From NCBI GenBank assembly GCA_965649765.1, contig OZ287756.1, forward strand, positions 36,270,001 to 36,334,000: a stretch of 64,000 nucleotides of DNA, read 5' to 3'. The notes beneath the pieces were generated by a model. That model ran no database searches, had not been told where the DNA came from, and saw nothing but the letters and a program-made list of their open reading frames with translations. A program made the translations under genes and the position numbers. Origin of the DNA: Bispira polyomma. Its lineage: Eukaryota. Position 1 is the stretch's first letter; each line of letters starts with the position of its first letter. Below are positions 1-64,000 of this stretch, in pieces.

Positions 1-1130
1 ATTGATTGATGGAGAAACAGACAAGTGACTCTCAGAGTTTTGACACTATCGGCAGAGAGAGTGCTGTTGGTGGAAATAACTTTAGAACACCTTTTAGAAA
101 TTTTGTTTAGTCAGGATTCAATTTTAATTTAGAATAATTTATCCAAGATTCGATTGATGTGAGGCAGCTATTTAGCTGTTCCAGGACATGGAAATAATTT
201 GTGAAAGCTAGAGAGCAGTACATTTGTGTATAATCTGCATAAAAGTGATGGCTGATATTGTGGTGCAAGGATATTACCTAGTGGAGTTGTGTACAGTCAA
301 AAAGAAGGGGCCAAGGACAGAACTCTGTAGGATACGGAACAGGAGATGACTTTGCTCTGTTGACCCTGATGATTCGATCACAGCATTCTTGATAAGATTC
401 AATCCCTTGAAGAACTGAGGCTGATAGACCAAACCAAAAAAATAAGACATTCAGAGAGCATCTTGTGATCAATTGTGTCGCATGTGGCAAACAAGACGGT
501 GGTAGTTAGGACAACTACATCATTTATATCCAAGACCATGGTGATGTCATTGTTAATTTTTAGTAGTGCTGTCTCAGGTAAATGAATTTTTTTTGAAGGC
601 TGATCGGTGTGTGTTTCCTATATGGTTGGTAGGGAAGTGCAACAGCTTTCTCGTCCGTAATTTTTAAGGTTATTTCTGTCTAAGTTTGGCTTTTTGAGTA
701 GAACAATAACATTAAGAGTTCGGAAAGACTTTAGGGCAGCCCTCCTGAAGTGAGTAGTGTATTATGTTTGTGGTTAGAGTTACTAGAATATTTGCACAAT
801 CCTTTAGTAAGGAAGCGGGTATTTGGTATTCTGAACTTAATTAAGGTAGTTGGGTTGTGTGGTGGAGTTTGGATATTGAGAGAGGTGGGTGGTTTAAAAG
901 CCATACAAATTTTATTAATCTTTCTAGAAATCTTTTTTTCAAAACATATTAGCTGCTTCAGTAAGGCTGTTACAGCCTGCTATAACAGGATCTGTAACTT
1001 TATGGAGGATCTTATTAACAGAGTACCATAATTACCTGGAGTCGGCCCTGTTTCTGGAGATAAAAAAGTCACAATGATTTTTTTAAAAGTTTGACAGGAC
1101 CCTATTATAGTGGTTGACAACAACTGTTTT
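1..1130 (-). mobile_element. Degenerate L2/CR1-clade LINE ORF2 fragment (RT and upstream linker)
   Basis: Minus-strand reading gives decayed RT motifs (PYPTEFCPWPLLF ~ GVPQGSVLGPLLF at ~290-340; a TIDH-like segment at ~460-500). The DNA resembles the L2 fragment at 11300-11640. Confidence 0.7.
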
Positions 1131-1189
1131 CTATGAAAATTTAAATCTGTATAAAGTATTTGGAACCAAAGATTATAAATACTTCATAC

Positions 1190-1290
1190 CACAACGTCCT
1201 AATGCTGAATGCTACCACTCTCAATCTGTGCTAGAAGAAGCTTACCTGGCATCTGTATGGCCAAAAAAACTACAAGTATGACTCTTGTGA
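1190..1290 (+). pseudogene. Truncated TLR remnant (copy 1): LRR piece joined directly to the TIR C-terminus
   Basis: aacgtcctaatgctgaatgctaccactctcaatctgt matches ~4555-4592 of the intact TLR. It is followed at once by ctagaagaagcttacctggcatctgtatgg, which matches 5461-5490. The flank 1290-1960 matches 5510-6180. Confidence 0.85.
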
Positions 1291-2914
1291 TTCTTTCACA
1301 GAATAATTTTATATTAAGGAAAGACATTTTTTTCAATTTATGTGTGTCTGGACTGAATAAGTAAATTACCATATTCTAGTAAAGCAAATATTTTTGGAAG
1401 TAGTTCTTTTTTGAAAAGTGTAATGTCAACAGATATAATCATGTAGAATACACATGTATAGCACATAATAAAAGATATTGAGCACATTGTTTGTGTATGT
1501 TTACTGAACTTTATGGCCCACTGTCTTGTTCTATTCCAGTTTAAATTATTCAGCTGGAATAGACAAAAAACATTGGTCTCAAAAGCTATTGACCAGTTAC
1601 TTATAATCAAGGAGTAGTATGGACATAGGAGAGAATATGTTTAGATATAGGTGACTTCAAACTGGAAATCTTCTAAAATTTATACGACAAAACAGTCTGA
1701 ATAAAGCGTTTGTTTTTTGTAGATAATGGACTTGGCAGCTCCAACCTTCAAGGGATTATGCAAGTTCAGGACATTTCTGACTCATTTTAATGAATGTTGT
1801 ATTAATGTGTTTGTTTCAAAGTCAGGTGATGTTAATCGTATTGTTAAATGGTGTACCTGGTCCGACAATTAACGTCCATCAAGTATTTTTGTTACCATTC
1901 TATGCCCATAGTACATATTCAAGACATACAGGTCATGGTGGCAAATCTTTCATTTTTAGAAACTAGTTGACTAGAATAATTAGATGACTGACTTAAACTT
2001 GCTTGCTCAATCTTAGCTGAGTTGCTTTTTAAAATTTCCTTCAATGCATTTCTATGAAGTACATTTGCTTTGACCCAAATTTCACAACAGCTGGCAACTG
2101 TTTTTAGGTAAAGACACTTTATAAAATATACACTTTTTTAAGGTGTAAGTTAAATACCCTTGTGCTTTCTTCGAAAGTTAAGGTAAATATACAACAAAAA
2201 AAAAATGGGAAGATTAAATCACTCAAGTTTAGATCAGACCTTCAGGTAGTTTATTTATTTTTAAATTGTATTTGTTTTTGTCAAACAAATAAAGTGGCAA
2301 GTCCTATTTAAAAAGTGACAAATATTCCCAAACAGAAATTTCAGGAAGCCATTAAAACTTTTTTCATACAAGCTAAACTTTCCATCAAAATTTCTTCACA
2401 AGGTAAAATAATTCTTTGCAATGCATTATGTTCCGAATATTTTCATGAATACCTTCGGGTACTTCCCAAGTACAATCATACTTCCTCATTTCTTGGATAT
2501 TTTATTGAATTGAGCAGGAGATCTAAATTTTACCACACCTTTCAAATTTGCCACGTGATAAAGTTTTAATAATTTAATTTGTGCAAATAGAAATTAAAAC
2601 ACTGAAAGGATTTTTAAAATAAAATTATGGCAGAATTTACATGTGTCACAAATCAGGTAGCATCTACTTCTAGGTTCTTTACTACGAAGTACATTTTATA
2701 ATCTTTCATGTTAGGTCTGCTAGTTGTTCTACTACCTCAACTACTTATCAGAGAATTAATGTCAAATTTTCTAATTGTATAAATAATTAAACTTCCTAGA
2801 ATGGTCCAATATACAATAACATTATTTTTCCATTATTAATGACATAGAAGACAAATCAAACCAACAGAACATAATAATAATATTATAGTTGCCAGTCAAA
2901 CGATTATTTGAGAC

Positions 2915-5509
2915 ATGGAAAATAAGGTGGTAACATTTTATTTTCTGTTTTGTTTATCTTGGATAATATCTAATGCATGTGTCAGCTGCCTCACTACCTT
3001 AGTAGCTGATTCTGAAGATAGAAACCAAATAAAAAGAAATTTGTATTATCAGAGAGACAAGTACTGCAGTATCGATGATATCACTCCTACCACAGAGGGA
3101 TGCCATTTCTGTTATCTGATTGCAGTGTGCTTAACTGATAATTACAATGTCAATACCATCTTGTATAACTTACCACATGATATTGAGAAACTGAGATTTA
3201 TTCTGAAAAACAACAAACCAGGTGAGTTTGTCATAGAACGACACCCTATCAATCTCACCAGCATATCCAGGTTCAACAGACTGAAGAAATTCCAGATACA
3301 GATGAACCCAGATGATATGACACTACTGGAACCCAATAAGCTTTACTTTCAGCCTGACACTTTAATAAACATGACGTCACTAACATACCTTGGAATTAAT
3401 GTGCAACTCAATGACAAAACAGACTTGATACAAATGGCCAAATATTTTAATTCCATAGAAATCTTGGATTTATCGCAAACAGTATATTTAGGACAAAAGG
3501 CTGTCACTAATGTTCTGTCTGTCCTTGACAAAACATATTTGCGAAGCTTATTATTGTCTCATTTTCAAACAATCGGATCACCAGGATATTCACACAAGCT
3601 CAACATAAGTTCCTTTTTTGGATCAGATGAACCGCTCAATGTTCTCCAGTTAGACCTGAGCCATAATTATTTAGGTGTCATTCACCCAAGCATATCTACC
3701 GTGTTTCCTAATCTCACAACACTGGATATATCCTACAATATGCTGATTCTTAATGTAAATACGGCATTCTACATAGAAACTTTCCTTCATGGACAGCTAC
3801 AGTCTATTAACATTGGTAATCAAGGATTCAGTCAGACTGAGTTTCAACAATCATCTACTAAATCAGATGTTGTTTTTGATAAGTCTAAAGATATCAGGTT
3901 GTTTAATGGAATAGCATATTTTATATCAGTATCTAGGTGTATCAATCAATTCTCGGGAAAGAATGCATCCCACATACTTCACAATAACAACATTCTTTGT
4001 GCCATAATGTCTTGTGTAGTGACTGAAACAATCCCATTCCCCTGCCATTTGCTGGGTACATTTGACAAAGCCTTTGATTCCAGTTGCATTATCGGTGTAA
4101 TATTACCATTCTTTAACAATTCAAGAAGCCTTAATATGGATAACCTTAACTGGATTATACCAGAAGGATTTAAGATGTCTGGAAAATTGTGTTTTAAAAA
4201 TGCCAAAATTGTAAATGTATCCTTTAGAAATAATGAATACTTGTTTCAAAATGAGTATTTGGAAAAAAGCATAAACTCTTTTACAGATGTAATTGGGGTG
4301 AATGAGCTTGAACATTTTGACTTATCAAACAATAAGGCTGCAATCATACTGCCACTCAATGTGACTTGTAGGTTTCAAACACTGCTGACATTTAAACTTA
4401 CAAATAATAATGTGATCTTTCGCAATAAAAGTGTGTGTATAAAATGGCCGAACATAAGACAGTTAAATTTTGATGAAAATAATTTAACAGATGAGAAATT
4501 ACCAAATATGGTATTTCATAACTGTTCAAAATTAGAGCAACTTGTTCTCAGCAATAACGTCCTGAAGCTAAATGCTACCACTCTCAATCTGTCAGGAAAT
4601 GTTAACTTACATTTACTTGATTTAAGTAATAATAGGATTAATATTTTACCTAAAAGTTTGAGGCAAGGTTTAGATCAAATAGCAAGCTATCAACTAAAGA
4701 ATGGTGGTCACATTCAGATAGTAGTTGTTTTGTTTGATAATCACATCCAATGTTCATGCAGTGAACAAGATCTGTATTTTACTGAATGGTTTTCTCAAAC
4801 TAAAGTGAAAGTTCAAATAGCTGAACAGGTCATATGTAATGGAAACGATGGTTTACAGCTGTTGAATAATGAGACCTGGAGCATGTTTTATCAAGAATGT
4901 TCAAAGATAGGTCTTATAATCAAATGTGTTGCAGCAACTGGCTCTTTCACCTTCATTGTATTTTCAATGTCTTTGATGTATATATTTAGATGGAAACTCA
5001 GATACAATTGGTTTAATTTATGTGAACAAACTAAAAGGCTTTGCTACATGGAATCTAGAGTTGAATACACAGGTACATGGAAGTATGATGTTTTTGTCTC
5101 CTACTCTGCAGATGATCGCTTTTGGGTTCATGATGCTTTGATGAAAACATTAGAAGATAGGTATGGCTTTAAGCTTTGCATCCACTACAGGGATTTCCCT
5201 TTAGGTGCAACCATATCTAGTGCAATTATACAGGCCATTGAAGACAGTAATCAGCTCATTGTGGTTGTCAGTAATAGATCCATTACACGACCATGGTGTC
5301 ATTTTGAACTGGAAACGGCCATTTCTGAGGCAAAGAAGAGGGGCACCAAACTGTTACTGATCAAACTAGGGGATTTCTTCCCTCCTGAAAACGTGTGGTC
5401 AGTGATGAACAACAATGTCTACCTTCAGTGGTCTTCCCATCCGGTTGCAGAAAAACTTTTCTGGAAGAAGCTTATCTGCCATCTGTATGGCAAAAAACTA
5501 CAAGCATAA
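2915..5509 (+). CDS. Toll-like receptor, single-exon, 864 aa, single juxtamembrane cysteine cluster type
   Basis: Signal peptide (MENKVVTFYFLFCLSWIISNAC); many LxxLxLxxN repeats; LRRCT (NHIQCSC...W...C...C); TM helix (IGLIIKCVAATGSFTFIVFSMSLMYIF); TIR boxes YDVFVSYS, LCIHYRDFPLG, WCHFEL, LFWKKL. The ORF is uninterrupted. Confidence 0.96.
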   Translation: MENKVVTFYFLFCLSWIISNACVSCLTTLVADSEDRNQIKRNLYYQRDKYCSIDDITPTTEGCHFCYLIAVCLTDNYNVNTILYNLPHDIEKLRFILKNNKPGEFVIERHPINLTSISRFNRLKKFQIQMNPDDMTLLEPNKLYFQPDTLINMTSLTYLGINVQLNDKTDLIQMAKYFNSIEILDLSQTVYLGQKAVTNVLSVLDKTYLRSLLLSHFQTIGSPGYSHKLNISSFFGSDEPLNVLQLDLSHNYLGVIHPSISTVFPNLTTLDISYNMLILNVNTAFYIETFLHGQLQSINIGNQGFSQTEFQQSSTKSDVVFDKSKDIRLFNGIAYFISVSRCINQFSGKNASHILHNNNILCAIMSCVVTETIPFPCHLLGTFDKAFDSSCIIGVILPFFNNSRSLNMDNLNWIIPEGFKMSGKLCFKNAKIVNVSFRNNEYLFQNEYLEKSINSFTDVIGVNELEHFDLSNNKAAIILPLNVTCRFQTLLTFKLTNNNVIFRNKSVCIKWPNIRQLNFDENNLTDEKLPNMVFHNCSKLEQLVLSNNVLKLNATTLNLSGNVNLHLLDLSNNRINILPKSLRQGLDQIASYQLKNGGHIQIVVVLFDNHIQCSCSEQDLYFTEWFSQTKVKVQIAEQVICNGNDGLQLLNNETWSMFYQECSKIGLIIKCVAATGSFTFIVFSMSLMYIFRWKLRYNWFNLCEQTKRLCYMESRVEYTGTWKYDVFVSYSADDRFWVHDALMKTLEDRYGFKLCIHYRDFPLGATISSAIIQAIEDSNQLIVVVSNRSITRPWCHFELETAISEAKKRGTKLLLIKLGDFFPPENVWSVMNNNVYLQWSSHPVAEKLFWKKLICHLYGKKLQA

Positions 5510-6983
5510 CATGTGTGGTTCTTCCACAGAATAATTTTATGATAAGGAAAGACATTTCTTCAAATTATGTGTATCTGTATTCAATAGTACATTATCATAT
5601 TCTAGTAAAGCAAATATTGTTGGAAGTAGTTTTTTCTTAAAAAGTGTGACGTCAATAAATATAATCATGTAGAAAACACATGTTCGAGACATAATAAAAT
5701 ACATTGAGCAAGTGGTCTGTGTATGTGTATTAAACTTTACAGCTCTTTGGTTTGTAACAATTCCAGTTCAAACTCTTCAGCTGGAATTGATATGGTCAAA
5801 GAACATTGGTCTCAATAAACTATTGACCAGTTACTTATTATGAAGGAGTAGTGTGGACATCGCAGGGAATATGTTTAGATATAGGTGCTTTTAAAGAGGA
5901 AAGTTTTCCAAACTTTATTCGACAAACATGAGTCGTAACGTGTTTGTCCTTTTGGAGATAATGGACTTGGCAGCTCTAATCTTCAAGTCATTATGCAAAT
6001 TCAGGAAATTTCTGACTAATGGTAATGAATGTTGCATTAATTTGTTTGTTTCAAAGTTAGGTGTTTGGTACTTTGGTGATAAATGGTGTACCTGGTATGA
6101 CAACTACTCCAGCCAGTATTTGTGTTAGCATTCTATGGTCGTAGTAGATTTTCAAGACACATCGATCTGAAATGATGGCAAATCATAAATTTTTCCCTTT
6201 TATAAAATATGTCTAACCTGTATCAAACCGACAGCACTCACCATTTAGACGCTTATATGCATTTCTATTAAGTCTAATTTCCTTAAGTGGTTTTATGACT
6301 TTAAACCATTTCAATATGACCCAAACTTTGCCGACCAAACTGGCCACTATTCGGTCTGTAAAACATGTTTTATTAACTACATCCCCTACTTTTTCCCTTA
6401 AGGCTGAAGTTAAATACCCTCGCTTAAGATTAGATTAGCCATTTATGTAGTTTATTTTCAAACTATGCTTTTATTTCTTACAAAATTAAGATTTCTAAAT
6501 AAAATTTGTGGAAGCCATTGGAATAAGAACAGTCCAAACTTTTTTTAATCAAACTAAACTCTTCATTAAACGTTCTTAAGAAAGTAAATTAATTATATAC
6601 AATGCATTCTACTTGTTCCTTATATTTTGTGAATACCTTTGGGTACTTCCCAAGTAGATTCATACTTCCTCATTTCTGAACTATTTTATTGTATAGAGCA
6701 GGAGATTTTATCACACATTTCAAATTTTACACATGACAACGACATGACTACGTTCTTTACTCTGGAGTACATTTTTGAAACCTTTCATGTCAGGTCTGCG
6801 TGTTTTTCTACCACCTCTCAAAGAATTAATGCTAAATTTCCTGAATAAATAAATAACTAAACTTCCTAAAACAATCCACCAAACAATGTCAATATTTATT
6901 CTACTAGTATTGACATAGACAAATCAAAACAGCAGAGTATAACAATAATATTATAGTTGCCAGTCAAAAGTTAATTTTAAAAC

Positions 6984-8842
6984 ATGGAAAATGTAATAGT
7001 AACCTTTTACGTTCTGTTTTGTTTATCTTGGATAATACCTAATGCACGTGTCAACTGCCTCACTACCCTAATAGCTGAAACAGAAGCTAGAAACCAAATA
7101 GAGAGAAATATGTATAATCAGCGAAACAAGACCTGCAGTTTAGAAGATATCACTTCTACTACAAAGGGATGCCATTTATGTTATCTCAGTGCAGTGTGCT
7201 TAACCAATAATTAAAATGTACATACCAACTTGTCTAACTTACCAGATGATATTGAGAAACTGAGATTTATTCTGAAAAACAACAAACCAGGTGAGTTTCT
7301 CATAGAACAAGACCCTATCAATCTCACCAGCATATCCAGGTTCTAGATTTATTCTGAAAATACAACAAACCAGGTGTGTTTCTCATAGAATAAGACCCTA
7401 TCAATCAGCATATCCAGGTTCTACAGTCTGACGAAATTCCAAATTGAGATGAATGAACCCAGATGAGATGATGGTACTGGAACACAATCAGCTTTACTTT
7501 CTGCCTGACACCTTTATAAACCTGAAGTCAGTGACATACCTAGGAATTAATGTGCAACTCAATGATGAAACAGACTTGATGCAAATGGCCAAATATTTTG
7601 CTTCCATTGAAACATTAGATTTATCGCAAACAGTAACTTTAGGACAAAGGGTTGTCACTTATGTGTTGTCTGTTTTTGACAAAACATATTTGCGGAGCTT
7701 ATTACTGTCTCATTTTCAAATAATCAGATCATCTGGATTTTCATACATACTCAACATAAGCTTCTGTTTTGGATCAGATGAACCACTCAATGTTCTCCAT
7801 TTAGACTTGAGCCAAAGTTATTTGTGTGTCATTCACCCAAGCATGTCTACCGTACTTCCTAATCTCACAATTAGAGCAACTCGTTCTCAGATATAACGTC
7901 TTGAAGCTAAATGCTACCACTCTCAATCTGTCAGGAAACGTTAACTTACATTTACTTGATTTAAGTAATAATAGGATTAATATTTTACCTAAAAGTTTGA
8001 GGCAAGGTTTGGATGATATACTATCAACTACAGAATGGTGGTCACATTTAGATAGTAGGTGTTTTGTTTAATAATTACATCCAATATTTATGCAGTGAAC
8101 GAGATCTGTCTTTTCGTGAATGGTTTTTTGCAAACCAAAGTGAAAGTTCAAATAGCTGAACAGGTCATATGTAATGGAAATGATGGTTTACAGTTGAAAA
8201 ATGATACCTGGGGAAAGTTCCATAAAGAATGTTCATATATAGGTTTTATAATCAAATATGTGGCAACAACTGGCTCTTTCACCTTCATTATATTTTTCAT
8301 GTCCTTCATGTATATATTTAGATGGAAACTCAGATACAATTTGTTTGAAATGAGTGAACAAATTAAGAGACTTTGCTGTGTGGAACCTAGACTTGAATAC
8401 ACAGGGAAAAGGAAGTATGATGTCCTTGTCTCCTACTCTGCAGATGATCAATTTTGGGTTCATCATGCATTGGTGAAAACATTAGAAGATAGTCACGCCT
8501 TTAAGCTTTGCATCCCCTACAGGGGTTTTCCTTTAGGTGCAACCATATCTAGTGCAATAAGGTCAGGCCATTGAAGACAGTAATCAGCTCATAGTGGCTG
8601 TCAGTGATAAATCCATTACATGACCATAGTGTCATTTTGAACTGGAAACTGCTATCTCTGAGGCAAAAAAGAGGGACACCAAACTGTTACTGATCAAACT
8701 GGGGAATTTCCTCCCGCCTGAAAACATGTGGTTAGTGATGAACAATAATGTCTATCCTTAGTGGCCTTACCATCCAGAGGCAGAAAAACTGTTCTGAAAA
8801 AAATTCATTTGCCATCCGTATGGCAAAAAACTACAAGGATGA
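6984..8842 (+). pseudogene. TLR pseudogene (copy 3), close paralog of 2915-5509
   Basis: Colinear with the intact gene. It has a stop at 7212-7214, an ~80 bp tandem duplication (~7263-7425), an ~812 bp out-of-frame deletion at 7870/7871, and further frameshifts and stops in the TIR. Confidence 0.95.
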
Positions 8843-9214
8843 CTTGTGCAGTTTTGTTACTGAATAATTTTTCTTAAAATTATGTGTATCTGTATTCAAT
8901 AGTACATTACAATATTCTAGTAAAGCAAATATTTTTGAAAGTAGTTCTTTCTTGAAACGTGTGACGTCAATAAATATAATAATGTAGAATACATATGTAT
9001 GATACATATTAAAATACATTGAGCACATAGATTGTGGATAAAACTTTATGGCCCACTTTCTTGTTCTGTTGCAGTTCAAATTACTCAGCAGGAATTGCAA
9101 TGGACAAAGAAGGAGTAGTATAGACATAGGAGGGAATATGTTTAGATATAGGGTGCCTTTGAACTGGAAAGTTTTCCAAACCTTATTCGACAAAACATGA
9201 ATCTGAATAAAATG

Positions 9215-10080
9215 TTTGTTCAAAACAATTTCTCAATAACGTAAATTATTTATATACCTTGCGGTATGTTCTGGTCCGATCGAATTACGTTAGGATATGT
9301 ATGTGATGCATAGCCCTGTAAGATATTTGATGCACAAATCCACGCAAAAGCTGAGAAATGTAAGAACGTGGTGTGGTTCAACGTATATTTCCATGACTGC
9401 AGCAAGACAGAATGCAAAGGTAACAAGAATGACGTCATCAATTTGTGTATGAAACCTCATGTCTGGACAGTGCTACGGTAAAATATAGCGTTTTGTATGC
9501 AACTGATGGCTGACTTATATGAGTAGTTTCCCTTTAAGTTTTTAGTGTACTAATTAACCATATTTTTCAAAACGTTATGTACATATCTATAAATGTATAT
9601 GTGTAGAATTGTTTTAAAACTTTTGTGAAACTAATTGAGATACATTTAATACACAATAACCTGAAATTCAAAGCAGTCCTTCACAACTCATGCTAAATAC
9701 TGGTGGAGAGATGGTGGCTGCAAACCAAAATATTCACTTATTTTGGTTGTCCTAAAACAAGCTTTACAGTTTGTCAAAACTTTGAATAACAAACCTACTG
9801 CCTGAAGATACAGCTTTAAATTCTTTTTAAAGTCAAAAAAAGCTAATGTTTTGCTTATTTCTGTAAATCCCCAATGAACCAGGCTACATCGTTTGCGTGT
9901 CAAAATTTTGAATAGTTCAAAATTTTATATTTTTGCGTACCAACTTCCACGTCAGATTATGTATTTGTATGTAAAATTCGTCAAACCATGTACACACCTT
10001 GTAAAACCTACGGAAATTGATTTTTTAAACGATTTGGTGGCAGGCAGCACCGAGGCATTACACATGTTCCTAATACTTTT
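9215..10080 (-). mobile_element. PIF/Harbinger-derived element with transposase C-terminal remnant
   Basis: ORF 9688-9903(-), VHWGFTEISKTLAFFDFKKNLKLYLQAVGLLFKVLTNCKACF...YFGLQPPSLHQYL, resembles the C-terminus of Harbinger DDE_Tnp_4 transposases. The segment interrupts the TLR tandem unit, and its right end (9900-10045) resembles 25250-25400. Confidence 0.75.
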
Positions 10081-10620
10081 ATGAATACCTTGGGGTACTT
10101 CCCAAGTACATTCATATATCTTTATTTCTTGAATATTTTATTGTTTTGAGTGAGGAACTACATTTTATCACAACTTACACATTTGCAACATGACAAAGCT
10201 TGAATAATTTAAAAATAAAAATTAATTTGTGCAAATAAAAAATAAACATAACTTTTTTTAAAAAGCAAATATACTTTTTTTAAATTATCGTATATTTTAC
10301 ATGTGCTTCAGATTAGATAGCAACTATTTCTGGGTTCTTTACTCTGAAGTACATTTTATAACCTTTCAAGTCAGGCCTGTGATTTATTCTACTAACTCAA
10401 CTACCTGTTGGAAAATTAATGCCAAACTTTCTAAATATATAAATAGCTAAACTTCCTAAAACAGTCCATAATACAGTAACAATATTTACCCCATTATTTT
10501 TGACACAGTGGAAAAATCAAAAGAGCAGAACATAGTAATAATAGTTTAAAGTTTGTTTAAAAACATGAAAAACCCCGGATGGTAGTAAATTGCTTTATTT
10601 CTTCCTCCTTGTCAGTTTAA
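10080..10620 (+). pseudogene. TLR copy 4: upstream region and start codon only
   Basis: 10080-10565 aligns with 2445-2915 and 6630-6984 and ends in aaacATGaaaaa at 10565 (cf. gacATGgaaaat). Similarity is lost after a few codons. Confidence 0.75.
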
Positions 10621-10859
10621 GACAAATAAGTCATTTAGACCAGGGCTCAGCACTAAAGTAGCTATTACTCATTTAGCTATAGTGCTACACCTTTGTAACC
10701 TAACTAGGTTGTGGAAAATTAAAATCTAACTGGATAACTTATTTCACAAAAACTGCCTAGCAATAATGGTAATATTTTTAGGCCTATAGTACCACAAATC
10801 AATGACCAGGCATCACCTGTGGCACACATCCCAATGAATATGCCAAAAGATAATCCGAT

Positions 10860-12150
10860 TAACAATTCTGCAAAGATGGTTTAAAAAATTTTTCAGCTTG
10901 TTTATTTGCCCCTGTCCAATTCCATGTGGTAGTGAGTTGCAGTAATCAAGTCGACTTCACCATGGCATTTGTAACCGCAACAACATTTTTCAGACTTAGG
11001 CGCTGACGAATCTTACAAAAGTGATTCCCAGTTGTTTGGCACTGTCAACAGGAATAGTGCTGTTACCAAGGAGAGTTGCTGGAGAGAACTTTAAAACCTT
11101 TCCCCTTTGATGTTTAGAGGCAATAAGTAGAAATATAGTTTTGTCAGGGTTCATTTTCAATATAAAATAATTCATCCTATGTTTAATAGAAGTGAAGTGT
11201 TCAGGACATGGGAACAATTTTGGGGGTGAGGAAGCAGTAGATTTGTGTATCCTCCGCAAAAAAATGATTGCTTATATTGTGGATATTACTTTTCCAAGTG
11301 GAGTTGTGTACAGTGAAAACAGAAGGGGCCCAATGACAGACCTCTGTTTGACAATTAGCGGGACACTCTGACTTGGCTCAGCTAACACCGATGATTTGAT
11401 CACCTCGCTTAAGATAATATTTAATCCACTGAAGAACTGCTAGACCAAAGTCTGCTAGATCAAAATGAGAATTAAAACATTCAGAGACTATCTTGTGATC
11501 TATTGTGTGAAATGCAGCAGACAAGTCACGAAGGGTCAGGGCAACTACACCATTTTTATCCAAGACTATGTGAGAGAGTCATAATGATTCCTTTTATATT
11601 TTGATAGGATCCTTATATAGTGGTTGACAGCAGTTCTGTAATGTGATCAGTCTATCCTGGATTTTGTATGGTGTCAAATTTTTTGAATGAATCTTTTTCA
11701 CCTCTCGGCATTGAGTATTTCTGGGGTGATCTGGATGAAGCCTGGATATGACAATACGATTCTTTCGCAGAGGTGGGAATCCTTGTCAATGATTTCTCCC
11801 AAGACAGTGTTATATTTGTTAAACGAATCAGTGGCATTTATCCTGGGGTTTCCGACAAGTTGGGACAATGCAATGTCATCTTTGAATCTGGTAGTGTTGG
11901 TTTTATCTATTTTTTTAAACTTGATAGTTTTGCCTATTGTATATATATGAGAAAATTTAATGTACACCCCAACAGTGAAATGACCTGAAATACCCTCTGC
12001 CATGTATGATTCTACAAAGATGAAAGAATCTGACTTTGTTATTACTAAATCTTTCAAATAAAGTTCAGATGGATGTCTTACAAAGTACAGTGAGCTTCAT
12101 TCTATTATCAATAGATGAGAATCTATCAAGCCATAGGTATTCCCATGTAG
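10860..12150 (-). mobile_element. L2/CR1-clade LINE ORF2 relic (endonuclease end plus RT)
   Basis: DLVIT...GISGH (APE C-terminal SDH-like motif), DLSAAFHTIDH and LKMNPDKT in minus-strand ORFs; multiple frameshifts. Confidence 0.9.
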
Positions 12151-12826
12151 CATGTGTACATATGACTAGTGAGTAAGAGTTAGTTTTATATTTTTTTGGC
12201 CTCACAGACTTCTATTTCAGCAATGATTTTGTTTAAAACAATGTATGTATTTGTGAGCTGTTTGTTTCTCCTGTAAAGCCGATGTAAAGTAGGTTATATA
12301 AGAGAAAATATACACTAAAAGAAATAAATAGTTTCTTAATCACTTTAATAACCAAAATTAGACATTATATATTTATTAAAGTACTGTATAGATAGAATAA
12401 AATTCAGTTAAATTATAAGTTTCAGTAATTAGTCTCCTTTTAATGAAAACCCTATCACAAAGATGCGTTTTCTGGGAATTATGGTTAAAATTAAAGGGTA
12501 AAAATTGTGAAACAGTTAAAAATTATTTCTAGTGAAAATGTTAAATTATACGACATACAAATAATAATATATACAATTTTTCCTTTATCTGCTATTATAT
12601 TAACCATATTCCTGTCGAAAATGTACCTTTCTTGTGTTCACTCAATGATGACAAGCATAAAACAAAGCAAATCTTCATTATCAATAAATTGATGGACCAT
12701 AGTAAAACATGATTATGGTGTTTCCGCAAAAATTTACGTGCTGCCTAAAACTGCATCTGACCGTTCAAACTGCTACACCACTGAATAAGCAATTTTCTAT
12801 TGTGCTGAGGCTATATATTTATATAT

Positions 12827-13609
12827 GTTGTATTGAAAGTAGATAACCGTTGAATGTATACATTCCATGGCTTAACTGTTGAATGTGTACATTCCACAGG
12901 CTAGTCATCCAGCTGACATCCATGGAATGTATAGATTTAATAAGTATATTGTGGAGAGTGTACATTCCACAGTGCAGATCATGAAATGTAGATAAAATTT
13001 ATTAATGTTATTATTTCAATATGTACAAATCAGTTTGATTTCTTTCTGTAACCATATCTGTATTGTTAATCCTTACTTAAAAGAAGGTATCTCTTAAATG
13101 GATTAGTATATCAAGGGGGTAAATAGGTCTTTTAATTATACTGCCTACCTAGCTGTAAAAGTAGAGGGTGTTGCTTTGATCTTAATAGCAATTAAATGGA
13201 TTAGTATACCAACGGGGTAAACACTAAATAGGTCTTTTATTTATACACTTTGATATTAATGAACTCCTGAAGATAACAAAATATATACTGCTTTGATCTT
13301 CCTAAGAAACTGGTATAAATACTGGGATGAAGGAGAGCAAGTTTATTTATTTCTATCATGGCAGTATCAAGATTACAACAATTTTTGTAAATGTTTTCCT
13401 TGTAATATGTGTTCGCTTTCTTTAATTTTTATGCACCTTTGTTTTTGTACTCCACCTTTAATGACTCAGCCCATTAGCTGTTGAATGTATACTCTCCACA
13501 GATAAATCATTGAATGTATACATTCAACAAAATGACCATTGAATGTACACATTCAACAGTTGGTGCCATGGAATGTATACATTCAACGGTTATCTACTTT
13601 CAATACCTC
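12827..13609. mobile_element. Non-autonomous TIR DNA transposon (MITE) in a TA-rich site
   Basis: Perfect 42 bp inverted repeat gtattgaaagtagataaccgttgaatgtatacattccatggc (12830-12871 / 13565-13606), flanked by (TA)n, with repeated subterminal palindromes gaatgtatacattc. Confidence 0.9.
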
Positions 13610-13777
13610 ATATATATATATATACATATATATATTGTTAAATAAGCTATATATATTAACAGTCATGTCTGCAGTCAGGGGTAACATATAACATTGTCCA
13701 TGACACATAAATTTGCTGCAGTCTATGATATCTTAGTAGTAGTCCCTGTCTGGTCCTGTCTACATCACTAGTCAACT

Positions 13778-13914
13778 GGGCTGGTGCTATTCATAAGGAT
13801 TCTTAATCTGAAAATTTAATTTGTATAAACCAATTTGATTGGCTGAAAATATTGGTTTTTAAGAATTCGATTGGCTATGAAGTCTACTGTAAGAATGTTT
13901 GTGAATACAGCCCC
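13778..13914. mobile_element. Short MITE (Harbinger-like termini); related copy at ~19005-19135
   Basis: Imperfect TIRs gggc..tattcataaggattctta / taagaatgtttgtgaatacagcccc with two internal gattggct motifs. The same design occurs inverted at ~19005-19135. Confidence 0.6.
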
Positions 13915-13951
13915 TGGTCACTTGGTCCTCTGTGTTAAGTGTGAGAGTGGA

Positions 13952-14185
13952 CTAACTGGGCGGTTCTGACTGTAGAGTGGGGTGGTGCTGTGTACTGTTA
14001 GTACTACCCAGTGGGTGGGACTCTGTGTCTGAGTCCAGGTCTGGTTGGTCTGGCTGAGTGGTAGGGCTGGTGAGGGGTCTGAGGTCAGATACTGACTCTA
14101 CAGTCTCCTTATCACACATGTACATACACTCCAGAGAGTCCTCGCTGTCTGAAGCAGGTAACCTCTGGCATTTACCTTCTATACC
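13952..14185 (-). CDS. Terminal exon of a spliced type I membrane protein (acidic S/T/P-rich cytoplasmic tail)
   Basis: ttttag acceptor, phase 0, 77 codons (GIEGKCQRLP...LQSEPPS) ending in TAG; phase matches the upstream exon. Confidence 0.75.
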   Translation of the reverse strand, partial: GIEGKCQRLPASDSEDSLECMYMCDKETVESVSDLRPLTSPTTQPDQPDLDSDTESHPLGSTNSTQHHPTLQSEPPS

Positions 14186-14884
14186 CTAAAACACAGGTTA
14201 CATACATGTTTAAGTTACCATTTGCAGACTTACAGTTAAATATATACACTGTGTAGTTGTTATATATGTTATAGGTTCAGACACCTAAATGTATTTTTTG
14301 GAAAAAGAAGATTTATGTATCTATACACTAATACAACTGTTTTTCATTCCATTCAGATAATAAATAGATATTCAAACAGCAATGTGTAGCAATATTTGTA
14401 TCATTAACAAACTGGGCTGAAGATCAATCATTAGGGCTAGTAATTCCCCTTGAGGAAATACGCTTTTAGTCTTAAACCCCACCCCAAAACAACTTGATAG
14501 TCACTTATGCAGCTCCAATAGATTGGAAGAAGCTTCCATCTGATTTCTACAATGAGGCAAGCCTAAATATTTTCAACAGAAGAGACCTAAAGTCATGCTG
14601 CTGCTAGTGAATGGAATAAGCTACCTACTGGTGTCTGCAATGGGACAAGCCTAAGTGCTTTCAGAAGAGAGTTACAGTCATATCTTTCCAGGAAGGCTGG
14701 TGCTCCTTAAAGATTTCTCTGAGGGCACATATTTTTATTATGAATCCTATAATGTACCTGGACTATGCCATTAGTTAACTGCATAAATAGTGCACCTTAG
14801 GATGTAATGCCTGGACATCAATTTTGGTCAATCAGAAGTTTTTTATGATATAAAAAAGGGTAAAATAAACTGAAAGATACTGAC

Positions 14885-14999
14885 CTCCTCATAACACTGA
14901 TTCTCAAATGCCCTGGATTTGGAGGACCTGCTTTTGCCACGTTTTAGCACACTTCTGTGGAAAGGATTAAACACCACAAACTCCCTGGCCTGATACCTT
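14885..14999 (-). CDS. Juxtamembrane cytoplasmic exon with FENQCY motif
   Basis: tatttcag acceptor and gtcagt donor; 115 nt, phase 2 to 0; encodes RYQAREFVVFNPFHRSVLKRGKSRSSKSRAFENQCYEE. Confidence 0.75.
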
Positions 15000-15089
15000 C
15001 TGAAATAACAGACCAATGTGCGTGGTATGTGAGGGGTATATGAACCATCTGATATCAGATGTCTATAAAAACATGTCGTTCTGTCTGAA

Positions 15090-16255
15090 AACATGTGGAT
15101 ATGTCTGAGAATATAGAAATAGGATTTCTATGTGTATATAGGAACATGTGGTTTTGTCTGACAATATGTGGATATGTTTGAGAATATGTGGTTATGTCTG
15201 ATAACACATGGGTATGTATGATAACATGTGGTTATGTCTGCGAACATATGGCTATGTACGAGAACACATAGTTAGCAAAGAAACATGTGGATATGTCAGC
15301 GAATTTGTGTTTATGTCTGATAACATATGTGTTATGTCTGAGAATACGTTGTTATATCTGAAAACACACACTTATGGCTGAGAGCACATGATTATGGCTG
15401 AGAAAATGTAGAATAATAATTTAATGATATACAAGGACATGTCTGACAAAATAATTATTGGAGACTATATAAGTGTGTCTAAGAACATGTCTGAGAACAA
15501 ATGTTTGTATCTGAGACCAATTGGGTATGGCTTAGGCCATTTGATTGTATCAGAAATTAACTGGGTATGGCTTAGAACAAATGGTTGTATCAGAAGTTAA
15601 CTTGGTATGGCTTAAAACAAATGGTTATAACAGAAACTAACTAGGTATGGCTTAAAACAAACGGTTGTATCACAAATTAACTGGGTATGGCTGAGAACAA
15701 ATGGTTGTATCTAAGACCAATTAGATATGGCTTAGAACAAATGGTTATATCATAAACTAACTGGGTATGTCTTAGAACAAATGTTTGTATCAGAAACTAA
15801 CTGGGTATTGCTTAAAACAAATGGTTGTATCAGAAACTAACTGGGTATGACTGAGAACAAATGGTTGTATCTGAGACCAATTGGGTGTAGCTGAGAACAA
15901 ATGGTTGTATCAGAAACTAACTGGGTATTGCTCAAACAATGGTTGTATCAGAAACTAACTGGGTATTGCCTAAAACAAATGGTTGTATCATAAACTAACT
16001 GGGTAAGGCTTAGAACAAATGGTTGTATCAGAAACTAACTGGGTATGGCTGAGAACAAATGGTTGTATCATAAACTAACTGGGTATGACTTAGAACAAAT
16101 GGTTATATCAGAAACTAACTAGGTATGGGTTAAAACAAACGGTTGTATCACAAACTAACTGGGTATGGCTGAGAACAAATGGTTGTATCAGAGACCAATT
16201 GGGTATGGCTTGGAACAAATGGTTGTATCAGAAACTAACTGGGTATGACTGGGAA
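15090..16255. repeat. Intronic minisatellite: degenerate 20 bp units (15090-15400) and ~19 x 40 bp units (15490-16255)
   Basis: Units atgtggttatgtctgagaac and aaatggttgtatcagaaactaactgggtatggcttagaac; related 20-mers recur at ~17010-17150. Confidence 0.95.
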
Positions 16256-17289
16256 GATGTGGTTACTTCTGGAAATAGTTAATATTAGGTAATTTTTGGT
16301 ATGACGCAGTTTCTTGACCTTGTTTGCTGGAATCCTACATCATATTGGTCTATGCTCATGTAATCACTCACCCCCGTTTTCACTAAAATTTTGATGTTTC
16401 GCCCAGTGGGCGCTTCCGCGGATGATTTTCGTATTTGGAATAATAATGAAGATATTGGGCTACTGTACATTTAATTGTCATTTTGGCCGAATAATTTTAT
16501 AGTTCTGGTAATAAGAAATAATATATATCAGTGTGCCAAAAAAAATTTACTCTTGAATATCTACCAACTACAAAAATAATAATGTTTAAGTTTGAAGAAC
16601 AAAAAATATTTATCCAATATAGAGTAATGTTTTCTGAAGAATACCAATTTCACTTTTTCTCCAATATTTTACATCCACTTTGTAATAGTACAAATTGTTC
16701 AATCTATTTCTTACCAATTTGTATAGTTCAGTATTATTATTCTAGGCAACCATCATCTAGTATAATGTTCTAATATAAAGTACAAGTACAATGTTCTAAT
16801 GTATTGGTCTAGTAATTACTTTTAAGTAAAATGTCCAGTGTTTCTGCATATTCTATGTGTATGATGATAAATTTAAATATTATGAGAGAACCGGTCAACT
16901 TATTGTGTAGTTTTTTTTTGTTTTTTTTGTAACAGAGAAAAATGATGATAAAGATATAAATTTTAAAAAAATATTAGTAGATTGCATGTAGCGATGTTAT
17001 GGAAGATGTGCTTATGTTTGAGAACAGCAGCTTATGTCTGAGAACAGCGGCTTATGTCTGAGAACAGCGGCTTATGTTTGAGAACACAATTTATGTCTGA
17101 CAACTTATTTGACAACATGTCACAGAAGAGAAGGATTATGTTCGAGAACATGTTATTGTAACAAATCATTATTGTTAACATATATACTTCTAAAAATAAA
17201 ATTGCAAAGCCAAAACATGGCAATCTAGTATTTTATGCTGTACAGTATTATTAAGCTACACCATATTTTGAGTGACTGTTAACACCAAT

Positions 17290-17990
17290 ATCACACAGGT
17301 TATAAACCTATCCCACGGCTATTGTGTGTGATGACGTAGTCACTGACACAAGCAGCACATGGTAAATCTTTCAAAGGCAATTTCACAGTCGACTGGTACC
17401 TACTGTTTAACAGACACAGAGCTTTTTATTGTGTTCTGAGGCAAGTGACTTGATCTTTTGTAGCCACATTTTTCTTTCTTAGATGCAACATATTCAGTAG
17501 CTGTTTTGTGCTCTAGATGCAAGGACTTTAACAGAAATATCTGTAACAAGGGTTTCAGATTGTCCAGGCATAAATTATTATATTAGACCAGTATTTTGTA
17601 TTGCCACTTCCAGGGTTATAAATCACATACCTAGATCTGTCCTCTAATGCCATTTTTAGGGCAAAATCTGATGTTTCATCCTATTTTCATGGCATATATT
17701 CACTTATATTGGTCCATTTGACACATAAATGAAATCTTTCCTGTTTTCGAATTGAAAACTATTTTACTGATTTCTCTTCAGTTGTAATTTACACTGAAAA
17801 CTTTTCATGTAACATTCTATCTGTGTATTAAATTTTTATTATCTGATTCGCAAAAACTGCACGAAAAACTGGTGTAACTCATATCTAAAAATCATATGAA
17901 AATGTTATTTTTTGTTGTTTTTTTTCCCGAAAATAAAATTTGTGATCCATAAGGTTGTAATCCCAGACATTTTTAGAAAAAAAAACCATT
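17290..17990 (-). mobile_element. Possible piggyBac-like DNA transposon relic
   Basis: Minus strand ~17350-17500 gives a decayed cysteine-rich C-terminus (KRSSH..KKLC..DCEIAFERF); termini were not established. Confidence 0.3.
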
Positions 17991-18336
17991 TGACACTGTT
18001 TATACATTTAATTTTTTGAACATTTATTTTTTCTCTTAGCCAGGTGTAGTTGGTTTTCTTTCAGAATGTATTTATATTGGTCCTTATTGATCTACCATTT
18101 TCTAAGGCGCTCATTGTCTGAAGGGGACAGTCCTACAACATAGCCTGACATGTTTACATCTTGCCCAAGGGTATTATTCCCAGTCGAACCAGGATCTTGT
18201 GATCATCAAACCAACACCCCCAACTGGGAGTGGAACCGGGTGGCCTTCTGAACACCAGATCAACTCTTAAACCACTAGAGAATGGGATTTAAAAGAAAAA
18301 ATAAAGACCTTAAAATGTAGTTGTTGAAAAACTTAC

Positions 18337-18498
18337 TTCTTTTTGTGGAGGAAGTAGACTATAAAGGCCACTGCTAGAGCAATGACAATGATAAAAAAGA
18401 GGAGTCCCATCAGCCAGGCATAGCTGTTTTTTGCTAGAAATGGGTAAGCAGCAAGCACTCCGGTCTGGTTAGCACAGCTCCCACCAGGCCGGGAACAG
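18337..18498 (-). CDS. Transmembrane exon of the spliced type I membrane protein
   Basis: ttttacag acceptor (an alternative tttctag would start the exon at 18433); canonical gtaagt donor, phase 2; encodes ...YAWLMGLLFFIIVIALAVAFIVYFLHKK (TM plus basic stop-transfer). Confidence 0.8.
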
Positions 18499-19349
18499 CT
18501 GTAAAACATGTACTGTATGTATAGGTAAGCAGAAAATACTCCGGTCTGATTAGCACAGCTCCCACCAGGCCGACGAACAGCTGAAAAACAGGTACTGTGT
18601 GTATAAGTAAGTAACAAGCACTCCGGTCTGCTTAACACAGCTACCACCCAACTAAGAACAGCTGAAAAACAGTATATGTGCAGGTAAAAAACACATACAA
18701 TTATATATGCTAAAACTTGTACTTATAACTAGGTGAGGGGACAACCACTCAGGTGTTGTTACCACCGGGCTGGAAACAGCTGCAAAACCCTATTTAGTTT
18801 CTGCAACTGAAAAATACACATCACAATATACACATCAAATGAAATGTCTACACTTGTAGAATGTTCTACAATGAATTGCTGATGCAACTCATGTGCTCCA
18901 AGTATAAGTCTCTACGATTCCCTATATAATGTTTACAAAATTGTTATGCCAAAACTCTTATTGTAAATACATAATTTGATCAACAGGCAAAACATACCAC
19001 ATATACCATATTCGTAAACATACTTAGAATTGTCTTAGTTTCAGCCAATCAGATTACTTCAGACAGTTTGACCAGCCAATCAAATTAGCTGCCACACACA
19101 TTTGAGAGTAGGAATCTTTGTGAAGACCAGACCTTTAAAAATATGCTATTGGTAGTCATAGTGTTTGTTTTATACAGTGTCTTTAAGGGTTCAGTTTACA
19201 AGAGTTTGCTTGATGGTTTCATGTTATCCTATAGCATGAGGGTTTTTTTCTTATCACACTCTCCAGAACCAATCCAGACTCAACTCCCGGGGGTTTACCA
19301 CACCCCAATCTACAGCACTGGCTGTATCAGTACTTTATAGTGCACGTTT

Positions 19350-20280
19350 TTTTTAATTCTCTCCTATCTTCTTAAGTTTAGGCAATTTAACTGGTGACCT
19401 TAAACAGTGACAATTAATTCCTAGTGAAAATTTAAATTTCCCTTGTAAAGTAGTTTCACCATAAAGGAGGTTCTTCCGTTGTGGGCTCTCTACTGAATGA
19501 CAACTTCCATTGGTTTTAAGAGCTTTCTCTACTTCAACCTAAAACCTCCACGACACTCCAGCCAAGTTTAATCACTTAGAAAGGGAAGCAGACTGTTTGG
19601 CAGTCTTCTGGAAAACCTGATTACATTTTGGAGGGTTTTTTTCTTAAAGAACTAAACGACTGTACCATGTCAGTGGGAATGTGCCTGCCACATAAATCGG
19701 TGTTAAACTTTTCTGCCCACAATATTTTATCTTTTGCTATTTGATTTCAAACATAGTTTTTATTTGAAATGCTAAGTTTTAACAAAGACGTCATGTTCAA
19801 TAATTCATAAAAATGCCAGCTACCTTTATTAGGAATAGGCAATAATTTCTAATAAGGAGGGGAGATCGGTCTGTCAAAAAGATTTTCCTTTATATCAAAT
19901 TTAGCCAGGAAACTTTTTAAAGATTGTTTAATTTTAAAATATTCTAGAAAATTTGTTTTCACTTTATATAATTGAGATATTTTCTCCAACTTCATAATAC
20001 TACCATCATGATTTAAAAGATCCAATGGGGTACATATTCCTGCATAATATCAATGTGGTATGACGTCATGTTTGTTCAATTTTAACAAATCCTTGATTTT
20101 CAGAATTGTAACACCCTTTGTGTCTTTGATGGATCTATATTCTGGTTGTTAATTGATTTGGCCTTTTTGTATTGCATCGAGTCTGCTATGACATTCTACA
20201 GATTCTAATAATTAATTGATGTAACCATCTCTTATATTTACATTTGACTCTTCTGATAAAGACATCATATCAATGATGGG
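19350..20280 (-). mobile_element. Tx1/L1-clade LINE ORF2 C-terminal relic
   Basis: Minus frame YYAGICTPLDLLNHDGSIMKLEKISQLYKVKTNFLEYFKIK is typical of the post-RT region of Tx1-like elements. Confidence 0.65.
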
Positions 20281-20389
20281 GTGACCAAATTGTGAGGTTT
20301 TGTACCTGACACAAAGCATCCCTGACTGACAGAAGAAGGACTATTTGCAGTAACTGCTATGAGACCCTGGGAGTTCCCCAGCCACTTAC

Positions 20390-20549
20390 CCCGTCACAAG
20401 GCAGTAATTAGATTGCTAGTAACAGTACACATCCCATCCTATTTAACTTGGTGATGACCTTTGGACAGGATTATTACAATTTGTGTCCCCAAATCCCAGA
20501 GCTAGCCCAGGAGAGGGACATGTTTTACTGGCTGTGTGCGATAGACAAT
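20390..20549 (-). pseudogene. Exon with Link-module-like C-terminal half (two in-frame stops)
   Basis: ctatacag acceptor and gtaagt donor, phase 1 to 2 (compatible with the 18498 acceptor). Reads CLSHTASKTCPSPGLALGFGDTNCNNPVQRSSPS*IGWDVYCY*QSNYCLVT; GFGxT...WDxYCY recalls Link domains. Confidence 0.5.
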
Positions 20550-20689
20550 CTGTATAGGAAGCCAGGGGTTTAGTGTAATATAGGGAATTATAGAGACTGT
20601 GAGATCAAGAGGTAAGTAATGAGGGAATGTCCAGCATTCTATATGTGAGATGTATCTTTTATTTCCTTCAAACTGTACATCAAGTCCAA

Positions 20690-21150
20690 AACAAATATAG
20701 GTTGATCAGCATATTGTTTTTGACAAATATCGGTTGATCTGCAGATTTTATAATAACAAACATAGGTTGATTAGCAGATTGTATAATACCAAATAAAGAT
20801 TGATCAGCAGATTGTTCAGATTGTTTAAAAACAAACATAGGTTGATCACCAGATTGTATAATAACAAACATAGGTTGATCACCAGATTGTATAATAACAA
20901 ACATAGGTTGATCAGCAGATTGTTTAATAACATAGGTTGATCAGCAGATTGTTGTATGACAAATATAGGTTGATCAGCAGATTGTTGTATGACAAATATA
21001 GGTTGATCAGCAGATTGTTGTATGACAAATATAGGTTGATCAGCAGATTGTTTAATAACACACAGAGGTTGATCAGTAGATTGTTTAATAACAAATATAG
21101 GATGATCAACAGATTGTTTAATAACACACAGAGGTTGATCAGTAGGTTCT
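20690..21150. repeat. 33 bp minisatellite (~13 copies)
   Basis: Unit acaaatataggttgatcagcagattgtttaata and variants; explains the repetitive ORFs on both strands. Confidence 0.95.
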
Positions 21151-21714
21151 TTAATAATGTATAGCTTTGCAATCAGTTAATCACTACAAAGAATGACCCC
21201 TCCTCTACCATCCGCCAAATTACACTGGCACTTTTAAATCATTGGCAAGTCTACTTACTGAGCTGACTCAGCCACCACGCAGAAAACAGAAAACTAATCG
21301 TGTTGGTTGTTGGTCTGGTTTAACACCTGTATGGTCACAACCAGACAACACACTTCACACTTCATGGGAAAAACTAGATATGTCCATAATAAGATAAAGC
21401 ATTACCATCTGGGTGATGTTTGAACATTGGTATGCATTGCCTGCTTTGATATTTTCAAGTTCGAATAAAACAACAGTTGAGTCATCTCTTGCTTGGAACC
21501 CAATGGCTTATAACCCAAGTGTGACGTGTGGTGACATGGCTTTAGTAATTTTACCACCCTTGTACATTTACAAAAAAAGATATTGACACTGCTGTATAAT
21601 TTTGTCATTTTGTTTGTTTTCTTTCGTTTTTGTTTTATTGTTTAAAAAAATGTATCATTTACACTATAAATAAATAACTAAAAATTGAATCTTTCAGAAT
21701 TTATATAAAATTGT

Positions 21715-21904
21715 ACTTGACATAAACAAGAAATATTTCCAAAATCTGCCAGTTCCAAATGGTCATCTTAGCTATGACAGAAATGTGATATCTATGTGTG
21801 AGTCTCAAGCGTGGGCCTCTGTGTGCAGGAGGAGTCCTCCAGTGTAAACCTCAGCCCACTTTGCTCAGTCCCATAGTAGTCTTGTCTTAACTATACAACC
21901 TTCA
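21715..21904 (-). pseudogene. Possible exon with Link-module-like N-terminal half (decayed)
   Basis: tttatag acceptor, phase 1: KVV*LRQDYYGTEQSGLRFTLEDSSCTQRPTLETHT*, resembling VFHLR..GxYxLTFxxAxxxC...ATLAT. No clean donor was found. Confidence 0.35.
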
Positions 21905-22279
21905 CTATAAACCCAATGTATAGATTTCTGTGCTGACCATGAAGTCAGAAGATCAGCTAAATTTGCTGGACCTCTTCAACACACACACATGCCCACTTTA
22001 TTTATACATGTACATTTGTGTGTCCAAAACTTCATTTAAAAGACATTCAGTGTAGCAATTGAATTTCCAATAGACAGGAGATAACTAAAGTCTAGGATTT
22101 GGGGGCTTCCTTGTATCTATGGCAATGAATCAATGATGACGCTCACTGCTGCATTAAATGTGGTGTAGTGGTACACAAGAATCTCTAAATGACCGTCAGT
22201 TGTAACTATTCGGCAAAAGCCAGCAAAGGCACCTGGCAACCAAATAAAGGGCCTGTGGTATGAAATGTAGCAAATTATT

Positions 22280-22490
22280 TGTTCAGAGGGTGAAACAGAC
22301 TTCATAACAAGTTTTAAAGATCACACAATATTGTGAATTTAGTGGTCAGAAGGTGAAACAGGCTTTATAACAAGTTCTAAAGATCCCAAAAAATGTTGTA
22401 GTAAGAGGGTGAAACAGACTTTATAGCAAGTTCTAAAGATAATAAAATATGTCAAATTTAGTGGTCAGAGAGTGAAACGGGCTTTATAAT
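22280..22490. repeat. Degenerate ~55-65 bp tandem repeat (4 copies)
   Basis: Recurring gggtgaaacagactttataacaagttctaaagat. Confidence 0.8.
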
Positions 22491-22549
22491 TGTTGTATTG
22501 ATGCACAGACTATTGTTTTTTTCAAAGCTTAACACTGTTATTTGATATT

Positions 22550-24620
22550 CAAAATAAATACAAGAACCTGGTTCCATGATGTATATACATTCAAGGCTTT
22601 GCCCACATGTTCAGTACCTTGTCACCTAACTTTTGCAGGTTCTAGACTAGGTTAAAAGCTACTTGATTATTCACCAGGTAATACTTGGTTCACGGTGGAC
22701 GGAAAAAAAGGGTCATTACCAGAATAGGAGTTGGTGATGGTAAAACTATCTATCAAAAAACAACTTCTGACAACACACCACAAATACCTTTTTACTGTAG
22801 TAAGTGAATCTGTAAAGATCGCCCTAATATATATGCTAATCTAAAGTAGCAATGATTATTTAACCATGAGCAAAGTCTAGCAGTCATAAACAATATACAC
22901 CGTAGCTGCAACTATGTCTAGTTGGGGAAATTTGCTTTTTATATACTAAAAGAGATAATACAAAATACTGACTCTGAAAACTTTATGAGAGAAACCTTTT
23001 CAAACAGCAAGATTTATCAATCTGGGCTATAATTAAGACAACATAGCCAGCCTTTCAAAAAGACACTTATTAAATGTTGATACACATGTATTTCTTTGTA
23101 CTTACCCAATAAATGCCAAAAATACCCTGTGTACTGCCATAATTTGTACTCTTTGAAAACTGGTCCTCTTCTACAAAACTCCTCGGACTGATATGTCACA
23201 TAAAATCAACTATTCTCTCCCTTTCTCTATATTTAGCCCCAGTTTTCATGGAGAACAATTAAACATATTAAACACACTGCTGACCACATGCTCTACACAT
23301 GTATATCTCAACTTTGGCCTGTATTTTTCCACCTCCCTGTTTTCACAATACTACGTTCAATCTGCTTTGCTATACCCAGATTCTTCCTGGTCATACATTA
23401 AATGTTGTTTGCACACAGTAATAGTCCATCCTATTTGCAGCCCCCTCCCGCTATCAGAATTCTCTTCTCCCCATGTATCAGTAAATGGCCCCTGTTTTGC
23501 CACCATCTAATGACACCCTAAAACTCTCCCCTTGTGCTCAAACACACACAAAAATGCTCCTAACAAATCACATTACAAAGAAATAGTTGGTGAACCCTTC
23601 CTCCCCCTAGAACTCCTTAGTTCTCCAACTTCCCTGATATAGAACCCAATTGGAAGTGGAGGGGAGGGATTTTCTGGTTCTACTGCCAGTGTGTGGGGGG
23701 ATTTTACAGGAGATACCCGGATTCAGGGGTTTTTGTGTGACAATTTCAAGACTGCTCTCAGTCGCAAATCATCAGCAAATGGGGTAGAACCTGCTAGTAT
23801 AACAGTTATCAGGGAGAGCTGCTCGTGGATACAGGGAGTTATGATGAGAGCTTAACCAGCGAAAAACAAAAAGTTATGGGCACCTAAAAGTGACACTTAG
23901 AGTGTTATAACACAGGTTCTAATCCCACAGCAGTGATTCCGGCCTGTACATTGAACATTCTGAACAGGTTTCCACTGCTCGCCTGCAATTATTTGATCTG
24001 CCCCAATGTACTATAGGGTTTTGTTTGGTTGTCTCTGTTTAAACAGTCTGATATGAGTGACTTATTACTGCTGGAATAGTCTGGTTCCCTGTGGTCATTT
24101 CTTATTGCTAGTTTGGTAGACCTTTAGCAAATGTATCACTGGGCGAGAATAGTGTTTTTTTGACTATATAAACTAAAGAAAAGTGTAATGAATCTTATAA
24201 TGTGGCCTTTAAATACTTTCCAGTAGGAACTAGAATTAGGTTAACATATTCTTCAAAAGTTGCTCATAACATAGTGTTCAAAATCTGACAGAGTGTCATA
24301 TTTCTCTCTGTGGACGGTATAAACCGGAGATAGAGAACTAGAAAGTTGGAAATATCTGACATAACACCAGGATGATAGAATTAACTGTCAGTTTCAAATA
24401 TTCTGACACATGCATTATCTGTGAGTTTTCTGTCTTAAGTTACTTTGCTGAATTAATGGGTCTGTCTTTGTGAACTAAATCTTGTCTGCTGAATTAATGG
24501 GGTTTAATCAGATTGAACGCTTGCTCATAGTTTAACATTTATTCAAAAACCTCTGAATCTTTTTTCAATGACCATTGACTTTTAATTTTAGTCTACTTCA
24601 TTGACGGAAGTATCTACAAG
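22550..24620 (-). pseudogene. Decayed TLR relic R1 (LRR-LRRCT-TM-TIR)
   Basis: Minus strand: PSDTFAKGLPN (~24115-24145), NLCYNTL (~23900), LMICD* (~23765); TIR-like YGVYCL*LLDFAHG*III (~22850-22905) and YSKKVFVVCCQKLFFDR* (~22745-22800). Confidence 0.6.
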
Positions 24621-24849
24621 AGACAAACATAATATGTGTTATAAACCTAAATTAAAGAGACCGCCTGAGTTAGTGGTGTGATAAGAGGGAATACACTCAC
24701 ACAATTATATTGTTACCTTCAGGGTGTAAGGTTGGGTAGGTAATGCCCTGGTCCCACGAGATGTACGTTAGTTTATGTAAGTCATGCAAGGGCCATGTAT
24801 ATAGTTGCTGCAAAAGTTGATGCAAAAACTTAAATATTGCTTTTCTTCA

Positions 24850-25400
24850 CGTGAAAGGCACCAGTAGACGTCATAATTTTTGTATTTGTACGTCAAAACC
24901 TGTAAGGTCTCGGAGGGGATGCTTATATGCACGTCAAAGTACGAATTTTATCCCTCGTATGGCACATATAAGTATGCCAATACACGTAAAAGAATGTCAT
25001 TCTTTTACATTAAAGTACGTTAATTTCATTAAACCACGTCATTTATTATGTTATATCTACATAATTCTACTTAATCTGTCGCAAAAGTATGTCAATAGAC
25101 GTTTATGTACATGTGCTTCCGTCAGCTTGTAAGTATTGCAGCATAATGACGCACATTTACACACTGTGACGCATATCCACGTTGACCCATGCGAATTGTC
25201 GCAATGCTCACGCGAAAGTTCACTCTTGCTCTTGCTAGTCTCTTGCTTGTCCAAATTTCAAACTGTTTAAAATTATAAATTTTTTGCGTCTCATCTCTCA
25301 CGCCATGTTATGTATGTTTATGTATATTACATCAGCTCCCGCAAATACTACACAAAACCTACGCAAATTTATTTTCAAACGACTTATAACATGACAGCCG
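24850..25400. mobile_element. Non-autonomous element related to the Harbinger-derived element at 9215-10080
   Basis: 25250-25400 aligns with 9900-10045 (aaattataaattttttgcgt...aaaacctacgcaaatt...aaacga); CpG-richer than its flanks. Confidence 0.5.
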
Positions 25401-25479
25401 GTGAGACCAGGACATTAAGATAATGTTATATACCTGGTTAAGTAATAATTGTCAGTCTGATAGAATGTTACTCTCTTAC

Positions 25480-25650
25480 AAACTGACTAGTTGGAGTTTA
25501 GAGTGACTTTCGACACGTTTTATTAGTGGCATATTACGACAGTTTACTGGTGCACGAAACCAGTACAGTTGGTCAAGCAGGAAACCAAGAACCTACGACC
25601 TCAGAGATGAGAGGCAACTGTGTTACCAGTACACCGAAGACCTCCTTTTT
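25480..25650 (-). mobile_element. tRNA-derived SINE fragment
   Basis: Reversed SINE head (acctacgacctcagagatgagaggcaactgtgttaccagtacacc); a similar head lies at ~52370-52425. Confidence 0.5.
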
Positions 25651-26744
25651 GGTCAGAAGAACAACTATAAACTGTTACCTGGCAAGATTGTATGCCAGTT
25701 AAAAGAATAAAATACAGCAGAGATTGACCTTACCTTTCTATAGAATTGATAAATGGGAACTCCATGTTGTGGACTCCACATATAAATATCCAACTTGTTA
25801 GATAAGAGGATTTAACACCATCACACATTATGTTACTTCTTTATCCAGACTCAGCCATGATTTAAATCCCCTCTCTCCTGATTATGGTATTTACTGCAAC
25901 TAGACTTCTAAATCCATCTCATACATAATCATCTCCAATCTGACACTAATTTAAGATTATACAAAACCAGGATTCAATCTTTGAAAAGAAACTCGAGCTC
26001 AATCCATACTCAATTCAGCTGAAGGCAATATAAAACTTGTGTATGTAGACATAATCTTTTCTTCTAACCATTCATTTTAATAGAGATTTTAAGTAACTGA
26101 ACTTGAGCCTGAGTTAAACTTAAGATGTTTGCAGAATACTGCATTAGTTCATTGTCTTTCACATAATAATTCCACCACTCTCCTTAGTTCACTCTTTTCT
26201 TCAAATTTTAGGGTACATAAATTAAGCACAATTGTTCCAGTTCCTTGAAGTTCCATGTTAAAAAAATTTGAAATTATCTCAATTCATTAAAGTACCAATT
26301 GTCCCAAACTTCGGCCAGTAGACTGTATATAGTTTGATACTTTCCGAGCTGACCTCAATAAGGTGTGGAAGCATTTGTAGGAAGGGTAAACAAGCCCAGT
26401 TTTAGTTCTCTTCTATTGCCAGGGGAATTATACTCTGCTTTAGGCCTCTGAGAAGCCAATTAATTGCTGTGTCTAGCTTTTGACTGATATAAATGGCCAG
26501 ATTGGTGAAGCTCTGTGCCTTGTCACTTGTGCCATTAGATAAATATAGTGTCTTAACAATGTGCTGATGACTGCACCATTTCGGCTCCTTAAATAGCACA
26601 TGGCCGGTAAAGTTCCACCCTGTACATTCCTTTAACTGTGGTGTAAATTTGGAGAACTCCTTATTACAACCCTGTCTTTTAGCATAACATGTTTACCAAA
26701 ATGTGCCATTCATATATTAGAGTAATTTGCAATGTATTATTATC

Positions 26745-26900
26745 AAAACATTGTAGCGGTAATCAAATTTTTAGGCGCTAATCAAATTCTAAAGTTCTTA
26801 TCAAAATCAAATTCCAAAGTGCTAATCAATTTCTAAAGACCTAAACAATTTCTAAGGCGGTAAACAAATTCTCAGCAGCTAAATGAATTAGTAAGGTGCT
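26745..26900. repeat. Degenerate ~20 bp tandem repeat
   Basis: aatcaaatttctaaggcgct-like units. Confidence 0.75.
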
Positions 26901-29070
26901 TGTGTAAACACACAAATGGTACATTATTAACTTATAGTAAACTAAGCTTGTATGTGCAGCTTTAGTATTTATAATACAGGTTTTTTTCTAAATAACCAAG
27001 CTAGAGGTACGGTGCAATATTGTGTAAAAATGAAAACATTCCTGCATCTGGAAAAAAAGTGAAAAAAATGATGGGTCAGGAAAATAGTAAAAAGTAAATG
27101 AATTCTTGAATCTGCCCCTAACTGCAGATCAACTGCACAATTTACTGGATTCTTTCATCCACCAAGTTTGATGTCACTGGGTTTAGTAGTTTCTGTGTAA
27201 TTCTGGTGACAAAGAAACCAACCAATGGACACAGGTTAAAAGAACCCCTTATTTAAACTTCTTGCTAAGTTAACTAAAAGCATGACAAATAATAAAACAC
27301 TGTTAAAGCATCACGTGAGGAAGTCTGTTATGAACACAAACATTGCATGTCATCTTTGAAAGCAACGAGGTAAAAGCTTTGTCCACATCAAGGCTGGACT
27401 TTCATCAAATTCTACACCCACACAACAAATTAGGGCATCAACCTAGTAACTTCAAATTAAGGATTTTCAGCAAAAAATTGTAAAAAAGTTATTCTGTAAG
27501 AAATAAAAAAAATAGATTGAATATTTTAGCATATTATTTTTTTTACTAATTTGCATTAAAAACAGACTGTTGCATTTTAGAAGATGTCTGGCATCAATTA
27601 GGCGCCTTAAAATCTTATTACATATTGATAAAAATTCTAACCGCAAATTGCAAAGTTGCAAAACACAATAATTTTATCAAAATGCTTGAAGATATTAACG
27701 CATACACAGCACATACATAACACATACACATCCTTTTTACACACCTGGCAGAAATCTCTGCAAATCTAAAAGTATATTTTTCCACACAAGGTTCTGTATA
27801 AAAGAAGATTTTGTTTCTCTCAACAATTTGTTACCTTGTGTTATTCGAACGTACAGATTAGCCTCTAACATCCAGGAAAGTGTCCAACAGGAGAAAATAT
27901 AAGTGGACTATAAGATTATCAAAGTCTTTTCAAAATGACTGATGTTGGGTAAAGTAGCTGGATATGTTATTATTGCCTTGCCATTGTGCTACTACTTTCC
28001 ACTGTTGGTCAGTTTCATGTTTAACCCACCTAAGATGACGTCACACTGGAGAGATACTAGACTCACTGACTTGGTAAAGTAGCTGTATATGTTATTAATT
28101 GACAAGGACCAGACTCCCCAACTCACTGCCCTCCCCCTCTTCCATATCAATGACTACCAGTCAAATCTTTGTCCACTCAGCCATTAGCTACAACCCACCT
28201 TTATTAACCACATCTTTGTACTATTAATCTCATCACTAACACAGTCTTTCTAGTACTATTATTACAAGTTATGGGTATTTATTTGAATAATTATGCATGT
28301 AGATCTAGTAAGATCAAATGGAAATAACTTTTACAGCATTAGACGGAATAACACTCCTTGACCAAAATTAGTGGACTGAAGCTAAATCAATATAAGCAGT
28401 TGGAAACTAGAATTCATTCTACATTGGCTATTGGTGTGTAGAATGTAACCTACAATTTATTCCAGTATTGCTCACTATTACTCAAAATTACTAAGCTACC
28501 TTAAGCTTTAGTTTGGCAGTGTGAATTGATAAATAAATAGCTTGACAATATTGAAACTAATATTAAAAATATAATAACTGTTATCTTCTTGCATCAGCGG
28601 TGTTATAGTCAGCATATTTCTATGCTATTATTTATTCTTGGCACTCTATCTCCCTCACCATGTGGGACTCCAAGCACTATTGATCATGGTGATATGTATA
28701 CCGTCCCTATCCACCTTTCTGAATAAATCCACACTGTACGCTGTCACCAATAAGCATAAACTGCAAGATTGTATTTTAGTAAAATGAAGTTGAGAAGTTG
28801 TTTGCAGTTAAAAACATATATCATATAGCAGCTGCATAGAAGTGGAATTTGACATTCTGATGGGTGCTGATTATGGCAATAAGGAGAGTAAAGGGAGAAC
28901 AGTAAAAGACCAAAGGCAGATTGTCCTTGTGGAACTCAAAAGTGAATTAGCTTTGGAAAAGAAATATGTGAGGCGACCTTTACCAGTCAGTTAAATAAAA
29001 GGTAAGTCATCTGAGTGTGGTATGCATATACATATGCATATGCATGGAATTAAACAGGTTTTAAACACAT

Positions 29071-29350
29071 GGTCTCCCGTGGCCTAGTGGTTAGGGAGTT
29101 TGTCTGGTGATAAGAGAGCCCCCAGTTCAACTTCCAGTGTGGGAGTTGATTAAGTGATCAATAGGTCCCTGGTTCCACTCCTGCTGATGCCGCTAGCTTC
29201 ATTGGTGGGATAACATCTTTGTGCAAAATGGGACATGCTATTGCCTACTGATGATGACTCAGGCTTTATGTTGTAGCACACACGATTGGTTGATTCGGCT
29301 CTTGCGCTTTAGATGATGCCTCGCATCAAAAAAGCACATTAAAAATATCT
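29071..29350 (+). mobile_element. Full-length tRNA-derived SINE with L2-derived 3' tail
   Basis: A box tggcctagtgg and B-box-like agttcaactt. The 3' end gcgctttagatgatgcctcgcatcaaaaaagcacattaaaaat matches the L2 3' end at 36904-36966(-). Confidence 0.8.
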
Positions 29351-31279
29351 TGATATATATTGGACAGATTTTTAAAAAATCTAAACGTTAACACTAAGAA
29401 AAAACCACCCCAAAACATTCTTACATGCAAAACAGCGAGCCTGAGTTATATAGAGCATAGGGTCAATAAAACAATGTCATGTAAGATGATTTTATGTTGA
29501 ACAAATGTCCCAGTGGAGCAATAAAAGTCAGTAGTTCTTGCCCTTTGTGATTCATCACGCGATGACATGGAATACTGATACCTAATTAACATCAATTGTT
29601 TACTTAACATATATGTATAAATATTCTTTTGGTGAAGTTCAGATATTTGACGTTGTAATTCCAGCTGGAAAAAAGTTTTACTAATTTTAAGAAATTCACT
29701 TGACTTAATTTTTTATTGGATAATTTTTAGTTTTACAATCTCCCTTTATATGTTATTCCTGATATGCTTTAGTTGGTCAACAAATCTCATATCATTTAGC
29801 ATAAAGAACTCTTATAAGTAACAGGACATTTCCTAGTCAAGAGCTCTATTCCTCAGCCGATTTAAAGTGATGTGTTTGAGGGAATACACAAATTATAAGA
29901 GTACATTATGTTATTGAGGTTATGCATTATCATAACTAGAACTCTCCAGACTTTGTTAGTTTATAAGAAATAAGAACCTTCTACAATGATACTAACATTT
30001 TGGACGATTAAGGGTGAAATTACCAAAGTTTTCTAACTTGCAGCTTTGATGCTTTTCCTTCTTTTCTACGAAGAGAAAACCTAATTTAGAACAATCTTAT
30101 TGATGTTTAAATAACTAAAAATATAGCATGGTTTTTGAAAAAAATTCCAGCTTTTTGTCATTTTTGACAGAGAGGTGAGCTGTTTTCAGGTAGAGTGACC
30201 TGATTTTTTTGCGGATTAAAACATATTAAAAAGATTGTGTTTATCAAGGTGAGTTGTAACCTGAGAAACAAATGTTCTTCCAACCGACTTGGAGTTAAAG
30301 CATCAGCCAGATGCTGGCTCAAACCTATGAAACTTAAACATGCTGCATTTTCTTACTCACCTAATGCATGACTCGATGACGCTGAATTATTATACTCTGT
30401 CCGGCGGGATCATGTAGCTGTCATACAAAACAGGCACTTTTCACACAACAATCTTTTAACCAGAACCCGAATTATGGGAACGAACGAGAAATGTCCAAGA
30501 GAAGGTACTATTTGTGATGATTAAAACAGAATAAAAGAAAGAATAACAGAAATATAGATCTATATGTTGTTGTTTTTTTCATTTCATGATGACATTTGAG
30601 TATTTTTCCTAATGTTAAGCAGCATTAAACAGAGAAAGAAACTCTCCTGCTGTGCTTATTATAACTGAGGTGTTATTATATCCACATTCTGGTAGATCTC
30701 AGAAATCAAAGAGGACTAAAGACAAGGACAAATAGATTCCCCTTAATCTGCCAATTTACAGCTGATATTAAGCATAACAAGAGGGTTTGGCACAGTGGAA
30801 CACTTTGAGCGAAAGACAATTTGTCTGTGTAACCCTAAGGTCACAAGCCTATCCTTAGTTTTACCAAAAAAAAAAGTAGAATAAATTGGGACTCATAAAA
30901 AGAGACATTTGTGGAGAAAAGTAGATAGTAGTACCACAACTTAGATGTGGGATATTGATTTGTCACAGGTTCTTTCTTTAAAGATAACAATGAGGCTATT
31001 TGTATTTATACTGATGAGCCTCTATTTGTATAGGTTAGTTTGGGTTTATCTCTGTTATCAACACCTCTGGTGTCATAGCATGATGGGAATTACACTGGCA
31101 GTTGCTGGTTAACAGTGCAGAATATTGACCAACTAATATACAGTGGTTTCTTCCAGCACTGAAACCGCCGTTGTCATATGGCATACAATTTGTTGAAAGC
31201 TACGTTAAACCCAAATAAAAATCTTCTTGTCTCCAACCTCTGAAGCCTTGGGTTCGAATCTCTGTCACTGGTGTCTTTA

Positions 31280-32820
31280 TGGCAATCAATCCCTGGGTAA
31301 TGATAGCAAAACACTTCCTTATATGAGTAATACATGTATATGTGCTCCTGGGGTCCATTCCAGAACATAATATAGAACTATGTGATGTTTAAAAGTCTAT
31401 TAACAAGTTATTTAATGCAGCCTATTCTTTTCTAACCTTAGTCCTAAGTCAGTGAAACTTGCCCAACTGATTTGTAAGGTGTCCCCAACTCGGGACTATT
31501 TGTGACATGTATTTATCTCAAGCTTTAACACAACCCAATCTATGGTTTTTGGCTTTTACAAAGAAACCAGTTCAGATGAGCTACAGCTGAAATGTATTAA
31601 TCAAAAACTGCAATCTTTCTTAATGGGACTTGCTCTTCAAGGTTTACAAAAGGTTTATTTCAATCGTCTGACATTAAATCTACATTGAAGTGTCAAAGTA
31701 TAAAAATGGACTACATCTTTGAAACATTAATTTAAAATTACAAATGGCAATATCATTGGGATTTAATCAGAATCCTAAAATAGAATGTGCTGTATATATA
31801 CTGTCTTTTAGGGTGGTATGGTAATATGATTGTACTAAAATTTAAATTACTTTCAAAAGCACTAGTAACAACACCATACCCCTCTTTAATCTATACTTCT
31901 GTTATTTACATCTCAGTTATTTAGGAGACAATTTTGGTGACACTAAACATTTCAATATTTAAACATTTTTCACTGGTTTTTATGATGTAAATAATTATTG
32001 TTCTGTGTGAAGACTCTCTGATGCTGTGACTACTATCAGTGAATCTGTAACCCTCACCAGTAATTGTATTAGTATTGACCCCCACATGTCTATAGGATGG
32101 GTAGGTTATTGTCAGTCTTATTTTCTGGATGATTTGCCTTTGATTTCATGACAATCCAGACACGGTTGCTGTCTTACAATGCAACTATCAGACTTCACAG
32201 CTTATTAGTTTCTCACTCCAGCTTTGGGTGGACAATGTACTGTCGCTAACTATTTCTTCTGTCAATAAAGATCCCTGACACACATCATAATATAACATTG
32301 TATACGTATGACTGTTGTGTTCTTGCTTGAAATGTCGGTGGATGAAAATGTCATGTTTTACATGAACAATAATCCTTAAGTTTTTGACATTATGCATTAA
32401 AGGTTAAAAGAAATTTTAATTTTACACAAAGTATTGAGATTAAGTTTTGAGGTACACATTACCCTGACATAACAAAATACATGTATTGTAGTAAACACTA
32501 TGCAAATGTAATTTGCTTACAAAGAAATGCACTTCTAGCCACAGAGATTTATTCAGTAGCAACCTAATTTAGAGAGTGGACAAGGACAAAGCTTGCTATC
32601 CCACATAAGCCAGTGTTGTGTGTTTGTTTTGGCCATTATCGACCACTGATTAATACAAAGTTTTCTTATTGAACGAGACAAGAATACATTCCTCTGACTG
32701 TATATCAATTAAGGGAGTCTTACAGCACAATAACAGTTTGAAGAGCTAGGTACTAGATAGATTTGGATGAGATGTGATGAGACTCTGTCAATACAACAAT
32801 GATCTCACCCACAGTGTGGA
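31280..32820 (-). pseudogene. Decayed TLR/LRR ectodomain relic R3
   Basis: LRRCT-like HLNWFL...VTNSPELGTP; DNA similarity to 48150-48900 (e.g. gatttgcctttgatttc; cacagcttattagttt). Confidence 0.5.
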
Positions 32821-32824
32821 GACA

Positions 32825-33245
32825 GGTAATAGAACAATCTACTGCTATTGGCACAGATAGGTAATAGAACAATCTACTGCTGTTGGCACAAATATCTAAT
32901 AGAATAATCTACTGCTATTGGCACAAATAGGTAATAGAGCAATTTACTGCTATTGGCACAGATAGATAATAGAGCAATCTACTGCCATTGGCACAGATAA
33001 GTAATAGAACAATCTACTGATACTGGCACAAATAGGTAATAGAACAATCTACTGATATTGGCACAGATAGGTAATAGAGCAATTTACTGCTATTGGCACA
33101 GATAGGAAATAGGACAATTTACTGATATTGGCACAGATAGGAAATAGAGCAATTTACCGCTATTGGCACAGATAGGGAATAGAATAATTTACTGCTATTG
33201 ACACAATTAAGTAAAAGAACAAACTACTGCTATTGGCACAGATAA
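32825..33245. repeat. 35 bp minisatellite (~12 copies)
   Basis: Unit aggtaatagaacaatctactgctattggcacagat. Confidence 0.95.
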
Positions 33246-33449
33246 GTCCATTTAACCTTCCAAAAGCTAAAAAGTACTAACACGTATTTAATACTCTTAA
33301 CTGCTGTATTATTGATATTTTAAATTTCTAGCTCTAGCAATTTTAATCGCCATAAATAATATTTTTAAAAATCTGGTCAGCTAAGACTAAGACATTATTA
33401 AGAATGTTTTGAACATGTTTGTCCACTGAATATTTCAGATTGACTATTT

Positions 33450-35750
33450 TAAAGGAATGTATAATACAATTTTTTGGGGAGGAAAATCGTTGCTTGTCTT
33501 ATTTCTCTTTGATGACACAACTATTTACATCTAAGTACATTGTCAGTCATATTTGCAATGGAAGACCTTGTATTTACACTTGAGACTGTCCTGTTTACCA
33601 CTGTTTACTCTGACCTGTATTCACACTTGAGATTGTCCTGTTTACCACTGTTTACTCTGACCTGTATTCACACTTGAGATTGTCCTGTTTACCACTGTTT
33701 ACTCTGACCTGTATTCACACTTGAGATTGTCCTGTTTACCACTGTTTACTCTGACCTGTATTCACACTTGGCTTAGACCTGTCGTCTATCTGAAAACTCA
33801 ACTACTGCCAAGCCATTGTGCAATTTTGTGCAATTAAGTTTGATTGTTAAGCATAGTATTAATTTATTATTTAGTCATCATTATTTTTAGCCAGAGGCAT
33901 TGTAAGAAATATGGTAAAAATTAAAACTAAAATCATTTCATTTTTGCACTTCACAAACTAATCCTGGTTTGGCAATGTATTTGAACATCATAAATACACA
34001 CCAATGCTTGAATGTCTCATTTGTACTTTCACCAATTAGACAAAAACAGTTCATTAATACATTGTACTTTATGTCTACTTTTGTTTTCAACTTTTGTTTT
34101 CCATGTCACCTCATGACCCCTCCCCATCCCTTCCCCAACACTTAAATATAAAAAAAGGCTTATTATAAATATTATAGGCTTGCTACTAAGTAATTAGTGA
34201 TATTTTTTATTAACAGAAACAATATTTTTGTAACAATGCATCAAAACATCGACATTGTGGTCACAAAGAAATAGAAAAAAACAAACAATTTACAAATGTA
34301 TTTTGTCTCTCTTATACCCATGTTCCACTATGCCGATCATACCCCCGACCTTAACGATAATAAGTTGGGGGCTATTATGGTGGACGATTTGCCCCACTAA
34401 CGACTTATTTCTTGATGAAAAGACTTTTTCTATCAGGGAGGTTGCAGAGGTTTTCAAACATGTTAAATGACCTTTGAGATTGAGTGTGTATCGGCCGATC
34501 AGTCGACCCCCCTCCAGACTTATCTTATTCTTGCAATGACTTATCTCTTTCACTTAACACTTATCTTTTCCTTTCAACTACTTATTGTTTGATAAAAAGA
34601 CTGAACTCCTCTAAGATTTAAAAATTTCACCTCAAACAGCAAGGATTGCTAACTTATCTTTATAAGATCGTGGTGGTGACCTATCTTTTTCAGTTAAGAC
34701 TTATCTTTTCCTTCCAATGACTTATCTTTTCCTTCCAAAGACTTATCCTAATGACCCTTCAGACTTATCTTTTCAATCTTTATATGCAAATTTTTCCGCC
34801 TTTTTTAAATATCATGGGGAAATGCCAATGATTGGCCAGGATGCTTAGATTAACAACACTATAGGAATACATATGAAGATTAGAGGCAGGTTTGTTAATA
34901 TAGTTCATATTTATCAGTAAAACAGTGATTTCATCTTCATTTATCTGACAGTTGATAAAGCAGCTATGGGTGTCCCCCATTCAAGGCACACTTAACTGAG
35001 ATGGGTTCCCATTGTACTTACGTATATGGTGAACAAAATCTTACCAAATGGGCCATAAACTCATTTAACTCTTTAGTTTCTGGGTTTTATTGACACATAA
35101 TGTTGTTAAATTACATTTCCCTGGATTTGAATGGTTTGCTCAGTAACATATTAACTATAGATGTTAAGTCACATCAGTTTTAAATCTCAGATTTTTTAAA
35201 TAGGAGAATGCTTCTCCATCTGGACAAGTGTGGACAGAGTGGCAACCAGTAAACTTTTTACTCTTTGTTAGTAACTACATTAGCGCTGGTCTTTCTCTAA
35301 TTTTTGATGAGGTCCATTTTTTCATTGAAACATATGATACAAAACTATATTAATATAACGTTACTAAGATTATAATTTTTGTACTACACATTTAGTTTTG
35401 TTTGTAAAGAATTTTATAAAAGAAGCACATTTTTTAGGTTTTATAATAGTTTGAGACTTAACTTTCAGCTTACATGAAGTTGTTTACACTAAAAAGTGTG
35501 TAAATGTATTTCGCATTGATGGAGATCCACTTTTGGACACAGATTTATTCAGTACCAAATTAATTTAAAAAGTGGAAAAAAACTAATACTTTTATTCTAC
35601 TTAAGCCAGTGTTGTTCAGAGTAATTTAAAGTTTTCTTATCCATTCAATCAAGACAGGAATAATTTGCTGATAACATTTTGTTTTTATAGCTACTGTCTA
35701 TATAATATGATATATCTACCAAACTGTTGAAAGTATCGACGGAGAGAGTT
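33450..35750 (-). pseudogene. Decayed TLR/LRR ectodomain relic R4 (contains a 47 bp repeat and an insertion at ~34250-34810)
   Basis: LRRCT-like NCTMAW at ~33805-33825, shared with 50000-50020; 34860-35200 aligns with 61190-61730 and 51160-51310. Confidence 0.55.
33569..33770. repeat. 47 bp tandem repeat (~4.3 copies)
   Basis: Unit tgtattcacacttgagattgtcctgtttaccactgtttactctgacc. Confidence 0.95.
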
Positions 35751-35889
35751 CTCTATGAAATATCCTGATTGATACCGCATGACGAAATAAACCAACATTT
35801 ATATGTCAGAAAACACAAACTTTGCTCTCCTTGGCTCCTCCAAATGCAAGGCAACACAGTGGAGGAAACTAGGTCAAACTATTTATAAA

Positions 35890-36900
35890 AATTCATACTT
35901 TGACAACTTTTAGTGTTATATTACATAATTTACAAGCCTATATTACATTTAATGTCTGTGTATGGACCCCCCTAAAACATCATAAGATCATTGCTCTTCT
36001 TAGTCTGAATTGCCTTCACAATATACTTAAGATAGATGTAGAACTACCACTAGACCCCATTGTTATTTACCCAGAAAATATCATATCAGACTGGGAAATT
36101 ATATTTTTGTAACACAATAGTGGAAGCTTTCTTTATCATTGGTATTAGGTTTCTGTAGACACTACCTGTCTCAATTGTAAGTTCTCTGTGGATGTATTTT
36201 CTTTCATTCTTTGTCATGAGTAGAAAATTTGTTTCAATGACATGAATGAAAATTAAAAATCAGGTTTTACTCAGAATTCTATTTTATTCTAATAAAAAAT
36301 ATATAAAATTTGTGCATATGGAAGGTTCTTATCTAAACAGCTTTAAGTACTGAATTTGTAGATGGACTAGATTGTAGATTACTTTTATAATGTTAGCCAA
36401 AATATGGAAGCCTCAGATTTGACCTTCAATCCTCGTTTTAACTATCTCTCTTGTTTACACTGTATCAATAAATATAATTTTTTTAATTTAAACATACATA
36501 TTAAATATTAAGACAGTCCAATCTGTCAATACAGGGGGCTTGTAAATATGATTTGTATGTACATGTAAATATCTATTAAATGATCGGTAGGAGACGTGTT
36601 GTTACTAAATCTGCATTAGAATGATGGGATACTTTGTCATTATCTTGTTCTTATAGTTTCTGTGATAAATACAAGAGATGTTCAGTGTTCACACCGGGGA
36701 CTATCTGTCTCCTCGCCAGTGTTTACTCTGGCTGGATGAGAACAAACTTGTAACTAACCCAAAACTCGGCACTAAACTAGCTTTTAACATGTCTTTTCTC
36801 ACAACACGACAGGCAGTTCACTGGTGGAGGAAATCAGAACAGGGGGAGTTGATCGAGGGTTTCTGCTCTGTAAACCACTGGCCTTTATGACCTGGTCACA
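35890..36900 (-). pseudogene. Decayed TLR relic R5, TIR-TM-LRRCT part; probably continues at ~38720-40100 and ~47550-48100
   Basis: Colinear with 54090-54800 plus 60244-60540; shares the FWVNNNGV*W segment (ccactagaccccattgttatttacccagaaa, ~36047-36077). 47570-48060 aligns with 60620-61170. Confidence 0.65.
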
Positions 36901-36903
36901 CCT

Positions 36904-37978
36904 TTTTATTATTATTATTATGAATTTTTAACGTGCTTTATTGATGCTAGGCATCTTCTAAAGCGCAACAGCAGAATCATTCGCCCAATTTTTAAGTCCA
37001 TGGGCATTGCAAAGTCATAAAGAAGGAAGTGGGAGCGTGCACGAGGGTTAGCTAAGGTGGGTAGGCAAGGTTAAACAGATAGGTTTTTCCTAAAACTGAT
37101 AAGTGTGTCAACTGATCTGAGGTCAACTGGGAGACTGTTCATAACTGTAGAGCTGCAGTGGAGAATGCGCTGAATCCCGCCTTCCTGATTGGTCTGATCG
37201 AAGAGACGGAGAGTCTGTTGCCTCTCTTGTGGTTACTGAAGGAGAGAAGGGAAGCAAGGTAGGGGGCTGTTGAGTGACTACAGCCTTAAAAGTAGTAACG
37301 TGAATCTTGAACAAAATGCGAGAATGAATGGGCAGCCAGTGTAATTTTTTTGAGGTAAGGAGTGACGTTTGTGCGACAACCCAGGCGAAAATGTCTCTAC
37401 ATAGGTAGTTTTGGATGGACTGGAGCTTTTTAATGTGTGACTTGTTTGCTCAAGAGAGAGCTGCAGTAGTCGAGGTGGCTACTCACAACGGCATTTGCCA
37501 CACTTATCGCTGTGTCCATGGACAAGTGGTTTCTGATTCTTTTGATGTCGCGTATATGATAATAGCAAGAGCGACAGATGTTGGCAATATGAGTGTCGAA
37601 CGAAAAAGCTGAATCAAAAGTGACACCCAGTTTTTGGGCATTTTCGGAAGGTAGTATGTCTTTTCCCAGCAGGGAGATGGGAAACAAAGATTTAAGAAGT
37701 TCACTGTTTTTCTTGTTTCCTATGAGGATGAATTCTGTTTTGTCTGGGTTAAATTTTAATTTGGAGTAGTTCATCCACGCCTGGACATCAGACAGACAGT
37801 CTGCAAGTAGGTCTATGTTTGTATTTGCATTGTGTGGATTGAGAGACAGATACACTTGAGTGTCATCTGCATACATGTGGTGTTTTATATTATGTTTATT
37901 GATGACAGTGCTGAGAGGATGTGTATAAAGGGTGAAAAGTAGAGGGCCAGGGACGGATCCCTGGGGTACTTCATACAC
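36904..37978 (-). mobile_element. 5'-truncated L2-clade LINE with intact 3' end
   Basis: [26 protein letters not shown] and LDYCSSLL motifs; 3' tail ending in (TAA)n at 36904-36925. Confidence 0.93.
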
Positions 37979-37979
37979 G

Positions 37980-38720
37980 TTCTAGAGCTTCGTTTGTGTC
38001 ACATTGTGTTAATGTTAGAAACGTTTTGAAACATAACAGAAAGTGAGTATCCCTGGTGCTTTCGTTCCGTGACATTGATTAACAGATGGTATCATTCCGG
38101 AAACATCTTCGTTCCGTCTTCTGCATGTATTGTTTCAAACTGTTTGAAACAATTCAGTCACAGCCCCCGTTTATCCCCGTTTCTCTGTCTGTCCACGAGC
38201 ATTCCCGAAAGTAGCATAGACGTATCAGTAAGTAGCTCCGCACAGTAGTAGGTATCGAGGAAGTCCCAGTAAGTATTGAGATCGTCTCTACTCGTCTATG
38301 TTAGTCGAGAAAGTTTCACTAAGTACAGAAGGCAGCAGAACGCAGCCGTAAGTAGCAGTACATTAGCGCTACGTAGTAGTAGGTAGTGATATCCTACCAG
38401 TAAAGGGTCCGTTTTTTGCCCCCTCTTTGTGTGTATAAGTACCAACATCGTCACAGAACCTCATCAAACGTCACTGAATGTCACAATCGACACCCCTCTT
38501 TTTGAAAATGACGTCACTTTGACAAGAAGCACCACGTTTTCAGTTTATATTGATTTGCTACGTTGTGGGACGTTAGCACGTGTAGGTGTGACCAGGTCAT
38601 GAGCATGTCTACTGCTGACTTTCCTACATACACACCATGACTGAGATTCAAATTCACGATAGCAGAGATGGAAACCGAGTGTTTTAAAGCTACACCACCG
38701 AGGTTCCCTACAACCAAGCT
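37980..38720. mobile_element. Unclassified CpG-rich repeat insertion
   Basis: Abrupt composition shift with agtagc-rich internal repeats, no coding motifs, lying between the L2 and the LRR relic. Confidence 0.35.
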
Positions 38721-40344
38721 GAATGCACAATCTATTCTCTGTTAGATTTATCTAATTGATGTTTTATTTATTCATCAGTGTTATACATACTTATGCCAGT
38801 CAAAGTTGTAAAATGGCTTCCTAAAAGTAACAGTTCCCAACAGTTATACTCCAATACAAATAATTAGTTGTAAAAGTGATAGTAATAATACAAAGTAAAT
38901 TTTAAAGTAAAATTATGAATTTTCTACTTGTTCGAATTTAAATCAGCTAGAAACTTTTTATAATTGCGGGGGGGGGGGGGGGGGGGGAATTTTTTACTAC
39001 AGAATTATTTGTTAACTTTATGTTCAAAACATTCTTTGTCCAACCCCATTTTGAAATAACCTTTAATTAAATGTACCTTCAATCAGAAATTTATTTTGTA
39101 TTGAAAATAGACACAACTAGAAAAAAAATTCACTGTGCTCATTTATTTTTGTGTTTTATAAATAGCTTTTGTTTAACAATGGATTAAGAATTTATAAACA
39201 CACTGAGGCTTGACTTTTACATTAGTAGGTAGTTGTAAGTGACAACTTGTAACCAATAAACCAAATATTACCATACAAAACAGTATATCAAATTATTCTA
39301 AACTCAATGTATAGCAGTATCATTGCCACATTACATCCGCTGCTAAGAAGCAATTTGAATATGATTAGTTTGTTATAATGTGTCTTAACATTATGACAAT
39401 TATTTGCATTAATAAACATTGTGTTTCACAAATTTGTGGGTCAGAGTTTGGGATGGATATCAATTACAGTGCCCACTAATACGTCATTCAGTTCCCTAAT
39501 GTGGAAGTATTGATAAAATAATAAGAAGTCGTGATGGATTGAGAAGACAGTAAAAGATAGAGTTTTGAGGTTTATTTTTCTGTACATATTATTCTCATGT
39601 ACAGGGTGTATACAATATATTTAAAAAATTTTAAATACATGTAAAATTTTAAATTAGCCCATACGGCTGATACAAGCCCACTAGTGCGAACATAACTTGT
39701 TAGAACAAATTAGTGAGTATCCATTAGTCCATAAACACGCAATTACCAATGTATAGTTCTAGCCATTTACACTGTCAGTATGTTATTCTTACTACGTGAA
39801 TACACCATATACATTCACAATATACTATGATAATAAAACCGCGTATTAAAATACTTTTGGCATATGCATAGGTCTAGCCATTGACCATATCACCATATTA
39901 TTTTTGTTATGTGTTAAAATAGTTAACATTTATCATACAGCCCACATATGGGTCTACCCCAGTAGTGTACCATAGTACATCATGCTACTGATTTACCTAG
40001 GTTATCATAATGGTCCTTAGGATCATGCTATACTATACGACTTTCATCAGCTCTTGTGAATGTCATATTTGTCAAAGTAATCTTGAATATATATAAATCT
40101 TGTCATATTGAAAGCTAACGCCCCCAGCGTTGGCGGCCTCAGTTCTGGGGTACCAGGCTGTTCACTACTATGGGATGGATGGGCGAGTATATAAGCCATC
40201 CCCCTTTCATATTCTCCCGCCTTTTACCGTTTGTCAGCAGAGCACTAGGGAAATTCAAATACTGTTTGGGTGGCAAAGAGAGTGTTTTATATTTTATACT
40301 GTTATATGGTTTTAGTTTTTTTAATTCAATATACACTCAAGTCA

Positions 40345-41366
40345 TGCCAAGTCAAAAGACTGTGTTTTGTCCGAAATGTTTGCAAAAACATGAGAGACCG
40401 GTTGGAAGAAACTGTCCGGTTAATATGCCTGATATCTCGGGTGAGGGAGTGGAGGTTGACGCTGGCTCCCATGAGGACTCGCTGGTTCATCCGAACGAGG
40501 CTGTATCTAGTGCTATACTACAGCAGTTACAATCACTTAGCCAGGAAGTCGAGAGGATGGATCGGCGAGTCCAGCAGACAGAGGCAGCGTTAGCAGCCAA
40601 CCTCACCAGTAGTAAGGCAAGTACCGTTCCTCCTAGCATTGCTCCTAGTGTTTCTAAAGAGCTAGTCTCTGCTGACGAAGGTAAAAGCCCACCTACTGGC
40701 CCAGATACTGTCGTTCCGAATTTATTAGTCAGAATGCTCAGATTCAGTTGCAAGTTGAACAGAGGTTAAAGGAACTCCGGTCTCTTAATGAAAACCCCTC
40801 AGGTAAAATTAAGTCTCAGAGAACTGGGGGAAACGAGGTTATTGTAAACAAGGCGGTCGAATGGCCCCAGAATTATGTGCTGACTGGCAGTTCAAAGACT
40901 CGCCCTAGTTACGACGACCTAACCCTTGTACAATGGGTTTGTGGCTTCACCTGGATCGCTCATGAGGAGAAGTCGACTGAAATTAAGAATGCTATGCTAG
41001 ATGGAGGACGCCCAAGATTTTTCGTGCGAGGCGGCGAAGGCCTGCCACACGGTAGTCCTAACCAATATGGAAATGGACCAGCTCGGGTAGTTGGATGTCA
41101 AGAAGGTCGACCGGATTCGCAGGGCACACGCCCAACGTCATGTAGGTGTGTCAAGATCTATTCATGGGGTGAATGGCCGTGCTGTGGGCACTGGCAGTAG
41201 TAAAACTAGTCAGAAAAAGTCGACACCTTGCAGGTTTTTCCAAGAAGAGACTTGCAAGTTCTCTAGCTCACATAATACAGGGGGGCAAATGTATAGGCAT
41301 AGTTGTGAAACTTATGGGGATAGTCATAAGACCAGTATGTGTAGCAAAAAGGAGGCAAAAAACTGA
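40345..41366 (+). pseudogene. Ngaro gag-like ORF1 (frameshifted)
   Basis: N-terminal CPKCLQKHERPVGRNC, coiled coil, WPQNYV core, C-terminal CRFFQEETC...H...H.C zinc fingers; split over three ORFs. Confidence 0.88.
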
Positions 41367-43875
41367 GGGGCCACTGCTTGGATGCAATGGATAAAAAGGT
41401 AAAAAATTTTAAGGTTTTAAATGGAACTGTCTATGGCACAGGCTTCAAAGATTTTCATTTGTTGGAGAAAAATGTGTATCAGAAAATGTGTAAATATATG
41501 AAGGTAAAAAGGCCTAATGTTAGTTATAGTGATGCTTTAAAAAGTACTGCTAGTACCAGAAAACCAATGTTTGTATATAGTACTGGACATACAGAAAGTC
41601 TGAGCCATAAGGGTGGGGTTGACAGGTTTAGCTCTGGAAATGTGACAAAGGGCAGATTTTGCCAACCACAAAAGGTTGGCAGAGATGAACTCAAGAATAA
41701 TGTTGACACCTCTGCTGCCACATCTATTCAAAGGTTTGAAAAGTTAACACCTGTAATTGGCACCTCCATTGAAGTGGCTAAGAAAGTGACACCTATTGTG
41801 AAGCGACCCCCATGCACAAAGCAACAGGGCATGGAAACAAAAGGTGTTAGAAAATTGATTCAAAGGGAGGGCGAAAAGAGCCGCGTCAATGAAGCTAACT
41901 GTGGCCTTCAGCTTAACAATCGGTTTTCCGCGTTGGTACAGATACCTGTGGAGGACAATGCAGTCATTGTGAGGGTCGTTCGCTTTAGTGACACGCCGAG
42001 TAACAATGGGGGCTTAGCAAAGCACCAACAGACAAGTACTTGCACAGAATGTGTTAATGAAAATGTTGAAACCTCTGATAAGTATTTGTGTGCTTTAAAG
42101 CACAAGAAAAATAAAAGGGAGTTGCTGCAGAAGGCGGCCTCGAATCAAACACACAAAAAATGGCAGGACCAGAGTAGTCATGCTTATGGATTTATTCCTC
42201 TCTCGGCTTTGGGCAGTGAGATTGCCGACCATGGTGGGGGAGGGCACGAACTATCCATATTACAAATGCATAAGAAACTACGTCTTGATGGTAGGCATAA
42301 TTATACTGGCCTCCAGATTCTTGTCCATTCTCAATTAAAAGCTGAAACGTGGGGAAAGTATTTATAAACATACTGGGATTGGCAACTGCCTCTCCTTATA
42401 AAATACGGATTCCCTCTAGATGTGTGTCGAAAAATTCGTACTGAGTCGAATGAAACTAACCATAAGTCGGCAGAGGAATTTCCTCAACATGTAGACGCCT
42501 ATATGAAGCAAGAATGTGGCTTTGGGGCAATGCTTGGTCCTTTCGACACTCCACCAATTCAGAATTTGCATTGTTCCCCCTTAATTACCAGACATAAACC
42601 CAACTCGATTAACAGACGTGTGATCGTGGACTTGAGTTGGCCTCAAGGGGCTTCAGTAAATGCAGGTGCTTCGTCGACTTTGTATCTGGGTGTCGATTTT
42701 TTACTGTCTTACCCTTCCATTGATCATTTTTTTGGGTAAGGGTTGTCAGATATTTAAAAAGGACGTGAGTAGGGCGTTTCGCCACGTCCCCATTGACCCT
42801 GGCGACATTGACCTCTTAGGGCTGAAGTGGAAATCTTACTATGTCGATAAATCGCTGCCGTTTGGTTATTTGAATGGCAGCACTATTTTTCAACGAATTT
42901 CGGATGCAGTGTGTTTCATAATGCACTCAGAAAATCATAATGTCCACAACTGTATCGACGATTTTTTATGTGTATCACTTCCCAGCAAAATTCAGGAAAC
43001 GTTCATAAGACTGCAAGAATTACTTGCTGAACTGGGTCTTACAGTTAGTCAGAAAAAATTGGTTCCACCCAGCACTGAGGTAGTCTGCTTAGGCATAATA
43101 ATTGACACAGTCAAATGCACAACTTCTATCCCATCTGAAAAAATGACAGAAATTCAGAGCAAGTGCAGGGATTGGGCTTCAAAAAATTATTATACCAAGA
43201 GAGAACTACAGTCCTTACTGGGGCTTTTGCTATATATCTCTAAATGTGTTAAATATGCTCGGGTTTTCTTGAATAGAATGTTGGAACTGCTACGAGATAA
43301 TCACAGTAAAAACAAATTGTAATAAGTGATGCATTCAGACGTGACTTAAATTGGTTTAGAACTTTTGCAGAGCAGTTCAATGGTGTTTCCTTTTTCTTAC
43401 ATAAACCCATATCAGGCGAGATACAATTGGATGCCTGCCTCACAGGCATGGGGGGGGGGGGATTTATGGAAATCAAGTGTACCAAATTAAAGTTCCTACA
43501 AGTATGACAGAGTATAATATAGCTTCTCTCGAAATGTTGAACATTTTGGTAGCAATGAAGTTATGGGTCCAAAAATGGAAGGGTCAGAGAATTTTATTAA
43601 AATGTGACAATGAGGCAGTAGTCAGTGTGTTACAGACAGGCCGTACTAGAGACCCCATATTGGCCACTTATACCAGAAACATATACATGTTAGCCAGTAA
43701 GTTTGACATTGAAATTGTTGTAGTCCATATTCTAGGTAGAGAAAATAAAGTGGCTGACTAACTTTCCAGATGGGCTGAGACAGAAAATAACCACCTATTA
43801 TTAAATCAACTGGCTGGACCAATTCAATGGCTTCCTGCCCCTGACAATTTACTTCATGTGAATACTCTTATATAG
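41364..43875 (+). pseudogene. Ngaro pol: long N-terminal region, RT and RNase H (disrupted)
   Basis: RRVIVDLSWP, DVSRAFRHVPI, LPFG, NCIDDF (decayed YxDD), DACLTGMG, IASLEM, CDNEAVV, HILGRENKVAD. Confidence 0.92.
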
Positions 43876-43893
43876 CAGGTTTTTCTTTTCCAG

Positions 43894-44877
43894 GCACTCA
43901 CCCTGTGGGTCTGGCTCTGATGAGACGGGCTTGTGATAGGCTGAACTCAGCTCTTACTCCTGCCACTAATAAAGCATATGACAGAATGTTCCGACAGTTC
44001 CTAGCTTTTGGAGCCTTTATGTCGTGGCCTCCCCTCAAGGTAACTGTGTTGCAAATTTTAGCATATTTAGAGTTTTTAAATTTCAATGGGGTTTCGGCCT
44101 CTCAGGTAGTAAATCACATCTTGGCTGTGAAGGCAAAATGTGTTATGTTTCATATAGATGTTCAAGTATTTTCTGATAAGAGAATTTCTTATTTCACTAA
44201 AGCCTTGGCCATGCATAGACCTTTACAAGCAAAATTGAAGTCAATTTTTTATGTGCACTTGCTTAGGGCTCTCATTAGTAAATGTGATAGTACTTACATG
44301 GGCCAAATTTTCAAGGCTGTTTATTTGACAAGTTTTTTTACATTTTTGCGTTTATCCAATCTGTGTCCTCATTCAATGGGGTCATACTCTCCTCTTAAGC
44401 AATCAGCTAGAGCTGATGTTTTATTTAAGCCAGGGTATGCAGTCATCATGGTTAAATGGTCTAAGACGCTGCAGAGAAATGATGCAGTTCGGTTGCTAAC
44501 CATCCCTAGTATACAAAATTCAACTCTTTGTCCTGTTCAGGCTTGAAAGCTGTGTTAGCCATCTCACCTAAAGGGAAAAATCTCCCATTATTTCAATTTA
44601 AACTCCAAGGCTCATGGGTTCCACTAACGGACACACGTGTGCGAAGGCACCTCAAAAATGTACTATCCTTACTTGGTACTCAATACTCTGGCTTGACCTT
44701 TCACGCCTTCCGACGTTCAGGTGCCACCTTTGCGTTTAACAATAATGTCAAGATTTAGGATATTCAGAAACAGGGCACCTGGACGTCGGATTGCGTGTGG
44801 CGTTACATCTCAGACTCTGCTGATGCTGGTACTCAAGTTGCAGATTCCTTTAAAGATGTCCTACAAAACACCTACTA
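43894..44877 (+). pseudogene. Ngaro tyrosine recombinase (frameshifted)
   Basis: FLRLSNL (catalytic R), WSKT, HAFRRSGA (HxxR), GTWTSDCVWRY (catalytic Y). Confidence 0.92.
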
Positions 44878-47800
44878 GTTTGGGGCTTTTTGGTCTAACT
44901 TAAAATTTTAGGCTTAAGATCTGTCAAAATAACACTAAATATTATACCTTTTTTGGGCATAAGGTCCCCCCCTTCATTATATTAGTACATATTGTACTCA
45001 AGTATCTAAAGTTCGACTTAAAACCCTAACTCAAACTTCAGACTAGCACAAATTTAAAGTTTAATCGCTTAAGTTTGCCCTTAAATTAAAATTTCTACAA
45101 AACTTAAACTCTTAACCTTAAACTCAAATCTTCTAAGTTTGGACTCAAAGTCAACTTTGGCAAACTTATACTCTTAAACTCATTGTACCTAAGGTCACCT
45201 TAACGTAAGCTTTGTATAAGCTCAAGGCCTTAAACTCACTTGAGTTAAGGGGACCTTATGCCCTCAACAGTATTACGTATTCTACAAAGAAACTGTATAT
45301 AAAACATACGTTAGTAGTAGAAATCATGTATACATAATAAAAGTATTTAACCGCAATCTTTTCTTACTATGTGTTGTTGGTTTAATATCTATCATTTGCC
45401 CACACACCGAGGAACTGTGAAAGCTAACGCCCCCAGCGTTGGCGGCCTCAATTCTGGGGTACCAGGCTGTTCACTACTATGGGATGGATGGACGAGTATA
45501 TAAGCCATCTCCCTTTCAAATTCTCCCGCCTTTTACCGTTTGTCAGCAGAGCACTAGGAAAATTCAAATACCCACCCTCCACTGTCCCTGGTGATAAATG
45601 TATATGATATACTTGCTAACTTATTAATGAAAAGCTACCTAGCCCGGGAGCTCTGACTCACAAATTTCTGCTTAAAAAAATTGTGTGTTATTTCAGATGT
45701 TAAGCAAGCTTCTCATGTAGATGTGCATGTTGCGTTTAACCTCTGTGGTATTCTCTGGAGCTGCATCGCGCTAGGACCTGGCCAGTTTGTCTGTGCTTCT
45801 AGTTGAGTGACTTCTATCTGTGTTTCATGAACAGTGATGGCAAACGATCGTGCCTGGGCCAGGTCCTCTCTGTATGGTGGTGGTGCATCTCTCTAGCTTT
45901 AGTATTATTGGAGCCTCAGTATTGTCTTCAGGATGCTTCAATGTATTACATGGAGCCTCAGTATTTCATGGAGCCTCAGTATCAAGATGGAGCCCCAGTA
46001 TTTCTGGAACAAGATTCCTGCAGATGTTGAGATTACATATTAAAATGACTGTCTATTTAAATAATTTATGTCACTGTAACTTCCCAACTGAGTTTTGTTT
46101 GTTTTTGGTTTTCTTGTTTTCACAAGCTAAGGGATCGTATTGGTCGATCACGTAAGGTGCTTGCAGACTGAGCTAGTAGGGAAGTTTCAAAATACAATTT
46201 TATTTTATATGCAGGACGGAATCTGGGTTTCAAGATGGCCGACTGGCAATGGTATCAGAATAGCGACTGGCCGGTGGGCTTACGTGATTTAAAGGCTGTA
46301 TTATATATGATTCTTTTAAGCATGATCCATTATATATTTAGTAAACTGTGATGTTCAGGCTTGCCTGTTTTATAAATCTATTTTAGTGGGAACCTGGTTT
46401 TCCTGTAACTTTTATACAATTACTAACGTTTTTAAAATTTTAGCAGTCTTTGTACTTGCAGTTCTTACATGTACCATGGTTAATTGATAAAGTGTTATAT
46501 ACATATACATACAACGACATACAGGTGGTCTAACTTAAAATTTTAGGCTTAAGATATGTCAAAATAACACTAAATATTATACCTTTTTTGGGCATAAGGT
46601 CCCCCCTTCATTATATTAGTACATATTGTACTCAAGTATCTAAAGTTCGACTTAAAACCCTAAGTCAAACTTTAGACTAACATAAATTTAAAGTTTAATC
46701 GCTTAAGTTTGCCCTTAAATTAAAATTTCTACCAAACTTAAACTCTTAACCTTAAACTCAAATCCTCTAAGTTTGGACTCAAAGTCAACTTTAGCAAACT
46801 TATACTCTTAAACTCATTGTACCTAAGGTCGCCTTAACGTAAGCTTTGTATAAGCTCAAGACCTTAAACTCACTTGAGTTAAGGGGACCTTATGCCCTCA
46901 ACAGTATTGCGTATTCTACAAAGAAACTGTATATAAAAAATACGTTAGTAGTAGAAATCATGTATACATAATAAAAGTATTTAACCGCAATCTTTTCTTA
47001 CTATGTGTTGTTGGTTTAATATCTATCATTTGCCCACACACCGAGGAACTGTGTGGTCGTAAATCTCCCATCTCCAACGAAACCACCACTATAGCTGGAA
47101 CCCGCTTCCTATGGCACCAAATCGCCTAGCGAAGAGAAGTTCCCGACTATAGAGCTGTACTCCTGCCCTGGTATCCCACACCAGGGGGTAGTTTACAAGA
47201 AGGGAACACAATCTTCACACAGACACGGGTTTGAGCTTATTAGTGGTGGCACGCGAGCTATATAGGTAATCATTTCCATAATGGAGGAGCAAAGGGGAAG
47301 GTGGAGGGAAACATAAAACTTTTTCCAGTGTTTACCAGAGTTTACTGGTTTCACATACTGGAATCAAAATGGTGCTTGAATCTGGGTAAGCAGAAGCCAA
47401 ATCAGCAGGGGGGTTTATTAGTGATTGGTTAGCCCAGTCACGGTTGAATGAAATAGTGAGGAACAAGAAAGGTTTTTTAAAATGGTAGATTTAAGTGGAT
47501 GGTGAACTGACACAGCAGTCCCCTAAAGTGGTCGTGCTAGTCATACTTCCTCTTTTTATGGGGCGAATGTCCACAAAAATCAAATTGGCCAATTAGATGA
47601 GTTGTCATTGACTTTTCTGACAGTCCAGGGATTGGTTTCTACTGGACAACCATTACATCTCACGGCTCATTAGTTTGTGCCGTCAGTTTAGGTTTGCTTT
47701 TCATGTCACAAAGGACTCCTTACGCATTGACTGGTCATATTAGGTGAATTAATGATGGGTATTCTTAATACCATTGACAGTACATAATAGTTATCACCCA

Positions 47801-48149
47801 TACTTTAAAGTTTCTGTTTAATAAGTGGATATTTTTATTTACTGAAGCAACAATAGTTTTGGTAAAGCTACACAGAAAAGCCTTTTTATGCTGATTTATT
47901 CTGTGAAAAACAAATGTGGTAGTAGACAGAGAAGAAAACTACTTTATCAATCAAATGAACTTGTATTGTGTATATGCAGCTGCATAAATAATTTACTAAT
48001 ACGCCTTTTTGGTGCTATTGAAATATGACAAGAAATCGTCAATTAGGAAGTGTCTGTAGCCACCAAAGCCACCAAAATTCCACTTTCTTGCTTTTATTAC
48101 ACAATATACTGAGGCGTCTCACTTTGTTATGCCCACCAATAAACCTTTT

Positions 48150-49150
48150 TACTCTTTTACTCTTAAAATACTAATTAGATTAGTACTGGCCTTTGTATAA
48201 GGGGGACTTACTTCCTTATTTTCAGAATGATTTGCCTTTGATTTCCTGATAATTTAGAATGGTTGTTGGTTTACTTTTATTGTAGGTCACAGCTCATTAG
48301 TTTGTATCTGCAGGCCTGGGTTTTCTATTTACTTTCACTGAATGAGTTTCTTTCTCCTCCAAACTCATAAACAGGAAACAAAACTAATTGTTGTACCTAA
48401 TTGCTGTGTTAGTATCAAAGATAACGTTCAATGGTAAGACTTTGTACTAGACACTATTTTAGTTATCAGGACTGTGATATATATTAGTTACATATTTTTA
48501 AAGTTAAATGCTCACTTTTTTGTAAGCATGTGTGGAAATTAAGGCTATACAATGTGTAGATATATTGTGTTTTGATGGCAACATATATAAATCTTTTTTT
48601 TAAAGACAGATTTATTTAATGCCAAACAGAGTGTCAACAAGTAAACAGCTTTCTATGCCACATAAGTGATGTTTTGGTTGGCTGTGGTCGACCTCTCAGC
48701 ACTGATCAATACAAAAGCCTTCTCTTTGAGTAAAATAAAAGTTACACAATTAAAGTGAGACTAATACTACTTCTGGCTATGGTGAACCACCGATAATACA
48801 GAGTCACCTTTATGAGTAAAATGAAAATTAAACAATTCAAGTGCACCTAATACCACCAGGCAGCAACGTCTCAGTTTAATGAGCCAGTTGGGTTCAGATG
48901 AGATGTGTCAAGAGCTTGCTGATGTAGTTCACTGTAGTGTTACAACAGAAAAAAAACCTATTGCAGTTTACAGACACCACACAGTGGTAAAACTTTTATC
49001 TGGTTCTGTTTCTATTAATGATATTGACAAAGATGCAACATTATTTTAACGACTTAACTTTAACAGTTATATATTCTTAGTCACCATTCAAAGACATAGG
49101 TGATTCCTGCAGTTAATTGCTGTTTTTTTAATGTCAAATGTTATACTTGA
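48150..49150 (-). pseudogene. Decayed LRR ectodomain relic R6 (paralog of R3)
   Basis: 48215-48330 resembles 32100-32230, and 48600-48720 resembles 32540-32680. Confidence 0.45.
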
Positions 49151-49199
49151 GATTGTGTTAAAACCTAGTAGGTGAAAATATTTACCAATCAAGAAAGAT

Positions 49200-52100
49200 A
49201 ACCACTGACTGTTTCATAATTTACAAGCTCATGTCTAAGATCAAAGCTTTTTTTGTCTAAATTGCCCTTACCAGAGATCTATTTAAGATAGGTGTAGAAC
49301 CAATACTAGGTCCCATTGTTATTTACCCAGAAATAAACTGTGGCAAATCAATGTCTTCAATGTTATTATTCGACTCCGAATGTCTGTCTTGTAAAAAATT
49401 TAGTCTTTGATGACACATGTTACAGAGCACTGATCTCATGTCACACTGGGGAATTATGTTTTTCTTACACAACACAGGATGCATCTTGCATTGCTGGTAC
49501 TAACTTTTTGTAGATTGAAAGGAACTCTCCGATGTTATAGTACGTTAGCATTAGTTGTATGTTCATTGACCAGTTTGTCAGGAGTTTTAAATTACTAAAT
49601 AAGCACATCAGAAAGCATGTTTCTTTAGCTTGTCGATATATGTTGACATAAAGTCATATACGTATATATAGTCTAGTGTATAAGATATCTAGAACTTATA
49701 AGTTTGGTTTGTGTGGCAATAAAGAAGCTAGTATGTGACAAACGAGAGACCTATAGCCAGTCTCACTAAATGCCCAACAAATACAGGGATATAATCTGTC
49801 CTTGTTTCACAAGTATTTCATCCTTCCTATAGCTGTATTTGATGACACAGTAAACAATGTGGACAACTAAGTAAAAGAGATTTGGAGTGAAACTTGGGAT
49901 AGAAACTCTTGTGTTCACACTTGGGACTATCTGTCATGTTTAACAGTGTTTACTTTGGCAGGAGTGGAGTAGATCTGTCACCCAACTCAAAGTTCCACTA
50001 TTTCCAAGCCATTGTACAATTTTTAACTGAAGATACATTTTCATATAGCCATCAATTTCATTGTTATCATTTTGTTGATTTATTCTTTAAATGCAATCAG
50101 AAAAGTAATTCATATAAATTATCATAAACTATCTCAAAATGTGGTTGACAATATTTTATCTCATGAAGCATCAAATTTATTTGCAGTTTGAACCAAATAA
50201 CAAAAATTGGGTCATACCAGAAAGCAATTTAACAATCCCCTGCTTATAGTATAACTTCTCAGTTACCCACATTTACTGTGCACATGTAATTAAAACATCA
50301 AACAACACCCAGTTGTAACAAGCATGATAAGAATACTAAGATTATTTATTTACTAGGTAGTTGTAGACAATTATTATGATAATCTAGTTTGTAAGTATTT
50401 CATGTCAGCAATACTAAGTATACAGATATCATATCTAATGCTCTAGTATATCATTTATTTCCATATTGATCAGGTGAATGTCCACAGAAACCTTTTACTT
50501 TCAAACTGGCCTGCTATGAGCAATCCAGTTTGTGTTCTATTAGACAGCTATCAGCCTTCACAGCTCATCAGTTTGTGCCGTCAGCTTTGTGTATTGGTCT
50601 TTGCTGTCATCTTATGAACACCAACACATTAACCTCTCACATAAAGGTAATCATTTAAGTGATGTACTTTTAAAGCCATTGATAGTACGTCCGTTTTAAT
50701 TAAAATTATATCACCCATACTATAAGATTAAATAACCTTACTTTTATTTACTGATTGAAAACATTTCTATAACAAAAGCACAGGATTAGAGTCACACATA
50801 AATGTGAAATTATAAGCAACAGTAATTTTTCTTGCACCAAAAACCACTTTTAGGTCGAGATTTTTGCAGTAAAACCTAGTTTGGGTGGACCAGGGGGAAT
50901 ACCTCATGTATGATATGAACTGCTATTGGGGTTTAGTATCACAAACAAATTGACAAATGCACATTATTTTGTCCCATTAAAACTAGGCAAGTAGTCTCAG
51001 TGGTCTGATTGTGTGTCATTAAGGGATTAATGTTAGAATATACATCCTGATTTAAAAATGGATGACTCCAGCCTAATTTAGCTGGCAGTTAATACAATTC
51101 TCTCTGTATTTCTGCTGTAAGAAACATATAAGTCAGATGGATACACCTCTGAAAGGTTAAAAAATACCTTGTCTAAGGGGCTATAAACTCCTTTAAGTCT
51201 TTTGACTGCTGGGTTTATGGACACGTGAAGTTGTTAACTTACTGTACTCTCGATGGTAATGTATTCTTTGTTCTTTAATAAATTAACTACAGACGTTAAA
51301 CCACACCAGCTTTATTATATTGTAAGTTGTTAAAATACAAATATCTTTTTTAACCAAATAGGTAATGCAAGTGCCAAAAGCATGTTAGAATATAATTTAA
51401 TTCCATGGCAGTTATATAAATCGTTCATAAATTGTGCATTTAAAATGACTCATACTGTACCCCTTCAGGGGAATTGTGTGGCAGTAAAATGTAAAAGGTA
51501 GAGGAACTACAGTGGGTACATAAGTAACATTTTATAGTAAGGACACTTAAAAGAGTGATAATTAATCTATCACCGAGTACAACATAGTAACCTATCTAAG
51601 TTTATTACCTGTTTCAGGTATCCCAACATGTGACTTACATCTGTTTTAATGTGAAACATTATCTGCTTTTAGAAGTTGTTTTACATTCCACCAAACCAAA
51701 TTTGTCCAATGTCTTTTGCACAACCAGAAAGTATATAGATGTTTTTTCAACTACTGATGACGTGTATTGTGTTCTGGGGTGTCATATAACTTGTCATTGT
51801 TAATTGTCGCCACCACAGATCTAATTTAGAGAAAACCGCAACCACAAATAAACCTTTATGTTGGTATGTATCCACAAACAGAGTGAGACAAATCACTGAC
51901 TTTACTAAAAAGTTCTGGTATTAAATCTCCAGCCACAAGATGTTTTTTAATCTTCAAAATTATTCTTTTGACAAAACGCAGAAAAGAGCAGTACTCCAGG
52001 GTCAGGCAAGAAAATTGCCATGTTTTTTGTCATTGTGGATTCTCATCCAATATCACTGATATTAGTTACTAAAGATTAAAGGGTACTTATTCTTCTGTTT

Positions 52101-52330
52101 ATTTCTACTTCATCATATTTGCTTGGTTATTACTCTTTGATTTGGGCAAAAAAGGCCAGGAATCTTATTTTGTAATTGTGGGACACTATTAAAAACTTAA
52201 CAAAGATTGACTTTAACACTATATATAGTGGGACGTTTTAGGATTTGTATTTCAAACTTTCTGAATTTATTTTTTTGAACAATGGTTAGTCATGAATGCA
52301 GGTAATAGTGTATTAATATATTATTGATTG
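49200..52330 (-). pseudogene. Decayed near-complete TLR relic R7
   Basis: Minus strand in order: LHVSINP (~51215-51235), YKLDYHNNCLQLP (~50355-50395), NCTMAWK*W...LLNMTDSPKCEH (49915-50020), TM-like IPVFVGHLVRLAIGLSFVTY*LLY (~49720-49790), YVYDF (~49650-49665), KKLVPAM (~49490-49510), FWVNNNG (~49310-49332). Confidence 0.7.
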
Positions 52331-52649
52331 TAAATACCAAGGACAGTAAGTCCTATACGCTAGGGCCAAAATTTGAACCCACGAAGGTAGAGGTGAGAGA
52401 TGAGTGTGTTACCACTACACCACTGATAGCTCCTAATAACAACCAGAGACAACACATTGTCGCCAACCTTTTTCATCCTTTTTTCAAACCTTCACATTTA
52501 ATTGCACTGAAACAACCTTTACAGGAACAGTAGATTAATTTATCTAAAGAACCTTACAGATCCTTTTTCAGACAATACCTTAAATGATGGTAGCTATTGT
52601 GCAGGCCAAAGGATTTCTAACAAAATACCGTAACAAGAAAATGTAGTTA

Positions 52650-54090
52650 TAGGTATTTTAAACCAAATTTACAGGTATTTTAAACCAAATAAAAAAATAT
52701 ATACATGGCGAAGACGCCATCCCCTAAACATGTATGATTTGACAACTTCATTGCTTCCTCTAGCATTACTGATATAATTAATAGTGTCAATAGAAATCCT
52801 AGATATTGCTCAGACCATCTAGGAACTGAATTTCTTAATAAAAAACAATAGAAAACTTCAGAAGGGGACTTGAAAATTCAACACAAGCTTGTTAAAAGAT
52901 TAAGACTATTTCACGTTTATCTGGAAATTTATTAGAGAATAACATATTAGATATGCAAGCCCACTATATGACATTGCTGATCTTGAAACGGAGTCAATGT
53001 TAGATATTCAGTTAACTGTAGATTATGATATTTTTCTTAAAGTACTCCTATATAAGATTAGGGGAGAAACGATCATATTAGCAAGTAAAAAGAAACTTCA
53101 CAATAAAGATGTAGGGATGTGGATCATGTCTGAAATACAGTAGCTTGAGGAAAGTAATTCACCTAAGGTTTTGACAAACTACAAGTAAAAAATAGTGAAC
53201 TTCAGAACTAAAGCCAACCTGACATACAAGTTCACCAGGTAAGGTCATGACTAGAATGGCTTTCTGGTGGAGAAAACCCCACAAAATATTTCTGTGCTTT
53301 AGAACACAATAATGTTATTAAAACCATAAAAGGAAAAAATGATAACTCTGTTGTTACGATTGTTACGAGTCAAAAGGAAATACTAGACGAAGTAGAAGTT
53401 TTTTTACAGTAAACTTTTAAAATCTCAAGATGATAAGTTAGAAAAGTATTATCTTTATGCTCAATAACATGAATATTGCCAAGAAAATTAATTTCCAGTC
53501 AATTGAAAAATACCTAGACACCAGTAATTAATAAACTTCTCGCAGATTTTTTTAATGTTTTTTAAAGCATATAAAAATTTGCATAGCAAAACCATTTATT
53601 TGAAATATATATTTAAGCCAACAAAGCGAGCAAGAGAATTTATTTTATTAATTACCTAATGAATCATAAAGAAATGACCGTGGAATGAAGTAAAACTGGA
53701 ATAATGAAATGTCCATGCATATATGGACATTCATATAGATGAACAAACATAGAATTATATATGCAATACTTGTCATAAAACCATTGCCAATAATAATTTT
53801 ACATGGTTCCAATTAAAAATAATTTATAGAATTTTGGCAACAAGGAGTTACTTATTTAAACTTGTTACTGAAACCCCGTTTTGTTGCAATTGTGAACAAT
53901 ATGACAATATTTTGCACATTCTTGTTGAAAATGAAAATGTGATAATCTTTTGGAAACACCCCCAAAAGGACATAAAGGACAAGATAAAGGTCGATAAAAA
54001 CTTTGATCCATACACAATCATACTTGGCTGTCTTTTAAGAGACCAAAATCAGAAACTTTTAAATATGGTAACTCATGCAGCAAAGAAGCT
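52650..54090 (+). mobile_element. Tx1/L1-clade LINE relic with internal deletions
   Basis: KIRGETIILASKKK, WLSGGENPTKYFCALE and the zinc-knuckle-like TRSYLFKL..TPFCCNCEQYDNILH. Confidence 0.8.
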
Positions 54091-54800
54091 TACCTTTGAC
54101 AATTCCTCCAAAACATCATAAGATCATAGTTCTTGTTAGTCCAAATTGCCTTCACCAAATGTCTACTTAAGATAGAAGAAGAACTACCACTAGACCCCAT
54201 TGTTATTTACCCAGAAATGAACTAGATATGACAAATCAATGTTCCAAATGTGATTTCTGGTATTAATACTCTACTCCAAATGTCTCTCTTTTAAAAAAGG
54301 CTAATTTAGTCTTTAATGAGACATATTACAGAGACGTGATCTCACATCAGACTGGGAAATTATAATTTTGTAACACAATAGGGAAAGCTTTCTTCATCAT
54401 TGGTATTAGGTTTCAGTGGACACAACCTGTCTTAATTAAAGTTCTCTGTGGATGTATTTTCTTTTATTCTTTGTCATCAGTAGGAAACTTAAGTCTTTCA
54501 ATGACATGTAAAAATTATAACTCAGGATTTTACTCACAATTATACTTAATTCAAATGAAAGAAATATAAAATTTGTGCATTTGAAAAGGTCTTTTTTTAC
54601 TGCTTTAAGCACTGAATTTGTATGTGAAATAGGATGTTCATTTTTCAATGTTAGCCAAGATATGGCAGCCTCAGATTTGACCTTCAATCCTCGTTTGAAC
54701 TATGTCTTGTTTACACTCTCTCAACAAATATAATTCTTTGAATTTAAACATACATATTTAGACAGTCCATTCTGCAAATACTGGTAGCTTGTAAATATGG
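54090..54800 (-). pseudogene. Decayed TLR relic R8, TIR/TM part
   Basis: CVH*NLIPMMKKAFPIVLQNYNFPV*CEITSL (~54330-54425) aligns with WVHDALMKTLEDRYGFKLCIHYRDFPLGATISSA of the intact TLR; FWVNNNGV*W ~ VMNNNVYLQW. Confidence 0.7.
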
Positions 54801-57800
54801 TTACAATAAAAATATATTCTTTAATAGCTGAGAATATTTAAGTTGAAAGGAGTCACTACTTGGTAAAATTGTATAATTTTGACCCATTTTCGTCAAAATT
54901 GAGCCTTTTTCGTCAGAAAAGCGTTTTTTGTCATTTAGGGTGACCTGTTTGTATGTTGTAGGCAGCTCCCCGGCGCTGGCGTTTCAGTTCACAGGAAGCA
55001 GTCAATTGACCTCGTTGCGGCTTACTATAAAAGACGGAACATTTTAAATTCTCCCGCCTTTCTTATTTTCATGTACTAGGAACAACTTCAAAACAATAGG
55101 TTTGGCGGTTTAAATTTGAATTTGTTGTTGATGCACTTGGATATTTTAGTTGTTTTAGTATTTTAATTTCAGATTGTATTTCTATGTTCACAATGCCAAG
55201 TATTAAAGATTTTAGTTGTTCCAAGTGGGGGGGAAAACATGAAAGGCCAGTCGGTAGAAAATGTGTATATTTTGTTGCACCTGAGGAATCCGTGGCTGTC
55301 GCCGGCTCCAGTGAAGCTTCTGTCTCCTCTCCAGGTCAGGACGATCTTATTTCTGGACAAATCTTGACACAGTTGCAATCCATGGCTGAAAAGATGGAGA
55401 GGATGGACCAATGAGTACAGCTCACAGAGGCGGCGATAGTGGGAGACCTCACCAAAAATCAGGTGGGTAGTAGCTCTCTTTCTGTTAATTCTGTAGTCGA
55501 ACCGAATGTCGAAGCTAGTGTTATCCCTACTGTTGAATTTCTAAAGAAAAACTCGGCCATTCAGACCCAGGTAGAACAGAGATTAGTAGAACTAAAAGCT
55601 TTGAATGAGAACCCTAATCAAGGTAAGCTTAAATCCCAACGAGGTGGGGGTACTGACGTTCTGGTTAAAAAATTAGTTGAATGGCCCCAAAATTATGTGC
55701 TTACTGGTAGTCTAAAAACTCGTCCAAGTTATGACGACTTAACTCTGAACCAGTGGGTCTGTGGATTCACTAGCATAGTGCAAGATGAGAAATCCCCGGA
55801 AATTCGCGAAATAATGTTGGAATACATGGCCAACTTGATGGAAGACTCCCAGGATTTTTCTTGGGAGTCGGCCAAAGCTTGCTATACTGTTATCCTCTCC
55901 ACGATGGAGATGGACAAACTTAAGTGGACAGAAGTCGATAAGATAGACCGTCTGAGAAGGGCGCACGCCCAAAGGCACAGTGCTAGTAGTAACAGTCTGG
56001 TAAGTAGCAAAAACGGTACTAAATCAGCTATCAATGGTAAGCAGAATTCGGCAAATTGCAAATTTTTCCAAGAAGGTATGTGTAAGCATCAGAGTAATCA
56101 TAAGACTGGTAATACATACTTCAGACGTGTGTGAAGTGTGTGGAGGTAATCACAAAAAATTGGCCTGTCATAAGAAGGGTTAAAAAAACTGAGGGGCCAC
56201 TGCAGTAATGCAGTGGGCGAAAAAGATATAAAGCGAGTTTTTAGTCGCACTGTATATAGTAAGGATTTCAATTCATTTCACTTGTTTGACAAGTCGGTGA
56301 TTAAAAAAATGTGTACATATAATAGAGGTATAACAAGTCAGTGTAGTTACAGTGAAGTCGTGGTTAAACCGCGTAGTAGCAGTAAGTATGTGGAAAATTG
56401 TGTGTTACAAAGTGTACAAAGAATACCAGTACTAATCCTAACCTTTTAAAAGAAAGTTTGGGGGCAAAGTTCTCTCTAGACATGTGAACAAAGCAACAAT
56501 GGGGGCGACCAGAGCTAGGCAAATACACAAGGTGAGAGTAAAAGAAATACAACCTATTGTCAAAACTCGGGTTCCTCTATTTGTGAACAAAAGTAAAAAG
56601 CTACTGGATTCCTACAGAACAAATAATCAGTAGCAGGCTGACACGGCTAACAGATTTAGTGTGCTAGGTCAGCCTGACACCTCCATTGTTGAGGGCCACA
56701 GCGACAACAATGGAAGTAAGTGTTTACTGGAGCCTATTGTTAGCAATACACTGACCAGTGGGGGAGAGGTTAGTACCAAAAAAAGGGGCAGTATTTCTCG
56801 AAAGGGGAATTCCCCCTCACAGGTCAGTATAAAGGAACAAAAGAAAAAGTGTTCAACAAGGCTTTACTAGTGACAAGTGTGTATTCGATTTGAAATAAAA
56901 GCAGAATAAGCGTGAATTGTTGGAAAAGGCAAAATTAAATGAAGCCCACATCAAATGGCGTGAACAAAACAAGGTCCACTATGGTTTTATCCTTTTGACT
57001 ACATTGGGTATAAAAATATGGGACAATAGTTCAGAAAATCTGGGTATTGATATTTTAAAAATGCACAACTTGTTGCGAAAAGATGGTAGGCAAAATTTTA
57101 AAGGTCTTCAATTATCAATAAAGTCTCAGCTTCATCCTGATAGGTGGAAGCGATATTTGAGCGAATATTGGGATTGGCAGTTACCTTTACTACTAGCCAA
57201 TCAGCGTGGCCCAATCACAAATTTGCTTTGGAATTTCCTGAACACGTCGATTTCTATTTGAAGGATGAATGTGACTATGGTGCAATGCTCGGGCCATATA
57301 TGGACCCTCCAATCAAAAATCTGCATTTCTCCTCAATGATGACACGTACAAAAACAACCTCGAGTAATAGGCGGGTCATCGTTGATCTGAGTTGGCCGAA
57401 GGGCCAATCAGTTAACACTGGTGCTTCACCCACCACATACTTGGGTACAGATTTCATATTGTCTTATCCTTCTATAGATCACTTAACAAATGAGGTATTA
57501 AAACTGGGGAGAGGTTGTAAAATATTCAAAATTGACATTAGCAGGGCATTTCGACACGTACCCATTGACCCTGGGGACATTGATTTGTTAGGCCTGAAGT
57601 GGGGTTCTTACTTTATAGATAAGTCACTCCCGTTCGGTTATCAGAACGGGAGTACTATGTTTCAGAGAATTTCAGATGCAGTAAGATACATAATGCACTC
57701 TGAGGATCATAATGTCCACAATTATTTGGATGATTTTTTATGCATCTCGCTCCCGAGTCAAATCGACAAAATTTATAAATGCTTGCAGGTACTGCTTTCG

Positions 57801-58628
57801 GAACTAGGACTTACAGTCAGCAAAAAGAAATTGGTCCCTCCTAATACCGTGGTTATATGTCTGGGTATTAGTATTGATACGGTAAAATTTACTACTTCGA
57901 TTCCTATTGAAAAATTGCAAGAAATTAAAAATATATGTGTCAGATGGAGAAGTAAAAAATCTTGTACCAAAAAAGAGAGTATATCTGAATCGAATGTTGG
58001 CATTATTAAGAGACAACCATAACAAAAGTAGATTTCCTCTGACTGAAGAGTTTACTAGAGACCTTAGGTGGTTTATAACGTTTATAAATCAGTTTAATGG
58101 AGTCTCCTTCTTAAATCACAAGCCGGTTAATGCAAAAATTGAGTTAGATGCTTGCTTAACAGGCATGGGAGGCATATATAAAAATCAAGTATATAAACTG
58201 TCAGTCCCTACTAGTATGTCCCATCATAATATTGCAGAACTGGAGATGCTGAATATATTGGTAGCTTTAAACTTGTGGGCTGAGGCCTGGCGTGGATTCT
58301 GAGTATTGTTCAAGTGCGACAACCAAGCTGTGGTCAGTGTCTTAGAAACGGGGCGAACAAAAGACCCAATACTCGCTACCTATACTCGCAACATATATAT
58401 GTGGGCTAGTCGTTTCAATATTGACATCAAAGTTGTACATATACTAGGCGTGGATAACAATATAGCCGATTTATTGTCTAGGTGGGAGAAAACCAAAAAT
58501 AATGAGCAAATGCTAGCTACTTTGACAGGTCCTGTAGTTTGGTTAGATACTGACCACACTTTGTTACAAGTTGATAATAATATATAGTTTAACTACCTTG
58601 ACTTGTATGTATTTCAGCAACAAATCCA

Positions 58629-59549
58629 ATGGATAAGATGGCCTGCCAGAGATTGCATTCAGCTTTCGCTGCTTCAACAGCCAGAGCCTATGACAGCATG
58701 TATAGACTCTTTCTGGCTTTCGGGGTCTTTATGAATTGGATCCCCAGCCAGGTGAACGTTTTCAACCTTCTTGTATATCCAGAATTCTTAAATTTTAATG
58801 CTGTAAAACCCTCTCAAATTGCAAATCACTTGTCGGCCATCAAAGCTAAGTGCATCCTTTTCCATTTGAATGTTGAAGTTTTCTCTGATCCACGAATTTC
58901 ATATTTTACCAGAGCCTTGTTAATTAATAGACCTTTGCAAGTAAAATTAAAATGTATTTTTGACATACCCTTGCTTAGTGCTGTAATACAAAAGTGTAAC
59001 TATATGTATATGGGTCAAGTATTCAAGGCTGTTTACCTTACCAGTTTCTTTAGCTTTTTGCGACTCTCAAATCTATGTCCTCATTCAGTAAAGGATTTTT
59101 CACCTCTCAAGCATCTCGCCAGGGGCGATGTTATGTTCAAGCCTGGTTATGTAGTTCTCCTAGTAAAATGGTCTAAAACCATGCAAACAAATGATGCTGT
59201 ACGACTCCTTACTTTACCAGCTCTGTCAAATTCTATTTTATGTCCAGTCACAGCCTTAAAGAACTTGTTGGCCCTTACCCCTGCTGGTGCAAATCTTCCT
59301 TTGTTCCAGTTTAAGCTTTCGGCTTCCTGGATCCCTCTTACTGACACCCGGGTCAGGCGCCATCTCAAAAGTGTCTTACAAATGCTGGGATTACAAAATT
59401 CAAATCTCTCATTCCATGCTTTTCGACGTTCAGGTGCCACCTTTGCTTTTAATGATAATGTCCAAATTCAAGATATTCAGAGGCATGGCACCTGGACGTC
59501 GGATTGTGTGTGGCGATACGTCACATACTCAGCCAATGCTGGTTCCTAG
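58629..59549 (+). CDS. Tyrosine recombinase ORF of the second Ngaro element (open, catalytic residues present)
   Basis: 306 aa with FLRLSNL, WSKT, HAFRRSG and HGTWTSDCVWRY. The TAG at 59547 may be slightly premature. Confidence 0.88.
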   Translation: MDKMACQRLHSAFAASTARAYDSMYRLFLAFGVFMNWIPSQVNVFNLLVYPEFLNFNAVKPSQIANHLSAIKAKCILFHLNVEVFSDPRISYFTRALLINRPLQVKLKCIFDIPLLSAVIQKCNYMYMGQVFKAVYLTSFFSFLRLSNLCPHSVKDFSPLKHLARGDVMFKPGYVVLLVKWSKTMQTNDAVRLLTLPALSNSILCPVTALKNLLALTPAGANLPLFQFKLSASWIPLTDTRVRRHLKSVLQMLGLQNSNLSFHAFRRSGATFAFNDNVQIQDIQRHGTWTSDCVWRYVTYSANAGS

Positions 59550-59969
59550 GTAGCCAACGCTTTCTCTGCAGCCCTGGGTGCTTCTTCGTGATCTGGGTTT
59601 GGTGGTCTGCCACATTTTATGTGACAGTACATGTTCATATTAATGTATTCAAATAAAAACTTACAGTAACCATATAACTGTACTGGGCATAAGGTCACCG
59701 TACATAATGTACTCTTTTATCTCAAATTTGATTCAATCATCTCAAACTGAACTTATATTTAAGTCTACCTTAACATGAGGTTGACTTACTGCAACCTTAA
59801 TCTCAACATGTTTCTTTTTTGGCTTAACCTGACCTTAAATTCCAGTTAAGTCATTGGTAGACTTAACTTAAGCTGGACACGAATTTTGATCCAAGCTACA
59901 CTTAACTTAATTGTATTTTAAAAGTTTATTTATGGTCGCCTTATTCTCAAATTAAGGCTACCTTAGTGA

Positions 59970-60110
59970 TTTCCTGTAGTTAAGGTGACCTTATTGATTT
60001 CAAAATTCCTGTAGTTAAGGTGACCTTATGCCCTACCTTAGTGAATTCCTGTAGTTAAGGTGACCTTATTGATTTCAAAATTCCTGTAGTTAAAGTGACC
60101 TTATGCCCTA
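59970..60110. repeat. Tandem duplication of the right stem arm inside the element 2 B region
   Basis: Four copies of ttcctgtagttaaggtgaccttat with alternating ends (tgatttcaaaa / gcccta). Confidence 0.9.
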
Positions 60111-60243
60111 AACTTCATAACTGTGTACATATGATAAGTAGTAGTGTAACATATTAGTGCCTAATAAAATCTTAAACCGCAATCTTTTACTTGGTTATTA
60201 AACTTACATATTATTGATTAGGACGGCTACACAGGGGAACTGT

Positions 60244-61900
60244 GCATAAAATACCCATTAGGTGATAGGTAAGAGATATGTTGTTACCAAATCTCCACCA
60301 GAATGGTAGGATACTCGGTCATATTCTCCTTCTTATAGTTTTTGTGATGACACTGCAAAACTTAGGACTTTTAAGTACAAGATTTTCAGTATTTACACCG
60401 GGGGACTATCTGTCTTTATTACCAGTTTTTACTCTCGCAGGATGGAAATAAACTTGTTACTTACCCAAAACTCTGAACCAAACAAGTTTTCAATACATCT
60501 TGTGTCATATTACGATAGGCAGTTCACTGCTGGAGTCAGAGTTTGGGCATGGCATATCAACTACCATGCCTTATAATATGTCATCGTCTTCCTATTTTTA
60601 TTAATGTCCACAAAATAATTAATGTCCACAAAATAAATAGCTATCAAACTGACCAATAAGATAATTTGTCATCGACTTTCTGACAGTCCAGGGATTGGTT
60701 TCTACTGGACAACTATCAAACTTCGCGCCTCATTAGTTTGTGCCTTCAGCTTTGGTTTTGCTTTGCAAGTCATAAAGGAACCCCTACACAACGACCGCTC
60801 ATATTAGGGGAATTGATTGATGGATACTCTTAATACCATTGATAGTATATAATGGTTATCAACAATAGAATAGGTTTACTGTTTCATAAGTGGATCTTTT
60901 TTTTCACTGAAATAAATGATTTTTTTAACATTTTACCAAAACCACAAGATTATGGTCACAAACAACTTGTTTTTGGTAAAGTTGCACAGAGAACTACTCA
61001 CATGCCAAAGTATTCTGTGCAAAACTAATGTGTTAGTAGACCCAGAATAAGGCTGCTACATGAATCAAATGAACCAATATCGTGTGTCTTCAGCAGCATA
61101 AATAATTTACTAATACACATTTCGGTGCCCATCGAAATAAGACAAAGACATAATGAATTAGGAAGTGCCTGGATTAACAACACTTAGAATACATATCCAG
61201 ATTATTAGTGGCAGGTGATGGGGCTCTTTGTGGTGTAGGGATGACACCCATGCCTCCCATCTCTGCAGATGTGTTTTCGAATCTCGACCCTGGAATGTTT
61301 TTTTTTGGAAAAAGGTCAGTGCTGAAGCTTAAGGCTGGTGCATCATAATGCAGAAATCTTGACAAACTACACTCTACCCTCTACCAAGAAACTGTATGTA
61401 GTAATATACTATAATGGCCTTCAAAGCAACACCATTAATGTCTAAGTAACTGTCTAACCAGAGGAACGGGATAGACTCTCAGTTAAAACATTGACCCCCA
61501 GCTCAATTTACCTGACAGCTAATAAAATCGACTCTATTGGTGTTCCTCTGCCATGGTATTCATCTTAAAGAGTGAAACAACTTACTCAAGAGGCTATAAA
61601 CTAATTTAAAGCTATTGGGTGCAGGGATTTATTGAAACATGGAGCTGTTATTCTCCAATTCCATTTCCCTGGATTTGAGCACACTTTCCGTTTTTGTTAT
61701 ATATTCCATGTAGATGTAATATCACACCAGTTTTTTTTATTTTGACTTTATTAAATGAGAATAGTTTTGTCGACCCAAGTGAAATTATATACAGTATACA
61801 CTGAACATTTTTTTATGAATCTTTGAGTACAAACAAAATAAACCTTAATCAACTTTTAGTCATATTTGTCACACAGAAGGATTCTACACTATAGCCTCCC
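60244..61900 (-). pseudogene. R8 continued: LRRCT/LRR relic beyond the Ngaro insertion
   Basis: 60244-60540 ~ 36560-36835; 60620-61170 ~ 47570-48060; 61190-61730 ~ 34860-35200. Confidence 0.65.
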
Positions 61901-62179
61901 TAACTACAGAAACTACTTTTGTGGCTTCTTCGTGTAATTTACATGCTCGATGTAATACTCCATTTCAACTAAAATATGTATAAGCAGTAACAAATGTATT
62001 TCTAATATTTAGCAAATGTACCTTTGCCAACAAGACTAACCCTGCAGACCCATTTCAAGAACTATATTAAATCTCTTTGCATAATAAAAGTTAATTTAAC
62101 TAACAAAACGTTGCACGAAAATTTACTGTAGGTGGTAAATTTTAACTGTCTTTCAAACTTTTATTTTCCAGAAATACAA

Positions 62180-64000
62180 ATCGATATATTCCAGCAGAGT
62201 CCACTTTATATCAAAATGTTTGTTTGTTTGATTTTTTTTATCATCTTTAGGGCGCATCAGTTCATGCTGTTAGATTTGCGTATTGGTTTTGCTGTCATCT
62301 CATGAACCCCAACACATAAAGTTGATCATTCCCTAACATTGCACTAACAGTACAAGTTTAGAGTGACACATAAATAAAAAATTATAAGAAACAGTATTTT
62401 CTGTTAAACAAAATGGCACTTTTAGATGGAGATGTAAGCAGTAAAATCTGGTTTGGGTTGACCAGAGGGAATACCTCATGTATGATATGAACTGCTATTG
62501 GGTTTTAGTTTTACAAACAAATTGACAAAAAGCACATTATTTTGTCCCATTGAAATTAGGCAAGTAGTCTCAGTAGTCTGATTGTGTGTCACTAAGGGAT
62601 TAATTTACTGTTAGAATATACATCCTGATTTGAAACAGTGTCTATTGCAATACTATCAGTGATTCCAGCTTAATTTAGCCGGCAGTTAATACAATTCTAT
62701 CTGTATTTATGCTGTAACAAACACTTAAGTCAGATGGATACCCATTGAACTTATCTGAAAGGGTAAAAATACCTTGCCCAAGAGGCCATAAACTCCTTTA
62801 ACTCAATTAGCTTTAACTTTGTTAATGATCATATGAACTACAGACGTTAAGTCACAACAGCTTTATTATATCTCAGGTTGTTAAAATACAATTTTCTTCC
62901 AGGCAAGCATGTAGTATTTCAGTANNNNNNNNNNNNNNNNNNNNNNNNNNNNNNNNNNNNNNNNNNNNNNNNNNNNNNNNNNNNNNNNNNNNNNNNNNNN
63001 NNNNNNNNNNNNNNNNNNNNNNNNNNNNNNNNNNNNNNNNNNNNNNNNNNNNNNNNNNNNNNNNNNNNNNNNNNNNNNNNNNNNNNNNNNNNNNNNNNNN
63101 NNNNNNNNNNGTGTCTCCCTTTAGGGATGATGTACCCAAGATTACGTTTTGATGTAGCTGTATAAGTTACATTTATAGTAAGGACACCTAAAATTGTTTT
63201 GCACATGTTTCAGGTACAATAATATGTGCCATACTTCTGTTTTGGGATCAAATATTATCTGCTTTAAAAAGATTTTTACATTCTATCAAAATAAATGCTA
63301 CATTTGTCAACAGTCTTTTGCTTATACAGAAACTGCATAGTTGTTTTTTAATTACTGATGACATGCATTGTGTTAGGGGATGTGATATAACTTCTTATTA
63401 ATTGTCGCCACCACAGATCTAATTCAGAAAAAAACACAAACACAAAAAAACCTTTATTGGAATGTGTCCACAATCAAAGTCCAACAAATAACTGGCTTCA
63501 CTCTACAGTTCTGGTATTAATTCCCCCCACAAGGTGTTTTTAGTCTCCAATATTATCCTTTTGACAAAACACAGAAAAGAGCAGCATTCCAGATTGTCAT
63601 GTTGTTTGTCATTGTGGATTCTCATCACTAATACTAGTTGTTACAGCTTTAGGGGGGCTATTTGTTCTTCTGGTTATTTCCACTTCATCATAATTAGACT
63701 GGTGATTTCAGTCATATTGGCCAGGGGAATTAATCTGTAATAGTGGGACAATTTTATAGATTTAATAAACCTTAGGCATTGATTGAACTGTTTAATAAAC
63801 TGTAGAGTGTTTTTTAAGTTTTCTAAATTAGATAGCATGAACAATACTTAGTATTGAATGGAGTTAATTGTGTGTTAATATATGATTGATTTACATGCCC
63901 AGCTCAGTGTGTAGTCATACAAAAACTGTAAAAATACAATGTACATATTGCTAGATATGTAACAAGGTAATCATTGACAAAAATTAAGCTACAGATGCAA
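62180..64000 (-). pseudogene. Decayed LRR relic R9 (duplicate of the R7 upstream half), spanning the gap
   Basis: 62250-63890 is colinear with 50560-52330 (e.g. aatacctcatgtatgatatgaactgctattggg at both ~50898 and ~62470). Confidence 0.65.
62925..63110. other. Assembly gap (N run)
   Basis: Run of N. Confidence 1.

What the first reader, a model, noticed from the sequence alone, without database searches (positions are those of the whole stretch)
41357..41390. Programmed -1 ribosomal frameshift signal joining gag and pol, conserved in both elements
Seen: gag ends A AAA AAC TGA (41357-41366; 56183-56192). A 7 nt spacer follows the heptamer, then a hairpin ccactgc...gca(a/g)tgg (41371-41390; perfect 7 bp stem at 56197-56216). 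The -1 frame (KKLRGHC...) is exactly the frame of the downstream pol ORFs (41378; 56213). The aaaaaactgaggggccactgc string is identical although the surrounding sequence has diverged. Established: A_AAA_AAC plus a stem 5-9 nt downstream is a canonical -1 PRF design. Together with the intron, one promoter could yield Gag, Gag-Pol and Gag-YR.
Basis: partly seen in the sequence, partly recalled or inferred. Interest (0 to 1): 0.7.

Follow-up and report, generated by a model that had tools for sequence, protein, structure and literature searches.

The report
Frameshift joins Ngaro gag to pol
A large family of jumping genes in this animal genome keeps a slippery sequence and a hairpin exactly where its first gene ends, which likely makes ribosomes slip back one base to produce its reverse transcriptase, as in retroviruses; a distant branch of the same family appears to use a forward slip like one proposed for certain plant viruses.

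Summary
Confirmed, but untested in ribosomes. A AAA AAC, a 7-nt spacer and a hairpin sit at the gag stop of two Ngaro-type tyrosine-recombinase retrotransposons.

The cassette is family-wide: 1,098 genomic matches, all with a paired stem base, C-G or G-C. In 118 copies found by Gag protein, not by motif, 109 keep the heptamer and 101 all seven pairs. Synonymous positions are frozen (30-32 of 32 lineages, background 0.30-0.78). Unbroken copies have an 810-865-codon pol in the -1 frame with no shared start codon. A sister clade keeps heptamer and spacing with another stem. No pseudoknot signal.

Corrections: both window copies are decayed. Copy 2 has an in-frame stop overlapping the heptamer; copy 1 has a mismatched stem.

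Wider result: one distant clade has G GAA AAC plus a long stem (-1); another ends gag at GTT-stop-Y with pol in +1, like the closterovirus GUU-stop-C site.

-1 gag-pol frameshifting is textbook; I found no report of these signals in DIRS-order elements, but two key papers were not held. No RNA run was listed. Earlier scan notes cover the Gag-YR splice in this genome; my look-ups showed none on this gag-pol signal here.

The parts
40109..40262 (+). Copy 1, split direct repeat A1
   Evidence: 97% to 45418-45571
40344..41366 (+). Copy 1 gag, broken by two frame breaks; ends in Cys/His knuckles and K-N-stop
   Evidence: translation, tblastn with an unbroken relative
40800..40808 (+). Copy 1 predicted splice donor CAG|GTAAAA, phase 1 (cut after 40802)
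   Evidence: sequence; AG|GTAA at the same place in 14 of 14 clade-A loci printed; not seen in RNA
41357..41363 (+). Copy 1 slippery heptamer A AAA AAC, in gag register
41364..41370 (+). Copy 1 gag stop (TGA) plus rest of the 7-nt spacer
41371..41390 (+). Copy 1 stimulatory hairpin, 7 bp with one A.C mismatch, 6-nt loop
   Evidence: -7.0 kcal/mol, z -0.76; family form is fully paired
41357..43875 (+). Copy 1 pol (variable N-terminal region, RT, RNase H), -1 to gag, broken in several places; end approximate
   Evidence: RVT_1 E 2e-8; tblastn pieces
43894..44875 (+). Copy 1 tyrosine-recombinase exon, behind a pyrimidine tract and AG ending at 43893; broken; end approximate
44891..45571 (+). Copy 1 repeats B1 and A2
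46526..47000 (+). Copy 1 repeat B2 (right end not mapped beyond 47000)
   Evidence: 97% to 44891-45366
55193..56192 (+). Copy 2 gag, broken by a stop at 55412-55414, a frame break near 56130 and a stop at 56181-56183
55619..55628 (+). Copy 2 predicted splice donor CAAG|GTAAGC, phase 1 (cut after 55622)
   Evidence: sequence; not seen in RNA
56183..56189 (+). Copy 2 slippery heptamer A AAA AAC
56190..56196 (+). Copy 2 TGA plus rest of the 7-nt spacer
56197..56216 (+). Copy 2 hairpin, 8 bp perfect stem, 4-nt loop
   Evidence: -16.8 kcal/mol, z -5.6
56183..58587 (+). Copy 2 pol, -1 to gag at its start, broken; end approximate
   Evidence: RVT_1 E 8e-12
58618..59564 (+). Copy 2 tyrosine-recombinase exon behind TGTATTTCAG acceptor (ends 58617)

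Best explanation
The motif is the conserved gag-pol junction of Ngaro-type tyrosine-recombinase retrotransposons and is likely a programmed -1 ribosomal frameshift signal. Shown: gag ends on or one codon after A AAA AAC; pol overlaps it by a few codons in the -1 frame without a shared start codon; a 7-10 bp hairpin begins 7 nt after the heptamer; heptamer and stem are conserved at nucleotide level. Inferred: ribosomes with tRNA-Lys and tRNA-Asn on AAA AAC meet the hairpin, a minority slip to AAA AAA and read on (Gag ...K-N, then L-R-G-H-C in the window's subfamilies) to give a Gag-RT-RNase H protein of about 1,200 residues, while most stop and release Gag. By analogy with synthetic hairpins (6 bp 3.5%, 10 bp 13%; PMC3203594, passages) I would predict roughly 3-12% frameshifting. 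The two copies in this window are decayed relics of the signal.
For: (1) Motif-independent sample: loci from Gag-protein searches of the own genome, junction placed from the gag stop. Clade A 58 of 62 AAAAAAC and 53 of 62 with 7/7 pairs; clade B (Gag C-terminal half 41-45% identical to A) 51 of 56 and 48 of 56 (9 further loci were dropped because the gag frame broke before the stop; L123 and L169 are one place). (2) Phase: the longest downstream frame is -1 in 100 of 118; 41 have 300 or more open codons in -1, none in +1; full pol frames of 813-865 codons in L066, L075, L096, L155, L161, L169, L259. (3) Nucleotide-level constraint: in 32 lineages (85% clusters; mean 57% nt identity) third positions of Lys AAA, Asn AAC, His CAC, Cys TGC, Ala GCA, Val GTG are the same in 30-32 of 32, against modal frequencies 0.30-0.78 in 36 other conserved gag codons. 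(4) Compensation: stem-base pair G-C 19, C-G 12, G-U 1, unpaired 1 in 33 rows; genome-wide 1,098 matches, 0 C..C and 0 G..G. (5) The spacer stays 7 nt while its sequence varies and the stop moves (0, 1, 6-7 or 10 codons after the heptamer). (6) Clade C keeps A AAA AAC and spacing with an unrelated stem, 88% of cells paired. (7) No shared AUG: first Met at residue 91-288 in several clade-B pols, behind a conserved W..DW...[ST]YA motif. (8) Other assemblies: 19 of 38 Gag homologues end in KN; 6 of 83 long Pol homologues show HC..AV near the N-terminus, four as KKL..HC.NAV. (9) Hairpin median -16 kcal/mol against -4 for 960 background 37-mers. Design matches the consensus in PMC3542737 and PMC5009743 (passages).
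Against: No ribosome, protein or RNA data. The inner six pairs never covary (3 invariant, 3 depart only by unpaired cells), and the C-G/G-C swap may be one or two historical events counted many times. Clade-C covariation is not above the shuffle control (179 of 500 for pairing, 96 of 500 for the score). The stem is short for a stand-alone stimulator; copy 1's is at the level where activity vanished in PMC3203594 (about -7.7 kcal/mol). Clade A has a Met at residue 38-43 in most lineages. Forty of the clade-A loci were picked by me for long open gag frames.
Confidence: 0.88

Rival explanations
1. Pol is made by splicing: the gag donor is joined to the AG inside the 3' arm (GCAG|TG), with CTGAG/CTAAG in the spacer as branch point; the palindrome is incidental or regulates the acceptor.
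For: That AG is phase 1 in the pol frame, like the gag donor, and lies about 21 nt after a branch-like motif in clade A (sequence). The element very likely splices to reach YR.
Against: No pyrimidine tract before it (mean pyrimidine 0.47, T 0.17 in 29 lineages, against 0.57-0.79 at the likely YR acceptors); the AG is buried in the stem; the branch-like motif is not kept in clade B; in clade C the corresponding GCAG is phase 2; it does not explain the frozen heptamer. The loop-stop test was uninformative (0 of 48 stops, 0.97 expected).
Confidence: 0.05
2. Pol is translated separately by reinitiation or leaky scanning from an internal AUG (Met 38-43 in clade A) or a near-cognate codon set up by the hairpin.
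For: Met at residue 38-43 in most clade-A lineages; hairpins can help non-AUG starts (PMC3542737, passage).
Against: Clades B, C and F have no shared Met (first Met 91-288 in several); conserved residues lie upstream of those Mets; an AUG lies in the -1 overlap in only 2 of 32 lineages; the heptamer's synonymous sites would be free.
Confidence: 0.04
3. The palindrome is conserved for another reason (packaging or dimerisation signal, DNA protein-binding site, or the coded H-C-x-x-A-V peptide) and the A-run is just Lys-Asn coding in an A-rich genome.
For: The inner six pairs are invariant rather than covarying.
Against: Fixed 7-nt distance to a frozen heptamer in three different stem families; pol would still need a way into the -1 frame.
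Confidence: 0.03

Closest known systems
-1 tandem-slippage frameshifting at retroviral gag-pro/gag-pol and astrovirus ORF1a/1b sites with A AAA AAC (MMTV, BLV, HTLV, EIAV, astroviruses; PMC3835772 passages and table; PMC3542737, PMC5009743 passages)
   Same: Same heptamer, spacer within 5-9 nt (7), 3' stem, polymerase in the -1 frame
   Different: Here the stimulator is a 7-10 bp hairpin without pseudoknot signal, shorter than the 10-12 bp natural hairpins listed in PMC3203594; the gag stop lies 0-1 codon after the site; the host element has no protease or DDE integrase
Animal LTR retrotransposons with pol in -1 (28 of 51 surveyed, 2 of 51 in +1; PMC5009743, passage)
   Same: Gag-Pol ratio likely set by a -1 heptamer in an animal retroelement
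   Different: DIRS-order element with split direct repeats and a tyrosine recombinase; the words DIRS, Ngaro and tyrosine recombinase do not occur in the 300,000 characters of that review that are held
Ngaro retrotransposons (PMC8547959, PMC9210276, PMC4157794, PMC3783388, passages)
   Same: A1-gag-RT/RH-YR-B1-A2-B2, no methyltransferase
   Different: Passages read describe overlapping ORFs but no slip site or stimulator; the frameshift proposal I could see (Poulter and Butler 2015, only as quoted in PMC13003380) concerns the pol-YR overlap, which here looks spliced
Closterovirus GUU-stop-C +1 site (PMC3542737, passage)
   Same: Clade E of this family: GTT-stop-pyrimidine at the ORF1 stop, polymerase in +1, no shared AUG, no conserved 3' structure
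   Different: Animal retrotransposon; the base after the stop is mostly T; extra conserved 5' context CAG-(Arg/Lys codon); applies to the related clade, not to the window copies

Membership tests
-1 programmed ribosomal frameshift signal | X XXY YYZ heptamer in zero-frame register | tested here: met
   A AAA AAC in gag register in both copies and 109 of 118 relatives
-1 programmed ribosomal frameshift signal | 3' structure 5-9 nt downstream | tested here: met
   7 nt in clades A and B, 7-9 nt in C, 7 nt in F; weak in window copy 1
-1 programmed ribosomal frameshift signal | Long overlapping -1 ORF without its own start | tested here: met
   813-865 codons in unbroken relatives; broken in the window copies
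-1 programmed ribosomal frameshift signal | Structure supported by covariation | tested here: inconclusive
   One clean compensatory pair and whole-stem replacement; inner pairs invariant; clade C not above shuffle
-1 programmed ribosomal frameshift signal | Measured frameshifting or trans-frame protein | not testable with these tools
   needs a reporter assay or proteomics
H-type pseudoknot stimulator | Loop pairs with downstream sequence | tested here: not met
   loop-downstream helix 3.29 against 3.23 shuffled, p 0.40, 28 lineages, 35 nt downstream only
Ngaro retrotransposon | Split direct repeats A1...B1 A2 B2 | tested here: met
   copy 1; relatives L101, L075, L169, L303; not found for copy 2
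Ngaro retrotransposon | gag, RT/RNase H, tyrosine recombinase in that order | tested here: met
   RVT_1, RVT_3 and a weak Phage_integrase hit (E 0.007, below cut-off) in relatives; HxxR and Y residues visible
Ngaro retrotransposon | No methyltransferase domain after RNase H | tested here: met
   pol ends about 30 residues after the RNase H-like hit; no such Pfam hit in 2 of 2 full pols
Ngaro retrotransposon | RT groups with reference Ngaro sequences | not tested
   no named reference sequences on hand; the tree holds only this genome's copies
Closterovirus-like +1 site (clade E, outside the window) | GUU-stop-pyrimidine at ORF1 end, ORF2 in +1, no shared AUG | tested here: met
   GTT in 44 of 51 copies and 21 of 22 lineages; T or C after the stop in 21 of 22; +1 frames of 820-882 codons in 5 copies

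The most novel reading that the evidence does not exclude
Ngaro retrotransposons run a retrovirus-like three-product programme from one RNA (Gag, frameshifted Gag-Pol, spliced Gag-YR) and have switched recoding mechanism within one genome: -1 at A AAA AAC with at least three different hairpins, -1 at G GAA AAC with a long stem, and a structure-free +1 slip at GUU-stop in clade E. Clade E would be an animal counterpart of the unexplained closterovirus GUU-stop-C site, with dozens of natural variants to test the mechanism in animal ribosomes.
Probability: 0.6. Interest if true: 0.68.

Novelty: new member of a known kind. Interest (0 to 1): 0.5.

Why it matters
How DIRS-order retrotransposons translate their overlapping ORFs is essentially untested. 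This gives a precise 34-nt cassette, present in over a thousand copies, that predicts Pol exists as a Gag fusion in an element without a protease, and explains why gene callers start these Pol proteins at scattered Mets. The mechanism itself is ordinary. The more surprising part is the related clade with a GUU-stop +1 junction: +1 gag-pol arrangements were rare in animal retroelements (2 of 51 in the survey cited by PMC5009743), and that motif's mechanism was called 'something of a mystery' for closteroviruses (PMC3542737, 2012).

Tried and rejected
No RNA holder listed; two unlabelled contig runs laid on a young copy looked like DNA (element depth far above flank) and gave no informative joints. 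Metagenome scan with the Gag alignment: 261 pattern matches, none confirmed, so no junction DNA from other species; cross-species support rests on protein ends only. Pseudoknot: no signal. Loop-stop test: no power. One search used a structure one column out of register and is void; one search replaces it. Gag open frames of about 190 codons in many copies come from indels in a G run, not from an intron. In-frame gag-pol fusions in single copies (L076, a deletion of stop and 5' arm; L193, L235, L241, one extra or lost base near the A run) were treated as decay or assembly error, not as a lineage trait. Literature: searches found no description of a gag-pol slip site in Ngaro or DIRS elements; Goodwin and Poulter 2004 and Poulter and Butler 2015 are not held and may well propose it (I recall, unverified, that these authors noted -1 overlaps). 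No supplements were read.

Full report
Observation. The 21-nt string is at 41357-41377 and 56183-56203. In both, A AAA AAC is in gag register, TGA follows, and a stem starts 7 nt after the heptamer. The -1 frame reads KKLRGHC. None of 44 other AAAAAAC sites in the window has a comparable stem. Copy 2's hairpin is 8 bp (-16.8 kcal/mol, z -5.6); copy 1's carries a mismatch and folds no better than shuffles (-7.0, z -0.76). Both copies are decayed: gag and pol are interrupted, and in copy 2 a gag-frame TAA (56181-56183) overlaps the heptamer, so ribosomes would not reach it in frame. The case therefore rests on relatives.

What the elements are. Copy 1 has split direct repeats A1 (40109-40262), B1, A2 (45418-45571), B2. 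Unbroken relatives show gag (350-362 codons), pol (845-873 codons stop to stop) and a 330-380-codon recombinase ORF between such repeats. Pol carries RT and an RNase H-like domain and ends about 30 residues later, with no methyltransferase hit; the recombinase has a weak Phage_integrase hit. This fits the definition of Ngaro in PMC8547959, PMC9210276 and PMC4157794 (passages read). Grouping with reference Ngaro RTs was not tested.

Family evidence free of motif ascertainment. The exact string has 185 genomic copies, but that set is chosen by the motif. I therefore collected loci by Gag-protein search and placed the junction from the gag stop. Of 127 clade A/B loci, 9 were dropped because the gag frame broke before the stop; 40 clade-A loci were picked for long open gag frames. 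Among the 118 kept, the heptamer is intact in 58 of 62 (A) and 51 of 56 (B; the other five end in T, at a CpG), and all seven pairs form at fixed spacing in 53 of 62 and 48 of 56. The longest downstream frame is -1 in 100 of 118; 41 have 300 or more open codons in -1 and none in +1. The -1 frame is open only 2-31 codons upstream.

Constraint is on nucleotides. In 32 lineages (mean 57% identity) the synonymous positions of the heptamer and of the four stem codons are the same in 30-32 of 32, whereas 36 other conserved gag codons show modal third bases of 0.30-0.78. The base pair at the foot of the stem is C-G in clade A and G-C in clade B. Genome-wide, the general cassette has 1,098 matches and the two non-pairing forms have none; this may reflect very few historical events. 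The inner six pairs do not covary. Spacer sequence and stop position vary, the 7-nt distance does not. Clade C keeps heptamer and spacing with another, longer stem (88% of cells paired, covariation not above shuffle). Proteins from other assemblies agree: 19 of 38 Gag homologues end in KN, and several Pol homologues begin with KKL..HC.NAV or KKR.

Mechanism. Shown: anatomy, phase, conservation. Inferred: tandem slippage from A AAA AAC to AAA AAA at a hairpin pause, giving Gag plus a minority Gag-Pol fusion. The design matches the consensus in PMC3542737 and PMC5009743 (passages). Hairpins alone can stimulate, with 3.5% at 6 bp, 13% at 10 bp and loss near -7.7 kcal/mol in the SRV-1 context (PMC3203594, passages), so modest efficiency is predicted. 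No pseudoknot signal was found.

Rivals. Splicing into the stem's AG is in phase for clades A and B but lacks a pyrimidine tract, is out of phase in clade C and leaves the heptamer unexplained. An internal start fits clade A's Met 38-43 but not clade B, where the first Met may be as far as residue 288, behind conserved residues.

The intron claim. A phase-1 donor lies in mid-gag of both copies (cuts after 40802 and 55622) and of 14 of 14 clade-A loci printed. A phase-1 AG behind a pyrimidine-rich tract opens the recombinase ORF in both window copies and in 16 of the 17 relatives with a recombinase hit (19 tried). This supports a spliced Gag-YR, as earlier notes of this scan say, and differs from the frameshift proposed for the pol-YR overlap by Poulter and Butler 2015 (seen only as quoted in PMC13003380). 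No RNA was available.

Other clades. An RT tree of 30 rows separates clades A, B, C, D, E and F with full or near-full support; E and F are 35-38% identical to A, and long branches meet there, so their order is unsure. Clade D has A AAA AAC TGA with a weaker C-rich/G-rich stem (2 of 3 copies intact). Clade F has G GAA AAC (13 of 15; A GAA AAC in 2; picked by motif among Gag hits), a 7-nt spacer and a long stem, with pol in -1; G_GA starts are known exceptions (PMC5009743, passage). Clade E has no heptamer: gag ends GTT-stop in 44 of 51 copies (54 examined) and 21 of 22 lineages, all three stops are used, a pyrimidine follows in 21 of 22, pol lies in +1 (820-882 codons in five copies), the first Met varies from residue 31 to 250 behind a conserved F-W...H-L-G.C.C.W-C motif in most, and no stable 3' structure is conserved. 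This matches the closterovirus GUU-stop-C description (PMC3542737, passage). It is a prediction from sequence.

Novelty. -1 gag-pol frameshifting is well known, so the finding is a new member of a known kind. Searches found no account of these signals in DIRS-order elements, but the two defining papers were not held. Look-ups of earlier scan notes showed the Gag-YR splice many times in this genome and one fungal Ngaro where frameshifting was judged likelier, but no note on this cassette. Interest 0.5, raised by the +1 clade.

Noticed in passing
L240:1318-1333, L257:1325-1340, L313, L315, L330 (clade E, own genome): Gag ends CAG-(CGN/AGR/AAG)-GTT-stop-Y with pol in +1; the G three codons before the stop is the same in 22 of 22 lineages, which is unexplained.
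   Followed up: partly
L202, L303, L252 (clade F): Young family (467-codon gag, identical repeats) with a non-canonical G GAA AAC site and a long stem that encloses the gag stop.
   Followed up: partly
L250, L265, L246/L307: Further junction types seen only in broken copies (CAA AAC TGA CAG CC; A AAA AAC GGA); frame could not be fixed.
   Followed up: no
L076 (G000:C6:51003335-51010847): A deletion removing the stop and 5' arm fuses gag and pol in one 1,221-codon frame; single copy.
   Followed up: partly
Pol residues about 20-75 in clades A, B, C, F and in other assemblies: A short conserved segment (R..YNS ... [ST]YA[DEQ]V) right behind the shift site, followed by about 200 highly variable residues before RT; function unknown.
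   Followed up: no
window 2912-5509 (+): Single-exon 865-codon LRR-TIR (Toll-like receptor type) gene; similar A-rich motifs at 1264, 5492 and 8825 hint at more TIR-gene pieces nearby.
   Followed up: no
window 36000-37000, 47600-52000, 54100-54450, 60200-63500: Long 71-96% direct repeats spaced 11-24 kb apart around both elements, suggesting an old tandem duplication into which they inserted.
   Followed up: no
own genome: Gag and Pol searches return 8,000-20,000 first-look candidates: a very large Ngaro expansion with several young, near-identical families.
   Followed up: partly
gag G run after KLKSQR, clade A: Frequent one-base indels in a G homopolymer break gag in many copies; mutation hot spot or assembly error.
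   Followed up: partly

Follow-up and report, generated by a model that had tools for sequence, protein, structure and literature searches.

Ngaro elements are tyrosine-recombinase (YR) retrotransposons of the order DIRS whose split direct repeats follow the layout A1-ORFs-B1-A2-B2, as defined in the available parts of three accounts (PMC8547959, PMC4157794, PMC9210276). The B repeat of the Xenopus element DIRS-53_XT is 152 bp long, and the terms 'hairpin' and 'secondary structure' occur zero times in the main text of the paper on that element (PMC9210276). For DIRS-1, the primer is stated to be unknown (PMC7192593). Other RNA genomes use structured elements to mark their transcripts. The RcRE is a 433-nt structured U3 element required for export of unspliced RNA, and elements of the RcRE/CTE type have been lost or swapped between retroelement lineages (PMC11379458, in excerpt). 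Several ssRNA viruses mark their RNA for packaging with repeated degenerate stem-loops, according to extracts of PMC6281560 and PMC5699041. Here we describe a domain in the B repeat of a clade of Ngaro-like elements that has features in common with each of these signals. No printed description of such a domain was found in the DIRS/Ngaro literature searched, a set outside which the founding Ngaro papers lie.

Two Ngaro-like retrotransposons in the window

By the window we mean the whole 64-kb stretch of DNA that was analysed. It contains two Ngaro-like YR retrotransposons, in which RT, RNase H (RVT_1 and RVT_3 by Pfam) and YR all lie on one strand. Their main parts are the following.

40109..40262, + strand: A1 split direct repeat of element 1, with a TATA-like box inside; 97% match to A2
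41345..43761, + strand: pol (RT and RNase H) of element 1, frame broken by stops and frameshifts; from ORFs, with RVT_1 and RVT_3 Pfam matches
43870..44878, + strand: YR ORF of element 1, broken in this copy; ~70% identity to the C-terminus of the element 2 YR; homologues with PF00589
44891..45417, + strand: B1 repeat (3' UTR) of element 1, starting at the (T)GGTGG boundary; 97.5% identity to B2
45418..45571, + strand: A2 repeat of element 1
46526..47053, + strand: B2 repeat of element 1, with a second copy of the domain (arms 46590-46604 and 46883-46897)
58602..59549, + strand: YR ORF of element 2, from the ORF list; PF00589 via homologues

Upstream of pol, element 1 carries a broken gag with a C-terminal Cys/His finger-like motif, and its A2 and B2 repeats are separated by a spacer of ~950 nt (0.9-1 kb). 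Element 2 (54957-60242) has a single B without A2-B2 downstream, a layout such as B1 x B2 recombination would leave. The full A1-ORFs-B1-A2-B2 arrangement, with the internal repeats downstream of YR, was seen in element 1 and in 3 of the 4 other copies fetched. The YR of the window gave no direct Pfam match; its homologues carry PF00589 (the homologue search returned 449 proteins, as sequences without DNA context). No methyltransferase match was found with Pfam: pol stops just past RNase H and YR comes directly next, leaving no room for one. Judged by repeat layout and domain content, the host elements fit the Ngaro definition.

Pyrimidine-AG acceptor-like sites stand just upstream of both YR frames (43875-43894 and 58610-58618), so that a full-length RNA would retain an intron. 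At the gag/pol overlap, a conserved AAAAAAC-TGA, with GGGGCCAC and a hairpin after it (41355-41395 and 56182-56216), is likely a -1 frameshift site. Elsewhere, the window holds an LRR-TIR (Toll-like receptor) ORF at 2912-5509 with tandem paralogous copies and repeats to ~10500, a 60-nt inverted repeat pair at 12812-13624, and tandem arrays at 15060-16360, 20676-21192, 32719-33313 and 33569-33803 with units of 20/40, 33, 35 and 47 nt.

A domain with complementary ends inside the B repeat

Between the YR stop and the TGTAHATA..AATAAA motifs, inside the duplicated B repeat, lies the domain with which this work is concerned. Its parts in the two elements are as follows.

44955..44969, + strand: 5' strand of the closing helix, element 1 B1
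44984..44998, + strand: AGTACA-N3-TGTACT hairpin or palindrome, with a fixed 3-nt spacer and nearly invariant arms
44999..45248, + strand: interior, a polar array in which CTTAAACTCA words accompany degenerate TAAG-K-Y-N-R-M-CTTA palindromes; predicted to fold as serial hairpins
45249..45263, + strand: 3' strand of the closing helix, element 1 B1
59685..60033, + strand: domain of element 2, with arms 59685-59699 and 60019-60033 and a hairpin at 59700-59712
59962..60110, + strand: ~74-nt tandem duplication of the 3' end of the domain, private to the element 2 copy, with a second arm copy at 60094-60108

The 15-bp arms that an initial annotation had reported are present in B1, in B2 and in element 2 at these positions, as are the GTACA-N3-TGTAC hairpins that follow them in both elements and all the other words that the annotation quoted. 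Its statement that the interiors cannot be aligned was borne out by BLAST, in which B1 and element 2 matched over 22 nt of the arm alone. The AGTACA-N3-TGTACT motif is confined to the window's sub-clade. On the sense strand, RNA folding gave z-scores of -6.7 for B1, -9.4 for B2 and -7.4 for element 2, and 0 of 100 shuffles of each folded as well. The covariance models of Rfam 15, self-cleaving ribozymes included, matched neither domain at E<=5 and gave one unrelated weak match elsewhere.

Two details of that annotation fared less well. It had read a C-G for A-T exchange between the arms of the two elements as compensatory; among nine family representatives with the 5' C, the change is compensated in 2, and the other 7 have no C-G there, so that this single pair, taken alone, is weak evidence. 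The caaagt/actttg stem that it listed can form at most 5 pairs, since its loop would be 2 nt. The 3' arm of element 2 sits inside the ~74-nt duplication, which the relatives in its family lack (alignment gap, query 405-466).

Covariation of the closing helix

Loci were collected by DNA, pattern and protein searches, giving samples rather than a census: 184 arm-to-arm copies, which formed 31 clusters, and 228 regions anchored on YR and lying downstream of it, which formed 56. A long end-to-end helix (score at least 9) was found in 37 of the 47 sampled families, or in 33 after four spurious or partial helices were dropped (L111, L232, L114 and L166, also left out of the interior word, unpairedness and palindrome tests). 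The two ends of a family paired better with each other (12.2; median rank 0.86) than with swapped ends (9.3).

In the window's own sub-clade the arms are nearly invariant, with no change at 11 positions. This invariance says little about pairing, and the sister clades are the informative ones. There, changes come with matching partners (the extension GGGCA to AGAC or AGGC; GGTCACC to GGCCACC; AAGG to AGGG or AAGC), and in some families the helix is extended inward with changes matched on both strands. One family has swapped the palindrome for AAGCCC/GGGCTT and retained the pairing; among the subfamilies of one cluster, a single pair that is G-C in most families appears as G-U, C-U and C-G. In a set of 27 sequences hand-picked from 41 sister-clade regions, 87% of the cells pair, compared with 18-57% for slid partners, and 7 of the 12 pairs change on both sides. 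The covariation score of this set (0.311) was equalled by 0 of 500 shuffles, and the paired cells likewise beat 500 of 500 shuffles and every slid register; the two pair-counting measures that are least sensitive to relatedness were not significant (43/500 and 161/500 shuffles). RNAalifold recovered the closing helix unprompted. Parsimony on a 156-copy YR tree counted 45 changes from one pair to another, spread over 18 positions; 14 of these changes lie in the palindromic core. The count has no null model, and the outer helix positions may not be homologous. On the same tree, internal wobble in the closing helix was G-U in 9 clades and A-C in 0.

Matched arms could also arise with no selection, if tandem duplication of a palindromic unit were combined with hairpin-templated correction during replication. 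Repeat units have often been gained or lost (duplications, deletions and 141-258-nt variants occur), as such a process would have it, and within families the constraint on stems is not significant: in five large families, stems showed no significant shortage of shared variants (9/52 vs 9/23, p=0.17). However, templated correction would erase wobble and mismatch states, and these persist across whole families; the position and architecture of the domain are also retained between families whose YRs are ~50% identical. We consider a neutral origin very unlikely. A further comparison of shared with private variants, based on RNAalifold (0/124 vs 232/573), was discarded as circular.

Neighbouring palindromes covary in a one-way interior array

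From the counts of palindrome spacers, arm invariance and compensated pairs, 11 of the 31 clusters were left out as flipped, deleted or unoriented variants. Exact TAAG-N5-CTTA, with its fixed spacer, was observed 19 times against 0.3 expected. The words of the interior run one way (forward to reverse, TAAACTCA 33:0, AAACTCA 39:1 and ACCTCA 19:0), and no interior was found inverted between its arms. For each palindrome, we compared the 3' half with the 5' half of the palindrome that follows at a distance of 3-25 nt, in 42 representatives with the arms excluded. The halves were CCTTA/TAAGG in 32 cases and CCCTA/TAGGG in 11; the mixed states were CCTTA/TAGGG, a G-U pair on the sense strand, in 12 and CCCTA/TAAGG, an A-C pair, in 1 (p=8e-5). 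A second position, TCTTA/TAAGA, gave p=0.003; kinship among the families means that both p-values overstate the case. Controls at distances of 40-120 nt gave p=0.05 (main position, borderline) and 0.45. Within a palindrome the halves showed no covariation (p=0.74, in a set that includes arm sites), and adjacent palindromes, compared whole, were no more similar in inverted than in direct orientation (10 vs 14).

The simplest reading is that the interior would be a row of small hairpins with the stem CCUUA/UAAGG, joined by one free base. As a model, this would explain why the centre of the palindrome is free to vary. The commonest word 3' of the palindrome's 3' half is AACT (37/165), and AAACTCA is predicted to be 74% unpaired on the sense strand against an average of 50%. 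The complement of TAAACTCA was found nowhere else in the elements of the window, which leaves a long-range kissing contact by this word unsupported. The design is unusual in that palindrome halves would pair with their neighbours and that this is kept while the sequence turns over past alignment.

A quite different view would be that the palindromes are binding sites in double-stranded DNA and that folding is a by-product. They might form an enhancer for the A promoter, recombinase accessory sites, or TAAGGTCA sites that resemble nuclear-receptor half-sites. The invariance of the sub-clade arms over 11 positions and the fixed TAAG-N5-CTTA spacer speak for such an array, both the arms and the spacer of AGTACA-N3-TGTACT are fixed as those of a DNA site would be, and B1 lies directly upstream of A2. 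Against it, TAAACTCA and ACCTCA are strictly polar, ends that lie 160-460 nt apart covary, and halves covary between neighbouring palindromes and not within one. Moreover, some subfamilies of a 19-copy cluster have lost the AGGTCA half-site and kept the helix. We hold an array of DNA sites to be improbable. No weight was placed on resemblances to the motifs of dif/XerC, steroid receptors, T-box, RFX and STAR proteins.

The initial annotation had proposed either a structured single-strand cis-element or an array of recombinase or Gag sites. The former is backed by the covariation across families of the closing helix and the interior hairpins. The recombinase half of the latter is weakened by the lack of inverted interiors, by the family that replaces the palindrome and keeps the pairing, and by an integration junction that lies elsewhere.

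The domain is confined to one clade of elements

The arm pattern had 1161 genomic matches, compared with 1 for the reversed control. The domain ranges in size from 160 to 460 nt, in B repeats of ~390-545 nt; it is found in both B1 and B2 and is identical in the two, and in intact elements the 5' boundary of the B duplication is upstream of it. On the YR tree the domain is confined to one large clade. B repeats of the outgroup clade are short, or long and unrelated, and some of the domain's words recur in one distant copy (L246). Because related short-B clades are without the domain, it is not needed by all Ngaro elements. Three members of the outgroup YR clade (L236, L242 and L258; C8, C9 and C1) have a long B in which different hairpins and an extra conserved tail replace the domain. 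In one insertion the 5' arm is absent from both B copies. L114 and L116 were considered as a mobile lineage without the 5' arm and rejected as such: their flanks are shared, as expected if a single insertion had been duplicated together with the surrounding host DNA. When viral and metagenome contigs were scanned with the pattern, 1 and 7 matches came up; none had an enclosed array or B context, and these were taken as chance.

The initial annotation had also raised the possibility of an independent MITE found outside Ngaro elements. With its terminal inverted arms, sub-terminal repeats and high copy number the domain looks MITE-like, but 30 of 31 clusters have no target-site duplication, and that of the remaining one is 2 bp long. 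Furthermore, an arm in B-repeat context, as judged by motif, is present at 38 of 40 position-ordered loci, B sequence lies upstream at one of the remaining two, and the arm sequence follows the YR tree. A MITE inserted in the B repeat is thus largely refuted and, in our estimate, extremely unlikely.

Which strand folds

Given a fold, the folded strand is probably the sense RNA, although the strand evidence is mixed overall. At mid-stem interior positions, wobble as seen from the sense strand is G-U in 20 cases and A-C in 6. In the sub-clade of element 1, a C faces an A at the inner end of the helix. The pair probability of the closing helix is nearly equal between the strands (0.87 vs 0.85), and when all stems were scanned without regard to strand, 20 G-U and 28 A-C were counted, as composition predicts.

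The fold might instead form on single-stranded minus cDNA, as a second-strand origin or as a handle for a recombinase or host factor. DIRS-1 accumulates single-stranded antisense cDNA, mostly linear, from a primer that is unknown (PMC7192593, in part). Among our sequences, the minus strand has the better z-score in 14 of 21 representatives, B1 of the window folded as DNA scores -7.2 on the minus strand and -4.6 on the plus strand, and at stem-end positions A-C exceeds G-U (21 vs 5). However, the lower energies of the minus strand follow from a C>G composition, and the advantage of B1 comes partly from changes specific to that copy, since B2 reaches a plus-strand z of -9.4. The internal wobble of the closing helix (9 clades to 0) and of mid-stem positions (20 to 6) also favours the sense strand. 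A fold on minus cDNA is, we believe, unlikely.

Motifs and boundaries next to the domain

Downstream of the domain, the following features precede or form the end of the B repeat.

45294..45301, + strand: TGTAHATA, matching the Pumilio-element consensus
45336..45362, + strand: AATAAA, then CCGCA and a U-rich tract; the pattern has 151 matches vs 2 in the control
45411..45454, + strand: B1/A2 junction, a GAACTG ... CAGTTC-type hairpin with one change in this A2
60124..60242, + strand: element 2 TGTACATA, AATAAA, CCGCA and terminal GGAACTG

The Pumilio-element consensus is UGUAHAUA in the available part of PMC4995099. In 42 of 56 family representatives a TGTA-N-ATA match is present, with a middle base that is T in 16, C in 13, A in 13 and G in 0. 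In most clades, whether they carry the domain or not, TAGTAG words stand between TGTAHATA and AATAAA (45294-45330 and 60124-60150 in the window). Together these motifs are possibly a Pumilio/Musashi-type 3'-UTR code; the UGUA within TGTAHATA is also a 3'-end motif. The AATAAA..CCGCA..U-rich series likely represents a poly(A) signal, cleavage site and downstream element, to judge from the motifs. Such a signal would explain the AATAAA..AACCGCAATCTTTT end motif that the initial annotation had noticed in both elements, where we found it together with the terminal GGAACTG.

These motifs bear on another possible role for a sense-RNA element, in 3'-end formation or translation with host proteins as ligands, either in read-through of the B1 poly(A) signal or in germ-line control through the Pumilio-type site. 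In correctly assigned families the helix ends 14-48 nt upstream of TGTAHATA, the middle base of which is never G (0/42), and a full-length RNA must pass the B1 poly(A) signal. Yet the TGTAHATA and AATAAA module is also found in clades without the domain, and the domains of B1 and B2 are identical, so that the domain alone cannot tell the two repeats apart. This role strikes us as quite unlikely.

At the B-end/A-start junction, the two arms of an inverted repeat, separated by 30-34 nt, flank an inner hairpin and covary as GAACTG/CAGTTC, GCACTG/CAGTGC and ACACTG/CAGTGT (junctions of the window and of L064, L115, L120, L234, L245, L247 and L257). The plus strand had the lower folding energy in 14 of 14 junction-like sequences. 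The junction could be a folded, attC-like recombinase substrate or a mask of the downstream element of the B1 poly(A) signal. Free B ends are followed by T or A in 109 of 123 cases. The elements end at GG.ACTG, ~150 nt 3' of the domain; with the crossover point there, the domain was rejected as a tyrosine-recombinase core site. At the other boundary, the identity of B1 and B2 begins at a fixed (T)GGTGG in most families. A G-rich tract precedes B1 alone (44879-44896; B2 46526) and is possibly a polypurine-tract-like start site of the plus strand.

A proposed role in RNA selection

The domain, with ends that are complementary and change jointly, a one-way array, neighbour-covarying halves, and its presence and position in B1 and B2, is by comparative evidence a real, clade-wide structured cis-element. 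As to what it does, we put about even weight on a reading in which the domain in the B repeat of one clade folds in the sense RNA, docks the element's own Gag-type protein, and selects the RNA for export, packaging and reverse transcription. The closing helix, predicted to have 12-19 bp, would loop out several small hairpins; these, in the model, have the stem CCUUA/UAAGG and a loop often starting with AACU, and would abut at a free 1-nt joint. The folded molecule would be RNA and not cDNA, and its ligand may be a Gag-type protein, bound through the C-terminal Cys/His motif, or RT. By analogy with RcRE/CTE-type elements or degenerate packaging-signal arrays, its job would be RNA selection. A retroviral-type element that can be replaced between lineages would fit a domain found in one clade only, and an RcRE-like export role would fit the acceptor-like sites before YR.

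A more specific proposal, to which we assign a low probability, is that the domain is the RNA signal that starts copying in YR retrotransposons that lack a primer site. Gag or RT would load on the hairpin array; as the RNA carries two copies of the domain, B1's 5' arm could pair with B2's 3' arm, and the RNA 3' end would be parked beside the B1/A2 junction, which would template the missing ends. For the study of RNA selection and priming in elements of the DIRS order, a compact, covarying, clade-wide domain offers a defined cis-element to probe and to mutate in reporters.

Comparison with known systems

The host elements share with described Ngaro elements the split direct repeats, the order Gag/RT-RH/YR and the lack of room for a methyltransferase. 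They differ in a B repeat of ~390-545 nt with a covarying domain and in a 0.9-1 kb A2-B2 spacer. Within YR retrotransposons, DIRS-1's internal complementary region (ICR) is likewise a non-coding cis-element that acts through single-strand pairing (PMC7192593, in part). As described there, the ICR pairs with the termini, and its counterpart here is the B1/A2 junction, not the domain.

The RcRE of HERV-K and retroviral CTEs are structured elements of several hundred nt, placed at the 3' end or in U3 of retroelements whose RNA is also spliced. The domain fits them in its 3' position and its covariation, and the acceptor-like sites suggest that its host elements may splice too. Unlike the RcRE of HERV-K and CTEs, it is built of repeated palindromic modules with high turnover, and no Rec/Rev-type accessory ORF was identified in its host elements. 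The packaging-signal arrays of ssRNA viruses, in the accounts excerpted above, resemble it in having several degenerate stem-loops with a common word; those stem-loops are dispersed, whereas the ones described here are clustered in one 3' domain inside a long helix.
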